From: Gammaproteobacteria bacterium
GTDB lineage: Bacteria; Pseudomonadota; Gammaproteobacteria; Eutrophobiales; Eutrophobiaceae
Direction: 5' to 3'
Assembly: GCA_965220815.1 (NCBI GenBank)
Contig: OZ244846.1
Location: 2,244,353 to 2,308,352, forward strand
DNA length: 64,000 bases
The notes beneath the pieces are model-generated. The model did no database searches. It was not told where the DNA came from and saw nothing but the letters and a program-made list of their open reading frames with translations. Position 1 is the first letter of the stretch. Every line of letters starts with the position of its first letter. The translations under genes were made by a program, and so were the position numbers. Of the stretch, positions 1 to 64,000 are shown piece after piece.

Positions 1-82
1 CCATGAATTCATTTCATTTGCGATTTTTTTCAGGTCTGCGTAGAAGTATCTGTCCACAGGAATTTGCTCCATCGTTGGGTTG

Positions 83-307
83 CTACTCGGGAAAGCAGGT
101 GATTACATGTCCGCCACGGATACAGAAGGTGATTCCACCTTTCTTAATCTTAAAATTGGTATTACCAGCAATGTCAACTACCTGCCGCAATCTTGGTGTA
201 TTCAAGACATCTTCAAGATATTGGCGGAATCTTTCAGTATCGATTCCTTCGGCCCGTTCCATATATCGCAATAAGGCATGATCGGTGATTTTCATCGCTC
301 GTTTCAT
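83..307 (-). CDS. DUF4258-family small protein, 74 aa, putative toxin-like partner of the upstream XRE protein
   Basis: Intact ORF. The N-terminal motif ITDHALLRYMERAEGI resembles the DUF4258 signature (H-A-x-x-R-M-x-E-R-G-I). A 4-nt ATGA overlap couples it to the upstream gene. Locally AT-rich. Confidence 0.55.
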   Translation of the reverse strand: MKRAMKITDHALLRYMERAEGIDTERFRQYLEDVLNTPRLRQVVDIAGNTNFKIKKGGITFCIRGGHVITCFPE

Positions 308-1257
308 GACTCATCTCCTTTAATAAATTTCTCAAGGAGGTTCTCAAAACGCTCGCGTTCTTCCATAATCTCGCGGGTCTTGTCACTCAGCTTATTTTCA
401 AGCCAATCGATCCGCCTGTCCCTGGCCTGTTTTGCCATGAGTTCCCTGGGAATGTCAGATAGGCGTACATCGCCATGCTCCAAGGCCCATCGGGCATACT
501 TGGAATCGCCGGAGATTTCGTTTAGCTCGTTTCGGCAAATCTGGTAGGGTTCAGTTCCCCAGGGATCATCGGCAACACCAGAGCCGAAATCGACAATGCC
601 GGAGATTCCAAGATCTTTCGAAAATTTACATAAGTAATCCGCGAACGGCGTGACCTCGTACAAGGCTTCATCAGCAAAATCCAGGTTAGCGTCGTCCCTG
701 TTTCTCAACGTATCACCTCGGAGGTCAGCGGCCTCAATGGATTCTTTTTCAGCCCAGAAACCACACTCAATGTTTCCCTGATAATACGTAAAGTAAAGAT
801 GACTCCATTTTTTGCCAAACGCACTTAAACGGTCCATAGCCTCCTCTACCTCGTCAACGTACTGACGACGCCAGGCGAGACTGCCCTCGGCCAGCAACAC
901 GAAAAGGAGAGGCGCCAGATTAATGATATCCCTTTGGCTCGCACCGTAGCGATGCTTCACCAAATCGTATGCGAGCCGCACTTGAGGACTGGTCCTGGTA
1001 CCGAGTTGGATATCAGCATTCGTTTGAGGGACTGGCTGGACAGGATCAAGAGGTTTGTTACCAACAAGTATTTCCCTGTCAACTTTCAATGCACCGGCCA
1101 GCCGGATAACCGTATTTTCGCGTACAGTTACACTTGTCTTTGAGTCCTCGATACGCGCAATTTGCCTTGCTGAAACTTTCGAGTTATCGGCAAGTTTCTG
1201 TCGAGACCACCCTTTCTGGCCCCGCAATGCTTTCAGACATTCTGGGTTGATGTTCAT
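304..1257 (-). CDS. XRE-family helix-turn-helix protein with a ~230-aa C-terminal domain of unknown function, 317 aa
   Basis: The N-terminus (LRGQKGWSRQKLADNSKVSARQIARIE) is a classic HTH_XRE. The remainder has no recognisable HEXXH or other catalytic motif. Translationally coupled to the DUF4258 gene. Confidence 0.6.
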   Translation of the reverse strand: MNINPECLKALRGQKGWSRQKLADNSKVSARQIARIEDSKTSVTVRENTVIRLAGALKVDREILVGNKPLDPVQPVPQTNADIQLGTRTSPQVRLAYDLVKHRYGASQRDIINLAPLLFVLLAEGSLAWRRQYVDEVEEAMDRLSAFGKKWSHLYFTYYQGNIECGFWAEKESIEAADLRGDTLRNRDDANLDFADEALYEVTPFADYLCKFSKDLGISGIVDFGSGVADDPWGTEPYQICRNELNEISGDSKYARWALEHGDVRLSDIPRELMAKQARDRRIDWLENKLSDKTREIMEERERFENLLEKFIKGDES

Positions 1258-1344
1258 AAACTTACCTCAATTGTTGATATAAAGCTTTTCAGCCTTTTTA
1301 CTCGACACTGGGTAAATAATAACGCTATTTTTTCATAAAATAAT

Positions 1345-1362
1345 ATGACATTAATGTGTCAT
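1345..1362. promoter_or_regulatory. Inverted repeat ATGACA-TTAATG-TGTCAT in the AT-rich region upstream of the XRE-DUF4258 operon, candidate autoregulatory operator
   Basis: Palindrome seen directly in sequence, about 100 bp upstream of the XRE start at 1257. The surrounding 1258-1400 is very AT-rich and promoter-like. Confidence 0.3.
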
Positions 1363-1535
1363 TTCATCAATATTGTACTATTGATTATGCCATATCATGC
1401 CATTTAATAAAGACTAACTGCTCGTACTTCCATCTTAAATTGCAGACGACAGTCACGAAGGGCAAGTGGGCGGCTCAATGGCTTCTTCTCCCTGGACTTC
1501 AACATCCAGGAATATGCTTCGCCGGAACGAAGTGA

Positions 1536-1680
1536 ACCGTTACTTCGGATTACTCCAAAATCTGGATAAATCCGTCGCGGTTGGGCATTTTGACGTCGGC
1601 GAGGGTGTCGGCGTAGGGCCAGAAAGTGCCGATGGTTTTCTCCTGCCATTCGTCTGTGAGTTGCATGAGATACTTTATCT
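1536..1680 (-). pseudogene. Degenerate partial duplicate of the 3' end of the sorB cytochrome c gene, with an internal deletion of about 130 nt
   Basis: Nucleotides 1536-1590 are near-identical to 2350-2400 (TTACTTCGGATTA.TC.AAAATCTGGATAAA.CCGTCGCGGTTGGGCAT). Nucleotides 1610-1680 match 2540-2620 (GGCGTAGGGCCAGAA.GTGCCGATGGTTTT.TCC.GCCATTCGTC.GT.AG.TGCAT). The reverse translation gives MQLTDEW.EKTIGTFWPYA...MPNRDGFIQIL, which is the SorB C-terminus missing its middle. Confidence 0.6.
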
Positions 1681-1776
1681 TCATTATCAGGAGGGTGCGT
1701 TAGACTGGGTAGTCTGACCCGATACTATATGTGCATTGTGCGACCTGACCCCATTTGTGCACTATGAATTGATGTA

Positions 1777-2073
1777 TTACTGCTGGATATATCGCTGAAT
1801 ATCCAAAGCGCCGTGAAATACGCCAAGAATCTCAACCAGATCAGGTTTTACCAGATAAGCTATTCTGTAATGTCCATAAAGCAGAATGCGTATCTCGCCA
1901 TCGACTTCGTCTTTGTATTGATATCCTATCTTCGGAAAGACCTTAAGTACTTGTGCTTTCTCATATATTCCTTCAACTACCTTTTGGGCTGCAACAGGAT
2001 TATCTTCCGATATGTATTCATAAATATCCGACAACCATGCCGCCGCCTCTTCTGTCCATCTTATTTCTGCCAT
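1777..2073 (-). CDS. Type II toxin, RelE/ParE family, 98 aa
   Basis: Size, position downstream of a small antitoxin ORF with overlap, and RelE/ParE-like sequence (…RILLYGHYRIAYLVKPDLVEILGVFHGALD…). Confidence 0.75.
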   Translation of the reverse strand: MAEIRWTEEAAAWLSDIYEYISEDNPVAAQKVVEGIYEKAQVLKVFPKIGYQYKDEVDGEIRILLYGHYRIAYLVKPDLVEILGVFHGALDIQRYIQQ

Positions 2074-2246
2074 GCGCTTATCCTGCGCTTCATCTCCTCA
2101 TCTGAGATTGTTCTGCCTTCCCGAGAATCCTCCAGTCCCCTCGCGATCATTTGTTCAAATGCAAGCTCTCTGAGTATTTCATCGTAAGATGAGTCCTCCG
2201 GCTGAGCCTGGATTAGTTCAGTCATTCTTTCTTTTACAACGGACAT
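2061..2246 (-). CDS. Small antitoxin (addiction-module antidote family) paired with RelE/ParE, about 61 aa
   Basis: Small acidic ORF (MSVVKERMTELIQAQPEDSSYDEILRELAFEQMIARGLED…EEMKRRISAWQK) overlapping the toxin start. The track ORF extends to 2315, but the internal ATG at 2246 gives the typical size. Confidence 0.55.
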   Translation of the reverse strand: MSVVKERMTELIQAQPEDSSYDEILRELAFEQMIARGLEDSREGRTISDEEMKRRISAWQK

Positions 2247-2358
2247 GAATAATGGCTGTTCAGTTAGTGAGCACGGCTTCAATGAACTTGAAGTCTCATT
2301 ATAACGGAAAATCAAAAAACCATATAGCTTGTCCGTTGTTTGGAGCAGTTACTTCGGA

Positions 2359-2898
2359 TTAATCTAAAATCTGGATAAAACCGTCGCGGTTGGGCATCCT
2401 CACATCAGCAAGAGAGGCAGCGTTCATCTCCTGGTCTTCCGGGATGATCTCATTCAGGTAAAGCAGGTAGGCAGTGATCGCATACACTTCGGAGTCGGTC
2501 AGGTTGCCCGGTTGCATCATGGGCTTGGAGCGGCGGATGAAATCAAACAGGGTGGGGGCGTAGGGCCAGAAGGTGCCGATGGTTTTTTCCGGCCATTCGT
2601 CGGTAAGCTGCATTTGCGCGCCGGCAAGCTGGTCGCCGCTGTCACCGAGGCCGCCGGGGCCGTGGCAGGACAGGCACAACCTGTCATAGATAGCTCTGCC
2701 CTGCTCTGCCGTGCCGCTGCCTTCGGGGAGGCCGGCGCCGTTCGGCATGATGCCCCAGTCCTGGCTGCTGACGGCGCGGCTGTCCGCCGGCTCGCCCAGG
2801 TCCGGGCCGGGAGTTGGCTCACCGGCGCCGGGACTAATCCCAGTCAGCATCAATACTGACGTCAGTACCAGACTGCTTCTGTTCGGCATCATAAACAT
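2359..2898 (-). CDS. sorB: Sulfite dehydrogenase cytochrome c subunit (SorB-like monoheme cytochrome c)
   Basis: N-terminal signal peptide and a single CLSCHGPGG heme-binding motif. Lies immediately downstream of, and overlapping, the molybdopterin subunit gene. Start uncertain (several in-frame Met). Confidence 0.7.
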   Translation of the reverse strand: MFMMPNRSSLVLTSVLMLTGISPGAGEPTPGPDLGEPADSRAVSSQDWGIMPNGAGLPEGSGTAEQGRAIYDRLCLSCHGPGGLGDSGDQLAGAQMQLTDEWPEKTIGTFWPYAPTLFDFIRRSKPMMQPGNLTDSEVYAITAYLLYLNEIIPEDQEMNAASLADVRMPNRDGFIQILD

Positions 2899-4147
2899 GG
2901 GTCACGTCACCGTATTCATCCACGCTCCAGGTGACGATGGCGTTGTAATGGTAAAAACCCTGCCTGCCCCGTTCGGCAAGAAGTTGTTCCCGTTCCGGTT
3001 GCACATATCCCGTCTCGTCAACGGCCCTGCTTTGCAATATGGCCGGCGACCCGTCCCATTGCCAGGGTATGCGGAAACGGGTAAACGCCTTGGGCAGCAC
3101 CGGGTCCTGCAATTCCGCCGGCGCCCAGGTCTTGCCGCCGTCAGCGGAGACGTCCACCTGTTTTATCCGTCCCCGGCCGCTCCAGGCCAGGCCGGTGACC
3201 TGGTACAGTCCCGGCCCCTGTTTCAATACCATGCCGCCTGACGGAGAAGTGATCAGTGATTTTGCCTCCATGGTGAACGTGAACATACGCGCCTTGCCGG
3301 AGGGCAACAGTTCGGTGTACCGCGCCGTTTCGTTCCTTGCCATGATGGGTTTCTCCACGGCCTTCAACGCCCGCAACCATTTCACGTTCAATACGCCCTC
3401 CCAGCCCGGCAGGATCAGGCGCAACGGGTAGCCGTTCTCCGGTCTCAGGCGCTCGCCGTTCTGGTACAGGGCCAGGATTGCATCGTCCATGGCTTTTTCG
3501 ATAGGTACGCTGATATTCATGGCAAAGGCGTCCGCGCCGTCCGCAATCAACCATTTGGCTGATTCTTCGATACCTGCCTCTGCCAGTACGGTCGCCAGCG
3601 GCACGCCGGTCCACTCACTGCATGAAACCAGGCCGTGAAAATAGCCGGCCTCCGCACGGGAGGGGGTTTTATTCCAGCCCGCGTTGCTGTTGCCGCCGCA
3701 CTCGACAAAACAGATCTGTGAACGCATCGGGTAACGCAACAGGTTGTCGATGCTGAAAAATGCCGGTTGGCGCACCAGGCCGTGCACCAGCAGACGGTGT
3801 TCATCAGGATTGATTTGCGGCACCCCGTTATGGTGCCGTTCGTAATGCAGGCCGTTCGGGGTGATCATGCCTTCCAGCCGATGCAGCGGCGTCCAGGAGG
3901 CGCCGTTGTTGCGCAATACCCGGTTCGGCGCCGGATAACGGACTACATCCTCTTCAAATTGCGCCGGTTGTCCATAAGGCGTAAACGGCTCACCCGGTAC
4001 GCTCATCGACTCGGGTCTGGCCGCTGCAGCCTGAACGTTACCCGCCACCAGTTGGGCGGTCCCCAGCGCGACGCCGCCCTGCAGGAACAGGCGCCGGTCC
4101 AGCAGACCGTTGCCGGCAACGGGGGTCAAGGGCGGAATGTTTTTCAT
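2834..4147 (-). CDS. sorA: Sulfite:cytochrome c oxidoreductase molybdopterin subunit (SorA/SUOX family), Tat-secreted
   Basis: Twin-arginine motif RRLFLQGG at the N-terminus. Moco-binding sulfite oxidase family sequence and dimerisation domain over 437 aa. Confidence 0.85.
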   Translation of the reverse strand: MKNIPPLTPVAGNGLLDRRLFLQGGVALGTAQLVAGNVQAAAARPESMSVPGEPFTPYGQPAQFEEDVVRYPAPNRVLRNNGASWTPLHRLEGMITPNGLHYERHHNGVPQINPDEHRLLVHGLVRQPAFFSIDNLLRYPMRSQICFVECGGNSNAGWNKTPSRAEAGYFHGLVSCSEWTGVPLATVLAEAGIEESAKWLIADGADAFAMNISVPIEKAMDDAILALYQNGERLRPENGYPLRLILPGWEGVLNVKWLRALKAVEKPIMARNETARYTELLPSGKARMFTFTMEAKSLITSPSGGMVLKQGPGLYQVTGLAWSGRGRIKQVDVSADGGKTWAPAELQDPVLPKAFTRFRIPWQWDGSPAILQSRAVDETGYVQPEREQLLAERGRQGFYHYNAIVTWSVDEYGDVTHVYDAEQKQSGTDVSIDADWD

Positions 4148-4157
4148 GTCTTTAATG

Positions 4158-4274
4158 ATTTATCCGCAGATGACGCAGATTAACGCAGATAAAATAATAG
4201 TTATTATTTATCATAAATGTCGTTAATAAAATCTGAAAAAATATCTGCGCTAATCTGCGTCATCTGCGGATAAA
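4158..4274. repeat. 32-bp near-perfect inverted repeat (TTTATCCGCAGATGACGCAGATTAACGCAGAT / reverse complement, 31/32 matches) flanking a 52-bp AT-rich spacer, between the prmB stop and the sorA start
   Basis: Read directly. Each arm contains three GCAGAT/CGCAGAT submotifs. The spacer itself holds a mini-palindrome AAATAATAGTTATTATTT. Both flanking ORFs read into the arms and acquire the same DLSADDAD C-terminal artefact. Confidence 0.7.
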
Positions 4275-5137
4275 TCAACCTCGCTCGTTATAACAAAAAC
4301 ACCTTCCCCCCCATGCTCAAAGTCAAGCCAGATGAAAGGAGTACGGGGATATTTCGTCTCAAGCGCAGCGCGGCCGTTACCGACTTCCACTACCAGGATA
4401 CCGTGGGGCGTTAGATGCTCGTGGGCATTGAGCAATATATTATCTACCACGTCCAGGCCGGTGGCGCCCGCCGCCAGGGCAAGGGACGGTTCATGCCGGT
4501 ATTCAGCCGGCAATGCCGCCATTTCCCCATCGGTTACATACGGCGGATTGCAGACAATTATATCATACCTGCTGCCTCCCAATGCGCTGAACAGGTCTGA
4601 TTCGACCAGGTTTACCCGCTGTCCCAGGCCGTGTCTTTCACAATTGATGCGCGCCACTTCGAGCGCATCCGGACTGATGTCCGTTGCATCGACAATCGCG
4701 GTGGGAAAGGCCAGGGCACAGGCGACGGCAATACAACCGCTGCCGGCGCCCAGGTCCAGGATGCGCGTTACATCCGGGGCCTTAATCCAGGGTGAGAACC
4801 TGTCACGGACCAGTTCGGCAATGGGTGAGCGGGGGACTAGGACGCGCTCGTCCACGTAGAACGGCAGGCCGGCAAACCAGGCCTTGTTGAGCAGGTAGGC
4901 CGTGGGCTTCCTGGAGCTGATCCTTTCGTCCACCAGTGCCCTGATACGCTCCTGGTCAGTTGTGCTTAATTCTCCGTTCAATTGTTCCTGGTTAAGGTCA
5001 AACGGCAAGTCCAGCGCACCTAACACCAGGTATGCGGCCTCATCCAGGGCGTTATCGGCGCCGTGGCCGAAAAACAGGTCCGACCGGATAAACTGTTGCT
5101 CGGTCCAGTCAATAAGTTGTCGGGGGGTAGTAAACAT
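4250..5137 (-). CDS. prmB: Ribosomal protein L3 N5-glutamine methyltransferase (PrmB, HemK family)
   Basis: SAM-binding motif DLGAGSGCIAV and the NPPY catalytic motif (IIVCNPPYV). Length 295 aa. The C-terminal tail probably reads artefactually into the inverted repeat. Confidence 0.8.
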   Translation of the reverse strand: MFTTPRQLIDWTEQQFIRSDLFFGHGADNALDEAAYLVLGALDLPFDLNQEQLNGELSTTDQERIRALVDERISSRKPTAYLLNKAWFAGLPFYVDERVLVPRSPIAELVRDRFSPWIKAPDVTRILDLGAGSGCIAVACALAFPTAIVDATDISPDALEVARINCERHGLGQRVNLVESDLFSALGGSRYDIIVCNPPYVTDGEMAALPAEYRHEPSLALAAGATGLDVVDNILLNAHEHLTPHGILVVEVGNGRAALETKYPRTPFIWLDFEHGGEGVFVITSEVDLSADDAD

Positions 5138-5179
5138 GAAAACTTTGCATTACCTGTATAGAGCGCATACACTATCACA

Positions 5180-5251
5180 ATGGACGTTGAATGGGACCCG
5201 GCCAAGTACGGCTTATCTCTGCACGTCGTGCTACGAAACTTGAGCGTAATG
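5180..5251 (+). pseudogene. Remnant of a BrnT-type toxin gene (only about 24 codons, MDVEWDPAKYGL…)
   Basis: The N-terminus matches the BrnT start (xVWDxxK) but runs straight into the brnA reading frame. The toxin body is absent. Confidence 0.4.
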
Positions 5252-7070
<1,819 letters not shown>

Positions 7071-7236
7071 GTTGAAAAAGGAAAAGAGCATTACTTCAAA
7101 GAGCTACATTAAAAAAGGATTCACTATTACTGAAAACAGCCACGAACCGTGTCAGTACGAGCAAACGGGTAACGCTGGCCTTGTCTGCCGCCGGTCTGGC
7201 ATCCAGGCCTACATTAAGGAAATGGTGGATACGCTA

Positions 7237-7272
7237 TTGACTTTCAAGTGACTGGTCAGATATACTAGTCAC
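7237..7272 (+). promoter_or_regulatory. Putative sigma70 promoter (TTGACT, 18-bp spacer, TATACT) overlapping a GTGACT-N13-AGTCAC inverted repeat immediately upstream of phd
   Basis: Read directly. The palindrome abuts the ATG at 7273, consistent with antitoxin autoregulation and a short or leaderless mRNA. Confidence 0.4.
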
Positions 7273-7512
7273 ATGGAAACAATCAATGCATCTGACTTCA
7301 AGGCCCAGTGTCTGGCAATTCTCGACCGCGTGCAAACGACGGGTGAACGCGTGGTTATTTTGAAGCGCGGTCGCCCGGTTGCTGAATTATTGCCTGCGAG
7401 TCGAGCCCGTTCCGAATATCCGCAGTTGGAACTGGAGGGCACTGTCACGGTGCTGGGTGATATCATGGAACCGGTTGTTCCGGAAGAACATTGGGACAGT
7501 CTTCGTCAGTGA
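7273..7512 (+). CDS. Phd/YefM-family antitoxin, 79 aa
   Basis: Sequence METINASDFKAQCLAILDRV…ILKRGRPVAELLP is typical of Phd/YefM. Precedes and overlaps a PIN toxin gene. Confidence 0.8.
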   Translation: METINASDFKAQCLAILDRVQTTGERVVILKRGRPVAELLPASRARSEYPQLELEGTVTVLGDIMEPVVPEEHWDSLRQ

Positions 7513-7907
7513 GCGTTCTTCTTGATACACACGTGTTGCTCTGGTGGTTGAATGACCGTGCCCGACTCTCGGCAGCGCAACGGGATTTCGTTAATGCAGT
7601 CGATAGCAAATCCCCGTTGCTGGTATCCGACATCTCACTCTGGGAGGTAGCCATGTTGCATAGTCTGGGGCGTATCCAGCTGCTGATTCCATTACGAGAG
7701 TGGCTGGACAAGGCAGCAGCGCCGCCACTGGTGCAACGCTATGGCATCTCTCCTGCCATCGCGGCAGAAGTGGCCGCGCTACCTGCCTCGTTCCACAGAG
7801 ATCCGGCAGACCGGATCCTGGTCGCGACCGCCCGGGTTCTCGGCGTTACGCTCCTGACACAGGACCACAGGATCATCGACGCGGCGCTGGTCGATACCGT
7901 GAGTTAA
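7509..7907 (+). CDS. vapC: VapC-type PIN-domain toxin
   Basis: PIN acidic residues ([10 protein letters not shown]…, …LVATA…TQD). A GTG start at 7509 overlaps the phd stop (GTGA). The track's in-frame ATG at 7491 is the alternative. Confidence 0.75.
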
Positions 7908-7912
7908 CCCCA

Positions 7913-8974
7913 ATGTCAGGTAATACTATTGGAAAATTATTTACGGTAACCAGTTGTGGCGAGAGCCACGGCTACGGTTACCTGTGCATTGTCGACGGCT
8001 GCCCGCCGGGAATGGAACTGTGTGAATCGGACCTGCAGCATGATCTCGACCGGCGCAAGCCCGGCAAGTCCCGCCATGTCACCCAGCGCCGGGAGTCCGA
8101 CAAGGTGAAGATCCTGTCCGGCGTATTCGAAGGCAGGACGACGGGAACGCCGATCGGACTGCTGATTGAGAACGAAGACCAGCGCTCCAAAGATTATTCA
8201 GCGATCAAGGATAAGTTCCGTCCCGGTCACGCCGATTACACCTACTGGAAAAAATACGGTGTGCGGGATTACCGGGGCGGCGGCCGCGCCTCCGCCCGGG
8301 AGACCTGTATGCGGGTGGCAGCCGGCGCGATTGCCAAGAAATACCTGCATGAGCAGTTCGGCTGCCTCATACGCGGCTACCTGGCGCAACTGGGGCCGGT
8401 CAGCCTGGAGTTGAAGGATTGGAACGAGGTGGATAACAACCCGTTTTTCTGCCCGGATGCCGGCAAGGTCGAAACCCTGGAAAAGCTGATGGATGATTTG
8501 CGGAATTCGGGCGATTCCATCGGCGCGCGGGTGAACCTGGTCGCCACCGATGTCCCGGTGGGCCTGGGAGAGCCGATCTTCGACCGTCTCGATGCCGACA
8601 TCGCCAGGGCGCTGATGAGTATCAATGCCGTGAAGGGCGTGGAAATCGGCGACGGCTTCCGTGTGGTCGAGCAGCGCGGCACACAACACAGGGACGAGAT
8701 CAGCGCGAAGGGCTTCCTGTCCAACCACGCAGGCGGCACCCTGGGCGGCATCTCCAGCGGCCAGGATATCCTGGCGAGTATCGCGCTCAAACCGACGTCA
8801 AGTATCCGCATCCCCGGAAAGACCGTGGACATCCACGGCGATGAAACGGAGATCGCCACCACCGGACGCCACGATCCCTGTGTCGGCATCCGCGCCACGC
8901 CCATCGCTGAAGCGATGCTGGCGCTGGTGCTGATGGACCATGCACTCAGGCAGCGCGCGCAGAACCCGGATTGA
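7913..8974 (+). CDS. aroC: Chorismate synthase
   Basis: [20 protein letters not shown]… and full-length similarity to AroC. The start is the internal ATG of the longer track ORF (7700). Confidence 0.9.
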
Positions 8975-8987
8975 ATTACTTTCAGGT

Positions 8988-9008
8988 GACGGATTTGAAA
9001 TCCGTCCC
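8988..9008. repeat. Degenerate copy of REP family 2 (GACGGATTTGAAATCCGTCCC)
   Basis: Matches the core of GGGGACGGATTTAAATCCGTCCCC. Lies just after the aroC stop. Confidence 0.5.
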
Positions 9009-9021
9009 GGATTTCGGGGTC

Positions 9022-10794
9022 CTAACTTACAGGTTTTTCAAAAGTAATAACGATGTAATCTACGGATGGTTTCCTGCCGTCTTTCATACCGAAGCTAAAG
9101 GGCAATTCCGCCCAGCGGCCGGATTTGTTGTCGATATTACGCAAGGCCGCCAGTCCGCCGGCGTTCTCCAGGGTTTCCACGAACCAGGGGCAGACTACCT
9201 CACCGGCTTCCAGCAACTCGATAATAGTTTGGCGAGTCGCCAGGTCCGGCGCCCCGGGCACTGCCCGGAAGAGGTTGAAAAGTAATTTTTTGTGCCATCC
9301 TGTATACGCTTTTTCGTCCACTACGAAGCGGATCTGGCGCGGGGCCGCCATCTGCACAAAAGGCCAGAGAGTCCTGCGCAGACGTCTCCCCCTCATCAAC
9401 ACCCCACCCGTGTCGGGAAAATTCTTGAAGCCTTCCACTGTCAGGTGATACGTCTCGCCAAGCATCATGGTCATGAGCAGCCGCACCAGGGACTGCGGCA
9501 GTTTATACACCGTGTATACCGCTCCGCCCAGGGCAACAACCGTCAACAGCGGAAACAGCAGATTGCTGATACCCCTCATGGAAAACAGCACGGTCAGCAC
9601 CAGGAAGCTCAGCATTACCACGTTCTGGATGAGGCTGTTGCCCGCGAGTACCCTGCCCAGGATGCGTTCGCCCGCGTGGAACTGGATCAAGGCGTTGAGC
9701 GGGATGATGAACAGGCCGCTGAGCATGCCCAGCAGCAGGATATTGATGGCGTGGGCCGGTACGCTGTTGAGCCCCGGCAGGATGAACAGGCACACAGCCA
9801 CCCCTACCGCGCCGATCGGTATCAGGCCGATCTCGATATAGTTTTTCGAGATCCTGCCGGCGATAAGGGAGCCCAGCATGATGCCGATACCGGCGCAGGC
9901 CAGCGTGCCCTGGATAATCCTGACGTCGGTTACACCCAGGTTGTCTTTGGCAAAAGAAGGATACGCCGCCAGCAGCACCTGGCCGATAGACCACATAATT
10001 GCCAGCCCGATGATGGACAGCAATATCACCTCGCGGGACCTGACCGCGTTCAGGTTTTCGGCAAGGTAACGGCCGGTGCGGTATTTGACCCAGTCAAAGC
10101 GCAGGTTCTTGTCCGGTTCATGCACGGTGGGCAGGCGGCAGGACAGCATCAGCTCCACCAGCGCGCCGGCGATCAGGAACCAGCCGGTAGCCTTGATGGC
10201 GAGCATCACCTCCTCCTTGGTGGAAAAAACCACGTCGGCCAGGAACATCTCGAACGAGATTGAAAATGCGAAGGTGCCGGTGAGGATGGCGGTGGTTGTG
10301 GTTGCCTGCACCACGCCGTTGGCGCGCGCCAGCCGTTCCTTGCCGGCAATTTCCCTGATGTAGCCGTACTTCGCAGGTGAGTAAAACGCGCTTTGCACCG
10401 CCAGCAGGAACGTCATGGCAAACGCGGCCCAGAACCATCCCAGGTGGTAGAACAGGGTAATCAGGCTGGTGAGGACGACGGCGCCCCAGGCGGTGGTGCG
10501 CATCACCCTGTTTTTCGGGAACTTGTCCGCCAGGAAACCGGCGGGGGTGAACAGCAGGATGAACGGCAGCAGGATCAGGGCGTTGACGATGGCCGTCAGA
10601 ATAATCAGGGCATCGCCCTCGTAGGTCTTGAAAACGGTATTCTGTATGGTGATCTTGTGCCCCAGGTCCACGAAGGCGTTCAGGAACAGCATACAGACAT
10701 AGGGAAAAAAGCCCCGGATTTTGAACAGGTCACTCATGCCACTGTGGGGATAATGGGGTCCGTCCCCTGCAAGAAACTCATGTAAACGTTCCAC
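9022..10794 (-). CDS. MFS-family transporter (12 predicted TM helices, LplT-like) with a ~150-aa hydrophilic C-terminal extension
   Basis: Hydrophobic helices throughout residues 30-440. The C-terminal 150 aa are soluble and unassigned. The N-terminal start is uncertain. Confidence 0.6.
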
Positions 10795-12220
10795 CTACGG
10801 TCAATTCGTCAATCCTGATTGTCGGCTGTCCCACCCCGACGGGGACCGACTGGCCGTCTTTTCCGCATACGCCGATGCCGCTATCGAGTTGCATGTCGTT
10901 CCCGGCCATGGACACGCGGGTCAATACGTCCGGCCCGTTGCCGATCAGCGTCGCGCCCTTGACGGGAGCGGTCAGCTTGCCGTTTTCGATGAGCCGGGCC
11001 TGGCTGGCGCTGAATACGAACTTGCCGTTGGTGATATCCACCTGCCCGCCGCCGAACTGGGAGGCATACACCCCTTTCTGTACCGACCCGATTATTTCTT
11101 CAGGGTCATGCTCTCCTCCCAGCATGTAGGTATTGGTCATTCTCGGCATGGGCAGGTGGGCGTATGATTCCCGCCGCCCGTTACCGGTGGGCTTCATGCC
11201 CATCAACCCGGCATTCAGCTTGTCCTGCATGTAGGCTTTGAGGATGCCCCTCTCAATCAGGGTGGTGGATTCCGTGGGCGTGCCCTCATCGTCGACGGTC
11301 AGTGAGCCGCGCCGGTTCTCGATGGTTCCGTCATCGACCACGGTAACGCTCTCGGCGGCGACCCGCTGGCCTATCCGGTTACTGAAAGCGGATGTGCCCT
11401 TGCGATTGAAATCGCCTTCCAGTCCATGCCCTATGGCCTCGTGCAACAGGATACCCGGCCAGCCCGGTCCCAGCACCACCGTCATGGCGCCCGCCGGCGC
11501 CGGCACTGCCTCCAGGTTGTTGAGCGCCTGGGTCACGGCATCGTCGATGTAGCCGGAGACGATTTCGTCCTTAAGGAAGTATTCATAACCGAAGCGTCCG
11601 CCGCCACCGGCGCCGCCTTTTTCCAGCCTGCCGTTATGCTCGACGATGACGTTGACGTTGAGCCTGACCAGCGGCCTGATATCTCCGCAATATACGCCGT
11701 CGCTGCCGGCGACCAGCACTGCGGAATAAGCGGCGCTCAGGCCGGCGATAACCTGTTTTACCCTGGAGTCCCTGCTGCGGGTTTCCGCATCGATCCGTTG
11801 CAGCAAGGCGATCTTGTCGCCTGAGGATATCGAGTCGAGCGGGTTGTTGCCGGTATATAGCGGAGCGATATTGCGGTTTTGCCAGGCCTGCAACGTGTGT
11901 GTGCCGCCGCTGCGGGCGATTGCCCGCGCTGCCTTCGCCGCATCGGTCAGTGCCGGCAGGATAATCTCATCCGAATAGGCAAAGCCGCTCTTGTCGCCGC
12001 TGACGGCCCTGACTCCCACCCCCTGGTCTATGCTGTGGGCGCCTTCCCGGATGATGCCCTCTTCCAGCACCCACGACTCGGCCTGGGAATATTCAAAATA
12101 CAGGTCGGCGTAATCGATGTCATTGACGATCATCTGATCCAGGGTTTTTTCGATATCCCGGCGCTCAATTCCGGTCGGGTTGAGCAGTTGCCGGGAGGCT
12201 TTTTCAAGTTGTTGGCTCAT
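10778..12220 (-). CDS. tldD: Metalloprotease TldD
   Basis: Near full-length collinear similarity to E. coli TldD (…[11 protein letters not shown]…, [13 protein letters not shown]…, …[14 protein letters not shown]). Start taken at MSQQLEKAS. Confidence 0.9.
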
Positions 12221-13029
12221 AATACCCTGTGCTCCAGCGCCGGAAACGACTGTCTGAGTTCCTGCACCCTGGAGAGGTCGATGTCGGCGCAGGCAACGCC
12301 CGGCCCTTCCTCCAGGCTGCACAGGATGTCACCCCATGGATCGATGATCATGCTGTGACCCCAGGTGCGCCGGGTCTCCGTATTCTGGCCGCCCTGGTTG
12401 GATGCAATGACATAACAGAGGTTTTCCACCGCCCTGGCCCGTAAAAACAGCTCCCAGTGGCGTTTCCCGGTGGCATAGGTAAATGCGGACGGCACTGTAA
12501 TGATCTCCGCCTGCTGCCTGGACAGTGCGCGATACAGTTCGGGAAACCGCAGGTCGTAACATACGGTCATGCCGATCCTGCCCAGCGGCGTTTCCGCCAC
12601 CACCGTGTCGCGGCCCGGGACGATGGTGTCGGATTCATTGTAAACCTCTTTTTCCTCGTCCCCCACCTGTACGTCGAACAGGTGCATCTTGTCGTAGCGA
12701 TGGGTGCGGACACCGTCCGGGTTATACAGCAGGCAGGTATTGTACACACGGTCTGCTTCACCGCTTTGCAAAGAAAAAGTGCCCGCCATCAGCCAGAGCC
12801 GGTTATCCCTGGCCTGGGCGGCAAGGAATTCCTGGATGGGGCCTTTCCCCGGCGCTTCCCCGATGCCGATTTTTGCCGTTTCATCGTCACTGATAATGGG
12901 AAAATATTCCGGCAACAGGGCAAACCCGGCGCCCCGGTCAGCCGCTTCCCGGACCAGGTCGGCAGCCTGCGCCAGGTTGGCGTCCAGGTTATCCGTGGAA
13001 ACCATCTGGATTGTTGCGACTCTCGACAT
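12217..13029 (-). CDS. Carbon-nitrogen hydrolase family protein (nitrilase superfamily), conserved tldD neighbour
   Basis: Conserved Glu/Lys/Cys segments (LLPEYF…, …RYDKMHLF…, …[12 protein letters not shown]). Start at the internal ATG ([10 protein letters not shown]). Confidence 0.8.
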
Positions 13030-13201
13030 GGCCCAAGTATACGTGAAACCCGGGGATGTTTCAGGGGACAGGTTGTAAATCCGCCCCGTCCGTCCTGTAT
13101 ACATGTAAAATATCCGGTTACGGCCCGGAACGGTTTTATGACCTGTTTCCGGCATCACTACAGGCGCTGTGGCAACAGGCAATCATTGCGGAGTGAGAAC
13201 A

Positions 13202-14950
13202 ATGCACATACACGATACATCCAGCCCGGCAGAAATACGCTACGAACCCGACGAGCGATCTCCATTTCCTCTCAACCTCGGCCTGGGAATCCAGGCGGCC
13301 CTGCTGGTCTTTCCGACGGTGGTGCTGGTGCCGGTCATTATAATCCGGGCAGCCGGCCTGGACGCGCAGTACCTGTCCTGGTCGATCTTCGCCGCGTTAC
13401 TGGTTTGTGGGCTCATAACGGTAATACAATCCTTTCGAACGGGATTCATCGGGGCCGGCCACGTGCTCATTTCCACCAGCGCAGCCACCTCCATCGCGGT
13501 CTGCATCATGGCGCTGTCCGCAGGAGGGGTTGCGCTCATGATGAACCTGGTCATCGTGTCGGCGCTGTTCCAGTTGCTGCTGTCATCGAAGCTGTCATGG
13601 TTGCGCCGCGTGATTACGCCGACGGTATCCGGCATGGTGCTGATGCTGATCGCGTTTGCCGTCATGCCCGTCGCTTTCGACATGCTGACCCACGCGCCCG
13701 CAGACGCACCTCCCATGGCTGCGCCGGGTATCGCGGCAGTCACCCTGCTTGTGCTGGTGGCGCTGGTATTCGGCGCAAGAGGCGTGCTGGGTCTCTGGGC
13801 GCCGGTTATCGCGCTGGTTGCAGGCTGTGCGGCCGCCGCGTATTTCGGCATGTACCAGGGCGGCCTGGTGCTGGATGCCCCCTGGGTGGACGTTCCCGCG
13901 GCCGGGAGGCCGCGCTTCAGCCTGAATCTCGGCGCTGATTTCTGGATACTGTTGCCGGCATTCCTGTTCGTCTCCCTGGCCAACACCATGGGGGACATCA
14001 ATGCCGGGGTCGCGGTTCAACGGGCATCCCGGCGCAGCCCCCATTCCGTCGATTTCCGCGCGGTGCAGGAAGGACTGACGGCGAACGGCCTGGGCGACCT
14101 CCTTGCCGGCCTCACCGGTACAATACCGATAAAGAGCGATCCGGCAGGCAATTCCTTTATCCGGCATACCGGAGTGGCTGCCCGCAGGCTGGGGGTATGC
14201 ATCGGGTTAATCCTGTTGATACTGGCATTCCTGCCCAAGCTTACGGCAGTCCTGCTGGCCATCCCCGGACCCGTCATCGCGGCTTACCTGGCCGTGTCAA
14301 TGGCGCTGGTTTTCGTCCAGGGTATGAAAATGGTAGTCCAGGACGGCATCGACTACCGCAAGGCGGCGGTGATCGGCCTGGCATTCTGGCTTGGGGTGGG
14401 TTTTCACAACCAGGCTGTTTTTGCAGATATGCTGGGTAAGACATGGGGCAGCTTGCTGGGTAACGGCATGACCGTCGGCGGCCTGGTCGTTATCCTGTTG
14501 ACGATAATCATGGAACGGACCGGCCCGCGCCGTTATAGTAAATTGACTGCGCTCGACCCCAGGGTACTGCCCAGGCTGGAAGATTTCCTGCGCCAGCAGG
14601 CGCTGCGCCTTGGCTGGGGCGAAGCTGCAATCGAGCGCCTGTTCCTGATTGGCGAAGAGACCTTGTTGTGTCTCTCGGAGGGGCATGATGAAGCAGCCAC
14701 AGGCGAGTTGAGGAGTCTGCTGGTAACGGTCACCAATGACGGTCCGGTGATGGAAGTGGAGTTTGTCTCGGCTATCGGTGAGGAGAACCTGGAAGACCAG
14801 ATGAGGTTGCTGGGAGACCATGCCGAGGCGCGGGACGGGCATGAAATCTCGCTCCGTATATTGCAACACTTCGCATCCTCCGTGCGCCACCAGCAGTATC
14901 ACGGCATGGACGTGGTAACGGTGCGCGTCAGTGAAAGCGACAACGAATAA
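13202..14950 (+). CDS. NCS2-family nucleobase:cation symporter-like permease with a ~150-aa cytoplasmic C-terminal domain
   Basis: Multi-TM core with NCS2-like motifs (LGLGIQAALLVFPTVVLVPVII). The C-terminal soluble domain is of unknown family. Confidence 0.55.
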   Translation: MHIHDTSSPAEIRYEPDERSPFPLNLGLGIQAALLVFPTVVLVPVIIIRAAGLDAQYLSWSIFAALLVCGLITVIQSFRTGFIGAGHVLISTSAATSIAVCIMALSAGGVALMMNLVIVSALFQLLLSSKLSWLRRVITPTVSGMVLMLIAFAVMPVAFDMLTHAPADAPPMAAPGIAAVTLLVLVALVFGARGVLGLWAPVIALVAGCAAAAYFGMYQGGLVLDAPWVDVPAAGRPRFSLNLGADFWILLPAFLFVSLANTMGDINAGVAVQRASRRSPHSVDFRAVQEGLTANGLGDLLAGLTGTIPIKSDPAGNSFIRHTGVAARRLGVCIGLILLILAFLPKLTAVLLAIPGPVIAAYLAVSMALVFVQGMKMVVQDGIDYRKAAVIGLAFWLGVGFHNQAVFADMLGKTWGSLLGNGMTVGGLVVILLTIIMERTGPRRYSKLTALDPRVLPRLEDFLRQQALRLGWGEAAIERLFLIGEETLLCLSEGHDEAATGELRSLLVTVTNDGPVMEVEFVSAIGEENLEDQMRLLGDHAEARDGHEISLRILQHFASSVRHQQYHGMDVVTVRVSESDNE

Positions 14951-14975
14951 CAGAAATACAGAGAGATACAGGACA

Positions 14976-16289
14976 ATGAAACCGATAAAAACAGGGTTGC
15001 TCGGCCTGGGCACGGTCGGCGGAGGCGTCGTCACGGTATTGACCCGGAACGCTCATGAGATCGCGCGCCGCGCCGGCAGGGAGGTGGTCATCAGTCACGC
15101 TGCGGCAAAGGAATACGACGCCGGCGCAATCCAGGGACTGGACCAGGTAGGGCGGATTACCGATGACGGATTTGCCGCGGTCGATGACCCGGAAGTGGAA
15201 ATCATCATCGAACTGATAGGCGGCTACTCCCCGGCAAAGGAAATGGTCCTGCGCGCCATCGACAACGGCAAACACGTAATTACCGCAAACAAGGCCATGA
15301 TTGCCGTACACGGCAATGAGATCTTCCGCGCCGCACAGGAAAAAGGCGTGATCGTAGCATTCGAGGCCGCAGTCGCCGGCGGGATTCCCATTATCAAGGC
15401 AATCCGTGAGGGCCTGGTCGCGAACCGTATTCAATGGGCTGCGGGCATAATCAACGGCACGGGAAACTTCATCCTTACCGAGATGCGCGACAAGGGCAGG
15501 GGCTTCACCGGAGTATTGAAGGAAGCCCAGGAACTGGGTTATGCGGAAGCTGACCCGACGTTCGACGTTGAGGGCATCGATGCCGCGCACAAGTTGACCA
15601 TCATGGGCTCCATAGCCTTCGGCATCCCGTTGCAGTTTGACCGAACCTACACGGAGGGTATAAGCAAAATCGAGCAGCAGGACGTTGTCTACGCCGATGA
15701 ACTGGGCTACCGGATTAAACATCTCGGCATTACCAGGCGTACCGATGCAGGTATCGAGTTGCGAGTCCACCCTACGCTGATACCCGCCAGGAGACTGATT
15801 GCCAACGTGGACGGGGTAATGAACGCGGTACTGGTACAGGGCGACGCAGTAGGACCCACCCTGTATTACGGGGCCGGCGCGGGATCGTTGCCGACCGCTT
15901 CCTCTGTTGTGGCAGACGTGATTGACGTGGTGCGCGCCCTGACCACCGATCCGGGGAACCGCGTGCCGCACCTGGCGTTTCAACCGGGCGCGCTGTCCGA
16001 CCTGCCGGTCCTGGACATGGAGGATATCCACACGGCATATTACCTGCGCATGCAGGCTGTCGATCAGCCCGGCGTAATGTCGTCGGTGACCACGATTCTG
16101 GGCGATCTCGGCATCAGCATCGAGGCGATAATCCAGAAGGAGCCTGAAGCGGGCGCCGGCCACGTGCCGGTGATCATGCTCACCCAGCGCGTGCAGGAGC
16201 GGAATATGAACAAGGCAATCAGGCAGATCGAGGCCCTGGATACGATTGCCGGAAACGTACACCGCATCCGGGTGGAAACCCTTGACTGA
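14976..16289 (+). CDS. hom: Homoserine dehydrogenase with C-terminal ACT domain
   Basis: N-terminal [15 protein letters not shown](P)-binding motif, catalytic core, and ACT domain at the C-terminus. ATG at 14976 lies just after the upstream stop. Confidence 0.9.
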
Positions 16290-17394
16290 AGGCCTGATCG
16301 AACGTTACCGGGCGCGTCTGCCGGTTACGGACGATGCCCGCGTCATCACCCTGGGTGAGGGAAGCACTCCCTTGATCCGGCTGGAGAATATTCCTGAAGT
16401 CAATGACCGGGATATCGAACTGTACGTGAAATACGAGGGCCTGAACCCGACCGGTTCTTTCAAGGACCGGGGCATGACCATGGCCATCACCCGGGCAGTC
16501 AACGAGGGTTCGCAGGCGGTCCTGTGCGCGTCCACCGGCAATACTTCAGCTTCGGCGGCCGCCTACGCCGCCAGGGCCGGCATCGCTTGTTACGTACTGA
16601 TCCCGGACGGCAAGATCGCCATGGGAAAACTGGCCCAGGCCATGATCCACGGGGCCGTGGTCATCCAGGTACAGGGTAATTTCGATGACGGCATGCGGCT
16701 GGTGAAACAGATCGCCGCCGAAGCGCCCATCACCCTGGTGAACTCCGTCAACCCGTACCGCCTCCAGGGCCAGAAAACTGCGGCGTTCGAGATTGTGGAC
16801 GAACTGGGCGTTCCACCGGATTTCCATTGCCTGCCCGTAGGCAACGCCGGCAATATCTCCGCGTACTGGACCGGCTACAGCGAATATGCCGGTTTCCCCA
16901 CCCGTGCGTGCAACCATTGTGACGGGCAATGTCCCTGGCTGGCCGAACCGGTTGTCGACAAATTGCCGAGAATGCTTGGATACCAGGCTTCCGGGGCAGC
17001 GCCGTTCCTGCGCGGCAAGATGATCGAGCAACCCGAGACAGTTGCGAGCGCCATTCGTATCGGCCGCCCCCAGTCCTGGGAACTGGCCTGGGCGGCGAGC
17101 AGGGAATCGGAGGGCTGGTTCGATGAGTTCAATGATGAGGAGATCCTGAAGATACAGGCAATGCTGGCGGATAATGAAGGGATATTCTGTGAACCGGCTT
17201 CAGCCGTCTCCGTAGCCGGGGCCTTGCGCGATGTCGAATCCGGCAAAATACCCGAAGGCAGCACCGTGGTATGCACCCTTACCGGACACGGCCTGAAAGA
17301 CCCGGATATCGCCATGCGGCAAAGTACTGCACCGGTGCAAAAGGTCCCCGCCGAACTCGATGCCGTGAAACGGGTCATCCTTGCTGAACGCTGA
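16282..17394 (+). CDS. thrC: Threonine synthase
   Basis: PLP-lysine motif TGSFKDRG and full-length ThrC similarity. The track start 16246 is TTG. An in-frame TTG at 16282 ([14 protein letters not shown]…) is the more likely start, overlapping the hom stop. Confidence 0.85.
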
Positions 17395-19113
17395 ATGAAA
17401 ATCACCCGCCGCGACGTACATGCCGAGTGCGAACTGCCGGATTCCATGCATCCGGTCATGCGCCGGGTCTTTGCCGGCCGGAATATTTCGTCGCATCGGG
17501 AACTGGATTATTCGCTGACCAACCTGCTGCCGTTCGACAAACTGAAAAATTTTGACGCGGCGGCCGGATTGCTTATCGATGCCATCCGCAACAATAAAAA
17601 AATCCTGGTCGTCGCGGATTATGACGCAGACGGCGCAACGGCCTGCGCCGTGGCCTTGCGCGGGTTGTCCATACTGGGCGCCCGGCAGGTCGTCTACATG
17701 GTTCCGGACCGGGTAAAGCACGGGTATGGCCTGAGTATCGACGTGGCGCGCCAGGCCCTGGAGTTCGACCCCGACCTCCTGGTGACCGTGGACAACGGTA
17801 TTTCCAGTGTGGCCGGCGTCGATTTCGCCCGGCGCGCGGGAGTGGATGTCCTGGTTACGGATCATCATTTGCCGGGCAGGGAGCTTCCGGCCGCCACCGT
17901 CATCGTCAACCCGAACCAGCCCGGCGACCGGTTCCCGAGCAAGTGTATTGCCGGTGTAGGCGTCATGTTTTACGTGCTGCTGGCAGTCAGGGCCGGGTTG
18001 AAGCATGCAGGCTGGTTTACCGCGCAAGGCGTTGAGGCGCCGAACTTCGCGGCCTTGCTGGACCTGGTGGCGCTGGGCACTGTTGCCGACGTGGTGCAAC
18101 TGGACTACAACAACCGTATCCTGGTTTACCAGGGCCTGAGGCGTATCAGGGCGCGGCGCTGTTGCCAGGGCATCATGGCCCTGGTCCGGGCTGCCGGCAG
18201 GACGCCTGAGAAGATTACCGCCGCCGACCTCGGGTTTCAACTGGGTCCGAGGCTGAATGCGGCCGGTCGCATGGCCGACATGAGGCTGGGTATCGAATGC
18301 CTGCTCACGGACAATTTTTCCGGCGCCGTTGCCCTGGCGCTGCAACTGGATAAATTCAACAAGGAGAGAAAACAGCTGCAGGCCGAAATGCAGGAACAGG
18401 CCGAGGCGTACCTGCTCGATATAGCCGAACTGGAGCAGGGTGAGTTGCCCTTCGGCGTATGCCTGTTTGATGCGGGCTGGCGCCAGGGCATAGTCGGCGT
18501 GCTGGCCGGCAGGATAAAAGAGAGGGTCAACCGGCCGGTAATCGTATTTGCCCCGGCCGGTGAAGGTCTGCTCAAGGGGTCCGGACGTTCGATATCCGGG
18601 ATTCACCTGAAAGACGCACTGGAAGCGTTGGCGGCGAGACATCCCGACCTGGTGCAAAAGTTCGGAGGTCATGCAATGGCTGCCGGCCTGACCATCAGGG
18701 AAGCCGACCTGGCGCAATTCAGGACGGAATTTGACGGGGAAATCAGGAACCTGGCCGCCGGGCGCATACCGGGGGCCGAGCTCGTCACCGACGGGAACCT
18801 GGCGTCAGAAGAAATCAACCTGGAACTGGCCGGGGAAATTGAAAACGCCGGTCCCTGGGGACAGGGTTTCCCCGAACCCCTGTTCGACGATGTCTTCACC
18901 GTTGCCGATGCCCGGACCGTGGGAGAACGGCACCTGAAACTGAAGTTGCTTGCGGACGGCGCGCAACGGCCTGTTGAAGCGATCTCGTTCAATACGGATC
19001 CGGATGCCATAGACGCGTCCGCGCAAACCCATCGCTTTGTCTACCGCCTGGCTGTCAACGAATATAACGGAATGCGAACGCCGCAACTCATCGTAGAGCA
19101 TATACAAAAATAG
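17395..19113 (+). CDS. recJ: Single-stranded-DNA-specific exonuclease RecJ
   Basis: DHH motifs (VVADYDADGAT, VTDHH) and collinear similarity to E. coli RecJ. Conserved recJ-prfB-lysS synteny. Confidence 0.9.
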   Translation: MKITRRDVHAECELPDSMHPVMRRVFAGRNISSHRELDYSLTNLLPFDKLKNFDAAAGLLIDAIRNNKKILVVADYDADGATACAVALRGLSILGARQVVYMVPDRVKHGYGLSIDVARQALEFDPDLLVTVDNGISSVAGVDFARRAGVDVLVTDHHLPGRELPAATVIVNPNQPGDRFPSKCIAGVGVMFYVLLAVRAGLKHAGWFTAQGVEAPNFAALLDLVALGTVADVVQLDYNNRILVYQGLRRIRARRCCQGIMALVRAAGRTPEKITAADLGFQLGPRLNAAGRMADMRLGIECLLTDNFSGAVALALQLDKFNKERKQLQAEMQEQAEAYLLDIAELEQGELPFGVCLFDAGWRQGIVGVLAGRIKERVNRPVIVFAPAGEGLLKGSGRSISGIHLKDALEALAARHPDLVQKFGGHAMAAGLTIREADLAQFRTEFDGEIRNLAAGRIPGAELVTDGNLASEEINLELAGEIENAGPWGQGFPEPLFDDVFTVADARTVGERHLKLKLLADGAQRPVEAISFNTDPDAIDASAQTHRFVYRLAVNEYNGMRTPQLIVEHIQK

Positions 19114-19176
19114 ATCTGCTCCCTCTCGCCATTCCCGCGATGCCGGGTCAAGCCCGGCATGGCGAACCTGATTGCA

Positions 19177-19220
19177 GGGGTCAGAGTAAGAAATTCTGCA
19201 AGAATTTTTACTCTGACCCC
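19177..19220. repeat. REP family 1 copy (GGGGTCAGAGTAAGAAATTCTGCAAGAATTTTTACTCTGACCCC)
   Basis: 44-bp palindrome between recJ and prfB. First of five copies in the window. Confidence 0.8.
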
Positions 19221-19242
19221 AAATATCGTAAAATCTGACCTT

Positions 19243-20341
19243 ATGCTTGAACTCACGTCAATCACCGCCCGCATCAAAGACTGCCAGGGAAGAATCGAAT
19301 CCCTGAGGAGGTATCTTTGACTTCGATGTCAAGGTCAAACGCCTGAATGAAGTCAGGCGGGAACTTGAAAAACCGGATATCTGGAGTGAGCCCGAACGCG
19401 CCCAGGCGCTGGGCAAGGAACGGGCGCTGCTTGAAAAAACGGTCGGGGCGATAGAAGCCGTCAGTACGGGAATGGACGATGTCGAGTTGTTGTTCGATAT
19501 GGCGAAGCAGGAAAACGACGTCGAAGCCATGGAAGAAGTTGTTGCCGACCTTGACAAATTCACCGCACAGGTTGAGGAGATGGAATTTCGCCGCATGTTT
19601 TCCGGCGAGATGGACCCGAATCATGCTTTTCTCGATATCCAGTCAGGTTCCGGCGGCACCGAAGCACAGGATTGGGCGGAAATGCTGCTGCGCATGTACC
19701 TGCGCTGGGGCGAACAACGGGGGTTCGCTACCGAGTTGATCGAAGTATCGCCCGGGGAAGTGGCCGGTATAAAAAGCGCTACGGTCAGGTATGAAGGCGA
19801 CTACGCGTACGGCTGGCTACGCACCGAAACCGGGGTGCACAGGCTGGTGAGGAAGTCCCCGTTTGATTCCGGCAACCGGCGCCATACTTCGTTCGCCTCC
19901 GTGTTCGTTGCGCCGGAAATAGATGACAATATCGAGGTGGACATCGATACTTCCGACCTGCGCGTGGACACTTACCGGGCGAGCGGGGCGGGCGGGCAGC
20001 ACGTAAACAAGACGGATTCCGCGGTAAGGCTGACCCATATCCCCACGGGCACCGTCGTACAGTGCCAGAACGATCGTTCCCAGCACAAGAACCGGGACCA
20101 GGCAATGAAACAAATGCGCGCCAAACTATACGAACTGGAACTGCAGAAGCGCATGGCGGAACAAAAGGCGCTGGAGGAATCCAAGGTCGACATCGGCTGG
20201 GGCAACCAGATCCGCTCTTACGTGCTGGATCAGTCCAGGATCAAGGATTTGCGTACCGGCGTGGAGACCGGCAATACCCAGGCCGTCCTGGACGGCGACC
20301 TGGACCGGTTCATGGAGGCCAGCCTCAAGGCCGGGGTATAA
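19243..20341 (+). CDS. prfB: Peptide chain release factor 2, expressed through a programmed +1 ribosomal frameshift at 19315-19321 (CTT TGA C)
   Basis: ORF1 reads [25 protein letters not shown] then an in-frame TGA at 19318. An internal SD-like GAGGAGG lies 3 nt upstream of CTTTGAC. The +1 frame continues [12 protein letters not shown]… into the 289-aa body with SPF and GGQ motifs. The join is approximately 19243-19317 + 19319-20341. Confidence 0.9.
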
Positions 20342-20347
20342 TACCTT

Positions 20348-21832
20348 ATGACTAAAGACGACAACGAGATCATCAGGCAGCGGCGCGCGCAGCTGGAGGA
20401 ATTGCGCGCATCCGGCAACGCCTACCCCAACGACTTCAGGCGCAATATGCTGGCTGCCGACCTGCATGCCCGTTACGCTGATATGGACCGGGAAGAGTTG
20501 GAGGCAGAGGACGAAAAGTTCCATCTCGCGGGCAGGATGATGAGTCGCCGGGTCATGGGCAAGGTCGCGTTTGCCCATATCCTTGACATGTCCGGCCAGG
20601 TCCAGCTTTTCATCAGGCGTGATGCCTTGCCGGACGGGGACTATAGCGCATTCAGGAAATGGGATATCGGCGATATTATCGGCGTGACCGGCAGCATCTT
20701 CAGGACAAAAACCGGGGAACTCTCGATCCAGGCTGATTCCGTCACGCTGCTGGCCAAGTCCCTGCGACCCCTGCCGGAGAAGTTCCATGGCCTGTCCGAC
20801 CAGGAAACCCGCTACCGCCGCCGTTACCTGGATTTGATCACCAATGAAACCACCAGGCAGACATTCCAGGTCCGCAGTCGCGTGATCAACCTGGTCCGTG
20901 CTTACCTGGGCGGCAAGGGGTTTCTGGAAGTGGAAACGCCGATGATGCAGGCCATTCCCGGTGGCGCCGCGGCGCGGCCGTTTGTTACGCATCACAATTC
21001 CCTGGATATGGAACTGTACCTGCGCATCGCGCCGGAGTTATACCTGAAAAGGCTGGTCGTCGGCGGTTTTGAGAAAGTATTCGAAATCAACAGGAATTTT
21101 CGTAACGAAGGACTGTCGCTGCAGCACAATCCCGAATTTACCATGCTCGAGTTTTACTGGGCTTATGTCGGCTACGAGGACATGATGGCGCTGACTGAGG
21201 ACATGCTGCGTAACCTGGCGAAGGAAGTGAAAGGGGACAGCATCTTCGAATACCAGGGGGAAACCTGTGATTTCAGCAGGGACTTTCAGCGCATGAGTGT
21301 ACGGGAGGCCATTCTTGCCCATAACCCGGACATATCGGCGGGTGACCTGGAAGACCTTGACAGGCTGCGCGGCATAGCCGCCGGTCTGGGCGTGGAGGTA
21401 AAACAGGGTTACGGGATCGGTAAATTGCAGGTTGAATTATTTGAGAAAACCGTGGAGGCAAAACTCAGGCAACCCACGTTCATCACCGGTTATCCGATCG
21501 AAGTATCGCCCCTGTCCCGGCGTAATGATACTCAACCCGACCTGGCGGACCGGTTTGAGCTGTTTGTCGGCGGGCGCGAGATCGCCAACGGATTCTCCGA
21601 GTTGAACGACCCCGAAGATCAGGCCGGGCGATTTCGCCTGCAGGCCGAAGAGAAAGCCGCTGGTGACGAGGAGGCCATGCACTACGATGCCGACTACATC
21701 ACCGCCCTGGAATACGGTATGCCGCCCACCGCCGGGGAAGGTATCGGCATAGACCGGCTGGTCATGCTGCTGACGGATTCGGCATCCATTCGCGATGTAA
21801 TCCTGTTCCCCCAGCTACGCACAAAGGAATGA
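20348..21832 (+). CDS. lysS: Lysyl-tRNA synthetase (class II)
   Basis: OB-fold anticodon-binding N-terminus, class II motifs (…FRNEG…, …GGxGxGIDR). Immediately downstream of prfB as in other gammaproteobacteria. Confidence 0.9.
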   Translation: MTKDDNEIIRQRRAQLEELRASGNAYPNDFRRNMLAADLHARYADMDREELEAEDEKFHLAGRMMSRRVMGKVAFAHILDMSGQVQLFIRRDALPDGDYSAFRKWDIGDIIGVTGSIFRTKTGELSIQADSVTLLAKSLRPLPEKFHGLSDQETRYRRRYLDLITNETTRQTFQVRSRVINLVRAYLGGKGFLEVETPMMQAIPGGAAARPFVTHHNSLDMELYLRIAPELYLKRLVVGGFEKVFEINRNFRNEGLSLQHNPEFTMLEFYWAYVGYEDMMALTEDMLRNLAKEVKGDSIFEYQGETCDFSRDFQRMSVREAILAHNPDISAGDLEDLDRLRGIAAGLGVEVKQGYGIGKLQVELFEKTVEAKLRQPTFITGYPIEVSPLSRRNDTQPDLADRFELFVGGREIANGFSELNDPEDQAGRFRLQAEEKAAGDEEAMHYDADYITALEYGMPPTAGEGIGIDRLVMLLTDSASIRDVILFPQLRTKE

Positions 21833-21839
21833 GACAGGT

Positions 21840-21882
21840 GGGGTCAGAGTAAGAATTTCGCCAGAAATTTTACTCTGACCCC
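21840..21882. repeat. REP family 1 copy
   Basis: GGGGTCAGAGTAAGAATTTCGCCAGAAATTTTACTCTGACCCC directly after the lysS stop. Confidence 0.8.
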
Positions 21883-22018
21883 TTATTTCAAAGTGCAACT
21901 TTCCCATATATGGAAGGTCTATCATAGTGTTATACTGCAATTGTGAAGCAAAGCGCACCCGCGGCGCGCAGGACTTTCATAAACAGACATCATCAATCCA
22001 AGTCAGGAGGTATCACTC

Positions 22019-22384
22019 ATGTCCAAAGAGACTACTTTAAAACCCTTGGCAGCAGCATTGGGGACCACGTTCGCAGTTTCGCTGTCCCTCAGCCCCATTG
22101 CCAATGCCGCCGACAACCCATTCAGCATGACCGAGTTGTCCCGGGGTGGTTACATGGTTGCCGACGCGCACGGAGGTGAAGGCAAGTGCGGCGAAGGCAA
22201 GTGCGGCGAAGGTAAATGCGGCGAAGACAAGAAGGAAGGCGAAGGCAAGTGCGGCGAAGGCAAGTGCGGAGAAGACAAGAAGGAAGGCGAAGGCAAATGC
22301 GGCGAAGGCAAATGCGGAGAAGACAAGGAAGAAGGCGAGGGTAAATGCGGCGAAGGCAAGTGTGGTGACGGCAACGACGCATGA
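22019..22384 (+). CDS. Sec-secreted low-complexity protein with nine EGKCG motifs, the putative substrate ('precursor') of the downstream DUF692/DUF2063 enzymes (HvfA/bufferin-like)
   Basis: Strong RBS (AGGAGG 7 nt upstream). Signal peptide MSKETTLKPLAAALGTTFAVSLSLSPIANA|AD. The mature region is (GEGKCG)n interspersed with EDKKEG and ends GDGNDA, with 9 Cys, all in GKCG context. Immediately upstream of a translationally coupled DUF692-DUF2063 pair. Confidence 0.8.
   Translation: MSKETTLKPLAAALGTTFAVSLSLSPIANAADNPFSMTELSRGGYMVADAHGGEGKCGEGKCGEGKCGEDKKEGEGKCGEGKCGEDKKEGEGKCGEGKCGEDKEEGEGKCGEGKCGDGNDA
22170..22372 (+). repeat. Coding tandem repeat array (15-nt GAAGGCAAGTGCGGC units in a 48-nt higher-order unit) encoding the EGKCG repeats
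   Basis: Read directly. Several near-identical units occur back to back. The spurious track ORFs on other frames and strands (22122..22574, 22146..22454, 22150..22374) arise from this array. Confidence 0.8.
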
Positions 22385-22394
22385 TATGCGGCAA

Positions 22395-22415
22395 GCTCCG
22401 GACCCGGATCGGAGC
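22395..22415 (+). promoter_or_regulatory. Perfect 6-bp stem / 9-nt loop hairpin (GCTCCG-GACCCGGAT-CGGAGC) in the 86-nt spacer between the Cys-repeat gene and the DUF692 gene
   Basis: Read directly. The position is typical of intra-operon attenuators that skew precursor:enzyme stoichiometry in RiPP-like operons. Confidence 0.35.
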
Positions 22416-22470
22416 CTGATTATCCGGGCATATCCGAGTCAGCTCCGGGACTGATCCGGGAACGCAGGAT

Positions 22471-23361
22471 ATGCCTGGATCATACCCGGTACAGGGAGCC
22501 GGTCTGGGTCTGCGGCGGGCCTTCATGGGCTCGCTCGCAGACTCGTCGGGCTGGTTGCCGGAAATCGGCTTCATGGAAGTGGCGCCGGAGAACTGGATCG
22601 ACGTAGGAGGCCGCTTCGGGCGGCGCTTTCGCGAAATAGCCGAACGGGCGCCGCTTGTGTGTCACGGGTTGTCGCTCAACCTCGGCGGCCCGGCGCCCCT
22701 GGATGAGGCGTTCCTCCATAAAGTAAGACAGTTCCTCGATGCTTTCAATGTCCGTTGTTACAGCGAGCACCTCAGTTATTGCGGTGATGACGGCCACCTG
22801 TACGACCTGATGCCGATTCCATTCACGGAAGACGCGGTCCACTATACCGCCGCCAGGATCAGGCGCGTCCAGGATATTATCGGGCGGCGCCTGGCCATTG
22901 AAAACGTGTCCTATTACGCGGCGCCCGGACAGGAGATGACGGAAACGGAATTTATCAATAACGTGCTGGTCGAAGCCGACTGCGACCTGCTGCTGGACGT
23001 CAATAACATTTATGTCAACAGTATCAACCACCGCTATGATGCCGAGGCCTGGCTGAAGTCGCTGCCGGCGGAACGCATCGCTTACGCCCATGTTGCCGGT
23101 CATTACGTCGAGGCCGAGGACCTGAGGGTGGATACCCACGGCGCAGACGTGATCGATCCCGTTTGGAAGCTGCTCGAGACGGCCTACGCACATTTCGGTA
23201 TTTTCCCAACCCTGCTTGAACGGGATTTCAATATTCCCCCATTGCCCGAGTTGCTTGGTGAAGTCGGCAGGATTAGCCGGCTCCAGTCCGCTCAGACAGC
23301 ACATGGGGACGGACTTAAGTCCGTCCCCGGACAGCGTCTCCGGACAGAAAGTTCATCCTGA
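22471..23361 (+). CDS. DUF692 / MNIO (multinuclear non-heme iron oxidative enzyme, MbnB/HvfB/BufB-like) TIM-barrel protein
   Basis: Motif set typical of DUF692 (…GLGLRR…, …EVAPENW…, …YSEHLS…, …AIENVSYY…, …[11 protein letters not shown]…, …HVAGH…). 296 aa. Confidence 0.85.
23305..23328. repeat. REP family 2 copy (GGGGACGGACTTAAGTCCGTCCCC) embedded in the 3' end of the DUF692 ORF
   Basis: 24-bp perfect palindrome. The last ~20 codons of the DUF692 gene are encoded by it, so the tail may be artefactual. Confidence 0.7.
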
Positions 23362-24167
23362 TGAACCCGTCCTTGGCCAGGGACTCCTTTAAGGACATCC
23401 AGTACCGGTTTACCCGGCACATTCGCGACCCGGACAACGTACCGGCGCCGGAGGATATCGAAGAGCGCCGGATGGCGATCTACCGCGACCTGCTGTATCG
23501 CAACGTGGAAAGCTTCCTGGCGAACAGTTTTCCGGTGATGAGAAAGGTGCTCAAGGATGATGAATGGCATTCGCTGGTGCGCAAATATTTCAAAAACCAC
23601 CGGGCCCGAACGCCCCTGTTCCCCAGGATGCCCCAGGAGTTTCTCCAGTACCTGCAGGATGCAAGGCAAACCGCCGTAAGCATATACCCGTTCCTGCTCG
23701 AACTGGCTCACTACGAATGGGTGGAACTGGCCTTGTCCCTGGACACACGGGAGATCAGGCAGGACGGCATCAACCCGGACGGTGAGTTACTCTCAGGCGT
23801 TCCGGTATTGAACGAATTGTCCTGGTCCCTGGCCTATGAATACCCGGCACATCGTATCGGTCCGGATTTCCTGCCCGAAGCAAAACCGGCACAGCCTGTC
23901 TGCCTGCTCGTCTATCGGGACCGGCAGGACAAGGTAAGGTTTATCGAACTGAACCCCCTGGCCGCGCGCCTGGTCGATTGCCTCAGGGAGAATAAAGGCG
24001 GCAAAACCGGCCGGGAAATCCTCACGGAGATAGCTGCGGAAATAGCGCACCCCGACCCTGAGGCCGTGATCAGCGGCGGCGGCTCTGTACTTGAAGACAT
24101 GCGGGAAAAACAAATTGTCCTCGGAACGGAAGATGACGTCATTCCCGCGCATGCGGGAATCCAGTAG
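23361..24167 (+). CDS. DUF2063-family protein (MbnC/HvfC/BufC-like partner of MNIO enzymes)
   Basis: N-terminal motif F..IRDPDN..AP…RM.IYR.L….VESFL..SFPV…. Start overlaps the DUF692 stop (TGATG). Confidence 0.8.
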   Translation: MNPSLARDSFKDIQYRFTRHIRDPDNVPAPEDIEERRMAIYRDLLYRNVESFLANSFPVMRKVLKDDEWHSLVRKYFKNHRARTPLFPRMPQEFLQYLQDARQTAVSIYPFLLELAHYEWVELALSLDTREIRQDGINPDGELLSGVPVLNELSWSLAYEYPAHRIGPDFLPEAKPAQPVCLLVYRDRQDKVRFIELNPLAARLVDCLRENKGGKTGREILTEIAAEIAHPDPEAVISGGGSVLEDMREKQIVLGTEDDVIPAHAGIQ

Positions 24168-24192
24168 ACAAAGAGTCGCCCTGAGGGCGACA
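24137..24192. repeat. REP family 3 copy (two adjacent hairpins: GTCATTCCCGCGCATGCGGGAATCCAGT … CAAAGAGTCGCCCTGAGGGCGACAC)
   Basis: Nearly the same compound element recurs in inverted orientation at about 57707-57765. Sits between the convergent DUF2063 and argG genes. Confidence 0.7.
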
Positions 24193-24201
24193 CATTAATA
24201 A

Positions 24202-25407
24202 TTATTTCCTCATGCGCAGCCGCAACGCGTTCAGCTTGATGAAACCCTCAGCGTCCTTCTGGTCGTAGCTGCCCGCGTCGCTCTCGAAAGTGGCGATGTC
24301 CTCGCTGAACAGGCTGTCCGTTTCCGATTTGCGGCCGCAGACGATGACGTTGCCTTTGTACAGTTTCAGACGCACACGGCCGTTAACCGTCGCCTGGCTG
24401 TCATCGATCAGCTTCTGCAGGGCCAGGCGTTCCGGACTCCACCAGTAGCCGTTATAGATCATCCTGGCATAGCGCGGCATCAGGTCATCTTTCATGTGCG
24501 CCAGTTCGCGGTCCAGGGTGATGGCCTCAATGGCGCGATGTGCCTTGAGCAGTATTGTTCCGCCCGGGGTTTCATAACAGCCGCGTGATTTCATGCCCAC
24601 GTAGCGGTTCTCGACTATGTCGGTCCGGCCGATGCCGTGCCTGCCGCCGGTTTCGTTCAGCGCCTTCAACAACTGTGCTGGCGACATCGCGCCCCCGTTC
24701 AGGGCGCAGGCATCGCCTTTTCTGAAATCCAGTTCGACGACTTCCGGCTCATCAGGGGCATTCTCCGGCGCCACGCTCCAGCGCCACACCGATTCATCCG
24801 GTTCCTGCCACGGGTCTTCCAGGTCGCCGCCTTCATAGGAGATATGCAGCAGGTTGGCATCCATGGAATAGGGAGAGGAACCCGCGCGTTTGGCCTCGAT
24901 GGGGATACCGTGCCGTTCCGCGTAAGCCAGCAGTTTTTGCCGGGAATCGAGGTCCCACTCGCGCCACGGCGCAATAACCCTGATATCGGGCTTCAGGGCA
25001 TAGGCGCCCATTTCCAGCCGGACCTGGTCGTTGCCCTTGCCCGTGGCGCCGTGGGATATGGCGTCGGCGCCCGTTTCCCCGGCAATCTCCACCAGGCGTT
25101 TGGCGACCAGCGGACGGGCTATGGAGGTGCCCAGCAGGTATTCGCCTTCATAGATTGTGTTTGCCCGGAACATCGGGAAGACGTAATCACGCACGAACTC
25201 TTCCACCAGGTCCTCAATGAATATCTCCCTGACTCCCAGTTTTTCCGCCTTGGCCCGCGCCTGGTCAACTTCCTCGCCCTGGCCGATATCCGCGGTGAAG
25301 GTGACCACTTCGCAGTGGTAGGTATCCTGCAGCCATTTCAGGATGACGGAGGTGTCCAGTCCTCCGGAATAGGCAAGCACGACTTTGTTGACCGGTTTAT
25401 TGCTCAT
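24202..25407 (-). CDS. argG: Argininosuccinate synthase
   Basis: [11 protein letters not shown]-loop motif and full-length ArgG similarity. Start at [10 protein letters not shown]. Confidence 0.9.
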
Positions 25408-25423
25408 GGATATGGAAATGCAA

Positions 25424-25447
25424 GGGGACGGATTTAAATCCGTCCCC
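25424..25447. repeat. REP family 2 copy (GGGGACGGATTTAAATCCGTCCCC)
   Basis: Perfect 24-bp palindrome between the NUDIX gene and argG. Confidence 0.8.
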
Positions 25448-25496
25448 ATATTATCACGGGAAAATGAATAGTGTTAAGGGGGAATTATATACTTGC

Positions 25497-25943
25497 TCAG
25501 TCGTTGGCGCCTCTTTTTTCGGCAGTCACGTATTCCTTCGGCCAGACATCAAGATAGAGCAGATCCAGGTCTACGCCTCTCATGACCGGGTAATGGCGGT
25601 AATCATCCCGGCTGACCCATGCGTAGTCGGTGTGTTCGTGGTTGAGCCTGATCTCACCATCCAGCCAGCGCAGGTGGAACAGGTGGAATTCATATATTTT
25701 TCCTGCTATCTCGTCACGCACGGGTTCATGCCGTTTGATGGGTTCAACGGAAATGCCGGGACCGATCTCTTCAATCAATTCCCGCGAAGCACATTGTTCC
25801 GGCGTCTCCCCTTCCTCAAGATGCCCGGCGGGAAAACCCCACAGGCCGGGACCATACCGGCTGTTTATGCTCCTTTTCAGTAACAGAATTTCGCTTTTTT
25901 CATTTTCAACGACATTGACCGAAAATTGGCGCCGGATGGTCAA
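25497..25943 (-). CDS. NUDIX hydrolase, about 148 aa
   Basis: Nudix box [22 protein letters not shown]. The proposed TTG start at 25943 overlaps the aceF stop (TTGA). The longer track ORF (to 26195) lies inside aceF and is unlikely. Confidence 0.6.
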
Positions 25944-27292
25944 AGCAGTATGTCCCGGATATCCGTCAGGATTTCTCCCAGCGCCCGGGTGAATTGCGCC
26001 GCGGCGACGCCGTCGATTACCCGGTGGTCGTAGGACAGGGAGTAGGGCAGGATCAGCCTGGCTTCGAGCTTGCCGTCCCTGTACACGGGCCTGGTGGTTG
26101 CCCGGGATACGCCGAGTATGGCGACTTCCGGGGAGTTGATGATGGGTGTGAACCCGGTGCCGCCGATATGGCCCAGGCTGCTTATGGTGAAACACCCGCC
26201 CTCCATGTCGGCGGGGCGCAGTTTTTTATCCCTGGCCTTTTGCGCCAGTTGCTCGAGCTCCTCCGCCAGTTCGAACATGCCTTTCAGGTTGGCGTCCTTC
26301 ACTACCGGCACCAGCAGTCCCTGGTCGGTGTTGACCGCCACCCCGATGTGGAAGTATTGCTTATAGATCAGTTCCTTGCCGTCCGGGCCCAGGGAAGCGT
26401 TGAACTCCGGGTACTTTCTCAGGGCAACCACCACTGCCTTGACCAGGAAGCTGAGCAGAGTAAGCTTGACGCCGCGCCGCTTTGCCTCGGATTTCTTCGA
26501 CTGGCGGAACGCTTCCAGCTCCGTAATATCCGTTTCGTCGTGCTGGGTCACATGGGGTACGCTGACCCAGTTGCGATGCAGGTTCTGGCCGCCGAGCCGC
26601 TTCAGGCGTGACAGCGGCCGGTTTTCCACCGGGCCGAATTTGGAAAAGTCCACCGGGGGAATTTCCGGCAGCGTCTGCCCATCGAACACGCGCTTCCCGG
26701 TCATGACGGTCCTGGTGAAGGCGGTAACGTCCTCCTTCAGGATGCGGCCTTTTTTGCCGCTGCCCTTTACCAGTCCGAGTTCCACTCCCAGTTCCCGGGC
26801 ATACTTACGCACTCCCGGACTGGCGTGAGCCCTGGCAGACGCGCTGGTTCCCGCGGTCTGGGCGCCGCCCGGGGTTTTCGGCGGTGGTTTCTGTCCGTGA
26901 CTTGTTCCAGGGACGGATTTGACGTCGTCCATGGACGGTCCCTTTTGTCCGGGCATTTCGGACTCTGTCATGGTTGTCCCGGCCTGTGCCGTTTCGGCAG
27001 ACACTTCAGGTTTGCCTGTATCCGGAGGCGCCTCACTACCGGCGCCATCCTGCTCCAGTTTCAGGATCAGTGTACCCTCGGAGACGGTGTCACCGACCTT
27101 GACCAGGAGCTCTTTCACCGTGCCTGCGGCGGGCGCCGGGATGTCCATGGTCGCCTTGTCCGATTCCAGGGTGATAAGGGTGTCTTCCGGTTTGACGGTG
27201 TCTCCCGGGCTGACTGCGACCTCGATGATTTCAACCGTATCGAAATCACCGATGTTGGGAATTAGGATATCGGTAACCTGGCTCATATTCAT
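25940..27292 (-). CDS. aceF: Dihydrolipoamide acetyltransferase (E2) of pyruvate dehydrogenase, with a single lipoyl domain
   Basis: Lipoyl-lysine motif [12 protein letters not shown], Ala/Pro-rich linkers, and catalytic DHRVIDG at the C-terminus. Confidence 0.9.
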
Positions 27293-29946
27293 ACATTCAC
27301 AGGATTGGGTTTTTCCGGGTCGATATGGTATTTGCTCATTGCCTCGGTGACCCTGGTTGCGGGGATTTTGCCGTCATCAGCCAGTGCCTTGAGGGCAGCG
27401 ACCGCCACGTAATAGCGGTCCACTTCAAAGAAATTTCTCAACTTGGCGCGGGTATCGCTCCGGCCGTAGCCGTCGGTGCCCAGCACCAGGTAGGGCGCGG
27501 GTACGTGGCTGCGGATCTGGTCCGCGTACAGCTTCATGTAATCCGTTGCCGCAATCACCGGGCCGCCCTTGTCCCCGAGGCATTTGCCGATATAACTTTT
27601 TTTTGCTTCTTCTTCGGGATGCAGCATGTTCCAGCGGTCCACATCCAGGCAATCCCGGCGCAATTCGTTGAAACTGGTCACGCTCCAGACGTCCGCGGAC
27701 ACGCCGAAGTCGGCGCTGAGCAGTTCCGCCGCGGCCAGCGCTTCCCGCAGGATCGTCCCCGAACCCAGCAGCCGGACCTGAAGTTTTCCGCCGCCGCCCT
27801 CCTGAAACAGGTACATGCCCTTCAGGATTCCCTGCGCCGAATTCTCCGGCATTGCAGGGTGCGGGTAGTTCTCGTTCATCACGGTGATGTAGTAATACAC
27901 GTCTTCGCGGTTGGCATACATGCGGCGCAACCCGTCGTGGATGATGACGGCCAGTTCGTAGGCATAGGTCGGGTCATAAGAGATGCAATTGGGGATGGTG
28001 GATGCCAGCAGGTGGCTGTGGCCGTCCTGGTGTTGCAGTCCCTCCCCGGCCAAGGTGGTCCTGCCGGCGGTGCCGCCGATGAGAAAGCCGCGGGAACACA
28101 TATCGCCGGCCGCCCAGGCAAGGTCGCCGATCCGCTGGAATCCGAACATGGAGTAGAAGATATAGAACGGTATCATCTGCACCCTGTGGTGTTTGTACGC
28201 TGTGGCGGCCGCTATCCACGAGGAAAACGCTCCGGCTTCGGTGATGCCCTCTTCGAGGATCTGGCCTTTTTTGTCCTCGCGGTAATACATGACGTGGTCG
28301 ATGTCCACCGGTTCATACAGTTGCCCGACCGACGAGTAGATGCCGAGTTGCCTGAACATGCCCTCCATACCGAACGTGCGGGCTTCATCCGGGACGATGG
28401 GCACGATGTATTTGCCGATGTTTGCGTCTTTTGCCAGGCTGTTGAGGATGCGTACAAAGGCCATGGTTGTTGAAATTGCTCTCTTGCCAGTGCCCGACAG
28501 CAGTTTCTCGTGCATGCCGATATCGGGCGCGGCCAGGGCCGGCGCTTCAGGCCATTTCTGCAACTGGAAGCCGCCCAGCTTTTCCCGCCGTTCGCGCATG
28601 TATTTCACTTCGGGACTGTCTTCCGCCGGTTTGTAGAACGCGGCATTGGCCACGTCTTCATCCGATACCGGTATATTGAAACGTTGCCGGAAGGCGTTCA
28701 GGGCCTCTTCACCCATCTTCTTCTGCTGGTGGGTGATGTTCTGTCCCTCGCCTGCCTCACCCATACCGTAGCCCTTGACCGTCTTGGCGAGGATGACCGT
28801 GGGCTGTCCCTTGTGTCTGATGGCCGCGGCATAGGCGGCATAGACCTTGTGAGGGTCGTGTCCGCCCCGGTTCAGGCGCCAGATATCCTCGTCGGACATG
28901 TTGGCGACCAGGGCTTTCAGTTCCGGGTGCTTGCCGAAGAATTTCTCCCTCACATAGGATCCGTCGTTGGCCTTGTAGGCCTGGTATTCCCCGTCCACCG
29001 TTTCTTCCATCACCTTGAGCAGCTTGCCTTCGGTGTCGCGGGCGATTAACGGGTCCCAGTAGGAACCCCAGATGACCTTGATGACGTTCCAGCCGGCGCC
29101 GCGAAAGTCTGCTTCCAGTTCCTGGATGATCTTGCTATTGCCGCGCACCGGGCCGTCCAGCCGTTGCAGGTTGCAGTTGACGACGAAGATCAGGTTATCC
29201 AGTTTTTCCCGGGCGGCAAGCCCGATGGAGCCCAGCGCTTCCGGCTCATCCATTTCGCCGTCTCCCATGAAGGCCCAGATCTTGCGGTCGCTGGGCGGGA
29301 TCAGTTCCCGGTGTTCCAGGTACCGCATGAAGCGCGCCTGGTAAATGGCCATCAGCGATCCCAGGCCCATGGAGACGGTAGGGAACTGCCAGAAATCTGG
29401 CATCAGCCAGGGATGCGGGTAGGAGGAGAGGCCGTCGCCGTCAACCTCCTGGCGGAACTTGCCTATCTGGTCTTCGCTGAGCCGGCCGTAGAGGAAAGCA
29501 CGGGCGTAAATGCCCGGCGCGGAATGCCCCTGGATAAATACCAGGTCGCCGCCCTGTTGTTCCGTTGCGGCGCGAAAAAAATGGTTGAATCCCACGTCAT
29601 ACAATGTTGCGGACGAAGCAAAACTGGCGATGTGACCGCCCAGTTCGGCGCTGAACCGGTTGGCCCTGACCACCATGGCCAGTGCGTTCCAGCGTATCAG
29701 TGAGCGGATGCGCCATTCCATACCGGGATCGCCCGGGGCGCGTTCTTCCCGTGAAGGCGGAATGGTGTTCAGGTAGGCGGTATTGGCCGAATAGGGAAGG
29801 TAGGCGCCGGATTTCCTGGCCCTGGCAATCAGTTGTTCGAGCAGGTAGTGCGCCCGTTCTATGCCTTCCTGTGCCATGACCGAGTCCAGCGCTTCAAGCC
29901 ATTCCTGGGTTTCCTGCGAGTCAACGTCTGTTATTTTTTCCTGCAT
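27289..29946 (-). CDS. aceE: Pyruvate dehydrogenase E1 component (homodimeric type)
   Basis: 885 aa with full-length AceE similarity and TPP-binding motifs. Confidence 0.9.
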
Positions 29947-30149
29947 AAGATCAGCTTGTCCAGTCGCTGGTGAATATGGCCGGGGATTATAACCGGAACG
30001 GAGATAAAAGGCTTGAACAGGCCGGTATTTCCCTGCGTGAGATACAGGCTCAAATCAGAAAAAAATACCGCCACCGGAGGGGGAGAACCGGTGGCGGTCA
30101 AGTATGGGAGTATGGACACTCCCGGGGGATAGAGGAGGGTAAACCTGTT

Positions 30150-30440
30150 TCAATTCAATACGCCAAACCGGTGCGGGTCCGGGTCCGCGATTCCCTGGTT
30201 GGCAACCGGAAAACCAAAGCGTCTTGCCCGCAGGGTTTCATCCTCATCGCTTTTTGCGGGAATACTTGCCTTGTCTTCATACTGGCGCTGCATGTTTTCT
30301 TTCAGTTCCTCAAAAACCTGCATGCGCAAGGCGCCATCCAGGTAGCTGTCGAGATCGTCAGCCCGGTTCTCGACGCTGGCCAGGACCAGCAAGCCTGCAA
30401 TCAAAGCAGCAGCAAAGTTTTTTCCGGTTAAAATGTTCAT
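30150..30440 (-). CDS. Small secreted hypothetical protein, 96 aa, with signal peptide
   Basis: ORF with N-terminal hydrophobic signal (AAALIAGLLVLASVENRA). No recognisable family. Confidence 0.35.
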   Translation of the reverse strand: MNILTGKNFAAALIAGLLVLASVENRADDLDSYLDGALRMQVFEELKENMQRQYEDKASIPAKSDEDETLRARRFGFPVANQGIADPDPHRFGVLN

Positions 30441-30641
30441 GTTCGTTCTCCTTTTATATGTAAGTTGTCTAACTAAATATGGGCTAAAAAATAGTTTTCA
30501 AGGGTGTCGGATATACACCGCCCACAGCCAACAGACATTGTGACAACATAAGCCATATCCGATTTGCAATGTCATGTTTTCTATACCTATCTAAGTTAAA
30601 TAACTAACTAATGTCCTGTTAAAAAATATAGTCCAGTCCTG

Positions 30642-31235
30642 CTATGCGGCAGCCCGTTCCTCTTCCCGGTAGTCCGGGTCCAGTCCCGTTATCCATTCCG
30701 CCACCGCCTTGAGCTGCTGTTTCAGTCGCCGGGGGTCGTTCAAAATATTACCCAGCAGTATTATTCCCTGTATGCGTGACACGAATTCAAATCCCAGTTC
30801 CTCGGCCTGTTTCAGGCCCATCAGCCGAAACTGTTCCGTCGACCAATCCACCAGGTACTTCATACAACTGTCTGCGCAGTCCATGAGTTCTCCACATTCC
30901 TCGTCCAGTTCCTGGCACAGGCCGCCCAGGGGGCACCCCGCTTCGGCCAGTTCCCTGCTGTGGCCTATCATTACCTTGATTAGATTCATCAAGGCATCCA
31001 TTGGTTCCCTTTTCCTGCAACAACTTTTCAACATGTTTGATAATGACTGCTTGCGTTCCGTGACAACTGCCTTGCAGATATCTTCCTTGGTCTTGAAATA
31101 ATAGTACACGTTGCCTAACGGTACTTTTGCTTCTTCAGCTATATCTGCCAGCGTGGTACGATAAAATCCTTGCCTGTGTATCAGGGCGTCGGCAGCACTA
31201 ATCAAACGTTCACGTTTATCGCTTATCCTCGGCAT
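30642..31235 (-). CDS. TetR/AcrR-family transcriptional regulator
   Basis: N-terminal HTH (…FYRTTLADIAEEAKVPLGNVYYYFKTKE…). Confidence 0.8.
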   Translation of the reverse strand: MPRISDKRERLISAADALIHRQGFYRTTLADIAEEAKVPLGNVYYYFKTKEDICKAVVTERKQSLSNMLKSCCRKREPMDALMNLIKVMIGHSRELAEAGCPLGGLCQELDEECGELMDCADSCMKYLVDWSTEQFRLMGLKQAEELGFEFVSRIQGIILLGNILNDPRRLKQQLKAVAEWITGLDPDYREEERAAA

Positions 31236-31350
31236 AAACCTATACTTTGTTAGCTACTTGACTAAGTAGTATATAGGCTGATTATAAAATGTCAACACTT
31301 TTTTTAAAAAAATAGAACAGGGATGAACACACGCATTGCAAACTTTTCCA

Positions 31351-31416
31351 GGGTCAGAGTAACTTCGGCACTGACATTGACACCGGCTATGCATCCCGGG
31401 ATTTTACTCTGACCCC
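31351..31416. repeat. REP family 1 variant copy (arms GGGTCAGAGTAA … TTACTCTGACCCC with an enlarged 40-nt loop)
   Basis: Arms match family 1 but the centre differs. Located in the TetR/bcp divergent intergenic region. Confidence 0.6.
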
Positions 31417-31437
31417 TTACATCTTTATAATGCCCTT

Positions 31438-31962
31438 ATGGACATGTCAAAAGCGCTTGTTCCGTTAATCTTCTTCATACTCTGCCACCCTGCAGTGGGC
31501 GCCGATCTGGAGCCGGGACAACCGGCGCCGGGATTTGCCATGCAGGACCAGTACATGAAAACCCACAGCCTGGAGCAATACCTGGGCAGGTGGGTGGTGG
31601 TGTACTTCTATCCGAAAGACGATACCCCCGGTTGCACCACGGAAGCATGCAATTTCCGGGATGACATCTTCAAACTGCGGGCCATGAATGCGGAAGTGCT
31701 GGGCGTCAGTCTCGACAGCACCGAAAGCCATGCGCGTTTCGCTGAAAAATACGGCCTGCCGTTCCCGCTGTTGTCCGACGCCGCAGGTGAAACAGCAGAT
31801 CAATACGGTTGCCTCACTGAGTGGAGAGGCATGACCATCGCGGCGCGCCATACCTTCATCATCGACCCGGGCGGTAATATCGCCAGGATCTACCGGGAAG
31901 TGGACCCCGAGACCCACAGCGCCCAGGTCCTGGCGGACCTGGCGACCCTGCAGGCCGAATAG
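31438..31962 (+). CDS. bcp: Peroxiredoxin (Bcp/AhpC-TSA family), probably periplasmic
   Basis: Catalytic motif PKDDTPGCTTE with resolving Cys. N-terminal signal-like segment. Confidence 0.75.
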   Translation: MDMSKALVPLIFFILCHPAVGADLEPGQPAPGFAMQDQYMKTHSLEQYLGRWVVVYFYPKDDTPGCTTEACNFRDDIFKLRAMNAEVLGVSLDSTESHARFAEKYGLPFPLLSDAAGETADQYGCLTEWRGMTIAARHTFIIDPGGNIARIYREVDPETHSAQVLADLATLQAE

Positions 31963-31973
31963 CGGACAACCGC

Positions 31974-32402
31974 TTAAAGCAGTTTCCCCTTCACCCGGCA
32001 CGAGTGCCCTTCAAACAGGGCAATGAGATTATCGTCCTGGTCGATTACCTTGACCCGGTAGACCCCGTAGCGACCGTCCTGTGACAGGTGTTCGGCGGTC
32101 GCCGTAAGCCGGTCTCCCGCCTTGCCCGGGCGTTTGTATTCGATGGTGCACCTTTGCGCCAGGTTCGATTCGTTGCGGGAATTGCAGGCGCAGGCGAAGG
32201 CCGTGTCCGCCAGGGTGAAGATGAAACCGCCGTGGCAGATGCCGTGGCCGTTCAGCATTTCTGCAGTTATCTGCATAGTCAGACGTGCAAAGCCTTCCCG
32301 CACGTCGACAATGGTAATTCCAATGCTTTTCGCGGCGACGTCCCTGGAATACATCGCATCGACGCAGGCGCGGGCGAGCTCGTCACCCGTCAGGTCAGTC
32401 AC
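31974..32402 (-). CDS. paaI: PaaI-type hotdog-fold acyl-CoA thioesterase
   Basis: Motif [20 protein letters not shown] typical of PaaI. Overlaps the paaZ stop. Confidence 0.7.
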
Positions 32403-34440
32403 CCCGGCGTTCCACCAGGGTCATAACGTCGTACAGCGCCACGGTCTTGTCATCCTGGTTGATGATCTCCACCGCCCACCTCACTACCCCCGTGGCCCGG
32501 GCGTCGTCGGGGCGCTTGTCTTTTTTGATCTTCTGTTTCACCACGATTTTTGTCCGGATCGTATCGCCGATGCCCACCGGTTCGATAAAGCGCAGGTTTT
32601 CCAGGCCGTAGTTGGCCAGGACAGGTCCGGGCGCCGGGTCCACGAACATGCCGGCAGCCGCGGAGATCAGGAAATACCCGTGCGCGACCCGTTTGCCGAA
32701 CAACGAATCCGCCGCGGCGGTCTCATCGAAATGCGCATAGAAAAAATCACCGGTCAGGCAACCGAAGTTGACGATATCCGCCTCGGTTACGGTGCGCCGG
32801 TAGCTCTCATGGGTCTCGCCGATCTGCAGCTCTTCAAAGTATTTGCGGAACGGGTGCACCTCGTCCGTCAGCGGCGCCGCGCCCTGGTGGTATTCGCCCG
32901 TGAGGCGCATCAGGGTAGTCGGTGATCCCTGGATCGCAGTGCGCTGCATGTAGTGTTTGATGGCCCGCTCACCCCCCAGTTCCTCACCGCCGCCGGCCCG
33001 TCCGGGTCCGCCGTGGACCAGCGCCGGCAGGGGCGAGCCGTGGCCGGTGGATTCTGCCGCACAGTCCCGGTTGATGACCAGCAGACGGCCGTGCCAGGCT
33101 GCCGTGCCGAGGACGACCTGCCGCGCCTCCGCATCATCAGAGGTAAACACCGAGCCTACCAGGCTGCCCTTGCCTTTTTTTGCCAGTTCGATGGCCTCGT
33201 CCGTATTGCGGTAGGGTATGACCGTGCAGACCGGTCCGAACGCTTCAATGTCATGGGGTTCGGCAGCGGTCAGGGGTTGGTCGCAATACAACAGGGTAGA
33301 TGGGAAAAACGCCCCCTTGTCCCTGTCCCCGCCCCGGGTTTCGAACTCCCGGGAGCCGCCGTACAGGATTTCACAGGAACCGACCAGCCGGTTCACGTTT
33401 TCCCACACGTCCTCCATCTGCGCCCGGCCCACCAGGGGCCCCATTTTAACGCCATCCACCGAGGGGTCGCCCAGGGGGAGCCTGTCCAGCCTTTGCTTCA
33501 AAGCGGCAACAACCGCATCAACTCTGTGCGCGGGTACAATGGCGCGCCGGATTGCCGTGCATTTCTGCCCGGCCTTCACCGTCATCTCGCGGGCCACTTC
33601 CCGGATGAACAGGTTGAACTCGTCAGAGTCCGGCTCTACCGTCTCACCCAATAGCGACAGGTTCAGGGAATCCGCCTCCATGTTGAAGGGGATGGAATTT
33701 GCCGTCACGCCCGGATGGGATTTCAGTTTCCGTCCGGTGCTCGCCGACCCGGTAAAGGTGACCACGTCCTGCTCCATGAGGTGGTCGAACAGGTCGCCAG
33801 TGCGGCCGCAGAGCAACTGGAACGACCCTTCCGGCAGCAGGCCGGAACTGATGATTTCCCGCGCCATTTTCTCGGTCAGGTACGAGGAAACGGTAGCCGG
33901 TTTCACCACCACGGGCATCCCCGCGCACAGGCTGGGCGCGATCTTCTCCAGCATGCCCCAGCAGGGGAAATTAAACGCGTTGATATGGACGGCGACGCCT
34001 TCCCTGGGTACCAGGATATGCCGGCCGGTAAACGTCCCTTCCTTCGACAGGCGCTCCTGCTCGCCTTCCACCAGGAAGGTCTCGTTGGGGAATTCGCGCC
34101 GCACCAGGCTGCTGTAACTGAACAGCGTGCCGATGCCGCCTTCTATGTCGATCCAGCTGTCGGAATGGGTCGCTCCGGTCCAGGCCGATATTTCGTAGAA
34201 TTCCTCCTTGCGTTCCATCAGGTATTGCGCCAGCGCCTTCAGGCGCAGGGCGCGCTCATGGAACGTCATCCCGCGCAGCGCAGGACCACCGGTTTCCCGG
34301 GCATGGCGCAGGACGGCCCCGAAATCCACTCCGTCACTGGAAACGGTGCCTATGAAATCGCCGTTTACCGCATTCACGACCCGGGCGCCCTCGCTTTGCC
34401 CGCTGAACCATTCGCCTGTCACATAACTTTGTATTTTCAT
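32395..34440 (-). CDS. paaZ: Bifunctional PaaZ (oxepin-CoA hydrolase / 3-oxo-5,6-dehydrosuberyl-CoA semialdehyde dehydrogenase: N-terminal ALDH + C-terminal MaoC hotdog)
   Basis: 681 aa. The ALDH catalytic region (…TGS..TG…, …AGQKCTA…) is followed by the MaoC-like dehydratase fold. Confidence 0.85.
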
Positions 34441-34569
34441 TTCTCGATGTATCCGTTATAACATTTCATTAACCGGTTCCCGTTCATTATCTTTTAAGAT
34501 ATGATACGGAAATTGGATAATATCAGAAATTTCTGTAATAGTTTAAAACTGCCATTAAAGGTGCACAGT

Positions 34570-35871
34570 ATGACAGAGCAGGGGACATTTGACACCCTGG
34601 AGCCCATTGAAAAAGCCGGCATCGATGAGTTGCGCAACCTGCAACTGCAACGGCTGAAGTGGAGCCTGGAACACGCCTACGCCAACGTTGAAAGCTACCG
34701 GAAGAAATTTGACGCTGCCGGCGTCCATCCGTCAGACCTGAAGGAACTTGCCGACTTGTCCAAATTCCCGTTTACCGACAAGCATGACATGCGCGATAAC
34801 TACCCGTTCGGCATGTTTGCGGTGCCCATGGACGACGTGGTGCGCATACACGCCTCCAGCGGCACCACCGGCAAACCGGTGGTGGTGGGCTATACCCGCA
34901 ATGACATCGAGGTCTGGAGCCGCGTCGTGGCCCGCTCTATCCGGGCGGCCGGCGGCACTCATAAAGACAAGATACACGTGGCGTACGGCTACGGCCTGTT
35001 CACCGGCGGCCTGGGCGCCCATTACGGCGGCGAACTGATGGGTTGCACCGTCATACCCATGTCCGGCGGCCAGACGGAAAAACAGGCGCAACTCATACAG
35101 GACTTCGACCCCGACATCATCATGTTGACGCCGTCATACATGCTCAGTATCGCCGACGAACTGGAGCGCCAGGGCGTCGATTGCCGCAAGCTCAGGTTGC
35201 GAGTGGGGATCTTCGGCGCCGAACCCTGGACGGATTCCATGCGCGCCAACCTGGAACAGAGGCTGGACATCGACGCGGTGGACATATACGGTCTGTCCGA
35301 GGTCATGGGGCCCGGCGTTGCCCAGGAATGCGTGGAGACGAAGGATGGCCCCACCGTCTGGGAGGACCACTTCTACCCGGAAATCATCGACCCGGACACG
35401 GGAAAGGTATTGCCGGACGGGAAGGAGGGTGAACTGGTGTTCACCAGCCTCACCAAGGAAGCCCTGCCCGTAGTGCGCTACCGCACCCGGGACCTGACCC
35501 GGCTGCTGCCGGGAACCGCGCGCACCATGCGCCGCATGGGCAAGATCACCGGCCGCAGTGACGACATGCTGATCATCCGCGGCGTAAACGTGTTCCCCAC
35601 CCAGGTGGAAGAGCAGGTCCTCAAGGTCCCCGGCCTTGCTCCCCACTACCAGATCGAGGTCACCCGCAGCGGCAACCTGGACGAAATGAGCGTCAACGTG
35701 GAACTAGCCCCTGACGCCGATGCGATGGCGAAGCAGCCGGCGGCTGCCGCACTGCAGAAACACATCAAGGACCTGATCGGCGTCTCGGCAAGGGTCAACG
35801 TTCACGAAGAGGGCGGCGTGGCGCGCTCGGAAGGGAAGGCAAAACGCGTGATCGACAGGCGGAAGTTGTGA
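34570..35871 (+). CDS. paaK: Phenylacetate-CoA ligase
   Basis: Full-length PaaK similarity (SSGTTGKP AMP-binding motif, characteristic C-terminal domain). Start at the internal ATG (MTEQGTFDTLEP…). Confidence 0.9.
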   Translation: MTEQGTFDTLEPIEKAGIDELRNLQLQRLKWSLEHAYANVESYRKKFDAAGVHPSDLKELADLSKFPFTDKHDMRDNYPFGMFAVPMDDVVRIHASSGTTGKPVVVGYTRNDIEVWSRVVARSIRAAGGTHKDKIHVAYGYGLFTGGLGAHYGGELMGCTVIPMSGGQTEKQAQLIQDFDPDIIMLTPSYMLSIADELERQGVDCRKLRLRVGIFGAEPWTDSMRANLEQRLDIDAVDIYGLSEVMGPGVAQECVETKDGPTVWEDHFYPEIIDPDTGKVLPDGKEGELVFTSLTKEALPVVRYRTRDLTRLLPGTARTMRRMGKITGRSDDMLIIRGVNVFPTQVEEQVLKVPGLAPHYQIEVTRSGNLDEMSVNVELAPDADAMAKQPAAAALQKHIKDLIGVSARVNVHEEGGVARSEGKAKRVIDRRKL

Positions 35872-36007
35872 CCGCGCTTTTTATCAAGCCGGCTTTGGGT
35901 TATTTTGAACGCTCTGTTTGGAACTCGAAAAACCTTGACTTGCAACCGACAATACCCTTATTATGGTTCTCACTTAATATGTGAAATATAAGCCTGGGAA
36001 GATAAGT

Positions 36008-36259
36008 ATGAATATTACGCTGAGTATTGACGAGGAAATCATGAAGAAAGTGCGCAAGATAGCCATTGACAAGAATACGACGTTGACAGCTATGGTGCGA
36101 GACTACCTGACTGCCGTCGCAAAAAGCGATGCCGGCGTCAAACAGGAGCGTATTGCCGCGCTCAGAGAATCAATCAGGCGGCATGGCCGCGACCTCGGCC
36201 CGCGCACTTGGACCAGGGATGACCTCTATGAAGACCGACTTGGCCGCTATAACCGATAA
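36008..36259 (+). CDS. Ribbon-helix-helix antitoxin (VapB/CopG-like)
   Basis: MNITLSIDEEIMKKVRKIAIDKNTTLTAMVRDYL is an RHH beta-strand + helix pattern. Overlaps the downstream PIN gene. Confidence 0.6.
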   Translation: MNITLSIDEEIMKKVRKIAIDKNTTLTAMVRDYLTAVAKSDAGVKQERIAALRESIRRHGRDLGPRTWTRDDLYEDRLGRYNR

Positions 36260-36671
36260 GGTATTTTTCGATACCAATATCCTCGTCTATGCGTACGACC
36301 GGCAAGATCCGGTCAAACAGGAACGGGCCTTCAATATCCTTGCTGATGCTATCAGCAATGAGAATGGTGTCGTATCAGCACAGGTCCTGGGCGAATTTTA
36401 CAATGCAACTACCCGGCGTACTTCCAACCCGCTCCCAGAAGAAGTAGTGAGGGAAGCAATATCCCTGTTTGCTACCTTGCCGGTTATAGACATTGACCTC
36501 GCACTGGTGCAACGGGCGGTGGGCACCTGCAGCCGCTACCGGATTTCCTACTGGGACTCCTTGATCATAGCTGCCGCGGAAAAAGCAGGCTGTACGCGGA
36601 TTTACTCGGAGGATTTCAATACGGGCCAAACCTATCACGACATCCTTGTCGTCAATCCCTTTCAGTCCTGA
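36228..36671 (+). CDS. vapC: VapC-type PIN-domain toxin
   Basis: VFFDTNILVYAYD… with the PIN acidic quartet pattern. 147 aa from the ATG at 36228. Confidence 0.75.
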   Translation: MKTDLAAITDKVFFDTNILVYAYDRQDPVKQERAFNILADAISNENGVVSAQVLGEFYNATTRRTSNPLPEEVVREAISLFATLPVIDIDLALVQRAVGTCSRYRISYWDSLIIAAAEKAGCTRIYSEDFNTGQTYHDILVVNPFQS

Positions 36672-36834
36672 CCCGGAATCGGAAAATAGCAGAATTAGAA
36701 ACTGTGCTCCATCCGTTCAAACGCTTCATGTTAGACTGACCCCAGCATTCAAATTTGAAAGATAAAGTGATTAGAAATAAATAGTTACAGGTTTTTCATC
36801 CTGATAATTTCAGATCGCTAACGCGGCACTGCCG

Positions 36835-37047
36835 TCAGGATTCGTTTTTGGCGTCAGTGCTGCGTGCGGTGACGATTTTGGATAAGGCATCAGGGTATTC
36901 CACCCAAAGAGAATATTCCGGCAAGGTCATGCCGAGGAAATCGTAAATTGACTTGTTACTATTGCCTTGGTGCCACCGCTCGATATAGGTATCTATATCG
37001 GTAAGCCGGGCGGTCCCGGAAAGGTAATCTTGAATGAAATCAGACAC
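36835..37047 (-). CDS. Hypothetical small protein, 70 aa
   Basis: ORF 8 nt downstream of the MORN gene stop. No family assignment. Confidence 0.3.
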   Translation of the reverse strand: MSDFIQDYLSGTARLTDIDTYIERWHQGNSNKSIYDFLGMTLPEYSLWVEYPDALSKIVTARSTDAKNES

Positions 37048-37055
37048 GGATTTTC

Positions 37056-38582
37056 CTACTGGTATTCCCTGTCATAAACCATTCCGCCTACATAAGTAAC
37101 AGTTGCCGATACAGCGCCATCGGCAGAACGGGAGACCCATTGACCGCTCTTCTTGCCGTCCACGTAAAGACCTTCAAATACACCGCCATCATCGTAGCGG
37201 AAGACCCACTCACCGCTCTTCTTGCCCTCTACATAGGAGCCTTCCTCCACATGGGCGGAGGTGCGGAGGGTCCACTGGCCGTGCCGCTTGCCATCCATAT
37301 AAGGGCCTTCGGATACGCTGCCATCAGTGTAGCGAATGACCCACTGACCCTGCCGCTTGCCGTCCACGTGGGGCCCTTCCGCTACAATGACGCTGGCAGA
37401 TGAGCGCATCCCACCGAGATGCATGGCGTCCACGTAGCGGTCGTTCTCCACAGTGCCATCGGCGTAACGAATGATCCCCTGGCCTTGTGGCATGCCGTCC
37501 ACGTAGAAGCGTTCGTATACATTTCCATCGGCGTAACGGAAGTTCCAATGGCCGTGCCGTTCGTCGTCCACGAAGGAGCCTTCCTCCACATTTCCATTGG
37601 CATGACGGAAGATCCACTGGCCGTTCCGCTTGCCCCCCACATAGGAGCCTCTCGCTATACTGCCCTCGAAGGTGCGATGGGTCCACTGGCCGTGCATCTC
37701 GCCGTTCACATAAGAGCCTCCCCCATCCTCGCCATCGGCAAAGCGAATCAGCCAATGACCATGCTTAATGCCGTTCACGTAGGGGCCTTCCTCCACATCG
37801 CCATTGGCATGGCGAATCACCCAATGACCGTGCTGTTTGCCGTCCACGAAGGAGCCTCCCCCCACATCGCCACTGGCATAGCGAATGACCCACTGACCGT
37901 GTTCCTTGCCGTCCAAGTAGGAGCCTTCGAGTACAGCAGCGTCATCAGCAAGGCGAATCACCCACGGACCGTGCTGTTTGCCGTCCACGAAGGAACCTTC
38001 ATACACAACAGCGTCATCGACGGAGCGCATGATCCAGCGGCCGTGCCGCTTGCCGCCCTTAAACTGCCCTGTGTTTGTGTTCTTTGTCTCTCCATCACCT
38101 TTCAAATCCCAGGTATCCTCACCCATTCCTTCCGCCAGTCCGTTGGCACATCTGCCGCTCCATGTGACGGTTGAGTTGGCTATCAGACTGGGGTTCCAGA
38201 TATAACATCCGGTTGGGTCTTCCAACTCCATCCAGCATGCGCTGCCCTCCGGTTTGTCCGCGCACGTCATCTTGTCTTCCTGTAGCTTTTCTGCATCCGA
38301 TGGTGCGCCAATTCCGTTGCCCATCATGGCCGCAATTACGCTTTCCGCTATGCCCGCCTCCCGGAGCGCAACAAGCTGTTCTTCCGACATGTCAAAGTCG
38401 GTTCGACCGGACCGGATTATGGCGATGATGATTTCAGTCTCCAGCCCAGCCCGGTTCAAGCGCAGGATGTCCTCATTGGTGAGCGCCGCATCGTCGGCGC
38501 CAGGGGCCGGTGTGATAACAAGTATTAGAAGCCATACAGAAACCATTTGCCGGAAGAGGCTAGTCAGGGGCATCGTTTTCAT
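37056..38582 (-). CDS. Secreted MORN-repeat protein, about 15 tandem ~23-aa MORN-like units
   Basis: Signal peptide (MKTMPLTSLFRQMVSVWLLILVITPAPGA), then a Cys-containing N-terminal domain, then repeated G.Y.DGK.HG.WVIR.ADG…EG units. The start at 38582 forms an ATGA overlap with the upstream methyltransferase-like gene. Confidence 0.7.
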   Translation of the reverse strand: MKTMPLTSLFRQMVSVWLLILVITPAPGADDAALTNEDILRLNRAGLETEIIIAIIRSGRTDFDMSEEQLVALREAGIAESVIAAMMGNGIGAPSDAEKLQEDKMTCADKPEGSACWMELEDPTGCYIWNPSLIANSTVTWSGRCANGLAEGMGEDTWDLKGDGETKNTNTGQFKGGKRHGRWIMRSVDDAVVYEGSFVDGKQHGPWVIRLADDAAVLEGSYLDGKEHGQWVIRYASGDVGGGSFVDGKQHGHWVIRHANGDVEEGPYVNGIKHGHWLIRFADGEDGGGSYVNGEMHGQWTHRTFEGSIARGSYVGGKRNGQWIFRHANGNVEEGSFVDDERHGHWNFRYADGNVYERFYVDGMPQGQGIIRYADGTVENDRYVDAMHLGGMRSSASVIVAEGPHVDGKRQGQWVIRYTDGSVSEGPYMDGKRHGQWTLRTSAHVEEGSYVEGKKSGEWVFRYDDGGVFEGLYVDGKKSGQWVSRSADGAVSATVTYVGGMVYDREYQ

Positions 38583-39397
38583 CTCTGGCATTCCAGTTCC
38601 CAACCCATGCTGCCAGCCAATTCTGCGAGTTCCCGGTTCCGCCCTTTCACGAGTTTCGCCAAGTTATCAGAGAGCAGAACCCCACATCCCTTAAGGTCCT
38701 GGCTGGGCTTTGCCCCGCAGTCAGACCACAAAACCTGCCACGCCTCACATTGCGTGCGTTCCAGCAACTTCAGCGGCTTTGTAGGCCAGAAAAACGGATA
38801 CCAGGCCGCAAACGACTGATCTTGGCATTTCAGTTTTTTACATGTCTCAGCCAGGGAATTCCAATCCCTGTCCCTGGCTGCATTTGGAGAAAACGGAGGG
38901 TCGAGAAATGTCAAATCTTTGTCATTTTTATCGACGGCTCTTGTGAATCCATCATCTTGACAGAATGTCACTTCAACATTTTCGGGAACATATCCCCTTT
39001 TTTTCAGGTTGTACAAATCTTCATCACTATAATGGCATGCAACTTCCTCGCTGTTATCAAAGAGTGAAATCTGTACCCGTTTGAATCTTTTAGCAAGTAC
39101 ATTTGCTACGACCAGCCAACCGGACGGATATTTTTCCGGCGAATATTTTTTGACTATGTCCACATAAAAGTTGTCATTTGTTTCGCTATCAATTAAACAT
39201 TTGACGCCATGCTGCCATCCCCTGCCTTTGCTCAGGATATGAACAGGCGCGCCTGCGTGGCAATCAATATAGTGAATGGAATCTGAAGCCGAGGATAAAT
39301 TCCTTGCAATAATGGTCAGTATGAAATGTTTCCAGACATCACCCCTGTTTCCAGCTTTTTTGGAGTGATTGTAGCGTTTAACGTGGGAGTTGCCCAT
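38579..39397 (-). CDS. RlmJ/DUF519-family N6-adenine methyltransferase-like protein, 272 aa, divergent and low GC
   Basis: YNHSKKAGNRGDVWKHFIL matches RlmJ YRHSFHAGNHADVLKH. YIDCHAGAP matches YLDTHAGAG. FLDPPF matches IDPPYE (catalytic DPPY/F). AAWYPFF matches ALWYPV. Confidence 0.55.
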   Translation of the reverse strand: MGNSHVKRYNHSKKAGNRGDVWKHFILTIIARNLSSASDSIHYIDCHAGAPVHILSKGRGWQHGVKCLIDSETNDNFYVDIVKKYSPEKYPSGWLVVANVLAKRFKRVQISLFDNSEEVACHYSDEDLYNLKKRGYVPENVEVTFCQDDGFTRAVDKNDKDLTFLDPPFSPNAARDRDWNSLAETCKKLKCQDQSFAAWYPFFWPTKPLKLLERTQCEAWQVLWSDCGAKPSQDLKGCGVLLSDNLAKLVKGRNRELAELAGSMGWELECQR

Positions 39398-39421
39398 GAT
39401 CAGTATCAGTTGTGCTTCTGT

Positions 39422-39907
39422 TCAGTTGTGCTTCTCTAGCATCTCATTCAGCCAGGCTTTGGGGGGCTTGAGTTCTTTGCCTTTCAGCTTTAAAACCCCG
39501 TTCCGGACTACTTCAATTTCCAGGCGCTGCCTACCGTTTCTCCGGTAACTTCCGATCCAGCCCATCTGGCCAGAGTTGGGCAGGTCCGCCCAATTGCCAG
39601 CCATGCTTACGCCGTTATCCACTAAGACCCGGGTGAATGCCTTATGGTCGAATCGAATCGTACCGTTGTCCACGTAGTTAAACTGCCCTGCCAGTTTCTT
39701 TGCCAACCAGTCACTGTAGTAATTCGGGTTACGATACTCCTTAACTGCTTCCTTGATTGCATCCTCAATTACGGATTTTTTTAAAGCATACTCAACGTGT
39801 GCTTCCACTCTTTCCCAAACCTCGTCCGTGACTTCAATTCCACGCCAAATCTCATGGCCATTTGGCCATTCCTCTCTTTTTATTTCTACTTCGATGATTT
39901 TATTCAT
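39422..39907 (-). CDS. Hypothetical protein, 161 aa, first gene of the low-GC three-gene operon
   Basis: ORF with RBS-compatible spacing. No recognisable domain. GC content clearly below the window average. Confidence 0.4.
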   Translation of the reverse strand: MNKIIEVEIKREEWPNGHEIWRGIEVTDEVWERVEAHVEYALKKSVIEDAIKEAVKEYRNPNYYSDWLAKKLAGQFNYVDNGTIRFDHKAFTRVLVDNGVSMAGNWADLPNSGQMGWIGSYRRNGRQRLEIEVVRNGVLKLKGKELKPPKAWLNEMLEKHN

Positions 39908-39943
39908 CTTTAGGCTTTTGGCTCATCTGTGTGTGGACAAGGA

Positions 39944-40450
39944 CTAATACTCCGTCACACCCAGCTTGTCCTTGATTTTGACAATCAGTTCTTCGCGGCG
40001 ATGATGCATGTCGATCAGCGGTTCCTTGCGTAACTTTGCGATTTCCTCCGAGTCATAGGGCACGAACGGGTCGGGAAGTTCATTTTTGCTGAAATTCAGC
40101 AGCATCCAGTTCATCACGTCGGCCAGTTCCTGGTCCGAGATGGGGGCGCCGGCCGCGCCCGGGACCTGTACGATGAATTCCCTGCCGCCGGGCACGTGCA
40201 GGAAGTAACCGACGAAATCGTTCATCTTCGGTACGTTACCCTTGGAGCCGGACCCGTCCGGCAGGTGGCAGCCCTGGCAGTTCAGGATGTAGTTCTGGCG
40301 CGCAAGTATTTCATTGGCGCCGGTAGTTGCGCTGGCGCTTAACAGGATCAGGAGCAGGAATCCGGTGAATAATGTGTTGCCAAGGGTGGCATGTTTGTCT
40401 ACGTCCCTGTTCCTGGATACCGGCCATTCCCTGGCCGGTATGACGAACAA
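39944..40450 (-). CDS. Monoheme c-type cytochrome, periplasmic, candidate electron acceptor for the adjacent amine dehydrogenase
   Basis: A single CQGCH motif. The proposed TTG start at 40450 yields a signal peptide (…TLFTGFLLLILLSASATTGA). The track ORF extends further upstream into mauA. Confidence 0.6.
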   Translation of the reverse strand: MFVIPAREWPVSRNRDVDKHATLGNTLFTGFLLLILLSASATTGANEILARQNYILNCQGCHLPDGSGSKGNVPKMNDFVGYFLHVPGGREFIVQVPGAAGAPISDQELADVMNWMLLNFSKNELPDPFVPYDSEEIAKLRKEPLIDMHHRREELIVKIKDKLGVTEY

Positions 40451-40458
40451 GGCGTTCG

Positions 40459-40977
40459 TCACTTTATCGCCACGCCCAGGATGAGGTTCACGGTGCAGTG
40501 ATAAGCCGTGCTCTCCGTGCCCAGGCACCAGTTGTAATCATTGGAGGTATGGGGCCGGTAGGTGGGTCTGTCCCCTTCGTTCCTGTTGCAGAAGCAGTTG
40601 CCGCAGGACGTTTTGCCGCAGCAGTCGTTGTAGGAGATGATGTAATCCTTGCCGTCACCCGGGTTTTTGCAGGTGCCGATCCAGGTGATAGTCGACATCT
40701 CCGTGCCTGGCGGGCAACTGTTGATGGTGCCGCCGCAGCAGGAGCACAGGTAGCCGTCAATGGCGCAGTTGCGCCAGTATTCGCAGGTGGCCGGGTCTCC
40801 CGGGTCTACCGCGGGCGGGCTTGGTTGTTTCCCTTCCGCGGCGCGGGCGACCGGAAGCAGGGGCATGACCGATCCGCCTGCGATTACTGCGCCGAGTCCG
40901 CCCAGGAATCCCCTGCGGGAAGACGTCCTGGCTACGTTTCTGGTGAGGTTTTCCGTTAGTCTGTCCAACCAGTTCAT
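40459..40977 (-). CDS. mauA: Methylamine/aralkylamine dehydrogenase light (small, TTQ-bearing) subunit
   Basis: Tat-like signal (SSRRGFLGGLG), 12-Cys pattern, and close collinear similarity to the Paracoccus MADH light chain (CEYWRNCAIDGYLCSCCGGT.NSCPPGT … YNWCLGTE…YHC), including both TTQ tryptophan positions. Confidence 0.8.
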   Translation of the reverse strand: MNWLDRLTENLTRNVARTSSRRGFLGGLGAVIAGGSVMPLLPVARAAEGKQPSPPAVDPGDPATCEYWRNCAIDGYLCSCCGGTINSCPPGTEMSTITWIGTCKNPGDGKDYIISYNDCCGKTSCGNCFCNRNEGDRPTYRPHTSNDYNWCLGTESTAYHCTVNLILGVAIK

Positions 40978-40999
40978 ATTCTTTATCTCCCGCCGGCGC

Positions 41000-42160
41000 C
41001 TATTGCGAAGCATAGACCAGCAACGGCCAGTTATGGTAGAAATCGGCAATGGTGTTGAGGTGCTCGCCGGACCGGGCGTCATAGACTTCCAGGCTCATCT
41101 CAATGTTGGTGGTCACGATTTTCGGCGCATCGCCCATGGTGATGTCGAAAGCGATGGCCGGCAGCGTAAGCGGTATGCGCTGCACCCGCGTTTTACTGTC
41201 GGGATCGAATACCCAGATCTCCGAACCGGGGTAGTCATGGCTGCCTTCCTCGCCGTTTTCGTGCATCATCACGTAAAGTCGCCCGGTGCTGTCCGTCGCC
41301 GCCAGCCAGGCGCCGCCGGGGCGCCAGTTCTGCTCCCTGTCCTCATCGTTGAGCAGGCTCCATTGCTCACCGAGGTGGGCCGCGGCGCCGCTCAAGTCGA
41401 TTTCCTGCACCACGCCGTTGAAACTGGGAAAGTAACCCGTGCCGCCGATGATCGCCGGCCTTTCGAACAGGGCGTCCTCGTCGACGTCAAAGAACGGTTC
41501 AATCTTGCCCTGTTCGGTCACCTGGCCGTCTTCATCAAGCTGGAAACTGACCATGGAGCCGTTGCCGCACAAGGAACTGAACCCGCGTTTACCGGTGGGA
41601 TAAATGCCGGCGCAGGTCGGCAACGGGACGCCGTTGACGACCTCGCGTTTTTCCAGGTCGATCACGGTGACGAAGGTGCCGGGCGTGAAGCTGTAAAACA
41701 GCAGGAACCTTTCGTCGTCGATGAGCGAAATGACATACTTGCTGACCAGTATCTCCGCCCGTTTGAGTTTGGGATCGTCGAGGATGATTTCATCGACAGG
41801 CTGCAGGGTGGCCCTGTCGTAAATGGTCAAGACGTCGGTGCGGTTGCCGCGGGTGCCGCGGTCATAATAGTGCTCGAGCACGTACATTTCCGGTTTCTTC
41901 AGCGCCTGGGTAAAGGCCGCAATGAACCCGCCATTGAAACTTCCCTTGAAAAAATCCTTGATGTCCCCGCCGTTGATATCCAGCACCATGAAACGGCCCA
42001 CGGACATGTGATCGAAGGCGATGTCGTGGACGATGACCCAGTCGTTCGGGTAGGGAACAGGCAGGGTTTCGATCCTGCCCGGTTCATCAACCGGCAAATC
42101 CGCCAGGGCGGAATGTGTCATACCCAGAAACAGTATAAATCGCAGAAATTGTTTAAGCAT
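41000..42160 (-). CDS. mauB: Methylamine/aralkylamine dehydrogenase heavy subunit (7-bladed beta-propeller)
   Basis: Signal peptide and full-length similarity to the MauB/AauB family. Directly upstream of mauA with a 22-nt gap. Confidence 0.75.
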   Translation of the reverse strand: MLKQFLRFILFLGMTHSALADLPVDEPGRIETLPVPYPNDWVIVHDIAFDHMSVGRFMVLDINGGDIKDFFKGSFNGGFIAAFTQALKKPEMYVLEHYYDRGTRGNRTDVLTIYDRATLQPVDEIILDDPKLKRAEILVSKYVISLIDDERFLLFYSFTPGTFVTVIDLEKREVVNGVPLPTCAGIYPTGKRGFSSLCGNGSMVSFQLDEDGQVTEQGKIEPFFDVDEDALFERPAIIGGTGYFPSFNGVVQEIDLSGAAAHLGEQWSLLNDEDREQNWRPGGAWLAATDSTGRLYVMMHENGEEGSHDYPGSEIWVFDPDSKTRVQRIPLTLPAIAFDITMGDAPKIVTTNIEMSLEVYDARSGEHLNTIADFYHNWPLLVYASQ

Positions 42161-42267
42161 TATCGGATCTCAGTGGTAACAGGACAGACCTGATATATTA
42201 TACCCGTCTCTGTAATAATTGACGATAACCCTTTTTTCCTGAATTCAACAAACGCAAGGAGTCCGAA

Positions 42268-43365
42268 ATGGCAACAGGCTTTGTCTATCACGAACTTTAC
42301 ATGTGGCATGAGAACGGCAACTTTGCGGCTTTCATGCCTTTCGGAAACCCCGTGCAGCCCTATGTGCACGCGGAGCACCAGGAAACCAAGCGGCGCATAC
42401 GCAACCTGCTGGACGTCAGCGGCATCCTGAAGGACCTGATCCATATCGAGCCGCGGGAGGCTGTGAGGGAGGAAATCTGCCGGTTCCACACCCCGGATTA
42501 TTACGAGAGGATCAAGGCGCAGAACGACCAGTACCTGTCCGAGACCGGATTTTTCACCGCGATGGGCCGCGGCAGTTTCGAGATCTGTTCCCTGGCTGCC
42601 GGCGGCGTGATCGAGGCGGTCGATGCGGTGCTGGACGGCAGGGTGGACAATGCCTACGCCCTGGTGCGGCCGCCGGGACACCACGCCCTGGCCGATATGG
42701 GCATGGGGTTCTGCATATTCGGCAACGCGGCCATCGCCGGCATGCACCTGCTGGAGGAGCGCAAGCTGGACCGTATCGCCATAGTCGATTGGGACGTGCA
42801 TCACGGCAACGGCACCCAGGCCGCTTTCTGGAACAATCCCGCCGCCCTGACCATATCGGTGCACCAGGACAACTGTTTCCCTCCGGATTCGGGCCACATC
42901 AGCGAGGCGGGGGAGGGCGCCGGCGCGGGCTTCAACATCAACGTGCCGCTGCCTCCGGGTTCGGGAGTCGGCGCTTATGAGGCCGTCTATGACCGCATCG
43001 TCGTCCCGGCGCTGCAAAGGTACAAACCGGATTTCATCATCGTTCCGTCCGGCTTCGATGCGGGGGCGCACGACCCCCTGGGGCGGCAGATGTTGACCAG
43101 TGAATGCTTCCGCAGCCTGACGGCAAAGATGATGCAGGTCGCGGACGAGGTATGCGGTGGCCGCCTGGTGTTGTGCCATGAAGGTGGTTACAGCGGTCAC
43201 ACGGTGCCGTTCTTCGGCCTTGCGGTGATGGAACAGTTGTCAGGGATCAGTACAGGGGTCGAAGATCCGTTCGAACAGGTGCTGGCGGGCCTGGGAGGAC
43301 ATCCCCTGCAGCCGCACCAGGACGCGCTGATCCGCGCGGTGGAACCGCTGCTGGAGAAACTGTGA
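42268..43365 (+). CDS. Histone deacetylase-family amidohydrolase (acetoin utilisation / acetylpolyamine amidohydrolase-like)
   Basis: Zn-binding and catalytic motifs (…RPPGHHA…, DWDVHHGNGTQ…, GFDAGAHDPLG). Confidence 0.8.
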   Translation: MATGFVYHELYMWHENGNFAAFMPFGNPVQPYVHAEHQETKRRIRNLLDVSGILKDLIHIEPREAVREEICRFHTPDYYERIKAQNDQYLSETGFFTAMGRGSFEICSLAAGGVIEAVDAVLDGRVDNAYALVRPPGHHALADMGMGFCIFGNAAIAGMHLLEERKLDRIAIVDWDVHHGNGTQAAFWNNPAALTISVHQDNCFPPDSGHISEAGEGAGAGFNINVPLPPGSGVGAYEAVYDRIVVPALQRYKPDFIIVPSGFDAGAHDPLGRQMLTSECFRSLTAKMMQVADEVCGGRLVLCHEGGYSGHTVPFFGLAVMEQLSGISTGVEDPFEQVLAGLGGHPLQPHQDALIRAVEPLLEKL

Positions 43366-43377
43366 AGCCGGGCGCTG

Positions 43378-43557
43378 TTACGGGTTACGTGCGGCGGATG
43401 CCTTGAACAAATTCGTGATGACGTCCATTGACCCTTCCAGGCGCGACATGCGTTGCTCCAGCCCCGACATACGATCGCGCAAGCCATTGATGTCCCTGTG
43501 AATCGCCCACCAGGCGACGATTACAGTGATGATTACCGCGATAGTGTCATAATTCAT
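43378..43557 (-). CDS. Small membrane protein, about 59 aa
   Basis: Single TM helix (TIAVIITVIVAWWAI) followed by a coiled-coil-like tail. Weak call. Confidence 0.3.
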   Translation of the reverse strand: MNYDTIAVIITVIVAWWAIHRDINGLRDRMSGLEQRMSRLEGSMDVITNLFKASAARNP

Positions 43558-43638
43558 GGTTCCTTCTCCCGTCCGATCAGACTCCAAAAAAGTAAAACTT
43601 CCAATGAATGGGCAATGTAATTTCCTTGAACGCCGTTG

Positions 43639-44076
43639 TCAAGTCCCGCTTTCAACCAGGTGTCGGATACGAAAAATTTCAGCCTCATGTGACGCGCAGG
43701 TAAGGCGCCAGCGTTCATCGCCGGCGTTCGCGCTGCGCCAGGCAACCAGGCTCAGCAGGCAGTTGCCGGCGCCCCTGCCGATGTGTTCACCCGGGATGAC
43801 CCTGGAGATAATGCGCGGGACCAGGCGGGCCGGGTCTTCGCCAACCTCGTAATCCACCTGCAACAGCTCGCGGTTCGCCTTCAGGCGGCAATAGACTTCA
43901 AGGTCTTCATAGAGACTCTTCCCGACAAACGTATCGTTTCCGGCGGGTTTCAGGCCCCAGGCGCCGAATGCCCACCGGCCCATCATTTCCGTATCCGTCA
44001 AAAATTCAAATGCCTCGATCGCAGGAACGGCAATGGGAAGCGTCGCCGTGTGGCACAGGGGGTCGGACAGGTTCAT
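43639..44076 (-). CDS. SRPBCC (Bet v1-like / polyketide cyclase-dehydrase-like) family protein
   Basis: Size and pattern are consistent. Low-confidence family assignment. Confidence 0.4.
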   Translation of the reverse strand: MNLSDPLCHTATLPIAVPAIEAFEFLTDTEMMGRWAFGAWGLKPAGNDTFVGKSLYEDLEVYCRLKANRELLQVDYEVGEDPARLVPRIISRVIPGEHIGRGAGNCLLSLVAWRSANAGDERWRLTCASHEAEIFRIRHLVESGT

Positions 44077-44149
44077 GATGTTCCTCCTTTACTGGTTCAA
44101 GTTTGGGGACAGAATTTAATTCTGTCCCCGGTTAAGCCGGATATATTAT

Positions 44150-45439
44150 TCAGAAACCGAGATAACGGGGCAATAAAAGACTGATTTCCGGTATGTAGGT
44201 GACGATGACGAGCGCGATCACATTTACCAGCAGCAATGGCGCGATTGCCTTGATCAACGTGAATAAATCACAACCGGCAATGGTTTCCGCAGTCAGCAGG
44301 CAGATGCCGAGGGGGGGTGTAAGCAGGCCTATATTGAGGTTCAGTATCATTATCACGGAAAAATGCAGGGGATGGATGCCGATATTGGTTGCCGCAGCCA
44401 GGAGCAGGGGTGAAAACAGGATAATTGCCGCGGCGGTATCGATGAACATGCCGGCAATCAATAAAAACACATTAAGGAACACCAGGCTCGTGATTGCCGA
44501 CATGTCCATGGAAACCAGGAAGGAGTTCAACAGGTCCGGCACGTGCTCCACCGCCAATATCCAGGAAAGTATTGAACCGCACCCCACCAGTATCATCAGT
44601 TGTGATGAAAATACCATTGCCCGCGAGAAGATCCCCGGCAGGCTGTCAAGCCTGAGGGTCCGGTACAGCCGCAGGGTGATGAGCAGGGTATAACCTGCCG
44701 CGATGGCGCCGGCTTCGGTGGGTGTGGCGATGCCGGCGATAATACAGACGACGATGATAAGCGGTATCATCAGGGGAACTATGGCCGAGCGGGTCGCCTG
44801 CATGACGGCCGGAAACGAGCGGTCGATGTCCCTGCGCCGGGAAGCCGCCTGTGGCAGCGCCGCAACCAGCAGCATCTGCATGACCCCGATCAATATGCCG
44901 GGAATGACACAGGCTGCGAACATTGCGCCGATGGACATGCCGGTGGCCGCGCCGAATACGATGATTACCAGTGAAGGCGGCACCATCGGGCCGACAATCG
45001 ATGAAGCCGCCGTCACGGCTGCCGCGTAGGCTGCCGGGAAACCCTGTCCGGTCATTGCCGGTATGAAGACCCTGCCCAGCGCCGCGACGTCTCCGACGGC
45101 CGTGCCCGTGATGCCGGAAAAAAGAATTGATGTGGCGATGTTGACCTGCGCCAGGCCGCCGCGCAGCCGGCCGAAACAAACGTCCGCCATATTGATTAAC
45201 TTATCGGTAACCCTGCCTGCGTTTATTATTTCGCCTGTGAGGACGAACAGGGGGATGGCCAGCAACACAAACACGTCGATACCTTCGAACAGGCGCTGGG
45301 GAATAATCTGTAGAAAATGATAATTGCCGGTAAAGATAATCCAGGAGACCGACGCGCACAGCATGGCCCAGGCAATGGGCATGCCTGCCAGGATAAATGA
45401 CAGGAAGACCGCAATCAGAACAATCAGGGAAACGCTCAT
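44150..45439 (-). CDS. dctM: TRAP transporter large permease subunit
   Basis: 429 aa and about 12 TM helices with DctM-family similarity. Confidence 0.85.
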   Translation of the reverse strand: MSVSLIVLIAVFLSFILAGMPIAWAMLCASVSWIIFTGNYHFLQIIPQRLFEGIDVFVLLAIPLFVLTGEIINAGRVTDKLINMADVCFGRLRGGLAQVNIATSILFSGITGTAVGDVAALGRVFIPAMTGQGFPAAYAAAVTAASSIVGPMVPPSLVIIVFGAATGMSIGAMFAACVIPGILIGVMQMLLVAALPQAASRRRDIDRSFPAVMQATRSAIVPLMIPLIIVVCIIAGIATPTEAGAIAAGYTLLITLRLYRTLRLDSLPGIFSRAMVFSSQLMILVGCGSILSWILAVEHVPDLLNSFLVSMDMSAITSLVFLNVFLLIAGMFIDTAAAIILFSPLLLAAATNIGIHPLHFSVIMILNLNIGLLTPPLGICLLTAETIAGCDLFTLIKAIAPLLLVNVIALVIVTYIPEISLLLPRYLGF

Positions 45440-45963
45440 GGTTCAAGCCGGGAGTTAACCCGGGTTAAAATGCGGACAATGGATACGACTGATGCAACAG
45501 TGAAAAAAACGGGTATCGCAGCAACCGGAACCGACAGGGGGATTCCCATGGCGATACTTTTTTCAAGGTGCAGAAACAGCGCCAGTTTGAATCCGTAAAC
45601 TGCTACGAGCGCATACAGGCAAAAACTGATCAATTCGAGAAACAATCCAAACCAGTTTCCGGTCAAGCGGTCAAAAAAATATTGCAGCACGCCAACCCGT
45701 ATATGAGTGCCATGAACGATGGCGGATGCAACGCCTGAAAATACGCCCCAGGTGCAGAGATAACGCGCGGCTTCCTCCATGAAAAACGGCACGGACTGCA
45801 ACAGGTAACGCATCGCAACCTGTACGATGATTACCAGGAACACCAGCGCGAGGCTGGCGCCGGCGACAACCCGGAGCGCCTGGTCCAGCCTGCCGATCAT
45901 CGTTTCAACCCCCGGGCCGGTATCAATGCCTGGCATGTCTGCTTGCCGAGACAACTTCATCAA
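45436..45963 (-). CDS. dctQ: TRAP transporter small permease subunit
   Basis: 4-TM, 175-aa protein overlapping the dctM start. Confidence 0.75.
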   Translation of the reverse strand: MMKLSRQADMPGIDTGPGVETMIGRLDQALRVVAGASLALVFLVIIVQVAMRYLLQSVPFFMEEAARYLCTWGVFSGVASAIVHGTHIRVGVLQYFFDRLTGNWFGLFLELISFCLYALVAVYGFKLALFLHLEKSIAMGIPLSVPVAAIPVFFTVASVVSIVRILTRVNSRLEP

Positions 45964-46906
45964 TGAGCGCCGGATCCAGCATTTTCCCGCGCAGGTAGTC
46001 TATGGAAACGGAAAGCGCCGGCCCGGCAAGGATTTCTTTTTCTTCAGGAGACGGCCTGGAGATGGTTACCCCGGTTGCCTCAATCCGTTTCGGCAGTTCC
46101 GGTTCCAGTTCTTTCATCATCCTGCGGTTATGGGCAATCCCCTTCTCAGCCGCACGCTGTATTATCTCCTGCAGCCGGTCGGGAAGATCGTCGAAGAACT
46201 GGGCATTCATCACCATCACGGCCAGCGGCAGCCGGTGTTTATCGAGGAACAGGTATTTCTGCACTTCGTAGAACCTGAGCACATCCATGACCCACAGGTT
46301 CAGGTCCGCGCCGTCCGCCACGCCGATCCTGAGCGCAGTGTACAGTTCATTGAACGGGATGGGCAAGGGAGATCCGCCGTGCACGCGGACCGCTATGGCG
46401 TTGATGGGAGACAGCACCCGGATTTTTTTACCGGCCAGGTCTGAAGCGTTTTTGATTGGCCGGCTTGAACTGTAGTGGGCAAAATCACCGGTGATAAACC
46501 ACCCAAGCGCACGAATCCCCGTTGTCTGCCTCATGCCCTCGGCCACTTTCCTGCCGACCGGCCCATCCAGGATTTCCCAGGCATCGCCGGCATCTTCGAA
46601 CAGGTACGGCAGGCTGAACACCTGGATATCGGGGTAGAGCGACGCCAGGTTTCCGATTGCCGGGTCGCTCATCTGGATCATGCCGGCCCGTACCTGGCGC
46701 AGGCGGGAATCCGCGTTGCCGAGCATGCCGCCGTAATAGATTTCCACCTTAATCTCGCCATTTGCGTTTTTATGCACCTCATCCCGGAAAGTTTCATACA
46801 TGCCGTTCACCAGCTTCATGGCCGGAATGTGTTCCGGCATGGCCAGTCCTATGATGAGTTTCTTTTCTGCGTGGCAGATTTGCGGGACAGACAGGGAAAA
46901 CAGCAA
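45923..46906 (-). CDS. dctP: TRAP transporter substrate-binding protein
   Basis: DctP-family body. The start is uncertain. The track ORF runs to 47032 through REP1 copy 46932-46974, so a TTG at 46906 (…LFSLSVPQICHA|EKK) is proposed. The upstream ATG at 47005 is an alternative. Confidence 0.7.
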   Translation of the reverse strand: MLFSLSVPQICHAEKKLIIGLAMPEHIPAMKLVNGMYETFRDEVHKNANGEIKVEIYYGGMLGNADSRLRQVRAGMIQMSDPAIGNLASLYPDIQVFSLPYLFEDAGDAWEILDGPVGRKVAEGMRQTTGIRALGWFITGDFAHYSSSRPIKNASDLAGKKIRVLSPINAIAVRVHGGSPLPIPFNELYTALRIGVADGADLNLWVMDVLRFYEVQKYLFLDKHRLPLAVMVMNAQFFDDLPDRLQEIIQRAAEKGIAHNRRMMKELEPELPKRIEATGVTISRPSPEEKEILAGPALSVSIDYLRGKMLDPALIDEVVSASRHARH

Positions 46907-46931
46907 CAGGCACAGCCTGGGGATTGATCCT

Positions 46932-46974
46932 GGGGTCAGAGTAAGAATTTCGTCAGAAATTTTACTCTGACCCC
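46932..46974. repeat. REP family 1 copy
   Basis: GGGGTCAGAGTAAGAATTTCGTCAGAAATTTTACTCTGACCCC upstream of, or within the 5' end of, dctP. Confidence 0.8.
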
Positions 46975-47201
46975 ATATATCAAGTATTGTCTCCCCGAAT
47001 TTCATGTCCCCGGAATTACGCTTGCAACCCATGCAATATAACAGTAAATTGGAAAATCCGCATACGGGTACACACTAGACAGCGCCGGAGAAATGAAACC
47101 AGCCGAATACATTTCCTGTGACGGACTCGGCCGCGCCCTGGCCGTTGAATGCGCCGTTGCCTGAACAACGGTAGAATGTCTGTGAGGACTTACGTCGCAG
47201 G

Positions 47202-48680
47202 ATGTCCACGGTAAGATCAGCCGCCAGCGTTATCCTTGTTCGCGGGTCTGACGAAGACCCCGAGGTGTACCTGGTCAGGCGCGCCCCCGAACTCAAGTTC
47301 TTCGGCGGATACTGGGTGTTTCCCGGCGGCAACGTCAGCCCGGTGGACCATCACGGGGAGGACGATCCCGAAGAACTTGTGCTGAAACGCTGCGCGGTGC
47401 GAGAAATCCTGGAGGAAACGGACATCCTCTCAGCTACCCTGGGCGGGGAATTCAGCCGGGAGCGGAAACAGGCGTTGAAGGAGCAGATAAAAGAAGCGCC
47501 TGAACAATGGCGGGATTTCCTGGCGCAGTCCGGCGCAGAATTACCACTGGTCACTCCGCTGTTCCGCATTACCACGCCGCCGTTTTTCCCGGTCCGTTTC
47601 GATACCCGGTTCATGTATGTGCGCTGCCCGGAAGACGAGATTCCCGGCATCGACAACTACGAACTGGTTGAAGGACGGTTTGTCAGGCCGCAGGAGGTGG
47701 TTGACGCCTGGGACAGGGGTGAAATGGAGATCGCGCCGCCGGTGCTGTTCCTGCTGCGCCTGATGACCGCGGGCGGCCTGGATGCGTTCCTTGAGCGGGG
47801 CAGGCATGAAACGGAGCGGCTGGAGCAGGGCGGCCTGCATCCGGTTTATTTTTCACCCGGCATCTTCGTGGCGCCGCTGGCAACGCCGACATTACCGCCG
47901 GCGACCACCACCAATACCATGATCGCCGGCACGGACAGGCTGTACGTCATCGATCCGGCGACTCCGGATCAGGGGGAGCAACAACGACTGTTCAACCGGA
48001 TGGACGAGATGATCGGCGAAGGCCGAACGTTTGAGGCCATCCTGTTGACGCACCACCATGTTGATCACGTCGGCGCGGTGATTGCCGTCAGCCGGCGTTA
48101 CCGGCTGCCGGTCCGGGCGCACGAAGAGACCTATCGCCGTATCGATTCGGGATACATCAGGGGCGAACCGTTAGCGGATGGCGACCGCCTGGAGCTGGGC
48201 ACGGCCCCGGACGGTTCCGGCGACTGGCATCTCAAGGTGATGCATACGCCGGGTCACGCGGTCGATCACCTGTGTTATATCGACAGCCGCTACCATGCGG
48301 TAATCGCGGGCGACATGCTGTCCACGGTCTCAACCATAATCATAGATCCGCCGGAAGGCCACATGCACACCTACCTGGACAGCCTGAACAGGTTGCTCAA
48401 CACTCCCATAAACGTCCTGTATCCCGCCCATGGGCCGCCCCGGCGCGACGGCCATGGCCTGATACGGCATTTTCTCCGGCACCGGCAGAAGCGTGAAGAC
48501 GCAGTCAAGGCGGCATTGACCGGCACGCCGCGGACTGTCGATGAATTACTGCCCGAAATCTACGCCGACGTATCCGAAAGCGTTTACCCGATTGCCGCCC
48601 GCTCCCTGCTGGCCGGCCTGATAAAACTGGAGGAGGACGGTTTCTGCAAACGGCAGGACGCGGCCTGGCTGCTACAATAA
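47202..48680 (+). CDS. NUDIX-like N-terminal domain fused to an MBL-fold metallo-hydrolase domain
   Basis: N-terminal Nudix-like box (…REILEETD…). C-terminal HHHVDHVG metallo-beta-lactamase motif with downstream His/Asp ligands. 492 aa. Confidence 0.7.
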   Translation: MSTVRSAASVILVRGSDEDPEVYLVRRAPELKFFGGYWVFPGGNVSPVDHHGEDDPEELVLKRCAVREILEETDILSATLGGEFSRERKQALKEQIKEAPEQWRDFLAQSGAELPLVTPLFRITTPPFFPVRFDTRFMYVRCPEDEIPGIDNYELVEGRFVRPQEVVDAWDRGEMEIAPPVLFLLRLMTAGGLDAFLERGRHETERLEQGGLHPVYFSPGIFVAPLATPTLPPATTTNTMIAGTDRLYVIDPATPDQGEQQRLFNRMDEMIGEGRTFEAILLTHHHVDHVGAVIAVSRRYRLPVRAHEETYRRIDSGYIRGEPLADGDRLELGTAPDGSGDWHLKVMHTPGHAVDHLCYIDSRYHAVIAGDMLSTVSTIIIDPPEGHMHTYLDSLNRLLNTPINVLYPAHGPPRRDGHGLIRHFLRHRQKREDAVKAALTGTPRTVDELLPEIYADVSESVYPIAARSLLAGLIKLEEDGFCKRQDAAWLLQ

Positions 48681-48980
48681 CTGTTCCTCGATCTGTACGA
48701 TCGGATCGATATTGGTGAAATTGGGGATGTCGCCCATGATTTCAGGTGCGTGGGCGTCCAACGCCTGTTCAAATGCCTCCACGCTGTCGAACTTCAGGCT
48801 GGCGACCGTGACATAAGGTTCGGGAGCGCCGCCGGCGCCGCCAAGTCCCTTGTAGACTTCCATGCCTCGCACTACGTCATGCCACCTTTCCCCCACCAGG
48901 GGCATGTGGGTATTAAGGTAGTAGTCATAATCGAAACTGCCGCCTTCCTGCTTAGGGTACATTACATTGACTCTGATCAT
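48672..48980 (-). CDS. EthD / Dabb-like small alpha+beta barrel protein
   Basis: MIRVNVMYPK… is the typical start of EthD-family proteins. 102 aa. Confidence 0.45.
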   Translation of the reverse strand: MIRVNVMYPKQEGGSFDYDYYLNTHMPLVGERWHDVVRGMEVYKGLGGAGGAPEPYVTVASLKFDSVEAFEQALDAHAPEIMGDIPNFTNIDPIVQIEEQLL

Positions 48981-48997
48981 CTGTTTTCTCCATTACG

Positions 48998-50569
48998 TTA
49001 TAAGCTCTTTGCAACCAGGTAGCCGGAACCGCCGCCCAGGCCGGGCCCCGGATGAGTGGATGCGCCGATGTGGTACAGGTTTTTAACCGGTGTGTCGTGG
49101 TTTTTCAATGACCGTAAGGGCCGCCACAGGAAGAACTGATCCAGAGAACAGGCGCCGCCGTACGGGTCTCCTCCCACAAGGTTGATGTTGACAGCCTCCA
49201 GGTCGGCAGGGGACAACACCGTTCTTGCCATAATACTGTCTTTCAGGTTTGGAATATAGTGCGCCAGCCTGTCGATGATCCGGTCCGCGTACGTCTCGCG
49301 TACCGCTTCGGTCCAGGCGCCGTCTTCAGGCGCTTCGATCCGGCCGGCGGCATCGCCCTTTATACGGCGCGGGCATTCCTGCAACTGTATCCACAACAGG
49401 CCTTTGCCGTCGGGTGCCCGGCCCGGGTCCAGCGCGGCCGGTTGGCCGACAACGATAGTGGCTTCTCCGGGCAGCAGGCCGCGGTTTGCCTCGTTTATCG
49501 AACGCGATACGGCGTTTACACCGCTCGTAATATGAGTAATCGCGACTTTTTCCATCCCCTGCGCATGCCATTGGGGCGGCTCCGACAGGGCCAGGTGGAT
49601 CTGCATGTCGCCGTTGCCGTAACGGTAGGCCCGGGTCTGCGCAGCCACCGCAGCAGGCACGTCGGCCGGGTCCAGCAGGTTTTCGTAGAGCTGGTTCGGG
49701 GTAACGCTGCAGATCACCTTGTCGCCCCGGTACTCGGCACCGGCGCGGGTTTTAACCCCCGTCGCCCGGCCGTTCCCGGTTATTACCTTCGTTACATCCG
49801 CGTTCACCTGCAACTCGCCGCCATTGGCTTCGATCACCTGCTGAAACGCCCGCACGATATTGTAGTTCCCTCCCTTGACGACCGGACAACCCACCATCTC
49901 AAGGGTGAATGCAATCACCTGGGCCATCAGCGCCGAGGACGGCGCATCCGGGCCGATACCGGCATGGGACGGCCAGCCGGCCAGGCAGGCGCTGACCGCG
50001 TTCGAACTGAACGTCGTATCCAGCCAGGCGCGCGCCGGCTGCAGACCGGCGCCGAAATACTGCGCCAGTTTGAACGGCCCCATCTTCACCAGGGTCGACA
50101 GTAAAACCTTCAGCGTAGAGCCGCGCCACAACTCGCTGCCCAGCAGGGTGAAAGTAAGCCCCAGGGACTGTTCCAGTTCCGCCATGGCGGCTCCATAACG
50201 GTCGCCGTCTCCGCTTGACAGGGCATTCATGGCGCTGATGTTCCCGCCCCGGGAATTCTTCAGGACAAAAGACGTCTGGTCGGGTAACACCACCGCAGTG
50301 GGGCTGTCGGTATTGCAGTATTCAAGCCCGTACTTTTCCAGGTCATCCTTCAATTCGGCATATCCCGGGGAGGTGACGAACAACGGGTGCCAGCTCGACA
50401 ACACGTCGTGAATAAAGCCCGGCGCGGTGATCTCATCCGTGCGGATACACCCTCCCGGGCGGTCGTTGCGCTCCAGCACCAGTACCTTGTTGCCCTGCTT
50501 GCTCAATAACGCCGCGCACACCAGGGCGTTGATGCCGCTTCCGACAATAATGCAATCGTACCTATCCAT
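48998..50569 (-). CDS. FAD/NAD(P)-dependent oxidoreductase, phytoene desaturase (CrtI)-related
   Basis: N-terminal DCIIVGSGINALVCAALL Rossmann motif. 523 aa with CrtI-family organisation. Confidence 0.75.
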   Translation of the reverse strand: MDRYDCIIVGSGINALVCAALLSKQGNKVLVLERNDRPGGCIRTDEITAPGFIHDVLSSWHPLFVTSPGYAELKDDLEKYGLEYCNTDSPTAVVLPDQTSFVLKNSRGGNISAMNALSSGDGDRYGAAMAELEQSLGLTFTLLGSELWRGSTLKVLLSTLVKMGPFKLAQYFGAGLQPARAWLDTTFSSNAVSACLAGWPSHAGIGPDAPSSALMAQVIAFTLEMVGCPVVKGGNYNIVRAFQQVIEANGGELQVNADVTKVITGNGRATGVKTRAGAEYRGDKVICSVTPNQLYENLLDPADVPAAVAAQTRAYRYGNGDMQIHLALSEPPQWHAQGMEKVAITHITSGVNAVSRSINEANRGLLPGEATIVVGQPAALDPGRAPDGKGLLWIQLQECPRRIKGDAAGRIEAPEDGAWTEAVRETYADRIIDRLAHYIPNLKDSIMARTVLSPADLEAVNINLVGGDPYGGACSLDQFFLWRPLRSLKNHDTPVKNLYHIGASTHPGPGLGGGSGYLVAKSL

Positions 50570-50592
50570 TTAATTTCTCCGCATGTCTTAAA

Positions 50593-50617
50593 GGGGACGG
50601 ATTTCAAATCCGTCCCC
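50593..50617. repeat. REP family 2 copy (GGGGACGGATTTCAAATCCGTCCCC)
   Basis: Adjacent to REP1 copy 50634-50676. Two different REP families in tandem. Confidence 0.8.
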
Positions 50618-50633
50618 GTCGAACCCTGATGTC

Positions 50634-50676
50634 GGGGTCAGAGTAAAATTTCTGGCGAAATTCTTACTCTGACCCC
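50634..50676. repeat. REP family 1 copy
   Basis: GGGGTCAGAGTAAAATTTCTGGCGAAATTCTTACTCTGACCCC. Confidence 0.8.
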
Positions 50677-50677
50677 A

Positions 50678-51871
50678 TCAATCTTCGTTCCAGGGCGCCC
50701 ACATTTCCTTCAGGTCTTCCCAGGCAGGTTCTTCTTCCCCGCCCGGTTGAAACCGGCAGCCCTCGTGTTCATAAAACGGCCTGGTCCACGCGCCCCGCTC
50801 GACCAGGGATGCGATATTCCGGCGGTAGATCTCGTCAACCTCCGCATGGTGTTGCGGGTCCTGCTCCATCCACAGGTTTTTCGGGTGGATGGGTTTTTCG
50901 TACATGCGTTTGAACACCTCGGTGCGCAGGTCCTTCAGCCAGTTGCTGTTCAGGTTCATCATGCGGAACTGGCGCAGGGCTTCGATGTCGATGGTGGCGC
51001 ACACCAGAGTGTTGTTGGCAGACGGGCTGTAGGACATGATCTCGCCGCGGTAATCGACGATATGGGCATGCCCGCCGGTAATGTCCACCGGGTTTCTGGA
51101 CGTGGCCGACAGGTAGAGCGGGCCGGCATTGGGACACAGCATGTACACCGAATTGAACTCCGCGTGACCCCGGTTCTGGACCATCCAGGAACCGCCGCCG
51201 GGATAGCCGGAGCCGGTCATGGGCATGGCCTCGCTGGGCCGGTACACCACCTCGGCGCCGTTGAACGCCAGCGCCCGCACCGCCTCCGGGTATTCGCCGT
51301 CGCTGCAGCAGATGGTGCCTATGTTGCCGATATCCGGGGTTTTCAACACCGGGTAGAAGGCATCGATGTCGTCGCCATGGACCTCCACCCAGCGGTCGTA
51401 GACGTCGTGAGGGGTACAGGAGCGTTCCCGGCACCAGATATGGTTTTTTGCCGCCTTGTGCACCACGTTGCCGCCGGGATCAATAACGAACAAGGTGTTG
51501 AAGAACCGGTCGTCCATGACCTCGGGCCAGCGCGCCTTGCACTGGCCGATGATATAGGTGTCATAGAGCGCGGCCAGGCGCCCGAGCCAGGCGGTCTCCT
51601 CGCCGGGGATATCGATGAACAGTTCCCTGGCAGCGAGGACGTGGGGCAGGTCGAAGATCTCGTCGGTGAAGCCCGTCAGCGCGCCTTCCGCCAGGGCGAT
51701 GATCTTCACCGGCATATTGATGTTCACCATGGAGACCGCGGCATGGATCGCCTCTTCGATATTTTCCAGGTTATGGCGGATATGCTTCCGGTCGGCTATC
51801 CCCGTGATCGTCGTGGACAGGCCGATAGCCATGTAGGGAGCGACAGGTTTGTTCTGTTGTTCAGTAGTCAT
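50678..51871 (-). CDS. Nitrilase-superfamily carbon-nitrogen hydrolase / amidase-like protein with a C-terminal extension
   Basis: Catalytic-triad segments (…ALAEGAL…, …KNHIW…, …GTICCSDGEYPE…). 397 aa. Confidence 0.7.
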   Translation of the reverse strand: MTTEQQNKPVAPYMAIGLSTTITGIADRKHIRHNLENIEEAIHAAVSMVNINMPVKIIALAEGALTGFTDEIFDLPHVLAARELFIDIPGEETAWLGRLAALYDTYIIGQCKARWPEVMDDRFFNTLFVIDPGGNVVHKAAKNHIWCRERSCTPHDVYDRWVEVHGDDIDAFYPVLKTPDIGNIGTICCSDGEYPEAVRALAFNGAEVVYRPSEAMPMTGSGYPGGGSWMVQNRGHAEFNSVYMLCPNAGPLYLSATSRNPVDITGGHAHIVDYRGEIMSYSPSANNTLVCATIDIEALRQFRMMNLNSNWLKDLRTEVFKRMYEKPIHPKNLWMEQDPQHHAEVDEIYRRNIASLVERGAWTRPFYEHEGCRFQPGGEEEPAWEDLKEMWAPWNED

Positions 51872-51972
51872 CCGGCACCTCGAACTGGTGGTATAACCTG
51901 GAGTCTATCAAGTTCCGTACGAAAAAAAACACCGGCTGAGTACTCAACCGGTGCAGCGATCAGGGGGCAGAA

Positions 51973-53019
51973 TTAATTCCGTTCCCCCATATACTCTGCG
52001 TCGGACAGTGTCTTCAAATGCCGGCGCATGGCTACGCCGGGCCGGTCTGCCGGCACGTCAATCTCGTAGAAGTCCGGCGTGCGGTCGATATCCTGCATGC
52101 GGTTTATGTGTTCGATGGCGAACACGTCCTCGCTGAACGCCGCCTGGTTGGCCTTCAACATGAACGCGCCCATCTCTTCGTCATCAATACAGAAATTGCG
52201 GCACTGGGCATAATAGTAGTTGGTTGAAGTATTGGTTTCCGGGGTGATCAACTGCGCCACCTTGACCAGGGGTTGCAACTTCTCCATTTTTTCCGGCTTG
52301 TCCAGGTTCTTCAGTATGCCCGTATTGACATGCAGGCCGGGTGTGACGAACAGGGAGCCGGAACTTCGCATGGCTCTTTCGTCCTCCCAGCCCAGGGGTT
52401 TTGAATAGATGGACGGCAACACGCATTCCACGTGACGCCATACCTCGAAGTGTTCGTCCTCCATCGTGGACTCGATGGGCGCCCTCGCATACTCCGGAGT
52501 GCCGAAGGTCTTGTCGTGCAGGAAACTGAGGTGGGACAGGTCCAGCAGGTTCTCGTGCAGGTGCACGTAGCTCCCCTTGATGTTGAGAAAACCGATGTTT
52601 ACCGCCCAGTCCGGGTGATCGAAGTAGTCCTGGTGCGGCAACAGGGCTTCATCGGCCAGGTCCGGGTCTCCAGGCCAGATCCAGATGAAGGGTTTTTTCT
52701 CGATGACCGGGAATGCGCGCACGCCGATGTTCTGCGGCGGACGGTCCTGGGATGGGACTGCAACACAGCGGCCCGAGGTGTTGTATCGAAACCCGTGATA
52801 GCCGCATTCCAGGATATCACCGTGCAGTTTTCCTTCGGACAGGGGGAAGGAGCGGTGGCAGCAGCGGTTCTGCAGGGCTACCGGGGCGCCGTCCTCCTTG
52901 CGGAACAACACGGTACTGATGCCAAGGTATTGCCGGGAGAAAAGTTTGCGGCCTATTTCATCGCTACGGGCAGCCACGTACCAGGCATTGCGGACAAGCG
53001 GGGTATCACGATTGGCCAT
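51973..53019 (-). CDS. Rieske [2Fe-2S] non-heme iron oxygenase alpha subunit (VanA/KshA-like monooxygenase or demethylase)
   Basis: Rieske motif CCHRS-x15-CGYHGF. The mononuclear iron region has the spacing H..LLD..H(LS)FLHD (HLHENLLDLSHLSFLHD). Confidence 0.8.
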   Translation of the reverse strand: MANRDTPLVRNAWYVAARSDEIGRKLFSRQYLGISTVLFRKEDGAPVALQNRCCHRSFPLSEGKLHGDILECGYHGFRYNTSGRCVAVPSQDRPPQNIGVRAFPVIEKKPFIWIWPGDPDLADEALLPHQDYFDHPDWAVNIGFLNIKGSYVHLHENLLDLSHLSFLHDKTFGTPEYARAPIESTMEDEHFEVWRHVECVLPSIYSKPLGWEDERAMRSSGSLFVTPGLHVNTGILKNLDKPEKMEKLQPLVKVAQLITPETNTSTNYYYAQCRNFCIDDEEMGAFMLKANQAAFSEDVFAIEHINRMQDIDRTPDFYEIDVPADRPGVAMRRHLKTLSDAEYMGERN

Positions 53020-53150
53020 GTTTGCCGCCGAGATGGAAGCGAGTTTTTGCTGTCGGTCAGCTTTCAACATGCCGGATGCCTTGCAGGTGTCTCCATATCG
53101 GGGTTTCCTGCGGTATTATAGTGGACAAATGAACCTGAACAAACCTGTTT

Positions 53151-53173
53151 GGGGCGGACTTAAGTCTGTCCCC
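53151..53173. repeat. REP family 2 copy (GGGGCGGACTTAAGTCTGTCCCC)
   Basis: Slightly degenerate palindrome upstream of the DUF485 gene. Confidence 0.6.
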
Positions 53174-53219
53174 GGAGAGGCCGGGAACACAACGAAAACA
53201 AGCAGGAGTAATACCGGCG

Positions 53220-53543
53220 TTGGAACTGAAAGATCAAATGGGGCGACTGTCCACGTCGGAAAAATACCGCGCGCACGCCGATAAGCACAGGCGAGTTATC
53301 TACCTGTTAACGGGCATCGCGGTTTTTCAATACAGTGTTTACTTCCTCGTCATTGCCTGGGCGGCGGGACTGGCCGGGACGGTCTGGCCTGCAGGCAGCG
53401 CGGTCAGCGTCATCATCTGGCTCACCGTGCTGGTCATTTTGTTGAGCGTGGTTATTTCCGGTTGGTATATCTGGTGGACCGCCCGTTACCATGACCCGGA
53501 GAGAGAAGCGATAATGAGGGAACTGGGGCTGTGGCATGATTAG
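53220..53543 (+). CDS. DUF485 (YjcH-like) two-TM membrane protein, companion of the SSS symporter
   Basis: Two TM helices and GWYIWWTARYHD resembling the YjcH GIYIWRANGEFD region. Overlaps the start of the symporter gene. Confidence 0.6.
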   Translation: MELKDQMGRLSTSEKYRAHADKHRRVIYLLTGIAVFQYSVYFLVIAWAAGLAGTVWPAGSAVSVIIWLTVLVILLSVVISGWYIWWTARYHDPEREAIMRELGLWHD

Positions 53544-55194
53544 GTTATTCCTGCCCGGCTACTTCCTCCTGTGGCTGCTTCCGCCGTTTGTCCTGGCCGA
53601 TACTCAGGCCAACTCCGGCGCTGAACAACATGTGAACGTGGCAGCCATTGCCACGTTTGTCCTGTTTGTCCTAAGTACCTTGCTGATTACCTGGTGGGCG
53701 GCCCGGCGCACCCATACCCGCAAGGAGTTCTACGCGGCCGGCGGCGGCATACCCGCGTGGCAAAACGGCATTGCCATTTCCGGCGATTTCATGTCGGCGG
53801 CGACTTTTCTGGGATTGACGAGCCTGTTGTTTTTTTCCGGCGCGGACGGCTTGATGCTGGCGGTCGGCGCGGTGGCCAGTTGGCCTGTCATCCTGTTCCT
53901 GGTCGCCGAACGGCTGCGTAACCTCGGCCGTTATACGTTTATCGACGTCATCTCCTTTCGTCTCGATCAACGCCCGATCACACAGGTTGCCGCCCTGGGT
54001 TCCCTTGCCACCGTGATCTTTTATCTTATCTCGCAGCTTGTAGGCGCCGGAAAACTGATCCAGCTCCTGTTCGGTCTTGATTACATCTGGGCCGTGAGCG
54101 GAATCAGCGCCTTGATGATTGCCTACGTAACCTTCGGCGGCATGCTCGCCACGACCTGGGTACAGATTATCAAGGCATTCCTGTTGGTAATCGGTGGCAC
54201 AGTCATCACCCTGCTGATGTTGCAGTACTACCGGTTTGACCTGAATACGGTATTTCACAGCGCAGTTATGACTCATCCCAGGGGCTGGGATCTGGTAGCG
54301 CCGGGTGGCTGGCTAGTCGAACCGGTGTCGGTGATCTCCCTGGGACTGACAGCCCTGTTGGGGTTCATTGGACTGCCCCATATCCTGATGCGCATCTTCA
54401 CCGTGAAGGATGCAAAAACGGCAAGAAAATCCGCGTTTTACGCTATCTCCATCATCGGTTATTTCAACCTACTGATGCTTATCGTCGGCTTCGGCGCGGT
54501 ATCGCTCATCATGTTCAACCCGGACTACCAGTCTGGTGCGGGCGGTCTGACAGGTGGACGTAACATGGTGGTATTACATGCCGCCCACTACCTGGGCGGC
54601 GATATTCTGCTGGGTTTTGTCTCTGCTGTTGCCTTTGCCACCATTCTGGCAGTCGTGTCAGGGTTGACCATCTCCGCGGCCGCCACCATTGCCCACGACC
54701 TGTACGCCAAATCGATTAAACAGGGCAGGGCATCGGAAAAATCCGAATTGCTGGTGTCCCGTTGCGCCGTGCTCGGCATCGACATCCTGGCAATCCTGTT
54801 CGGCCTCGTCTTCGAACACCACAATGTTATCTTCATCACCAATATGGCCTTGGCGGTTGCCGGCAGCGCCAATGCCCCGATATTGTTGCTGTCCATGTAC
54901 TGGCGCGGTCTGACGACCCGGGGCGCCATCTATGGCTGTCTCATCGGCCTGGTTTCCTCCGTCAGCCTGATCATCCTGGGGCCGCAGGTATGGGTGGACG
55001 TTGTTGGCATGGAAAAACCAGTGTTTCCGTATGTCTACCCGACGATTGTCTCGGCTCCGCTGGCGTTCCTCACGGCCTGGCTGTTGTCAAGGACCGATCA
55101 CAGCGTCAGGGCGTACGGGGAAAGGGCGGCGTTTGACGAACAATACATACGCTCGGAGCTCGGTATCGGTACGTCGGAAGCGGCGGCTCATTGA
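53536..55194 (+). CDS. Sodium:solute symporter family transporter (ActP-like cation/acetate symporter)
   Basis: 552 aa, about 13 TM helices, with the SSS-family signature region. Confidence 0.85.
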   Translation: MIRLFLPGYFLLWLLPPFVLADTQANSGAEQHVNVAAIATFVLFVLSTLLITWWAARRTHTRKEFYAAGGGIPAWQNGIAISGDFMSAATFLGLTSLLFFSGADGLMLAVGAVASWPVILFLVAERLRNLGRYTFIDVISFRLDQRPITQVAALGSLATVIFYLISQLVGAGKLIQLLFGLDYIWAVSGISALMIAYVTFGGMLATTWVQIIKAFLLVIGGTVITLLMLQYYRFDLNTVFHSAVMTHPRGWDLVAPGGWLVEPVSVISLGLTALLGFIGLPHILMRIFTVKDAKTARKSAFYAISIIGYFNLLMLIVGFGAVSLIMFNPDYQSGAGGLTGGRNMVVLHAAHYLGGDILLGFVSAVAFATILAVVSGLTISAAATIAHDLYAKSIKQGRASEKSELLVSRCAVLGIDILAILFGLVFEHHNVIFITNMALAVAGSANAPILLLSMYWRGLTTRGAIYGCLIGLVSSVSLIILGPQVWVDVVGMEKPVFPYVYPTIVSAPLAFLTAWLLSRTDHSVRAYGERAAFDEQYIRSELGIGTSEAAAH

Positions 55195-55464
55195 AACGGG
55201 AAGTCAATACTCGCTTACTCATGGTATATACTTCTATGCATGAAAGAGGCAAGGTTATTCACCGATGGTCAAAGTCAGCATGTTATGCTTATCCCAAAGG
55301 ATAATCCCTGGCGGGCGATGTTTGCCGCTTGCGGGAAATTTACTTCGGATTTTATGTCGCAACGAGACCAGGGTTACCAGGAAAACAGGGCAGATATCAG
55401 TTATAGTTCACACACAGACTCCTCGATTTTTTCACAAAGGTTTTAGTGATGAGCGGATAACCAT

Positions 55465-57666
55465 ATGATTTTCTTTTCCAACAAGAATCGGCCTTTTCAC
55501 TACGGCCCCTATCCCCTTGAGAGACTGGCCCGGGATGAACAGGTTATCGAACATGAACGGCAGGAAGGGCGGAATACTCAACCTGTTATCAGCAACGGCT
55601 CGTCATCAAATTATGCCGCCGCGCTGGAGAAGTATCACAAAATCTTCAAACAATTCTGTGAAGGTGACGTCGCCCCGGCCGAAGCGCCTGTCCCTGATGA
55701 TCTGGAGAGGCGCTCCATAGATGTGAAGGGGGCCGGTTATTTCCTTGATGCCGGCCAGATTGGTATATGTGAGTTGACCGATTCCTGCTGGTATCAGGGC
55801 GCGACAGCGGAAAATCACAATCATGGCGTCGTCGTGCTGGCGGAACACAGCCGGTTACCGGAAGCGGGTAACCTGGCCCGGAGTTGGCTTGAGGGTTCCC
55901 TCCACGCTACTGCCCAGATGCGCGCCTTTGAAATAGCCGTAGGCATAGCCAACCATATCCGGGCCATGGGATTTAATGCCACGGCTTATGACGATCGGAA
56001 TGACCGGATCGATATAGCCCGGTTAACCGTGCTGGCCGGTCTCGGTGTCCGGGACAACGGGGAGGTCGTCAATCCATACCTGGGCGCCGGCTACTCGGTT
56101 GCCGTGGTGACGACGGATTATGCGCTGGCGACGGACAAACCACTGGCGCACAAAGCAAAAAACGGCAGCAGCCTGGCGTACTGGCTGGGCGTCGGCGGCG
56201 CCACGTCTGGCCTGGAGCGGTGGCGCCGGGCAAACCGGAAGACCCATCTCAGCAACTACCCGATGGAGCAGGTAAAACGCGTGGATCGCCCCACAACGCT
56301 GATCCTGGATGATGAAGTGCCGCGGGTGCCGAAACGGGCCGGTTTCTTCGAACGGGCAATTCATGGCGACCTTGACAAGAAAGCCCAGGTGGAACGCCAG
56401 CGGTTTTCCTTCAAACACCCGTTTGCCGCGGCCATGCTGAAGCAGATCCGAGGCATGGTGCCGCACCAGGACGGTCCCGTTGCAGAAACAGAAGCGGCAG
56501 AGTTGAATGATCCCGAGACCAACACCAGGGCGCTGAAATCGTTGTCCTACGCCCTGGGATCTGAGATCACCGGGATCTGCGAAATACCTGACTACGCCTG
56601 GTATTCGCACAAGGAGGACGGTTCAGAGATCAAACCGTACCACAAATATGCCGTCGTCTGCCTGATCGACCAGGGCTATGACACCATGGAAGGCGCTTCC
56701 GGTGACGATTTCATTTCCGGGGCGCAATCCATGCGCGCCTACATGCGCGGCGCATTGATCGCCGGCATCATGGCTGAGCATATACGCTCAATGGGCCATC
56801 CCGCTCGGCCGCAAACCAACGCAGACTCCCACGTGCTGCATATCCCCCTGGTCATGTGGGCGGGACTGGGCGAACTCAGCCGTATTGGCGAGCTGGTGCT
56901 CAACCCGTTCATCGGCCCGCGCTTCAAGACCGTCGTCATGACCACCGACCTGCCCCTGGTCCCGGATAAACCCGTTGACTTCGGCCTGCAGTATTTCTGC
57001 TCCAACTGTCTCAAGTGCGCGCGGGAATGCCCCTGCGACGCCATTCCCTTCGGTGACAAGGTGATGTTCAACGGTTATGAGATGTGGAAACCGGACGTCG
57101 AGCGCTGCACCCGTTACCGCCTGACCAACCAGCGCGGGCTGGCCTGCGGCCGCTGCATGAAGACCTGCCCGCTGAACAAGGTCATAAGCTGGGACGGCCC
57201 CATCGCCACCCAGGCAGCAAGCTGGTGCGGGGTAAACGCATTCTGGCTGAAACCCCTGCTGGTGCCGATCGCGGTAAAACTGGATGATATGCTGGGTCAC
57301 GGCATACGCAACCCCGCCAAGAAGTGGTGGCTGGACCTGGAAATAGTGGATGGGGTCTGTGTCGACCCGCGTAAAGGCGTGAACCAGCGGGACCTGGACG
57401 TAAACCGCAAGATTGACGTACGGAAACACAAGGTCGCCTATTATCACGCCGACATGATGCCGCCGCCGAACAGTTCGGGCATCGCCATGATGGTGAAGAG
57501 AAAAGACGGGATTGCCGCGGCGGTCAAGGTCGAAACAGTCGAACAGGCCCTGGCTCGAAAAGCCCGGGGCGGCCCCGTTCCGGACCATTACATACCGACA
57601 CCCCCCATGGATACCGGCGAATCACAAAGAGAGGATGTGACAGGGTTCAATCCCTATCATAACTGA
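55465..57666 (+). CDS. Cytoplasmic reductive-dehalogenase-like (RdhA/QueG superfamily) protein with an internally duplicated catalytic-type domain and a C-terminal 2x[4Fe-4S] module
   Basis: No Tat signal. Residues ~100-230 and ~375-500 are paralogous. …AGLGVRDNGEVVNPYLGAGYSVAVVTTDYALATDKP corresponds to …AGLGELSRIGELVLNPFIGPRFKTVVMTTDLPLVPDKP, and the second matches the RDase/QueG AGLGWIGK..LLI.P.FG family motif. Ferredoxin motifs CSNCLKCARECP and CGRCMKTCP follow. Confidence 0.6.
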   Translation: MIFFSNKNRPFHYGPYPLERLARDEQVIEHERQEGRNTQPVISNGSSSNYAAALEKYHKIFKQFCEGDVAPAEAPVPDDLERRSIDVKGAGYFLDAGQIGICELTDSCWYQGATAENHNHGVVVLAEHSRLPEAGNLARSWLEGSLHATAQMRAFEIAVGIANHIRAMGFNATAYDDRNDRIDIARLTVLAGLGVRDNGEVVNPYLGAGYSVAVVTTDYALATDKPLAHKAKNGSSLAYWLGVGGATSGLERWRRANRKTHLSNYPMEQVKRVDRPTTLILDDEVPRVPKRAGFFERAIHGDLDKKAQVERQRFSFKHPFAAAMLKQIRGMVPHQDGPVAETEAAELNDPETNTRALKSLSYALGSEITGICEIPDYAWYSHKEDGSEIKPYHKYAVVCLIDQGYDTMEGASGDDFISGAQSMRAYMRGALIAGIMAEHIRSMGHPARPQTNADSHVLHIPLVMWAGLGELSRIGELVLNPFIGPRFKTVVMTTDLPLVPDKPVDFGLQYFCSNCLKCARECPCDAIPFGDKVMFNGYEMWKPDVERCTRYRLTNQRGLACGRCMKTCPLNKVISWDGPIATQAASWCGVNAFWLKPLLVPIAVKLDDMLGHGIRNPAKKWWLDLEIVDGVCVDPRKGVNQRDLDVNRKIDVRKHKVAYYHADMMPPPNSSGIAMMVKRKDGIAAAVKVETVEQALARKARGGPVPDHYIPTPPMDTGESQREDVTGFNPYHN

Positions 57667-57677
57667 GCCTTTATCGT

Positions 57678-57698
57678 CATACCGGGCTTGACCCGGTA
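57678..57698 (+). terminator. Perfect 8-bp stem hairpin ATACCGGG-CTTGA-CCCGGTAT 12 nt after the rdhA-like stop
   Basis: Read directly. No obvious downstream U-tract, so it may be a structural element rather than an intrinsic terminator. Confidence 0.35.
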
Positions 57699-57706
57699 TC
57701 CAGTAA

Positions 57707-57765
57707 AATGACGTGTCGCCGGAGGCGACTCTTTGCCCACTGGATTCCGGCTTTCGCCGGAATGA
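57707..57765. repeat. REP family 3 copy, inverted relative to the 24137-24192 copy
   Basis: The reverse complement reads GTCATTCCGGCGAAAGCCGGAATCCAGTGGGCAAAGAGTCGCCTCCGGCGACACGTCAT. The stems are conserved, the loops vary. Confidence 0.7.
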
Positions 57766-57796
57766 CAAGAGTTTTGGATGCCGGGCGACACAAATG

Positions 57797-57837
57797 TGAT
57801 ACAAAAATATTGACATTTTTTATCTTTTCTGTATCAT
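57797..57837 (+). promoter_or_regulatory. paaA promoter (TTGACA-16-TATCAT) overlapped by a TGATAC-N28-GTATCA inverted repeat resembling the PaaX operator consensus (TGATTC-N27-GAATCA)
   Basis: Read directly, about 35 bp upstream of paaA. paaX is encoded at the end of the same cluster. Confidence 0.5.
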
Positions 57838-57868
57838 TAAATAAGTGGTGAAATTCAGGTGAACAGAG

Positions 57869-58819
57869 ATGACCGATACGACAGCGTTATCCGATACGTT
57901 CCAGAAGCGGGTCGATGCCGAGGAGAAAATCGAACCGCGTGACTGGATGCCGGACGCCTACCGGAAAACCTTGGTCAGGCAGATATCCCAGCACGCCCAT
58001 TCCGAGATTGTCGGACAGTTGCCGGAGGGTAACTGGATTACGCGGGCGCCGACCCTGCGGCGCAAGGCGATCCTGCTGGCCAAGGTACAGGACGAGGGCG
58101 GGCACGGCCTGTACCTGTACAGCGCCGCGGAAACCCTGGGCGTCTCCCGGGAAGAACTGATCGACCAACTGCATTCCGGCAAGGCCAAGTATTCCAGTAT
58201 CTTCAATTACCCGACCCTGACCTGGGCGGACATCGGCGCCATCGGCTGGCTGGTGGATGCCGCGGCCATCCTGAACCAGATCCCCCTGTGCCGCTGCTCC
58301 TACGGTCCTTATGCCCGGGCCATGGTGCGTATCTGCAAGGAGGAGAGCTTTCACATGCGCCAGGGTTATGAACTGCTGATGACCCTGTGCCGCGGCTCCG
58401 ACGAACAGAAGGCAATGGCCCAGGACGCGGTAAACAGGTGGTGGTGGCCGGCGCTGATGATGTTCGGTCCCAGTGACGCCGATTCAACCCACTCCGCCCA
58501 GTCCATGCAGTGGAAGATCAAGCGTTTCAGCAATGACGACCTGCGCCAGAAGTTCGTGGATCAATCCGTCCCCCAGGCGGAATACCTGGGTATTACGCTC
58601 CCCGACCCGGACCTCAAATGGAATGAAGAACGCGGCCATTATGATTTCGGCGAGATAGACTGGGAAGAGTTCTTCCAGGTCATTGCCGGCAACGGCCCCT
58701 GCAACCACGAGCGCATGAGCGCCCGCATCAAGGCCCATGAAGACGGCGCCTGGGTGAGGGAAGCCGCCCTGGCCTATGCGGACAAGCAACGGCAACGGGC
58801 CGAAAAGGTCGCCGCTTGA
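57869..58819 (+). CDS. paaA: 1,2-phenylacetyl-CoA epoxidase subunit A
   Basis: Ferritin-like di-iron ligand motifs (…QHAHSE…, …EESFHMRQG…) and the conserved paaABCDE order. Confidence 0.9.
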
Positions 58820-58830
58820 GGAGAGAATCC

Positions 58831-59115
58831 ATGCCGGACAAGCGATTGCCACTGTGGGAGGTGTTCATCCGCAACAAGCGGGGTCTGGACCACAAACATG
58901 CCGGCAGCATCCACGCGGCCGACGGCGAACAGGCCCTGCAATACGCCCGCGACACCTATACCCGCCGCAACGAGGGATGCAGCATCTGGGTGGTGAAGTC
59001 CGCGGATATCGTCGCCAGCCAGCCGGAAGACGAAGACAGCTTTTTTGAGCCGGCAGAAGACAAGATCTACCGCCACCCGACCTTTTACGACATACCGGAA
59101 GATCTCAAGATATGA
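58831..59115 (+). CDS. paaB: 1,2-phenylacetyl-CoA epoxidase subunit B
   Basis: PLWEVFIRNKRGLDHKHAGSIHAAD…CSIWVV matches the PaaB family. ATG at 58831 with GAGGAGAG RBS. The track's TTG at 58816 lies inside the paaA stop. Confidence 0.85.
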   Translation: MPDKRLPLWEVFIRNKRGLDHKHAGSIHAADGEQALQYARDTYTRRNEGCSIWVVKSADIVASQPEDEDSFFEPAEDKIYRHPTFYDIPEDLKI

Positions 59116-59864
59116 ACCGGGACCTGTTCCAGTATGTAATCCGGCTCGGGGATAACGCCCTGATCAACGGCCAGCGCCTGGCGGAGTGGTGCGGTCACGG
59201 CCCGTTCCTGGAAGAAGACCTGGCGATGACCAATACCGCGCTGGACCTGATCGGGCGCGCCCGCATGCTGCTGGCCTACGCTGGGGAACTGGAAGGCGAG
59301 GGCAGGAGCGAAGACGACCTTGCTTATTTCCGCAACGAACGGGAGTTCCGCAATTTTCACATCATGGAATTGCCGGTGGGCGATTTTGCCTTTACCACGG
59401 CGCGCCAGTTCCTGGTTGACGCCTATGATTATCACTATTACCTGGCATTGCGGGATTCGGCAGACGCCACGCTCGCGGCCATCGCCGCCAAGACCCTGAA
59501 GGAGTGTGAATACCACCTGCGCCACAGCAGCGAATGGATGGTCCGTCTCGGTGACGGCACTGAAGAGAGCCATGAAAAAATCACCCGGGCCGTAACCGGG
59601 TTAATGCCGTTCACCCCTGAGTTATTCGCCGCCGACGAGGTTGACCGGACCATGCAGGAACAGGGTATCGGCGTGGACCTGGACAGTATTGAAACGTCAT
59701 GGAATCAAGAGGTGGACCGGGTTTTCAGCGAAGCCATGCTGGAACGCCCGCAGATCAGCTTTACCCGCGGGGGCGGACGGCAGGGCCTGCATTCGGAACA
59801 CATGGGGTTCCTGCTGGCCGAGATGCAGTCCCTGCAGCGGGCGTATCCCGGCCTGAACTGGTAG
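59112..59864 (+). CDS. paaC: 1,2-phenylacetyl-CoA epoxidase subunit C
   Basis: Position and ferritin-like fold, 250 aa. Overlaps the paaB stop (ATGA). Confidence 0.85.
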   Translation: MNRDLFQYVIRLGDNALINGQRLAEWCGHGPFLEEDLAMTNTALDLIGRARMLLAYAGELEGEGRSEDDLAYFRNEREFRNFHIMELPVGDFAFTTARQFLVDAYDYHYYLALRDSADATLAAIAAKTLKECEYHLRHSSEWMVRLGDGTEESHEKITRAVTGLMPFTPELFAADEVDRTMQEQGIGVDLDSIETSWNQEVDRVFSEAMLERPQISFTRGGGRQGLHSEHMGFLLAEMQSLQRAYPGLNW

Positions 59865-59869
59865 AAACC

Positions 59870-60394
59870 ATGAACGCCGCGCATGCAACCGGCGAGGTTT
59901 CCGGACATGTTGAAAGCATGCTGGAAGAGGTAAGGGAGATCCTGGAACAGGTCACCGACCCGGAAATCCCGGTGTTGACCATTGCCGACCTGGGCATACT
60001 GCGCGACGTGCGCTGGAATGACGGCGGGATCCAGGTAATCATCACACCTACCTACAGCGGTTGCCCCGCCATGCAGACCATAGAGCAGGATGTCAGGGCT
60101 GCATTGAAGCGGAGCGACTATACGGACGTTGAAGTGAAAACGCAGCTTGCGCCGCCCTGGACAACAGACTGGATGAGCGCGGCCGGCAGGGAAAAACTGC
60201 TGCAATACGGTATTGTCCCGCCCGCGGGCTCCAGCGCCAAACAGAGTTTGCGCGTGCCTGTCACAGGTTTAACCTGCCCGCGTTGCCGGTCCGCCGACAC
60301 GGAGGAAATCAGCCGCTTCGGATCGACGCCATGCAAGGCCCTGTACAGGTGTAACGCCTGCCTGGAGCCTTTCGACTATTTCAAGTGCATATAA
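59870..60394 (+). CDS. paaD: Phenylacetate degradation protein PaaD (SufT/DUF59-like)
   Basis: EIPVLTIADLGILRDV and the C-terminal Cys4 cluster (CPRC…CNAC). The ATG is 5 nt after the paaC stop. Confidence 0.8.
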   Translation: MNAAHATGEVSGHVESMLEEVREILEQVTDPEIPVLTIADLGILRDVRWNDGGIQVIITPTYSGCPAMQTIEQDVRAALKRSDYTDVEVKTQLAPPWTTDWMSAAGREKLLQYGIVPPAGSSAKQSLRVPVTGLTCPRCRSADTEEISRFGSTPCKALYRCNACLEPFDYFKCI

Positions 60395-61477
60395 ATGCCG
60401 GATTTCCATCAGCTAACCATCAGTGATATCAGGAAGGAAACGGACGACGCCGTGTGCCTGACGTTTGACGTGCCTGCCGATCTGTCGGAAACCTACCGGT
60501 TCACCCAGGGCCAGTACCTGACCCTGAAGGCAGATATCGATGGAACTGAAGTGAGGCGCTCCTATTCCATCTGTTCCGGTATCGACGACGGAACCCTGCG
60601 GGTCGCGGTCAAGAAAGTCGCGGGCGGCGTATTTTCAAGCTATGCCAACGAAAACCTGGCCGCGGGCGACCAGGTGGAGGTGATGCCGCCCCGGGGCACG
60701 TTCTTCACCCCGCTGGATGAAGACAGCGAACGCAACTACCTGTGCATTGCCGCCGGCAGCGGCATCACGCCGATTATCTCGATTATCAGGACCGTATTGA
60801 AACAGGAACCGGGCAGCCATGTGACCCTGTTGTACGGCAACCAGCGGGTGGCGACGATGATGTTCAAGGAAGAACTGGAAGGGATCAAGAATCAATACAT
60901 GTCCCGCTTTCAGTGGATCAATATCCTCAGCCGGGAACGCCAGGACATCGAAATCCTGAACGGCCGCATCAACAACAGGAAGGGCGCCGAACTAATTCAA
61001 CACCTGCTCGATCTGCACGCGGTCGACGAGTTTTTCCTGTGCGGACCGGAAGCGATGATCTCGGAAGTATCCAGGGGGCTGCGCGCCGAAGGCATCGACG
61101 AGAGCAAAATACATTACGAATTATTCGCGGCTTCAGCCGAAGCGGCCGCGGCAAGAGTGGCCAGGCACCATGAGCGCGCCCTGAAACTGGCCGGCATGGT
61201 GTCGCAGGTCACGGTCAATGCAGACGGCCGCCAGACCCGGTTTGAACTGACCGCAGACGGCCAGAACATCCTTGACGGCGCCCTGGATAACGGGGTCGAC
61301 CTGCCGTTCGCCTGCAAAGGCGGCGTCTGCGCCACCTGCAAGGCAAAACTGCTGGAAGGGGAAGTGGACATGGATATCAACCATGCCCTGGAACAGGACG
61401 AACTGGCGGCAGGTTACATACTCACCTGCCAGTCCCACCCGATAACCGACAAGGTCGTCGTCGACTTTGACCAGTGA
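60395..61477 (+). CDS. paaE: 1,2-phenylacetyl-CoA epoxidase reductase subunit (FNR-like FAD/NAD domain + plant-type 2Fe-2S ferredoxin)
   Basis: RxYS FAD motif (RRSYSICS), NAD-binding GSGITP, C-terminal CKGGVCATCK ferredoxin. Confidence 0.85.
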   Translation: MPDFHQLTISDIRKETDDAVCLTFDVPADLSETYRFTQGQYLTLKADIDGTEVRRSYSICSGIDDGTLRVAVKKVAGGVFSSYANENLAAGDQVEVMPPRGTFFTPLDEDSERNYLCIAAGSGITPIISIIRTVLKQEPGSHVTLLYGNQRVATMMFKEELEGIKNQYMSRFQWINILSRERQDIEILNGRINNRKGAELIQHLLDLHAVDEFFLCGPEAMISEVSRGLRAEGIDESKIHYELFAASAEAAAARVARHHERALKLAGMVSQVTVNADGRQTRFELTADGQNILDGALDNGVDLPFACKGGVCATCKAKLLEGEVDMDINHALEQDELAAGYILTCQSHPITDKVVVDFDQ

Positions 61478-61478
61478 T

Positions 61479-62396
61479 GTGAAACAGGTCAGTAATCTGC
61501 TGGCGGAGTTTTCAGCCCGCAAACCCATTCGCACCGGATCGCTGGTCGTCACTGTGTTCGGTGATGCCGTATCGCAGCATGGCAGCGCCGTCTGGCTTGG
61601 CAGTTTGATTAGGATACTGGAACCGTTCGGTTTAAATCACAGGCAGATTCGCACTGCGGTATTCAGGCTGGTACAGGAAGACTGGCTGGTTGCCAGGCAG
61701 ATGGGACGGCGCAGTTATTACAGCTTTACCGAGGCGGGCCACAGGCATTATGAAAAGGCGGCGCGCAGAATTTACTACCTCAACAGACAGCCCTGGGACA
61801 GAAAGTGGACCCTGGTATTACCGACTCTGTGCAGCAATAAAGAGAGAGACCTGTTGCGCAGGGAATTGTCCTGGCTTGGATACGGCGCGTTATCATCCGG
61901 TATGCTGGGACATCCTTCCGGGGACCGGCAGTCCCTGGATGAGACCCTGCTGGAATTGAAGCTCACGGACAAGGTAGCTGTATTAATCGCCAATACCGGG
62001 GACGTTGCCTCCCGCGAGGTGTTGAGGAAACTGTCCCATGACTGCTGGGATCTCGACGGCATAGAAAAAAGGTACAACCACTTCATTCGGCGTTTCAGTT
62101 CGGTGGATCGCGCTCTCAGGAGAGCAAGGAAAAGGAACGCCGGGCAATGTTTCCAGGTGCGGACCCTGCTCATCCATGAGTATCGCCGGATACAGTTGCA
62201 GGATTCCGATCTTCCCGGAGAACTTCTGCCGCCGAACTGGCCGGGCATCCCGGCATATAATCTTGCAAGAAATATCTACCGCACCGTGCAGAAAGAATCC
62301 GTTGGCTACCTGATGAAGAATATGGAAACCATCGAAGGCAGCCTGGGCGAACCCGCAAGGGAGTTCTATTCCCGCTTCGACGGGGTCGGTATATAA
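61479..62396 (+). CDS. paaX: Phenylacetic acid degradation operon negative regulator PaaX
   Basis: GSLVVTVFGDAVSQHGSAVWLGSLIRILEPFGL…RTAVFRL matches the PaaX N-terminus. GTG start just after the paaE stop. The track's TTG at 61467 overlaps paaE. Confidence 0.8.
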   Translation: MKQVSNLLAEFSARKPIRTGSLVVTVFGDAVSQHGSAVWLGSLIRILEPFGLNHRQIRTAVFRLVQEDWLVARQMGRRSYYSFTEAGHRHYEKAARRIYYLNRQPWDRKWTLVLPTLCSNKERDLLRRELSWLGYGALSSGMLGHPSGDRQSLDETLLELKLTDKVAVLIANTGDVASREVLRKLSHDCWDLDGIEKRYNHFIRRFSSVDRALRRARKRNAGQCFQVRTLLIHEYRRIQLQDSDLPGELLPPNWPGIPAYNLARNIYRTVQKESVGYLMKNMETIEGSLGEPAREFYSRFDGVGI

Positions 62397-62426
62397 TCCT
62401 GATACGCAAAACCCGGGGAACAAATC

Positions 62427-64000
62427 ATGCAGGGCCTGATGATGGACAGGCAGTTGACCATTACCTCGATAATGGAACATGCCGACAACAACCATCCCAA
62501 TGCTGAGATCGTATCCGTTACCTGTGACAGTCCGAGACACAGGTATACCTATGCGGAGGCATTCCGCAGGACGCGCCGGCTGGCGAATGCCCTGATCGGG
62601 TATGGCGTACGGCCCGGGGACCGTGTCGCGACCTTTGCCTGGAACGATTACCGCCATTTCGAGCTGTATTACGGCATAGCAGGCATCGGCGCCGTGACCC
62701 ATACGGTAAACCCGCGCCTGTTCCCGGACCAGATCACCTATATCGTAAACCATGCGGAGGACAGGCTGGTCTTTGTCGACCCCCTGATTGTTCCGGTGCT
62801 GGAGAAAATAAGGGATGAGCTGCCCTGCGTCGAGGCTTATATCATCCTGACGAATGATGACAATATGCCTGATACCGGATTGAAGAACGCACAGTCCTAT
62901 GAATCCTTCATCGGGTCTCAACCGGACCGGATTGACTGGCCTGAACTGGACGAGAAAACAGCCTGTTGCCTGTGTTATACCTCCGGAACCACCGGCAATC
63001 CCAAGGGGGTGCTGTACCATCACCGCTCCATGGTATTGCACACCCTTATCGGCATCTCAACGGATTGCTTTGACCTGTCTGTCCGGGATGTGGTCATGCC
63101 GGTCGTGCCCATGTTCCACGTAAATGCCTGGGGTCTGGCCTACGGCGCGCCCGTAGCCGGCACCAAGCTGGTATTCCCGGGCCCCAAAATGGGCGACGGC
63201 GCAACCCTGCAGGCATTGATTGAAGAGGAAGAGGTGACTTATTCGGCCGGGGTGCCCACCGTGTGGTTGAACCTGCTCAAGTATCTTGGCGAGACGGGCA
63301 GGCAGGTCGGCACCTTGAAACGGGTCGTGATCGGCGGGTCGGCCTGCCCCCGGTCGATAATGGAGGAGTTCGAGGAGCGCCATGGCGTTTATGTCAATCA
63401 TGCCTGGGGGATGACGGAGATGAGCCCCCTGGGCACCTTCAATACCCTGAAACCGGAAATGCAGAAACTGTCCCGGGAGGAGCAATTTGCCATCAGGGAG
63501 AAGCAGGGGCGCGCGCTCTACGGCGTCGAGATGAAGATAGTCGATGATGAAAATAATGAACTGCCCTGGGACGGACAATCCACAGGGCTGCTGAAAGTAC
63601 GCGGCCCATTCATTTGCAGCGACTATTACAACACCGGAGTGCCGAGTGACGTACACGACGGGGACGGCTGGTTCAGTACCGGTGACGTGGGTTCCATAGA
63701 TGCCGAAGGTTACCTGCAGCTCACCGACAGGTCCAAGGACGTCATCAAGTCCGGGGGCGAGTGGATCAGCTCCATCGACCTGGAAAACACCGCGGTCGGC
63801 CATCCCGACGTTGCCGAGGCTGCAGTGATCGGGGTGCCTCACCCGAAATGGTCGGAACGGCCGTTGCTTGTCGTCGTCAGGAAGGAGGGCAGTGAAGTGA
63901 GCAGGGAAGCAATTCTGGACTGGCTGCGGGACAAGGTGGCGAAATGGTGGTTGCCCGATGACGTGGTCTTCGTCGACGAAATCCCGCACACCGCGACGGG
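62427..64000 (+). CDS. AMP-dependent acyl-CoA synthetase/ligase (FadD-like), 3'-truncated by the window edge. Missing from the ORF track.
   Basis: Open frame from the ATG at 62427 to the window end. Motifs [13 protein letters not shown] (AMP-binding P-loop), …WGMTE…, …[11 protein letters not shown]…, …SGGEWISS…. The antisense track ORFs 61983..63041 and 63057..63989 are spurious. Confidence 0.8.

Follow-up and report, generated by a model that had tools for sequence, protein, structure and literature searches.

The segment at 35.9-39.9 kb of the window (the whole stretch of gammaproteobacterial DNA analysed, 64,000 nucleotides in length) is probably a strain-variable flexible islet, a mosaic of unrelated accessory genes carrying an N6-adenine methyltransferase of RlmJ architecture. 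The features of this segment are as follows.

39422-39907, minus strand: g1, ORF of 161 aa
38579-39397, minus strand: g2, ORF of 272 aa (the RlmJ-like protein)
37056-38582, minus strand: g3, 508 aa as counted from the ATG overlapping the g2 TGA (the MORN-repeat protein)
36835-37047, minus strand: g4, ORF of 70 aa
35981-36671, plus strand: RHH(DUF6364)/PIN toxin-antitoxin pair (RHH, 35981-36259; PIN, about 36228-36671)
39406-39435, no strand: apparent junction scar between g1 and g2, a perfect 14-nt direct duplication

The three tightly packed minus-strand genes recognized in the initial annotation (g1, g2, and g3) were confirmed as ORFs, with a gap of 24 nt between g1 and g2 and an ATGA shared by the end of g2 and the start of g3 at 38582-38579. 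The next gene, g4, begins 8 nt beyond g3 and is convergent with the RHH/PIN pair. The flanks are also as first described, with the DUF6364/RHH and PIN pair on one side and genes collinear with Me-amine-dh_H and Me-amine-dh_L of the related contig L012 on the other side. On either border the islet meets conserved core genes: a paaZ/paaK block at one end, and a block of amine-dehydrogenase (mau-like) and cytochrome c genes at the other. An Rfam search of 35-41 kb gave no matches at E <= 1, and the numbers of promoter-like and terminator-like sites were not above those of shuffled sequence. Transcription from upstream promoters probably runs through all of g1 to g4, because no terminator lies between them. 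Genes packed this tightly on one strand could be co-expressed, and functional links can grow out of co-expression without shared ancestry.

With respect to base composition, the first estimate (GC about 45% for the first two genes against about 60%) was roughly right, the GC content being 0.477 for g1 and 0.463 for g2, and 0.572 for both g3 and the 64-kb window. GC3 is a better discriminator of these genes than GC: it is 0.72-0.80 in the core genes, 0.565 in g1, 0.489 in g2 (the lowest among 56 window ORFs), and 0.645 in g3. Since GC3 is also low in g4 (0.56) and the RHH/PIN pair (0.58-0.60), the atypical segment is the entire 35.9-39.9 kb, and not g1 and g2 alone as initially described.

The window is collinear with L012 at 86% nucleotide identity except for two regions, 35868-36847 and 37060-39424. 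In L012, L014, and L015, the genes mauB, mauA, and cytochrome c are followed immediately by g1, and both g2 and g3 are absent there. g1 is a resident low-GC accessory gene ending the amine-dehydrogenase cluster, and codes for a cytoplasmic protein with no assigned function. Its close homologues make up only seven clusters, and a profile search reached 283 clusters, mostly of proteins of approximately 250 aa with the g1 domain at the C-terminus, one g1-domain protein being a phage early gene. Pfam and PHROG scans of the g1-family members gave no supported family, and the AlphaFold model of g1 (pLDDT 50) was too poor for fold search. Judged from its collinearity with a 78-aa ORF of L012, L014, and L015 (81% nucleotide identity), g4 is also a resident gene of the locus; it matches phrog_12828 of PHROG (2e-7), a family of no known function. 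The RHH/PIN pair (Pfam DUF6364, 7e-8, and RHH_1, 9e-4, for RHH; Pfam PIN, 2.6e-13) has the overlapping genes, the small RHH antitoxin, and the PIN-domain toxin of the VapBC type. The pair is present beside g3 in L009 and L010, and absent in L012, L014, and L015.

Based on these comparisons, a 2.37-kb piece with g2 and g3 replaced an 870-bp segment between the residents g1 and g4, and the RHH/PIN pair was added beyond g4, on the far side. All the junctions have the look of recombination scars. Between g1 and g2, the 14-nt duplication corresponds to the 3' end of g1 including its stop codon and fills most of the 24-nt spacer; the similarity to g2-bearing relatives sets in approximately 10 nt ahead of the g2 ATG; that to L012 stops at the g1 stop. 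Between g2 and g3, the window is without the 179-nt spacer that separates the two genes in L009, the nearest relative, and the lack of this spacer brings about the ATGA abutment. At the g3-g4 junction, g3 is fused to the stop codon of a displaced gene. These scars indicate that the trio was assembled recently, and the tight gene spacing is a by-product of illegitimate recombination and small deletion. Because L009 has the spacer together with a downstream ATG, the ATGA overlap is of recent origin, and g3 may in reality not start there; the L009 start is the ATG equivalent to window position 38573, which is more likely the true start than 38582.

Start/stop overlaps and close spacing can arise from recent recombination or deletion, and the claim of a functional operon needs comparison with relatives. 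It is highly improbable that g1, g2, and g3 represent one acquired functional module of the kind initially proposed, be it a cassette for modification or defence or a locus for a surface protein and its modifier. The three genes share the strand, the short gap, and the overlap, their GC3 is in every case below the core level, and L010 and L011 carry the complete trio; however, these two contigs, the only ones with the trio, are 98% identical to the window and hence not independent of it. The adjacency of g2 and g3 is restricted to L009, L010, and L011, and L009 carries this pair without g1. Furthermore, g1 is kept alone in L012, L014, and L015, at least five other contexts of g2 are without either partner, and the junction scars point to recent assembly. 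The module reading is largely refuted by the comparative data. As to the defence or anti-defence cassette, a mobile-element or defence-island setting for g2 is reasonable, since its relatives are often located beside integrase, transposase, toxin-antitoxin, abortive-infection, and nuclease genes, but a PADLOC scan matched no defence model to any of g1 to g4. Besides the PIN toxin, no nuclease was found by Pfam in the islet, which does not qualify as a restriction-modification or known defence system. No link was found that would make the MORN protein a substrate of the methyltransferase. As a separate observation, the g2-g3 pair recurs in L009 with its own spacer, and these two genes might be loosely associated in this lineage.

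The preferred reading, a mosaic islet, agrees with the properties of flexible islets at conserved hotspots: the flanks (paaK on one side; mau and cytochrome c genes on the other) are conserved while the cargo differs in each relative, and toxin-antitoxin modules, atypical GC3, and mosaic recombination breakpoints are all included. It is different from such islets in the absence here of an integrase, a tRNA gene, and attachment repeats, and in that the junctions lie almost exactly at the ORF ends. An integron gene cassette was considered and rejected, because the non-coding intervals between the genes (24, 0-5, and 8 nt) are too short for attC and a search for repeats gave no inverted repeat that would fit. 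The locus is an ordinary flexible genomic islet with an orphan methyltransferase, and the methyltransferase is its notable part.

The initial description of g2 as a very divergent RlmJ-like methyltransferase with DPPF in a non-ribosomal context was upheld. Upon phmmer search against RlmJ of PDB, g2 was aligned across nearly its full length (E = 1e-7) including DPPF, with about 22% identity to E. coli RlmJ. The AF2 model of g2 (pLDDT 90.6) gave, by Foldseek against PDB, a top 14 consisting entirely of RlmJ or LPL1258 (TM 0.71-0.77; 0.77 for E. coli RlmJ), the next match being below TM 0.42. Neither Pfam nor NCBIfam reported a family for g2 at E <= 0.1, and no curated family threshold was passed; some g2 homologues have weak precomputed PF04378 matches, and several are annotated as RlmJ by NCBI and JGI. 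In a family alignment of 41 sequences, Y9, H11, N17, K23, H24, D166-P-P-F, and W199 of g2 are invariant, corresponding to Y4, H6, N12, K18, H19, D164, and W195 of E. coli RlmJ, for which the residue roles have been described (PMC3814359, PMC9178011). Taken together, the alignment and the model indicate that g2 is a predicted SAM-dependent N6-adenine methyltransferase of RlmJ architecture, with the catalytic residues intact. As a separate candidate for a second RlmJ-like protein, a 277-aa ORF of L022 with a GNDGNYLQH motif was rejected at an hhalign probability of 0.2%.

Compared with E. coli RlmJ (YhiR; PF04378; PDB 4BLU, 6QE5, 7P9O), the enzyme for m6A2030 of 23S rRNA, g2 shares the fold with the inserted helical subdomain, the motif X tail Y-x-H-S-x-x-A-G-N-x-x-D-V-x-K-H, the motif IV DPP(Y/F), the W-Y-P base-stacking motif, and a length of about 270-280 aa. 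In RlmJ, the aromatic residue 8 stacks on A2031, and the strictly conserved His9 stacks on A2030 (PMC9178011). Unlike RlmJ, g2 has K13-K14 in place of F8-H9, so that the substrate-stacking residues are not retained. Within the subfamily, the His9 position is Lys in 38 of 40 members, with Arg or Lys for residue 8, whereas distant Methanothrix-type RlmJ-like relatives retain His. The subfamily also has its own C-terminal motif, K-G-C-G. In the proposed reaction, g2 would bind SAM, the target adenine would be flipped so as to lie against W199, and N6 would be activated by D166-P-P-F with K23 to accept the methyl group. The substrate is wholly inferred by analogy with E. coli RlmJ, the only characterised relative: by homology, an RNA hairpin loop would be most likely, with A2030 in helix 72 of 23S rRNA as the default candidate. 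The change of His9 to Lys and of Phe8 to Arg or Lys, together with the mobile accessory behaviour, suggests that the target may differ from that of RlmJ.

The genome scan was performed with two peptide patterns that are specific to the g2 subfamily and unable to match canonical RlmJ, and about 86 relatives were detected among 185,579 species genomes. Among 50,697 phage and 72,556 plasmid records, no subfamily member was found, but only canonical rlmJ at 21-26% identity to g2; an IMG/VR viral contig carries one subfamily copy, with portal and protease genes as its neighbours. Across phyla, the GC content of subfamily genes falls below that of their flanks by 0.03-0.18. Homologues with 74-85% identity to g2 are located in other loci, with the DNA similarity confined to the ORF. 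The neighbours of subfamily members include integrases (four cases), IS110, ISL3, AIPR, DruA, AbiE, and HipA, and nucleases such as HNH-HIT, a helicase fused to the MTES_1575 nuclease, and SNase. No neighbour gene conserved across the whole subfamily was found, and the nucleases vary by locus; some copies in Vicinamibacterales share neighbours, suggesting longer residence there. The dN/dS ratio of g2 is 0.25-0.46, compared with 0.08-0.15 for core genes, and degraded copies were found in L022 (truncated) and L027 (frameshifted). With its shifting loci, its absence from this locus in L012, L014, and L015, its GC below the flanks, and its pseudogenes, g2 does not behave as a vertically inherited housekeeping gene with a stable locus and host-like composition. 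The horizontal acquisition suspected at first is well supported by the foreign composition, the divergence, and the low GC relative to flanks across phyla. From these sequence comparisons, the g2 subfamily is best described as a branch of the RlmJ family that is small and low in GC, occurs sporadically, and moves horizontally. No paper was found in a literature search for RlmJ paralogues or mobile RlmJ-like genes.

It is possible, but rather unlikely, that g2 is the working RlmJ of this organism, a xenologous replacement that methylates A2030 of 23S rRNA during ribosome assembly and is located in a variable region by chance. The full-length RlmJ fold, the conservation of all residues essential by mutagenesis (PMC3814359), purifying selection (dN/dS < 0.5), the RlmJ names given to homologues in databases, and the failure to find a second rlmJ within the 64-kb window are consistent with this role, but g2 comes and goes at the locus among close relatives, pseudogenised copies exist, the distribution is very sparse, and the neighbourhoods contain mobile-element genes. 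In addition, the A2030-stacking His9, kept in distant RlmJ-like proteins, is replaced by Lys in nearly the whole subfamily (PMC9178011), and neither the RlmJ model of Pfam nor any NCBIfam model reports g2 at E <= 0.1.

An improbable alternative is that g2 is an orphan methyltransferase of mobile elements acting on DNA or non-ribosomal RNA and no longer on A2030, ancestrally together with s98, a 98-aa protein; it may then shield target sites from a toxin or from a nuclease of the host or a rival, in symbiont genomes rich in defence genes. The active site of RlmJ resembles those of DNA m6A methyltransferases, but E. coli RlmJ is inactive on single-stranded DNA (PMC3814359), and no target-recognition domain is evident in g2. 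The s98 gene is located immediately upstream of the g2 homologue in L001/L002, L009, L022, L098, and L099/L100, but is absent from the window, and its sole profile signal is a sub-threshold PflM/DUF5447 match (best E 9e-4). The changed nucleotide-contacting tail residues, the copy on the viral contig, and the nucleases adjoining several members point in the same direction; against it, these nucleases differ between loci and the phage and plasmid records are devoid of the subfamily. Like the solitary N6-adenine methyltransferases of mobile elements (Dam-like phage enzymes), g2 is stand-alone without an adjacent restriction enzyme, has the (D/N)PP(Y/F) motif, moves horizontally, and is associated with variable islands, but is different from these enzymes with respect to the RlmJ-type fold, the lack of a DNA target-recognition domain, and the absence from the phage and plasmid collections searched; activity on DNA is conjectural. 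If the target of the g2 branch is not A2030, the RlmJ annotations are wrong for the entire branch, which would then exemplify how mobile elements recruit the fold of an enzyme that modifies rRNA. Two other assignments for the 98-aa proteins were discarded: the upstream ORF of L001 has no similarity to g1, and an MGMT/ATL DNA-binding domain in s98 found no support in PDB or Pfam profile searches.

Within the mosaic islet, g3 appears to be an independent, exported MORN-repeat protein. Its membership in the MORN family is given by Pfam (PF02493, E = 5.4e-10; 39 bits against the gathering cutoff of 22.5), and the "secreted MORN-repeat protein" of the initial annotation stands for the repeats, while secretion comes from a signal peptide judged by eye, that is, a signal-like hydrophobic segment at the N-terminus. 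In the protein, a 23-aa repeat occurs about 14 times; the DNA has 11-12 in-register 69-nt repeats, and a recombination breakpoint of L010 lies inside the repeats. g3 is 64% identical to a 433-aa protein of L009, and matches phrog_7324 of PHROG (5e-19) and the LIC20035-adhesin model (3e-19). With the Leptospira LIC20035 adhesin and bacterial MORN exported proteins it shares the tandem 23-aa MORN repeats after a signal-like N-terminus, but unlike the LIC20035 family members it scores under the family cutoff (69 against 250 bits). The number of repeats varies between strains, as in bacterial MORN exported proteins and in the eukaryote-like repeat proteins that sponge symbionts have (PMC5649159). 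g3 would belong to this eukaryote-like type of repeat protein, which is common among such symbionts; a literature search for MORN proteins in sponge symbionts found no paper. The host is a gammaproteobacterium with relatives from sponge metagenomes, a sponge-symbiont origin being judged by the sample names of related contigs.

Four genes were called on the minus strand of the islet lying between the conserved paaZ/paaK block and the amine-dehydrogenase (mau) genes; g4 was absent from the initial annotation:

39422-39907 (-), g1, protein of 161 aa
38579-39397 (-), g2, RlmJ-like methyltransferase of 272 aa
37056-38582 (-), g3, MORN-repeat protein of 508 aa, counted from the overlapping ATG
36835-37047 (-), g4, ORF of 70 aa, 8 nt past g3

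The tight packing of g1, g2, and g3 was confirmed (g1-g2 gap of 24 nt; ATGA overlap at 38582-38579), and the low GC content pointed out for the first genes proved to be a real anomaly when GC and GC3 were computed. GC was 0.477 for g1, 0.463 for g2, 0.572 for g3, and 0.479 for g4 against 0.572 for the window. GC3 discriminated the genes better, being 0.72-0.80 in adjoining core genes, 0.489 in g2 (the bottom of the 56 window ORFs), 0.565 in g1, 0.563 in g4, 0.645 in g3, and 0.58-0.60 in the RHH(DUF6364)/PIN toxin-antitoxin pair at 35981-36671 (+). The anomalous composition spans the entire stretch from paaK to the cytochrome c gene, g1-g2 included. Scattered elsewhere in the window are further ORFs whose GC3 is under 0.61 (1813-2184, 5180-5503, 29970-31235, and 45439-45963), indicating several small compositionally atypical patches beyond this islet.

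The description of g2 as RlmJ-like and very divergent holds. It matched Escherichia coli RlmJ chains in PDB at E = 1e-7 over almost the full length, yet shares only about 22% identity with canonical RlmJ, and gave no family match at E <= 0.1 in Pfam or NCBIfam. The AlphaFold model was confident (pLDDT 90.6), and upon Foldseek search against PDB the best 14 matches were all RlmJ or the Legionella homologue (TM 0.71-0.77), beyond which TM dropped below 0.42. In E. coli RlmJ, Y4, H6, K18, and D164 are essential by mutagenesis (PMC3814359), and N12, H19, and W195 contact the cofactor or the target adenine (PMC9178011). All seven equivalents are present in g2 (Y9, H11, K23, D166, N17, H24, and W199), and are invariant across the 41-sequence family alignment. 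In the tail of the E. coli enzyme, F8 stacks on A2031 and the strictly conserved H9 on A2030 (PMC9178011), but F8-H9 is replaced by Lys-Lys in g2. Lys occupies the H9 position in 38 of 40 subfamily members, whereas more distant RlmJ-like proteins such as that of Methanothrix keep His. This subfamily adds a new member to an enzyme family already known, and is set apart by its tail motif and its mobility; the literature search found no paper describing it.

Homologues of g2 formed 59 clusters in a word-indexed search of 5.8 billion proteins, and about 86 relatives were detected among 185,579 species by pattern scan of one genome per species. Roughly 15 of these constitute the close subfamily, hosted by Vicinamibacterales, one alphaproteobacterial MAG, sponge and soil gammaproteobacterial MAGs, Thermoanaerobaculia, and Nitrospirota. 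GC of the close-subfamily genes is 0.03-0.18 below the flanks in nearly every host; that of distant relatives matches the hosts. Homologues with 74-85% protein identity were found in other loci. A g2 homologue lies in a hemB-glnA island with HipA and HTH genes in three contigs of relatives (L001, L007, and L008), beside AbiE genes in L098, and in an island with LexA, Sel1, and DUF4145 genes in L099 and L100. Nucleotide likeness to the window in these loci (82-91%) ends at the edges of the g2 ORF. Upon comparison of neighbourhoods, no neighbour gene was conserved throughout the subfamily. Among the neighbours are four integrases, IS110 and ISL3 transposases, AIPR, DruA, an SNase, an HNH-HIT protein, and a fusion of a helicase with an MTES_1575 nuclease (1532 aa); the fusion gene lies in an IMG/VR viral contig, with portal and protease genes next to it. 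No subfamily member was detected in phage and plasmid record collections. Degraded homologues exist, truncated in L022 and frameshifted in L027, and dN/dS is 0.25-0.46 among gammaproteobacterial copies, against 0.08-0.15 for core genes between the window and L012.

g2 is a functional-looking, horizontally moving adenine methyltransferase of the RlmJ fold. By homology, it would flip out an adenine from the loop of a nucleic acid to methylate N6, and its default substrate would be a hairpin resembling helix 72 of 23S rRNA. Because the tail residues are replaced and the gene behaves as an accessory one, the target could differ from this default. A less probable but possible alternative is that g2, with its full catalytic set, is simply the host's RlmJ, acquired by replacement. 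In another rival reading, also less probable, g2 serves a mobile element by modifying DNA or a different RNA.

The initial annotation had proposed g1-g2-g3 as a functional three-gene module, and comparison with relatives largely refutes this proposal. Only L010 and L011 have the full trio, and over g1 to g3 both share 98% identity with the window. From paaZ and paaK through g4, g1, the cytochrome c gene, and mauA to past mauB, L012 keeps the gene order of the window (about 86% nucleotide identity), without the RHH/PIN pair and with an 870-bp segment of two small ORFs in the place of g2-g3. The frame is shared by L014 and L015, the latter of sponge-metagenome origin; in both, g1 is followed by a DUF429 gene. 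Since these contigs are without g2-g3, g1 and g4 belong to the locus and g2-g3 is a 2.37-kb replacement. In all three, g4 is kept 30 nt after a 103-aa ORF, which g2-g3 has displaced in the window. Apart from the contigs with the trio, only L009 (85% identity) has a g3 homologue after g2, along with the PIN/RHH pair seen in the window, and it is without g1 and g4. Identity of L010 to the window is 98.4% for 37178-40040 and about 84% for 35926-37986; this switch points to a recombination breakpoint inside the MORN repeats (37178-37986). In L010, the MORN gene is split into two called ORFs (308 and 194 aa), and the gene past the toxin-antitoxin pair differs from that of the window.

Most of the 24-nt g1-g2 spacer is taken up by an exact repeat of the final 14 nt of g1, with the stop codon (copies at 39406-39419 and 39422-39435), and likeness to other g2 loci starts no farther than about 10 nt upstream of the g2 ATG. 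In L009, g2 and g3 are separated by a 179-nt spacer flanked by CCAGAGA repeats, the absence of which from the window and L010 gives the ATGA abutment; the g3 start codon common to L009 is the ATG at 38573, 5 nt past the g2 stop. The window g3 continues for two codons after the L009 stop position, and its own stop is the TAG that closes the displaced 103-aa ORF of L012. The duplication, the missing spacer, and the TAG of the displaced ORF show the tight spacing to be a trace of recent splicing rather than of conserved translational coupling. Read-through co-transcription of the islet genes would be plausible; the islet scan gave no excess of promoter-like or terminator-like sites, and Rfam gave zero matches in the islet. 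The best-supported view of the islet is that of a flexible one, put together from accessory genes that are independent of one another. In genomes of this kind, flexible islets, toxin-antitoxin pairs, and repeat proteins are nothing unusual, and sponge symbionts especially abound in defence genes and eukaryote-like repeat genes (PMC5649159).

Genes for DUF429 proteins turn up repeatedly at these sites or close by (L014:2466-3221, L015:1711-2466, L022:3294-4088 and 5059-5676, and L004:11192-12313). In L014 and L015, such a gene directly follows g1, in the position held by g2 in the window. In L022, one cuts the g2 homologue short, and another lies 2.4 kb from the Vicinamibacterales g2 homologue. 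The recurrence may be due to chance, or the gene may be a mobile one that competes for these positions.

In the gammaproteobacterial clade, a 98-aa ORF, s98, precedes g2 homologues by 40-115 nt in five contexts, and is missing from the window:

L001:7650-7946, s98
L099:5171-5467, s98
L022:4317-4613, s98
L009:995-1240, s98, partial
L098:5661-5948, s98, frameshifted

Its invariant residues are R-C-T-Y-G ... P-E-A-S-W-V-V ... P-T-x-Y. Known from only 12 protein clusters, s98 has no supported annotation, the sole lead being a sub-threshold match to PF17525 (PflM).

The MORN repeats of g3 exceed the Pfam threshold, its DNA has 69-nt periodic repeats, and its N-terminus resembles a signal peptide by eye. 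No family was assigned to g1 by family-profile searches (Pfam, NCBIfam, and PHROGs among them), and its structure model was poor. Profile search of 1.84 billion representative proteins gave g1 relatives in 283 clusters at 50% identity, most being proteins of about 250 aa that carry the g1-like domain C-terminally; the C-terminal 120 or so residues of g1 represent a domain family without annotation (proteins P0067-P0214). The proteins of about 250 aa usually start with M-x-I-H-H-A-T-A-K-K-A, and the relatives tested against Pfam and PHROGs gave zero matches. One relative is gp15, an early-region gene of Ochrobactrum phage vB_OspP_OH, located upstream of the phage primase-polymerase. The best of several g4 matches to PHROG families, all of unknown function, is at 2e-7.

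Next to the islet, 39944-43365 carries genes for the heavy and light chains of the amine dehydrogenase and for a small protein resembling c-type cytochromes, adjoining a histone-deacetylase-family gene and TRAP transporter genes as annotated in L012. No mauD/mauE-type accessory gene was called between the subunit genes in L012, and the substrate may therefore not be methylamine. At the window start, the translation of a low-GC3 317-aa ORF (307-1257, minus strand; GC3 0.517) shares about 78% identity with that of a 314-aa HTH_3 gene (L008:10191-11135), which sits in the island bearing the L008 g2 homologue. This likeness suggests an accessory gene pool common to the window and L008 lineages.

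Follow-up and report, generated by a model that had tools for sequence, protein, structure and literature searches.

A predicted aromatic amine dehydrogenase-type operon without linked maturation genes in a gammaproteobacterial phenylacetate region

How an enzyme dependent on tryptophan tryptophylquinone (TTQ) might acquire its cofactor when its two subunit genes stand beside nothing but a small cytochrome gene is the question raised by a locus in contig OZ244846.1 of a gammaproteobacterial genome, analysed here within a stretch of 64,000 nucleotides (the window). A preliminary description of this DNA proposed a minimal mauB–mauA–cytochrome cluster devoid of mauD, mauE, mauF and mauG, and offered two explanations: maturation genes located elsewhere, or a distinct, streamlined system in which the cytochrome serves as direct electron acceptor. 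The reading favoured here, to which a probability of about 0.68 is assigned as a whole, is that the three genes form a single intact operon encoding a periplasmic quinoprotein amine dehydrogenase of the aromatic amine dehydrogenase (AADH) type, together with a small haem c protein. Within its widespread, little-studied group the operon is rather unremarkable.

The cluster is real: three co-directional open reading frames (ORFs) on the minus strand span positions 39944–42160. The first (41000–42160) encodes a heavy (alpha) subunit of 386 aa resembling AauB/MauB, with an N-terminal Sec-type signal (MLKQFLRFILFLGMTHSALA) legible in its translation and a match to PF06433 (Me-amine-dh_H, a seven-bladed propeller; E = 5e-33) that covers profile positions 29–334 of 343; the second (40459–40977) encodes an AauA/MauA-like light (beta) subunit as a 172-aa precursor (PF02975, E = 4e-50), and, as judged from sequence, these E-values rule out chance for both subunits. 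The third (39944–40462) encodes a c-type protein of 172 aa, counted from a GTG codon, assigned to a family termed c1 by its CQGCH motif and by orthology; the single CxxCH bears out the description of the linked redox gene as monohaem. The heavy-subunit TAG (41002–41000) and the light-subunit ATG (40977–40975) are separated by exactly the 22 nt first reported (40978–40999, minus strand), within which a GGAG at 40990–40987 reads as the ribosome-binding site of the light-subunit gene, and the likeliest c1 start, GTG at 40462–40460, overlaps the light-chain TGA (40461–40459), with a TTG at 40450 as the alternative. A candidate promoter on the minus strand (TCGTCA-17 nt-TATAAT, 42197–42225), weak at a 10/12 consensus match, lies ∼37 nt 5' of the heavy-subunit ATG, inside a 107-nt divergent intergenic region common to the heavy-subunit gene and an HDAC-like gene. 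A terminator scan found no minus-strand terminator 3' of the cytochrome gene. Antisense to the heavy-chain gene runs a plus-strand ORF of 477 aa (40760–42193), which was treated as a high-GC artefact.

Homologues of these proteins carry the database name 'methylamine dehydrogenase light chain', and the matching Pfam families are likewise named for methylamine dehydrogenase (MADH), so that public annotation would make the enzyme a MADH; this identity is very improbable. Both subunits score below the NCBIfam equivalog cut-offs for MADH (heavy, TIGR02658, 120 of the required 454 bits; light, TIGR02659, 167 of 197). Among solved structures, the large subunit of Alcaligenes faecalis AADH is the best match of the heavy chain and much nearer than MADH (E = 5e-49 vs 2e-29), and the light subunit is 54% identical to AADH over the mature domain vs 49% to MADH. 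The light chain, which bears a recognisable twin-arginine leader (SRRGFLGGLG...PVARA), contains 14 Cys, not the 12 counted in the preliminary description, all of them invariant in 26 relatives and in the pattern of AADH. Both TTQ tryptophans are present as had been stated (W99 and W150 in precursor numbering, with the 51-residue spacing of MADH); in alignments to PDB entries they coincide with the TTQ Trp of both enzymes, and they are invariant in the 26 relatives. D74, D118 and T162 match residues conserved in AADH and MADH alike. Amicyanin and mauFJGMN are absent from the 64-kb window, and the neighbouring genes belong to aromatic acid catabolism, not C1 metabolism. On sequence grounds the enzyme is thus AADH-like and not a MADH, given the best solved matches, the 14 Cys and the scores below the MADH cut-offs, and the MADH assignment was rejected on these scores, on the Cys pattern and on the genes around the operon. 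The genes first named mauB and mauA are closer to aauB and aauA.

It had also been envisaged that the genes might be a pseudogenised duplicate of a complete cluster, and some relatives do carry a second, paralogous cluster. Against seven relatives, dN/dS is 0.12–0.31 for the heavy subunit, 0.07–0.15 for the light subunit and 0.09–0.39 for c1, a range (0.07–0.39) that excludes the pseudogene reading; no reading frame is disrupted, signal peptides, a ribosome-binding site and every catalytic and cofactor residue are retained, and the operon and its phenylacetate (paa) synteny are kept over 47–95% protein identity. A decaying, non-functional copy of a complete cluster elsewhere is accordingly scarcely credible. 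Purifying selection argues only that the genes are functional. The product would be a periplasmic α2β2 TTQ enzyme of AADH type with predicted amine dehydrogenase activity, its heavy subunit exported via Sec and its light subunit probably directed by the twin-arginine leader.

The surroundings of the operon are those of phenylacetate catabolism. A PaaK-like phenylacetate-CoA ligase gene (34501–35871, plus strand; PF00501 and PF14535) is accompanied on the minus strand by genes for a PaaZ-like protein (32395–34440; aldehyde dehydrogenase and MaoC domains) and a PaaI-like thioesterase (31974–32402), all three assigned by domains and synteny, and the ring-epoxidase genes paaA–paaE occupy 57869–61477 on the plus strand (PaaA, 57869–58819; PaaC, 59112–59864; PaaE, 60395–61477), with PF05138 matches at E = 1e-100 and 1e-93 and reductase domains in PaaE. 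The same paa synteny occurs in relatives L001, L002, L009, L011, L013 and L089; in 29 of the 80 family loci a gene for PaaK, PaaZ or aldehyde dehydrogenase lies within 10 kb, and L003 adjoins homoprotocatechuate-pathway genes. Between operon and paaK lies a variable inserted block of lower GC (35981–39907; GC 0.49), outside the system, that holds an antitoxin/PIN toxin pair, a MORN-repeat protein and two ORFs without family; it is missing in L001, where paaK directly adjoins the cytochrome gene, and in L008 (97–99% identical) ∼0.7 kb replaces positions 35.85–39.42 kb, most of the block. The position of the operon among paaK/paaZ/paaI and paaA–E suggests arylethylamine catabolism. From this context we infer that the substrate is most likely an arylethylamine (phenylethylamine or similar), converted to an arylacetaldehyde and ammonia; the aldehyde would be oxidised to phenylacetate, for degradation by the products of the neighbouring paaK, paaABCDE and paaZ. 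The 64-kb window yielded no separate phenylacetaldehyde dehydrogenase.

The reported absence of mauD, mauE, mauF and mauG from the window was upheld, and extends to mauJ and amicyanin. Searches by tblastn with MauF, MauE, MauD, MauJ, MauG, MauM, MauN and amicyanin of Paracoccus versutus, and with MauE and MauD baits from three other clusters, gave no match in the window below E = 0.05, and no window ORF carries two CxxCH motifs, hence no di-haem MauG-type ORF. This gene content recurs throughout the AADH-like family, surveyed here at 80 reference-genome loci with 95 light-chain genes: MauG, MauF, MauJ and amicyanin were found at none of the 80 loci, and a cytochrome gene follows the light-chain gene in 77/95 cases. 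About one third of the light-chain genes (31/95) directly follow the heavy-chain gene, as here, and 21/95 have no mauE or mauD within 10 kb; nine bare B–A pairs directly adjoin a full B–E–D–A–cyt cluster, and a 73% identical relative (L012) has the order B–A–cyt–E–D. Among plasmids, true MauG was confined to Paracoccus and Azospirillum replicons. Cultured bacteria that carry the family include Halioxenophilus aromaticivorans KU68F and Kineobactrum sediminis F02. Since loci across the family normally have a c-type cytochrome gene after that for the light chain and lack mauG, mauF and amicyanin, a 'distinct, streamlined system' is unsupported as stated.

The other explanation, maturation genes elsewhere, fares better for mauE and mauD. 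These were found 20–37 kb away in all three bare-operon relatives on long contigs, upstream of the heavy-chain gene in two of them: L002 and L088 lie 37 kb apart on one 836,315-bp record, with mauE–mauD 37 kb upstream of the heavy-chain gene; L089 and L090 share a 237,231-bp contig with an orphan mauE–mauD 30 kb upstream; and L092 and L093 lie 20 kb apart on a contig of 393,252 bp. These distances, with a window that extends just 21.8 kb upstream of the operon, support the explanation, even though the pair was not found for the organism itself. MauE and MauD are therefore most likely encoded a short way beyond the window in the same genome, whether as an orphan pair or within a second paralogous cluster, and would plausibly act in trans, MauE as a DsbB-like membrane oxidase and MauD as a DsbA-like protein of thioredoxin fold, on a light subunit that would require seven disulfides and a Trp99–Trp150 quinone cross-link.

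Alternatively, these helpers may have been lost, with general periplasmic DsbA/DsbB making the seven light-chain disulfides of an otherwise self-sufficient operon. Consistent with this are the 21 of 95 family light-chain genes without mauE or mauD nearby, and the lack of both within 10 kb, in the available sequence, of the five closest relatives (L001 and L008–L011). Searches with MauD baits (L034 MauD and the orphan P0216) are nominally in keeping with it, as the closest relatives' contigs (437,715, 4,341,124, 207,521 and 2,756,965 bp) are absent among the best 120 matches listed, but they are uninformative, since that list reaches down to about 60% identity in a database that apparently does not hold OZ220696.1, the complete chromosome of L010, on which the light chain is 91% identical (95% in L008 and L009). 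MauE complements dsbB and MauD is DsbA-like (bioRxiv 10.64898/2026.03.05.709764), and the interchangeability of MauE with DsbB in Escherichia coli makes the reverse substitution plausible. Against Dsb proteins alone stand the distant mauE–mauD of every relative checkable on a long contig, a spacing that the window and 10-kb flanks are too short to reveal. Methylotroph mauD and mauE mutants, moreover, lack the small subunit despite the presence of Dsb proteins. A MauE/MauD-independent enzyme is thus considered unlikely, and a detached mauE–mauD pair is preferred.

The linked haem protein presents a less familiar picture. A hydrophobic signal segment precedes the CQGCH motif, which is invariant in the c1 family, and the protein is orthologous to the cytochrome encoded after aauA in Steroidobacteraceae (49% identity), Novosphingobium (41%) and Pseudomonas aeruginosa (32%); the family falls into no fewer than 773 clusters at 50% identity, and no curated family corresponds to it. 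An AF2 model (pLDDT 94.9) adopts a class I cytochrome c fold, a single-sequence AlphaFold model having been discarded at pLDDT 43, and Foldseek places cytochrome c552 and domains of electron-transfer cytochromes at the top of its matches. The nearest solved protein in both sequence (E = 7e-7) and fold (TM 0.62) is Thermus thermophilus cytochrome c552 (PDB 1C52, 1DT1), which shares with c1 the CxxCH, a GGRE motif and the C-terminal helix; its ∼18-residue axial-Met loop, however, is deleted in c1, with an invariant V-P-G instead. No conserved axial Met, His, Lys or Cys was found among 82–104 family members, in which Met columns reach a maximum frequency of 38–53% and 6/82 and 8/104 members have no Met at all after CxxCH. 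A paralogue, c2, keeps the canonical His/Met axial ligand, and c2–c1 fusions, with one canonical and one Met-less haem, were found within TTQ clusters.

TTQ electrons would leave the enzyme through a periplasmic carrier, for which the co-transcribed c1 is the obvious candidate. The missing axial ligand is atypical for an electron shuttle, so the putative direct-acceptor role appears less obvious than the preliminary description assumed. As MauG is linked to no member of the family, oxygenation of the TTQ may be performed by a factor unlinked to the operon, or by one other than MauG. A diverged MauG was tried as an identity for c1 and rejected, hhalign giving a probability of 7% and no relationship beyond CxxCH.

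A more speculative proposal is that c1 is not, or not only, an acceptor, and instead acts in TTQ biogenesis, its open or unusual distal site replacing the oxidising role of MauG, alone or together with c2. The 0/80 count for MauG, the position of c1 directly after the light-chain gene (whose stop codon its start frequently overlaps), the lack of a conserved axial ligand in c1 and its retention in c2, and the c2–c1 fusions inside TTQ clusters are all compatible with such a function, as are two genomes in which a single c1 seems to be shared by two pairs of enzyme genes. Weighed against these are the lack of detectable MauG homology, the nearest folds, all of them electron-transfer cytochromes, and the place of c1 in the gene order, which in mau clusters is held by the acceptor amicyanin; a biogenesis role is consequently rated improbable. 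It is with similarly low confidence that an AADH-type TTQ may be pictured as maturing without MauG, the Met-less c1 haem, alone or paired or fused with c2, oxygenating and cross-linking both tryptophans; if true, c1-driven maturation would constitute a second, non-homologous route to TTQ. Electron transfer through a periplasmic carrier, with c1 as candidate, is the role retained in the favoured reading.

The puzzle of a TTQ enzyme without maturation genes dissolves at this locus, because in the AADH branch linkage to mauG, mauF or amicyanin was never seen (80 loci), and mauE and mauD frequently sit apart, one pair being shared by paralogous clusters. This is of use for annotation: hundreds of such genes carry the public label 'methylamine dehydrogenase', although what they encode and what surrounds them point, in marine and sponge-associated Gammaproteobacteria, to the breakdown of aromatic amines into the phenylacetate or homoprotocatechuate pathways. 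Two questions are sharpened: what makes TTQ in a branch lacking linked mauG, and what role is played by a conserved haem protein without axial Met. Both are experimentally tractable using the three-gene operon.

Compared with the MADH systems of Paracoccus and Methylobacterium (mauFBEDACJGMN), the operon shares the two Pfam families, the TTQ Trp pair and the twin-arginine leader of the light chain; the MADH heavy chain is 27% identical to that encoded here, the P. versutus light chain has 12 Cys where 14 are present here, and the amicyanin and mauF/E/D/J/G/M/N genes linked in mau clusters have no counterpart in the window. Nothing resembling MauG (CCP_MauG), the di-haem TTQ maturase, is encoded in the window, the linked haem protein being non-homologous, and MauE and MauD, detached from the subunit genes in relatives as an orphan pair or within a paralogous cluster, likewise fall outside it. 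Cytochrome c552 is the acceptor in bacterium W3A1, whereas A. faecalis AADH reportedly passes its electrons to azurin. In the aau cluster of A. faecalis a monohaem cytochrome gene reportedly follows that for the light chain and mauG is not linked, and the cytochrome gene here is a putative equivalent of A. faecalis orf-2. In P. aeruginosa and Novosphingobium, aau-type clusters have a monohaem cytochrome gene behind that for the light chain and lack a linked mauG, as does the present operon, which is distant from P. aeruginosa in its heavy chain (33% identity to AauB) and has just the 22-nt gap where aau-type clusters carry aauE and aauD between the subunit genes. The closest parallel is A. faecalis AADH (aau; PDB 2AGL, 2H3X), the best solved match of the heavy subunit: whereas the present operon lies in a paa region and belongs to an uncultured gammaproteobacterium of marine or sponge-associated origin, its light chain shares with that of A. 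faecalis the 14-Cys framework (14 in the PDB fragment), both TTQ Trp and the Asp and Thr active-site positions, and the catabolic context points, as for AADH, to aromatic amines.

The minus strand at 39944–42160 is filled by three same-direction ORFs that form an uncharacterised member of the known aromatic amine dehydrogenase (AADH) kind, in an arrangement common to about a third of its family. The first (42160..41000) encodes a 386-aa heavy subunit (methylamine dehydrogenase heavy-chain family PF06433, E 5e-33); the second, from the ATG at 40977–40975, a 172-aa light-subunit precursor (light-chain family PF02975, E 4e-50) with a twin-arginine leader (SRRGFLGGLG); and the third, from an in-frame GTG at 40462, a haem protein with one CQGCH, while a promoter-like site (10/12 match) lies on the same strand at 42225–42197. 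As read from the DNA, the heavy-chain TAG (41002–41000) and light-chain ATG leave a 22-nt gap with a GGAG, exactly the spacing reported in a preliminary description, and the haem-protein GTG overlaps the light-chain TGA (GTGA), suggesting that the two genes may be translationally coupled. Purifying selection acts on each of the three genes, with dN/dS against seven relatives of 0.07–0.15 (light chain), 0.12–0.31 (heavy chain) and 0.09–0.39 (haem protein), ruling out pseudogene status.

Sequence comparison places the encoded enzyme in the AADH branch of tryptophan-tryptophylquinone (TTQ) dehydrogenases, despite the database names of its homologues. This assignment follows from scores below the NCBIfam methylamine dehydrogenase (MADH) equivalog thresholds, well under for both the heavy chain (120 bits; cut-off 454) and the light chain (167 bits; cut-off 197); from closer AADH matches, the heavy chain finding Alcaligenes faecalis AADH at 5e-49 among solved structures and any MADH at 2e-29 or worse, and the light chain sharing 54% identity with the AADH light chain and 49% with P. 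versutus MauA; and from a 14-Cys pattern, CSCCGG...CGKxxCGxCxC, common to the AADH light chain. The preliminary description had credited the light chain with both TTQ tryptophans and 12 Cys; the tryptophans are present (W99 and W150, 51 positions apart), but 14 Cys are counted, 12 being the MADH number.

Accessory genes are indeed absent beside the heavy- and light-chain genes, as first described: tblastn with the reference Mau set and amicyanin (MauF/B/E/D/A, amicyanin and MauJ/G/M/N from the annotated P. versutus cluster, with further MauE/MauD queries from Novosphingobium, P. aeruginosa and Steroidobacteraceae clusters) gave no accessory match in the 64-kb window, which also holds no ORF with two CxxCH motifs. 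The suggestion that this marks a distinct, streamlined system finds no support in the family. Annotated aau-type clusters read aauB–mauE–mauD–aauA–cytochrome c, with mauG not within 9 kb, and a search covering each GTDB species with a single genome yielded at least 587 relatives, of which the best 80 loci (95 light-chain genes) were classified. Heavy- and light-chain genes flank mauE/mauD in 62 of the 95 and are directly adjacent in 31, two lying unclassifiable at contig edges; among the 31, 21 have no mauE/mauD within 10 kb, nine adjoin a complete B–E–D–A–cytochrome cluster and one (locus L012) has mauE/mauD just downstream (B–A–cyt–E–D). A c-type cytochrome follows the light-chain gene in 77/95, whatever the layout, and a MauG, MauF, MauJ or amicyanin homologue occurs in none of these best 80 loci. 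A plasmid survey found true MauG (>50% identity) only on Paracoccus and Azospirillum replicons; replicons with AADH-type clusters carry at most generic peroxidase homologues (~35% identity, >1 Mb distant). Lack of mauG and mauF, with a cytochrome replacing amicyanin, is thus the family norm, and direct adjacency is common.

Tandem paralogous TTQ dehydrogenases occur in L021, L024, L031, L048, L051, L082, L086 and L087, and in L026 and L060, as a bare B–A pair just upstream of a full cluster or as B–A–B–A–cytochrome; bare-pair light chains form a separate clade in a neighbour-joining (NJ) tree, which suggests an old duplication with divergent substrate specificity.

The other proposal, that maturation genes lie elsewhere, is supported by relatives. 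The window's own clade (L001, L002, L008–L011, L013, L014, L089) is uniformly B–A–cytochrome, and in three members with long contigs MauD was located on the same contig: ERZ21736675:ctg14271l (836,315 bp) has the bare operon at ~133–135 kb and a full B–E–D–A cluster with MauM/N-like genes at ~170–172 kb, 37 kb upstream; JGI Ga0556614_0000010 (237,231 bp) has B–A–cyt–PaaK–PaaZ at ~180–182 kb and an orphan mauE–mauD at ~150–151.5 kb, 30 kb upstream; and ERZ25067590:ctg29369_5x_l (393,252 bp) has the operon at ~376 kb and a full cluster at ~357 kb, 20 kb away. Because the window stops 21.8 kb upstream of the heavy-chain gene, its lack of mauE/mauD says little about the genome. Action of MauE/MauD in trans would be expected mechanistically, since MauE can replace DsbB and MauD is DsbA-like (bioRxiv 10.64898/2026.03.05.709764). 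That the lineage depends instead on general Dsb proteins, without MauE/MauD, appears unlikely beside the helper genes found 20–37 kb off on these three contigs. Two same-contig pairs of loci (L002 + L088, L092 + L093) combine B–A–cytochrome lacking mauE/mauD with B–E–D–A lacking the cytochrome, 20–37 kb apart, as though one helper set and one haem protein served both enzyme gene pairs. DUF2783, metallo-beta-lactamase-fold and FAD monooxygenase genes repeatedly flank the detached mauE–mauD pair and second TTQ clusters (L090:5481–7941, L088:11792–14890, L003:2065–4850).

The operon sits within a phenylacetate-catabolism region, with a TetR regulator, PaaI, PaaZ and PaaK at 30.6–35.9 kb and PaaA/C/E at 57.9–61.5 kb. 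The order HDAC-like gene, heavy chain, light chain, haem protein, PaaK, PaaZ recurs in L001, L009, L011, L013 and L089, whose light chains are 70–95% identical to the window's; the TTQ locus of the more distant L003 (Steroidobacteraceae) adjoins homoprotocatechuate-pathway genes, and PaaK, PaaZ or an aldehyde dehydrogenase lies within 10 kb in 29/80 family loci. Together these neighbourhoods support a putative route from arylethylamine through arylacetaldehyde to arylacetate; no stand-alone phenylacetaldehyde dehydrogenase was found within the 64-kb window. Divergent from the heavy-chain gene is an HDAC/acetylpolyamine-amidohydrolase-like gene (42268–43365, plus strand), followed on the minus strand by a 145-aa ORF of unknown function (43639–44076) and a DctMQP TRAP transporter (44150–47032). 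In L001, L009–L011 and L089 the operon likewise has an HDAC-like neighbour, frequently together with an amidase or Amidohydro_3 gene, a conservation hinting that the amine may come from an N-acylated precursor.

Between operon and paaK lies a variable insert (35981–39907, GC ~0.49) of an antitoxin/PIN-toxin pair (35981–36671), a small ORF (36835–37047), a 515-aa MORN-repeat protein (37056–38603) and two ORFs of no family (38579–39397, 39422–39907). It is missing from L001 and mostly swapped for ~0.7 kb in L008; another insertion, of PDDEXK, GIY-YIG and WYL genes, occupies the site in L002. L008 (CAYOEQ010000187.1), which matches the window at 97–99% identity, is catalogued as 'uncultured Enterobacteriaceae bacterium', apparently through an error of binning or taxonomy; other close relatives are all unclassified Gammaproteobacteria MAGs, the name of one, RHO3_bin_19, suggesting a sponge metagenome.

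Apart from the operon's haem protein, a single ORF of the window has a CxxCH motif: a canonical monohaem cytochrome c (2359–2898, minus), which is unrelated to the amine dehydrogenase and adjoins a molybdopterin oxidoreductase (2834–4147, minus; Oxidored_molyb + Mo-co_dimer), the pair resembling a SorAB-type sulfite dehydrogenase. The operon's haem protein (c1) has orthologues in the cytochromes that follow aauA in further aau-type clusters (identity 49%, 41% and 32%); its family comprises at least 773 clusters at 50% identity (E <= 1e-10) and lacks a curated model in Pfam or NCBIfam. AlphaFold, with an 82-sequence alignment, confidently predicts a class I cytochrome c fold (pLDDT 94.9), nearest to T. 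thermophilus c552 (TM 0.62) and electron-transfer cytochrome domains; unlike in c552, the axial-Met loop is deleted, an invariant V-P-G standing in its place. Two independent sets (104 tblastn-derived sequences from L001–L095, and 82 full-length sequences) contain no conserved Met, His, Lys or Cys after CxxCH, and 6–8 members wholly lack Met there; the conserved polar residues are R49, N73, W74, E95, R100 and R111 (mature numbering). By its position in amicyanin's slot and its fold, c1 is likely the electron acceptor. The missing axial ligand would also allow a maturation role, which is unlikely; c1 shares no homology with MauG past the haem motif. The most valuable leads are family-wide, not locus-specific: MauG-free TTQ formation and a ligand-less haem protein. 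A paralogue in some clusters, c2, keeps the canonical G-V-M-P loop, and c2–c1 fusions are found inside TTQ clusters, including di-haem proteins joining a canonical His/Met, c2-like domain to a Met-less c1 domain beside TTQ dehydrogenase genes (L094:266–1108, L095:85–1209). Without sequence homology, these fusions resemble in outline the one-open, one-closed-haem logic of MauG and peroxidases.
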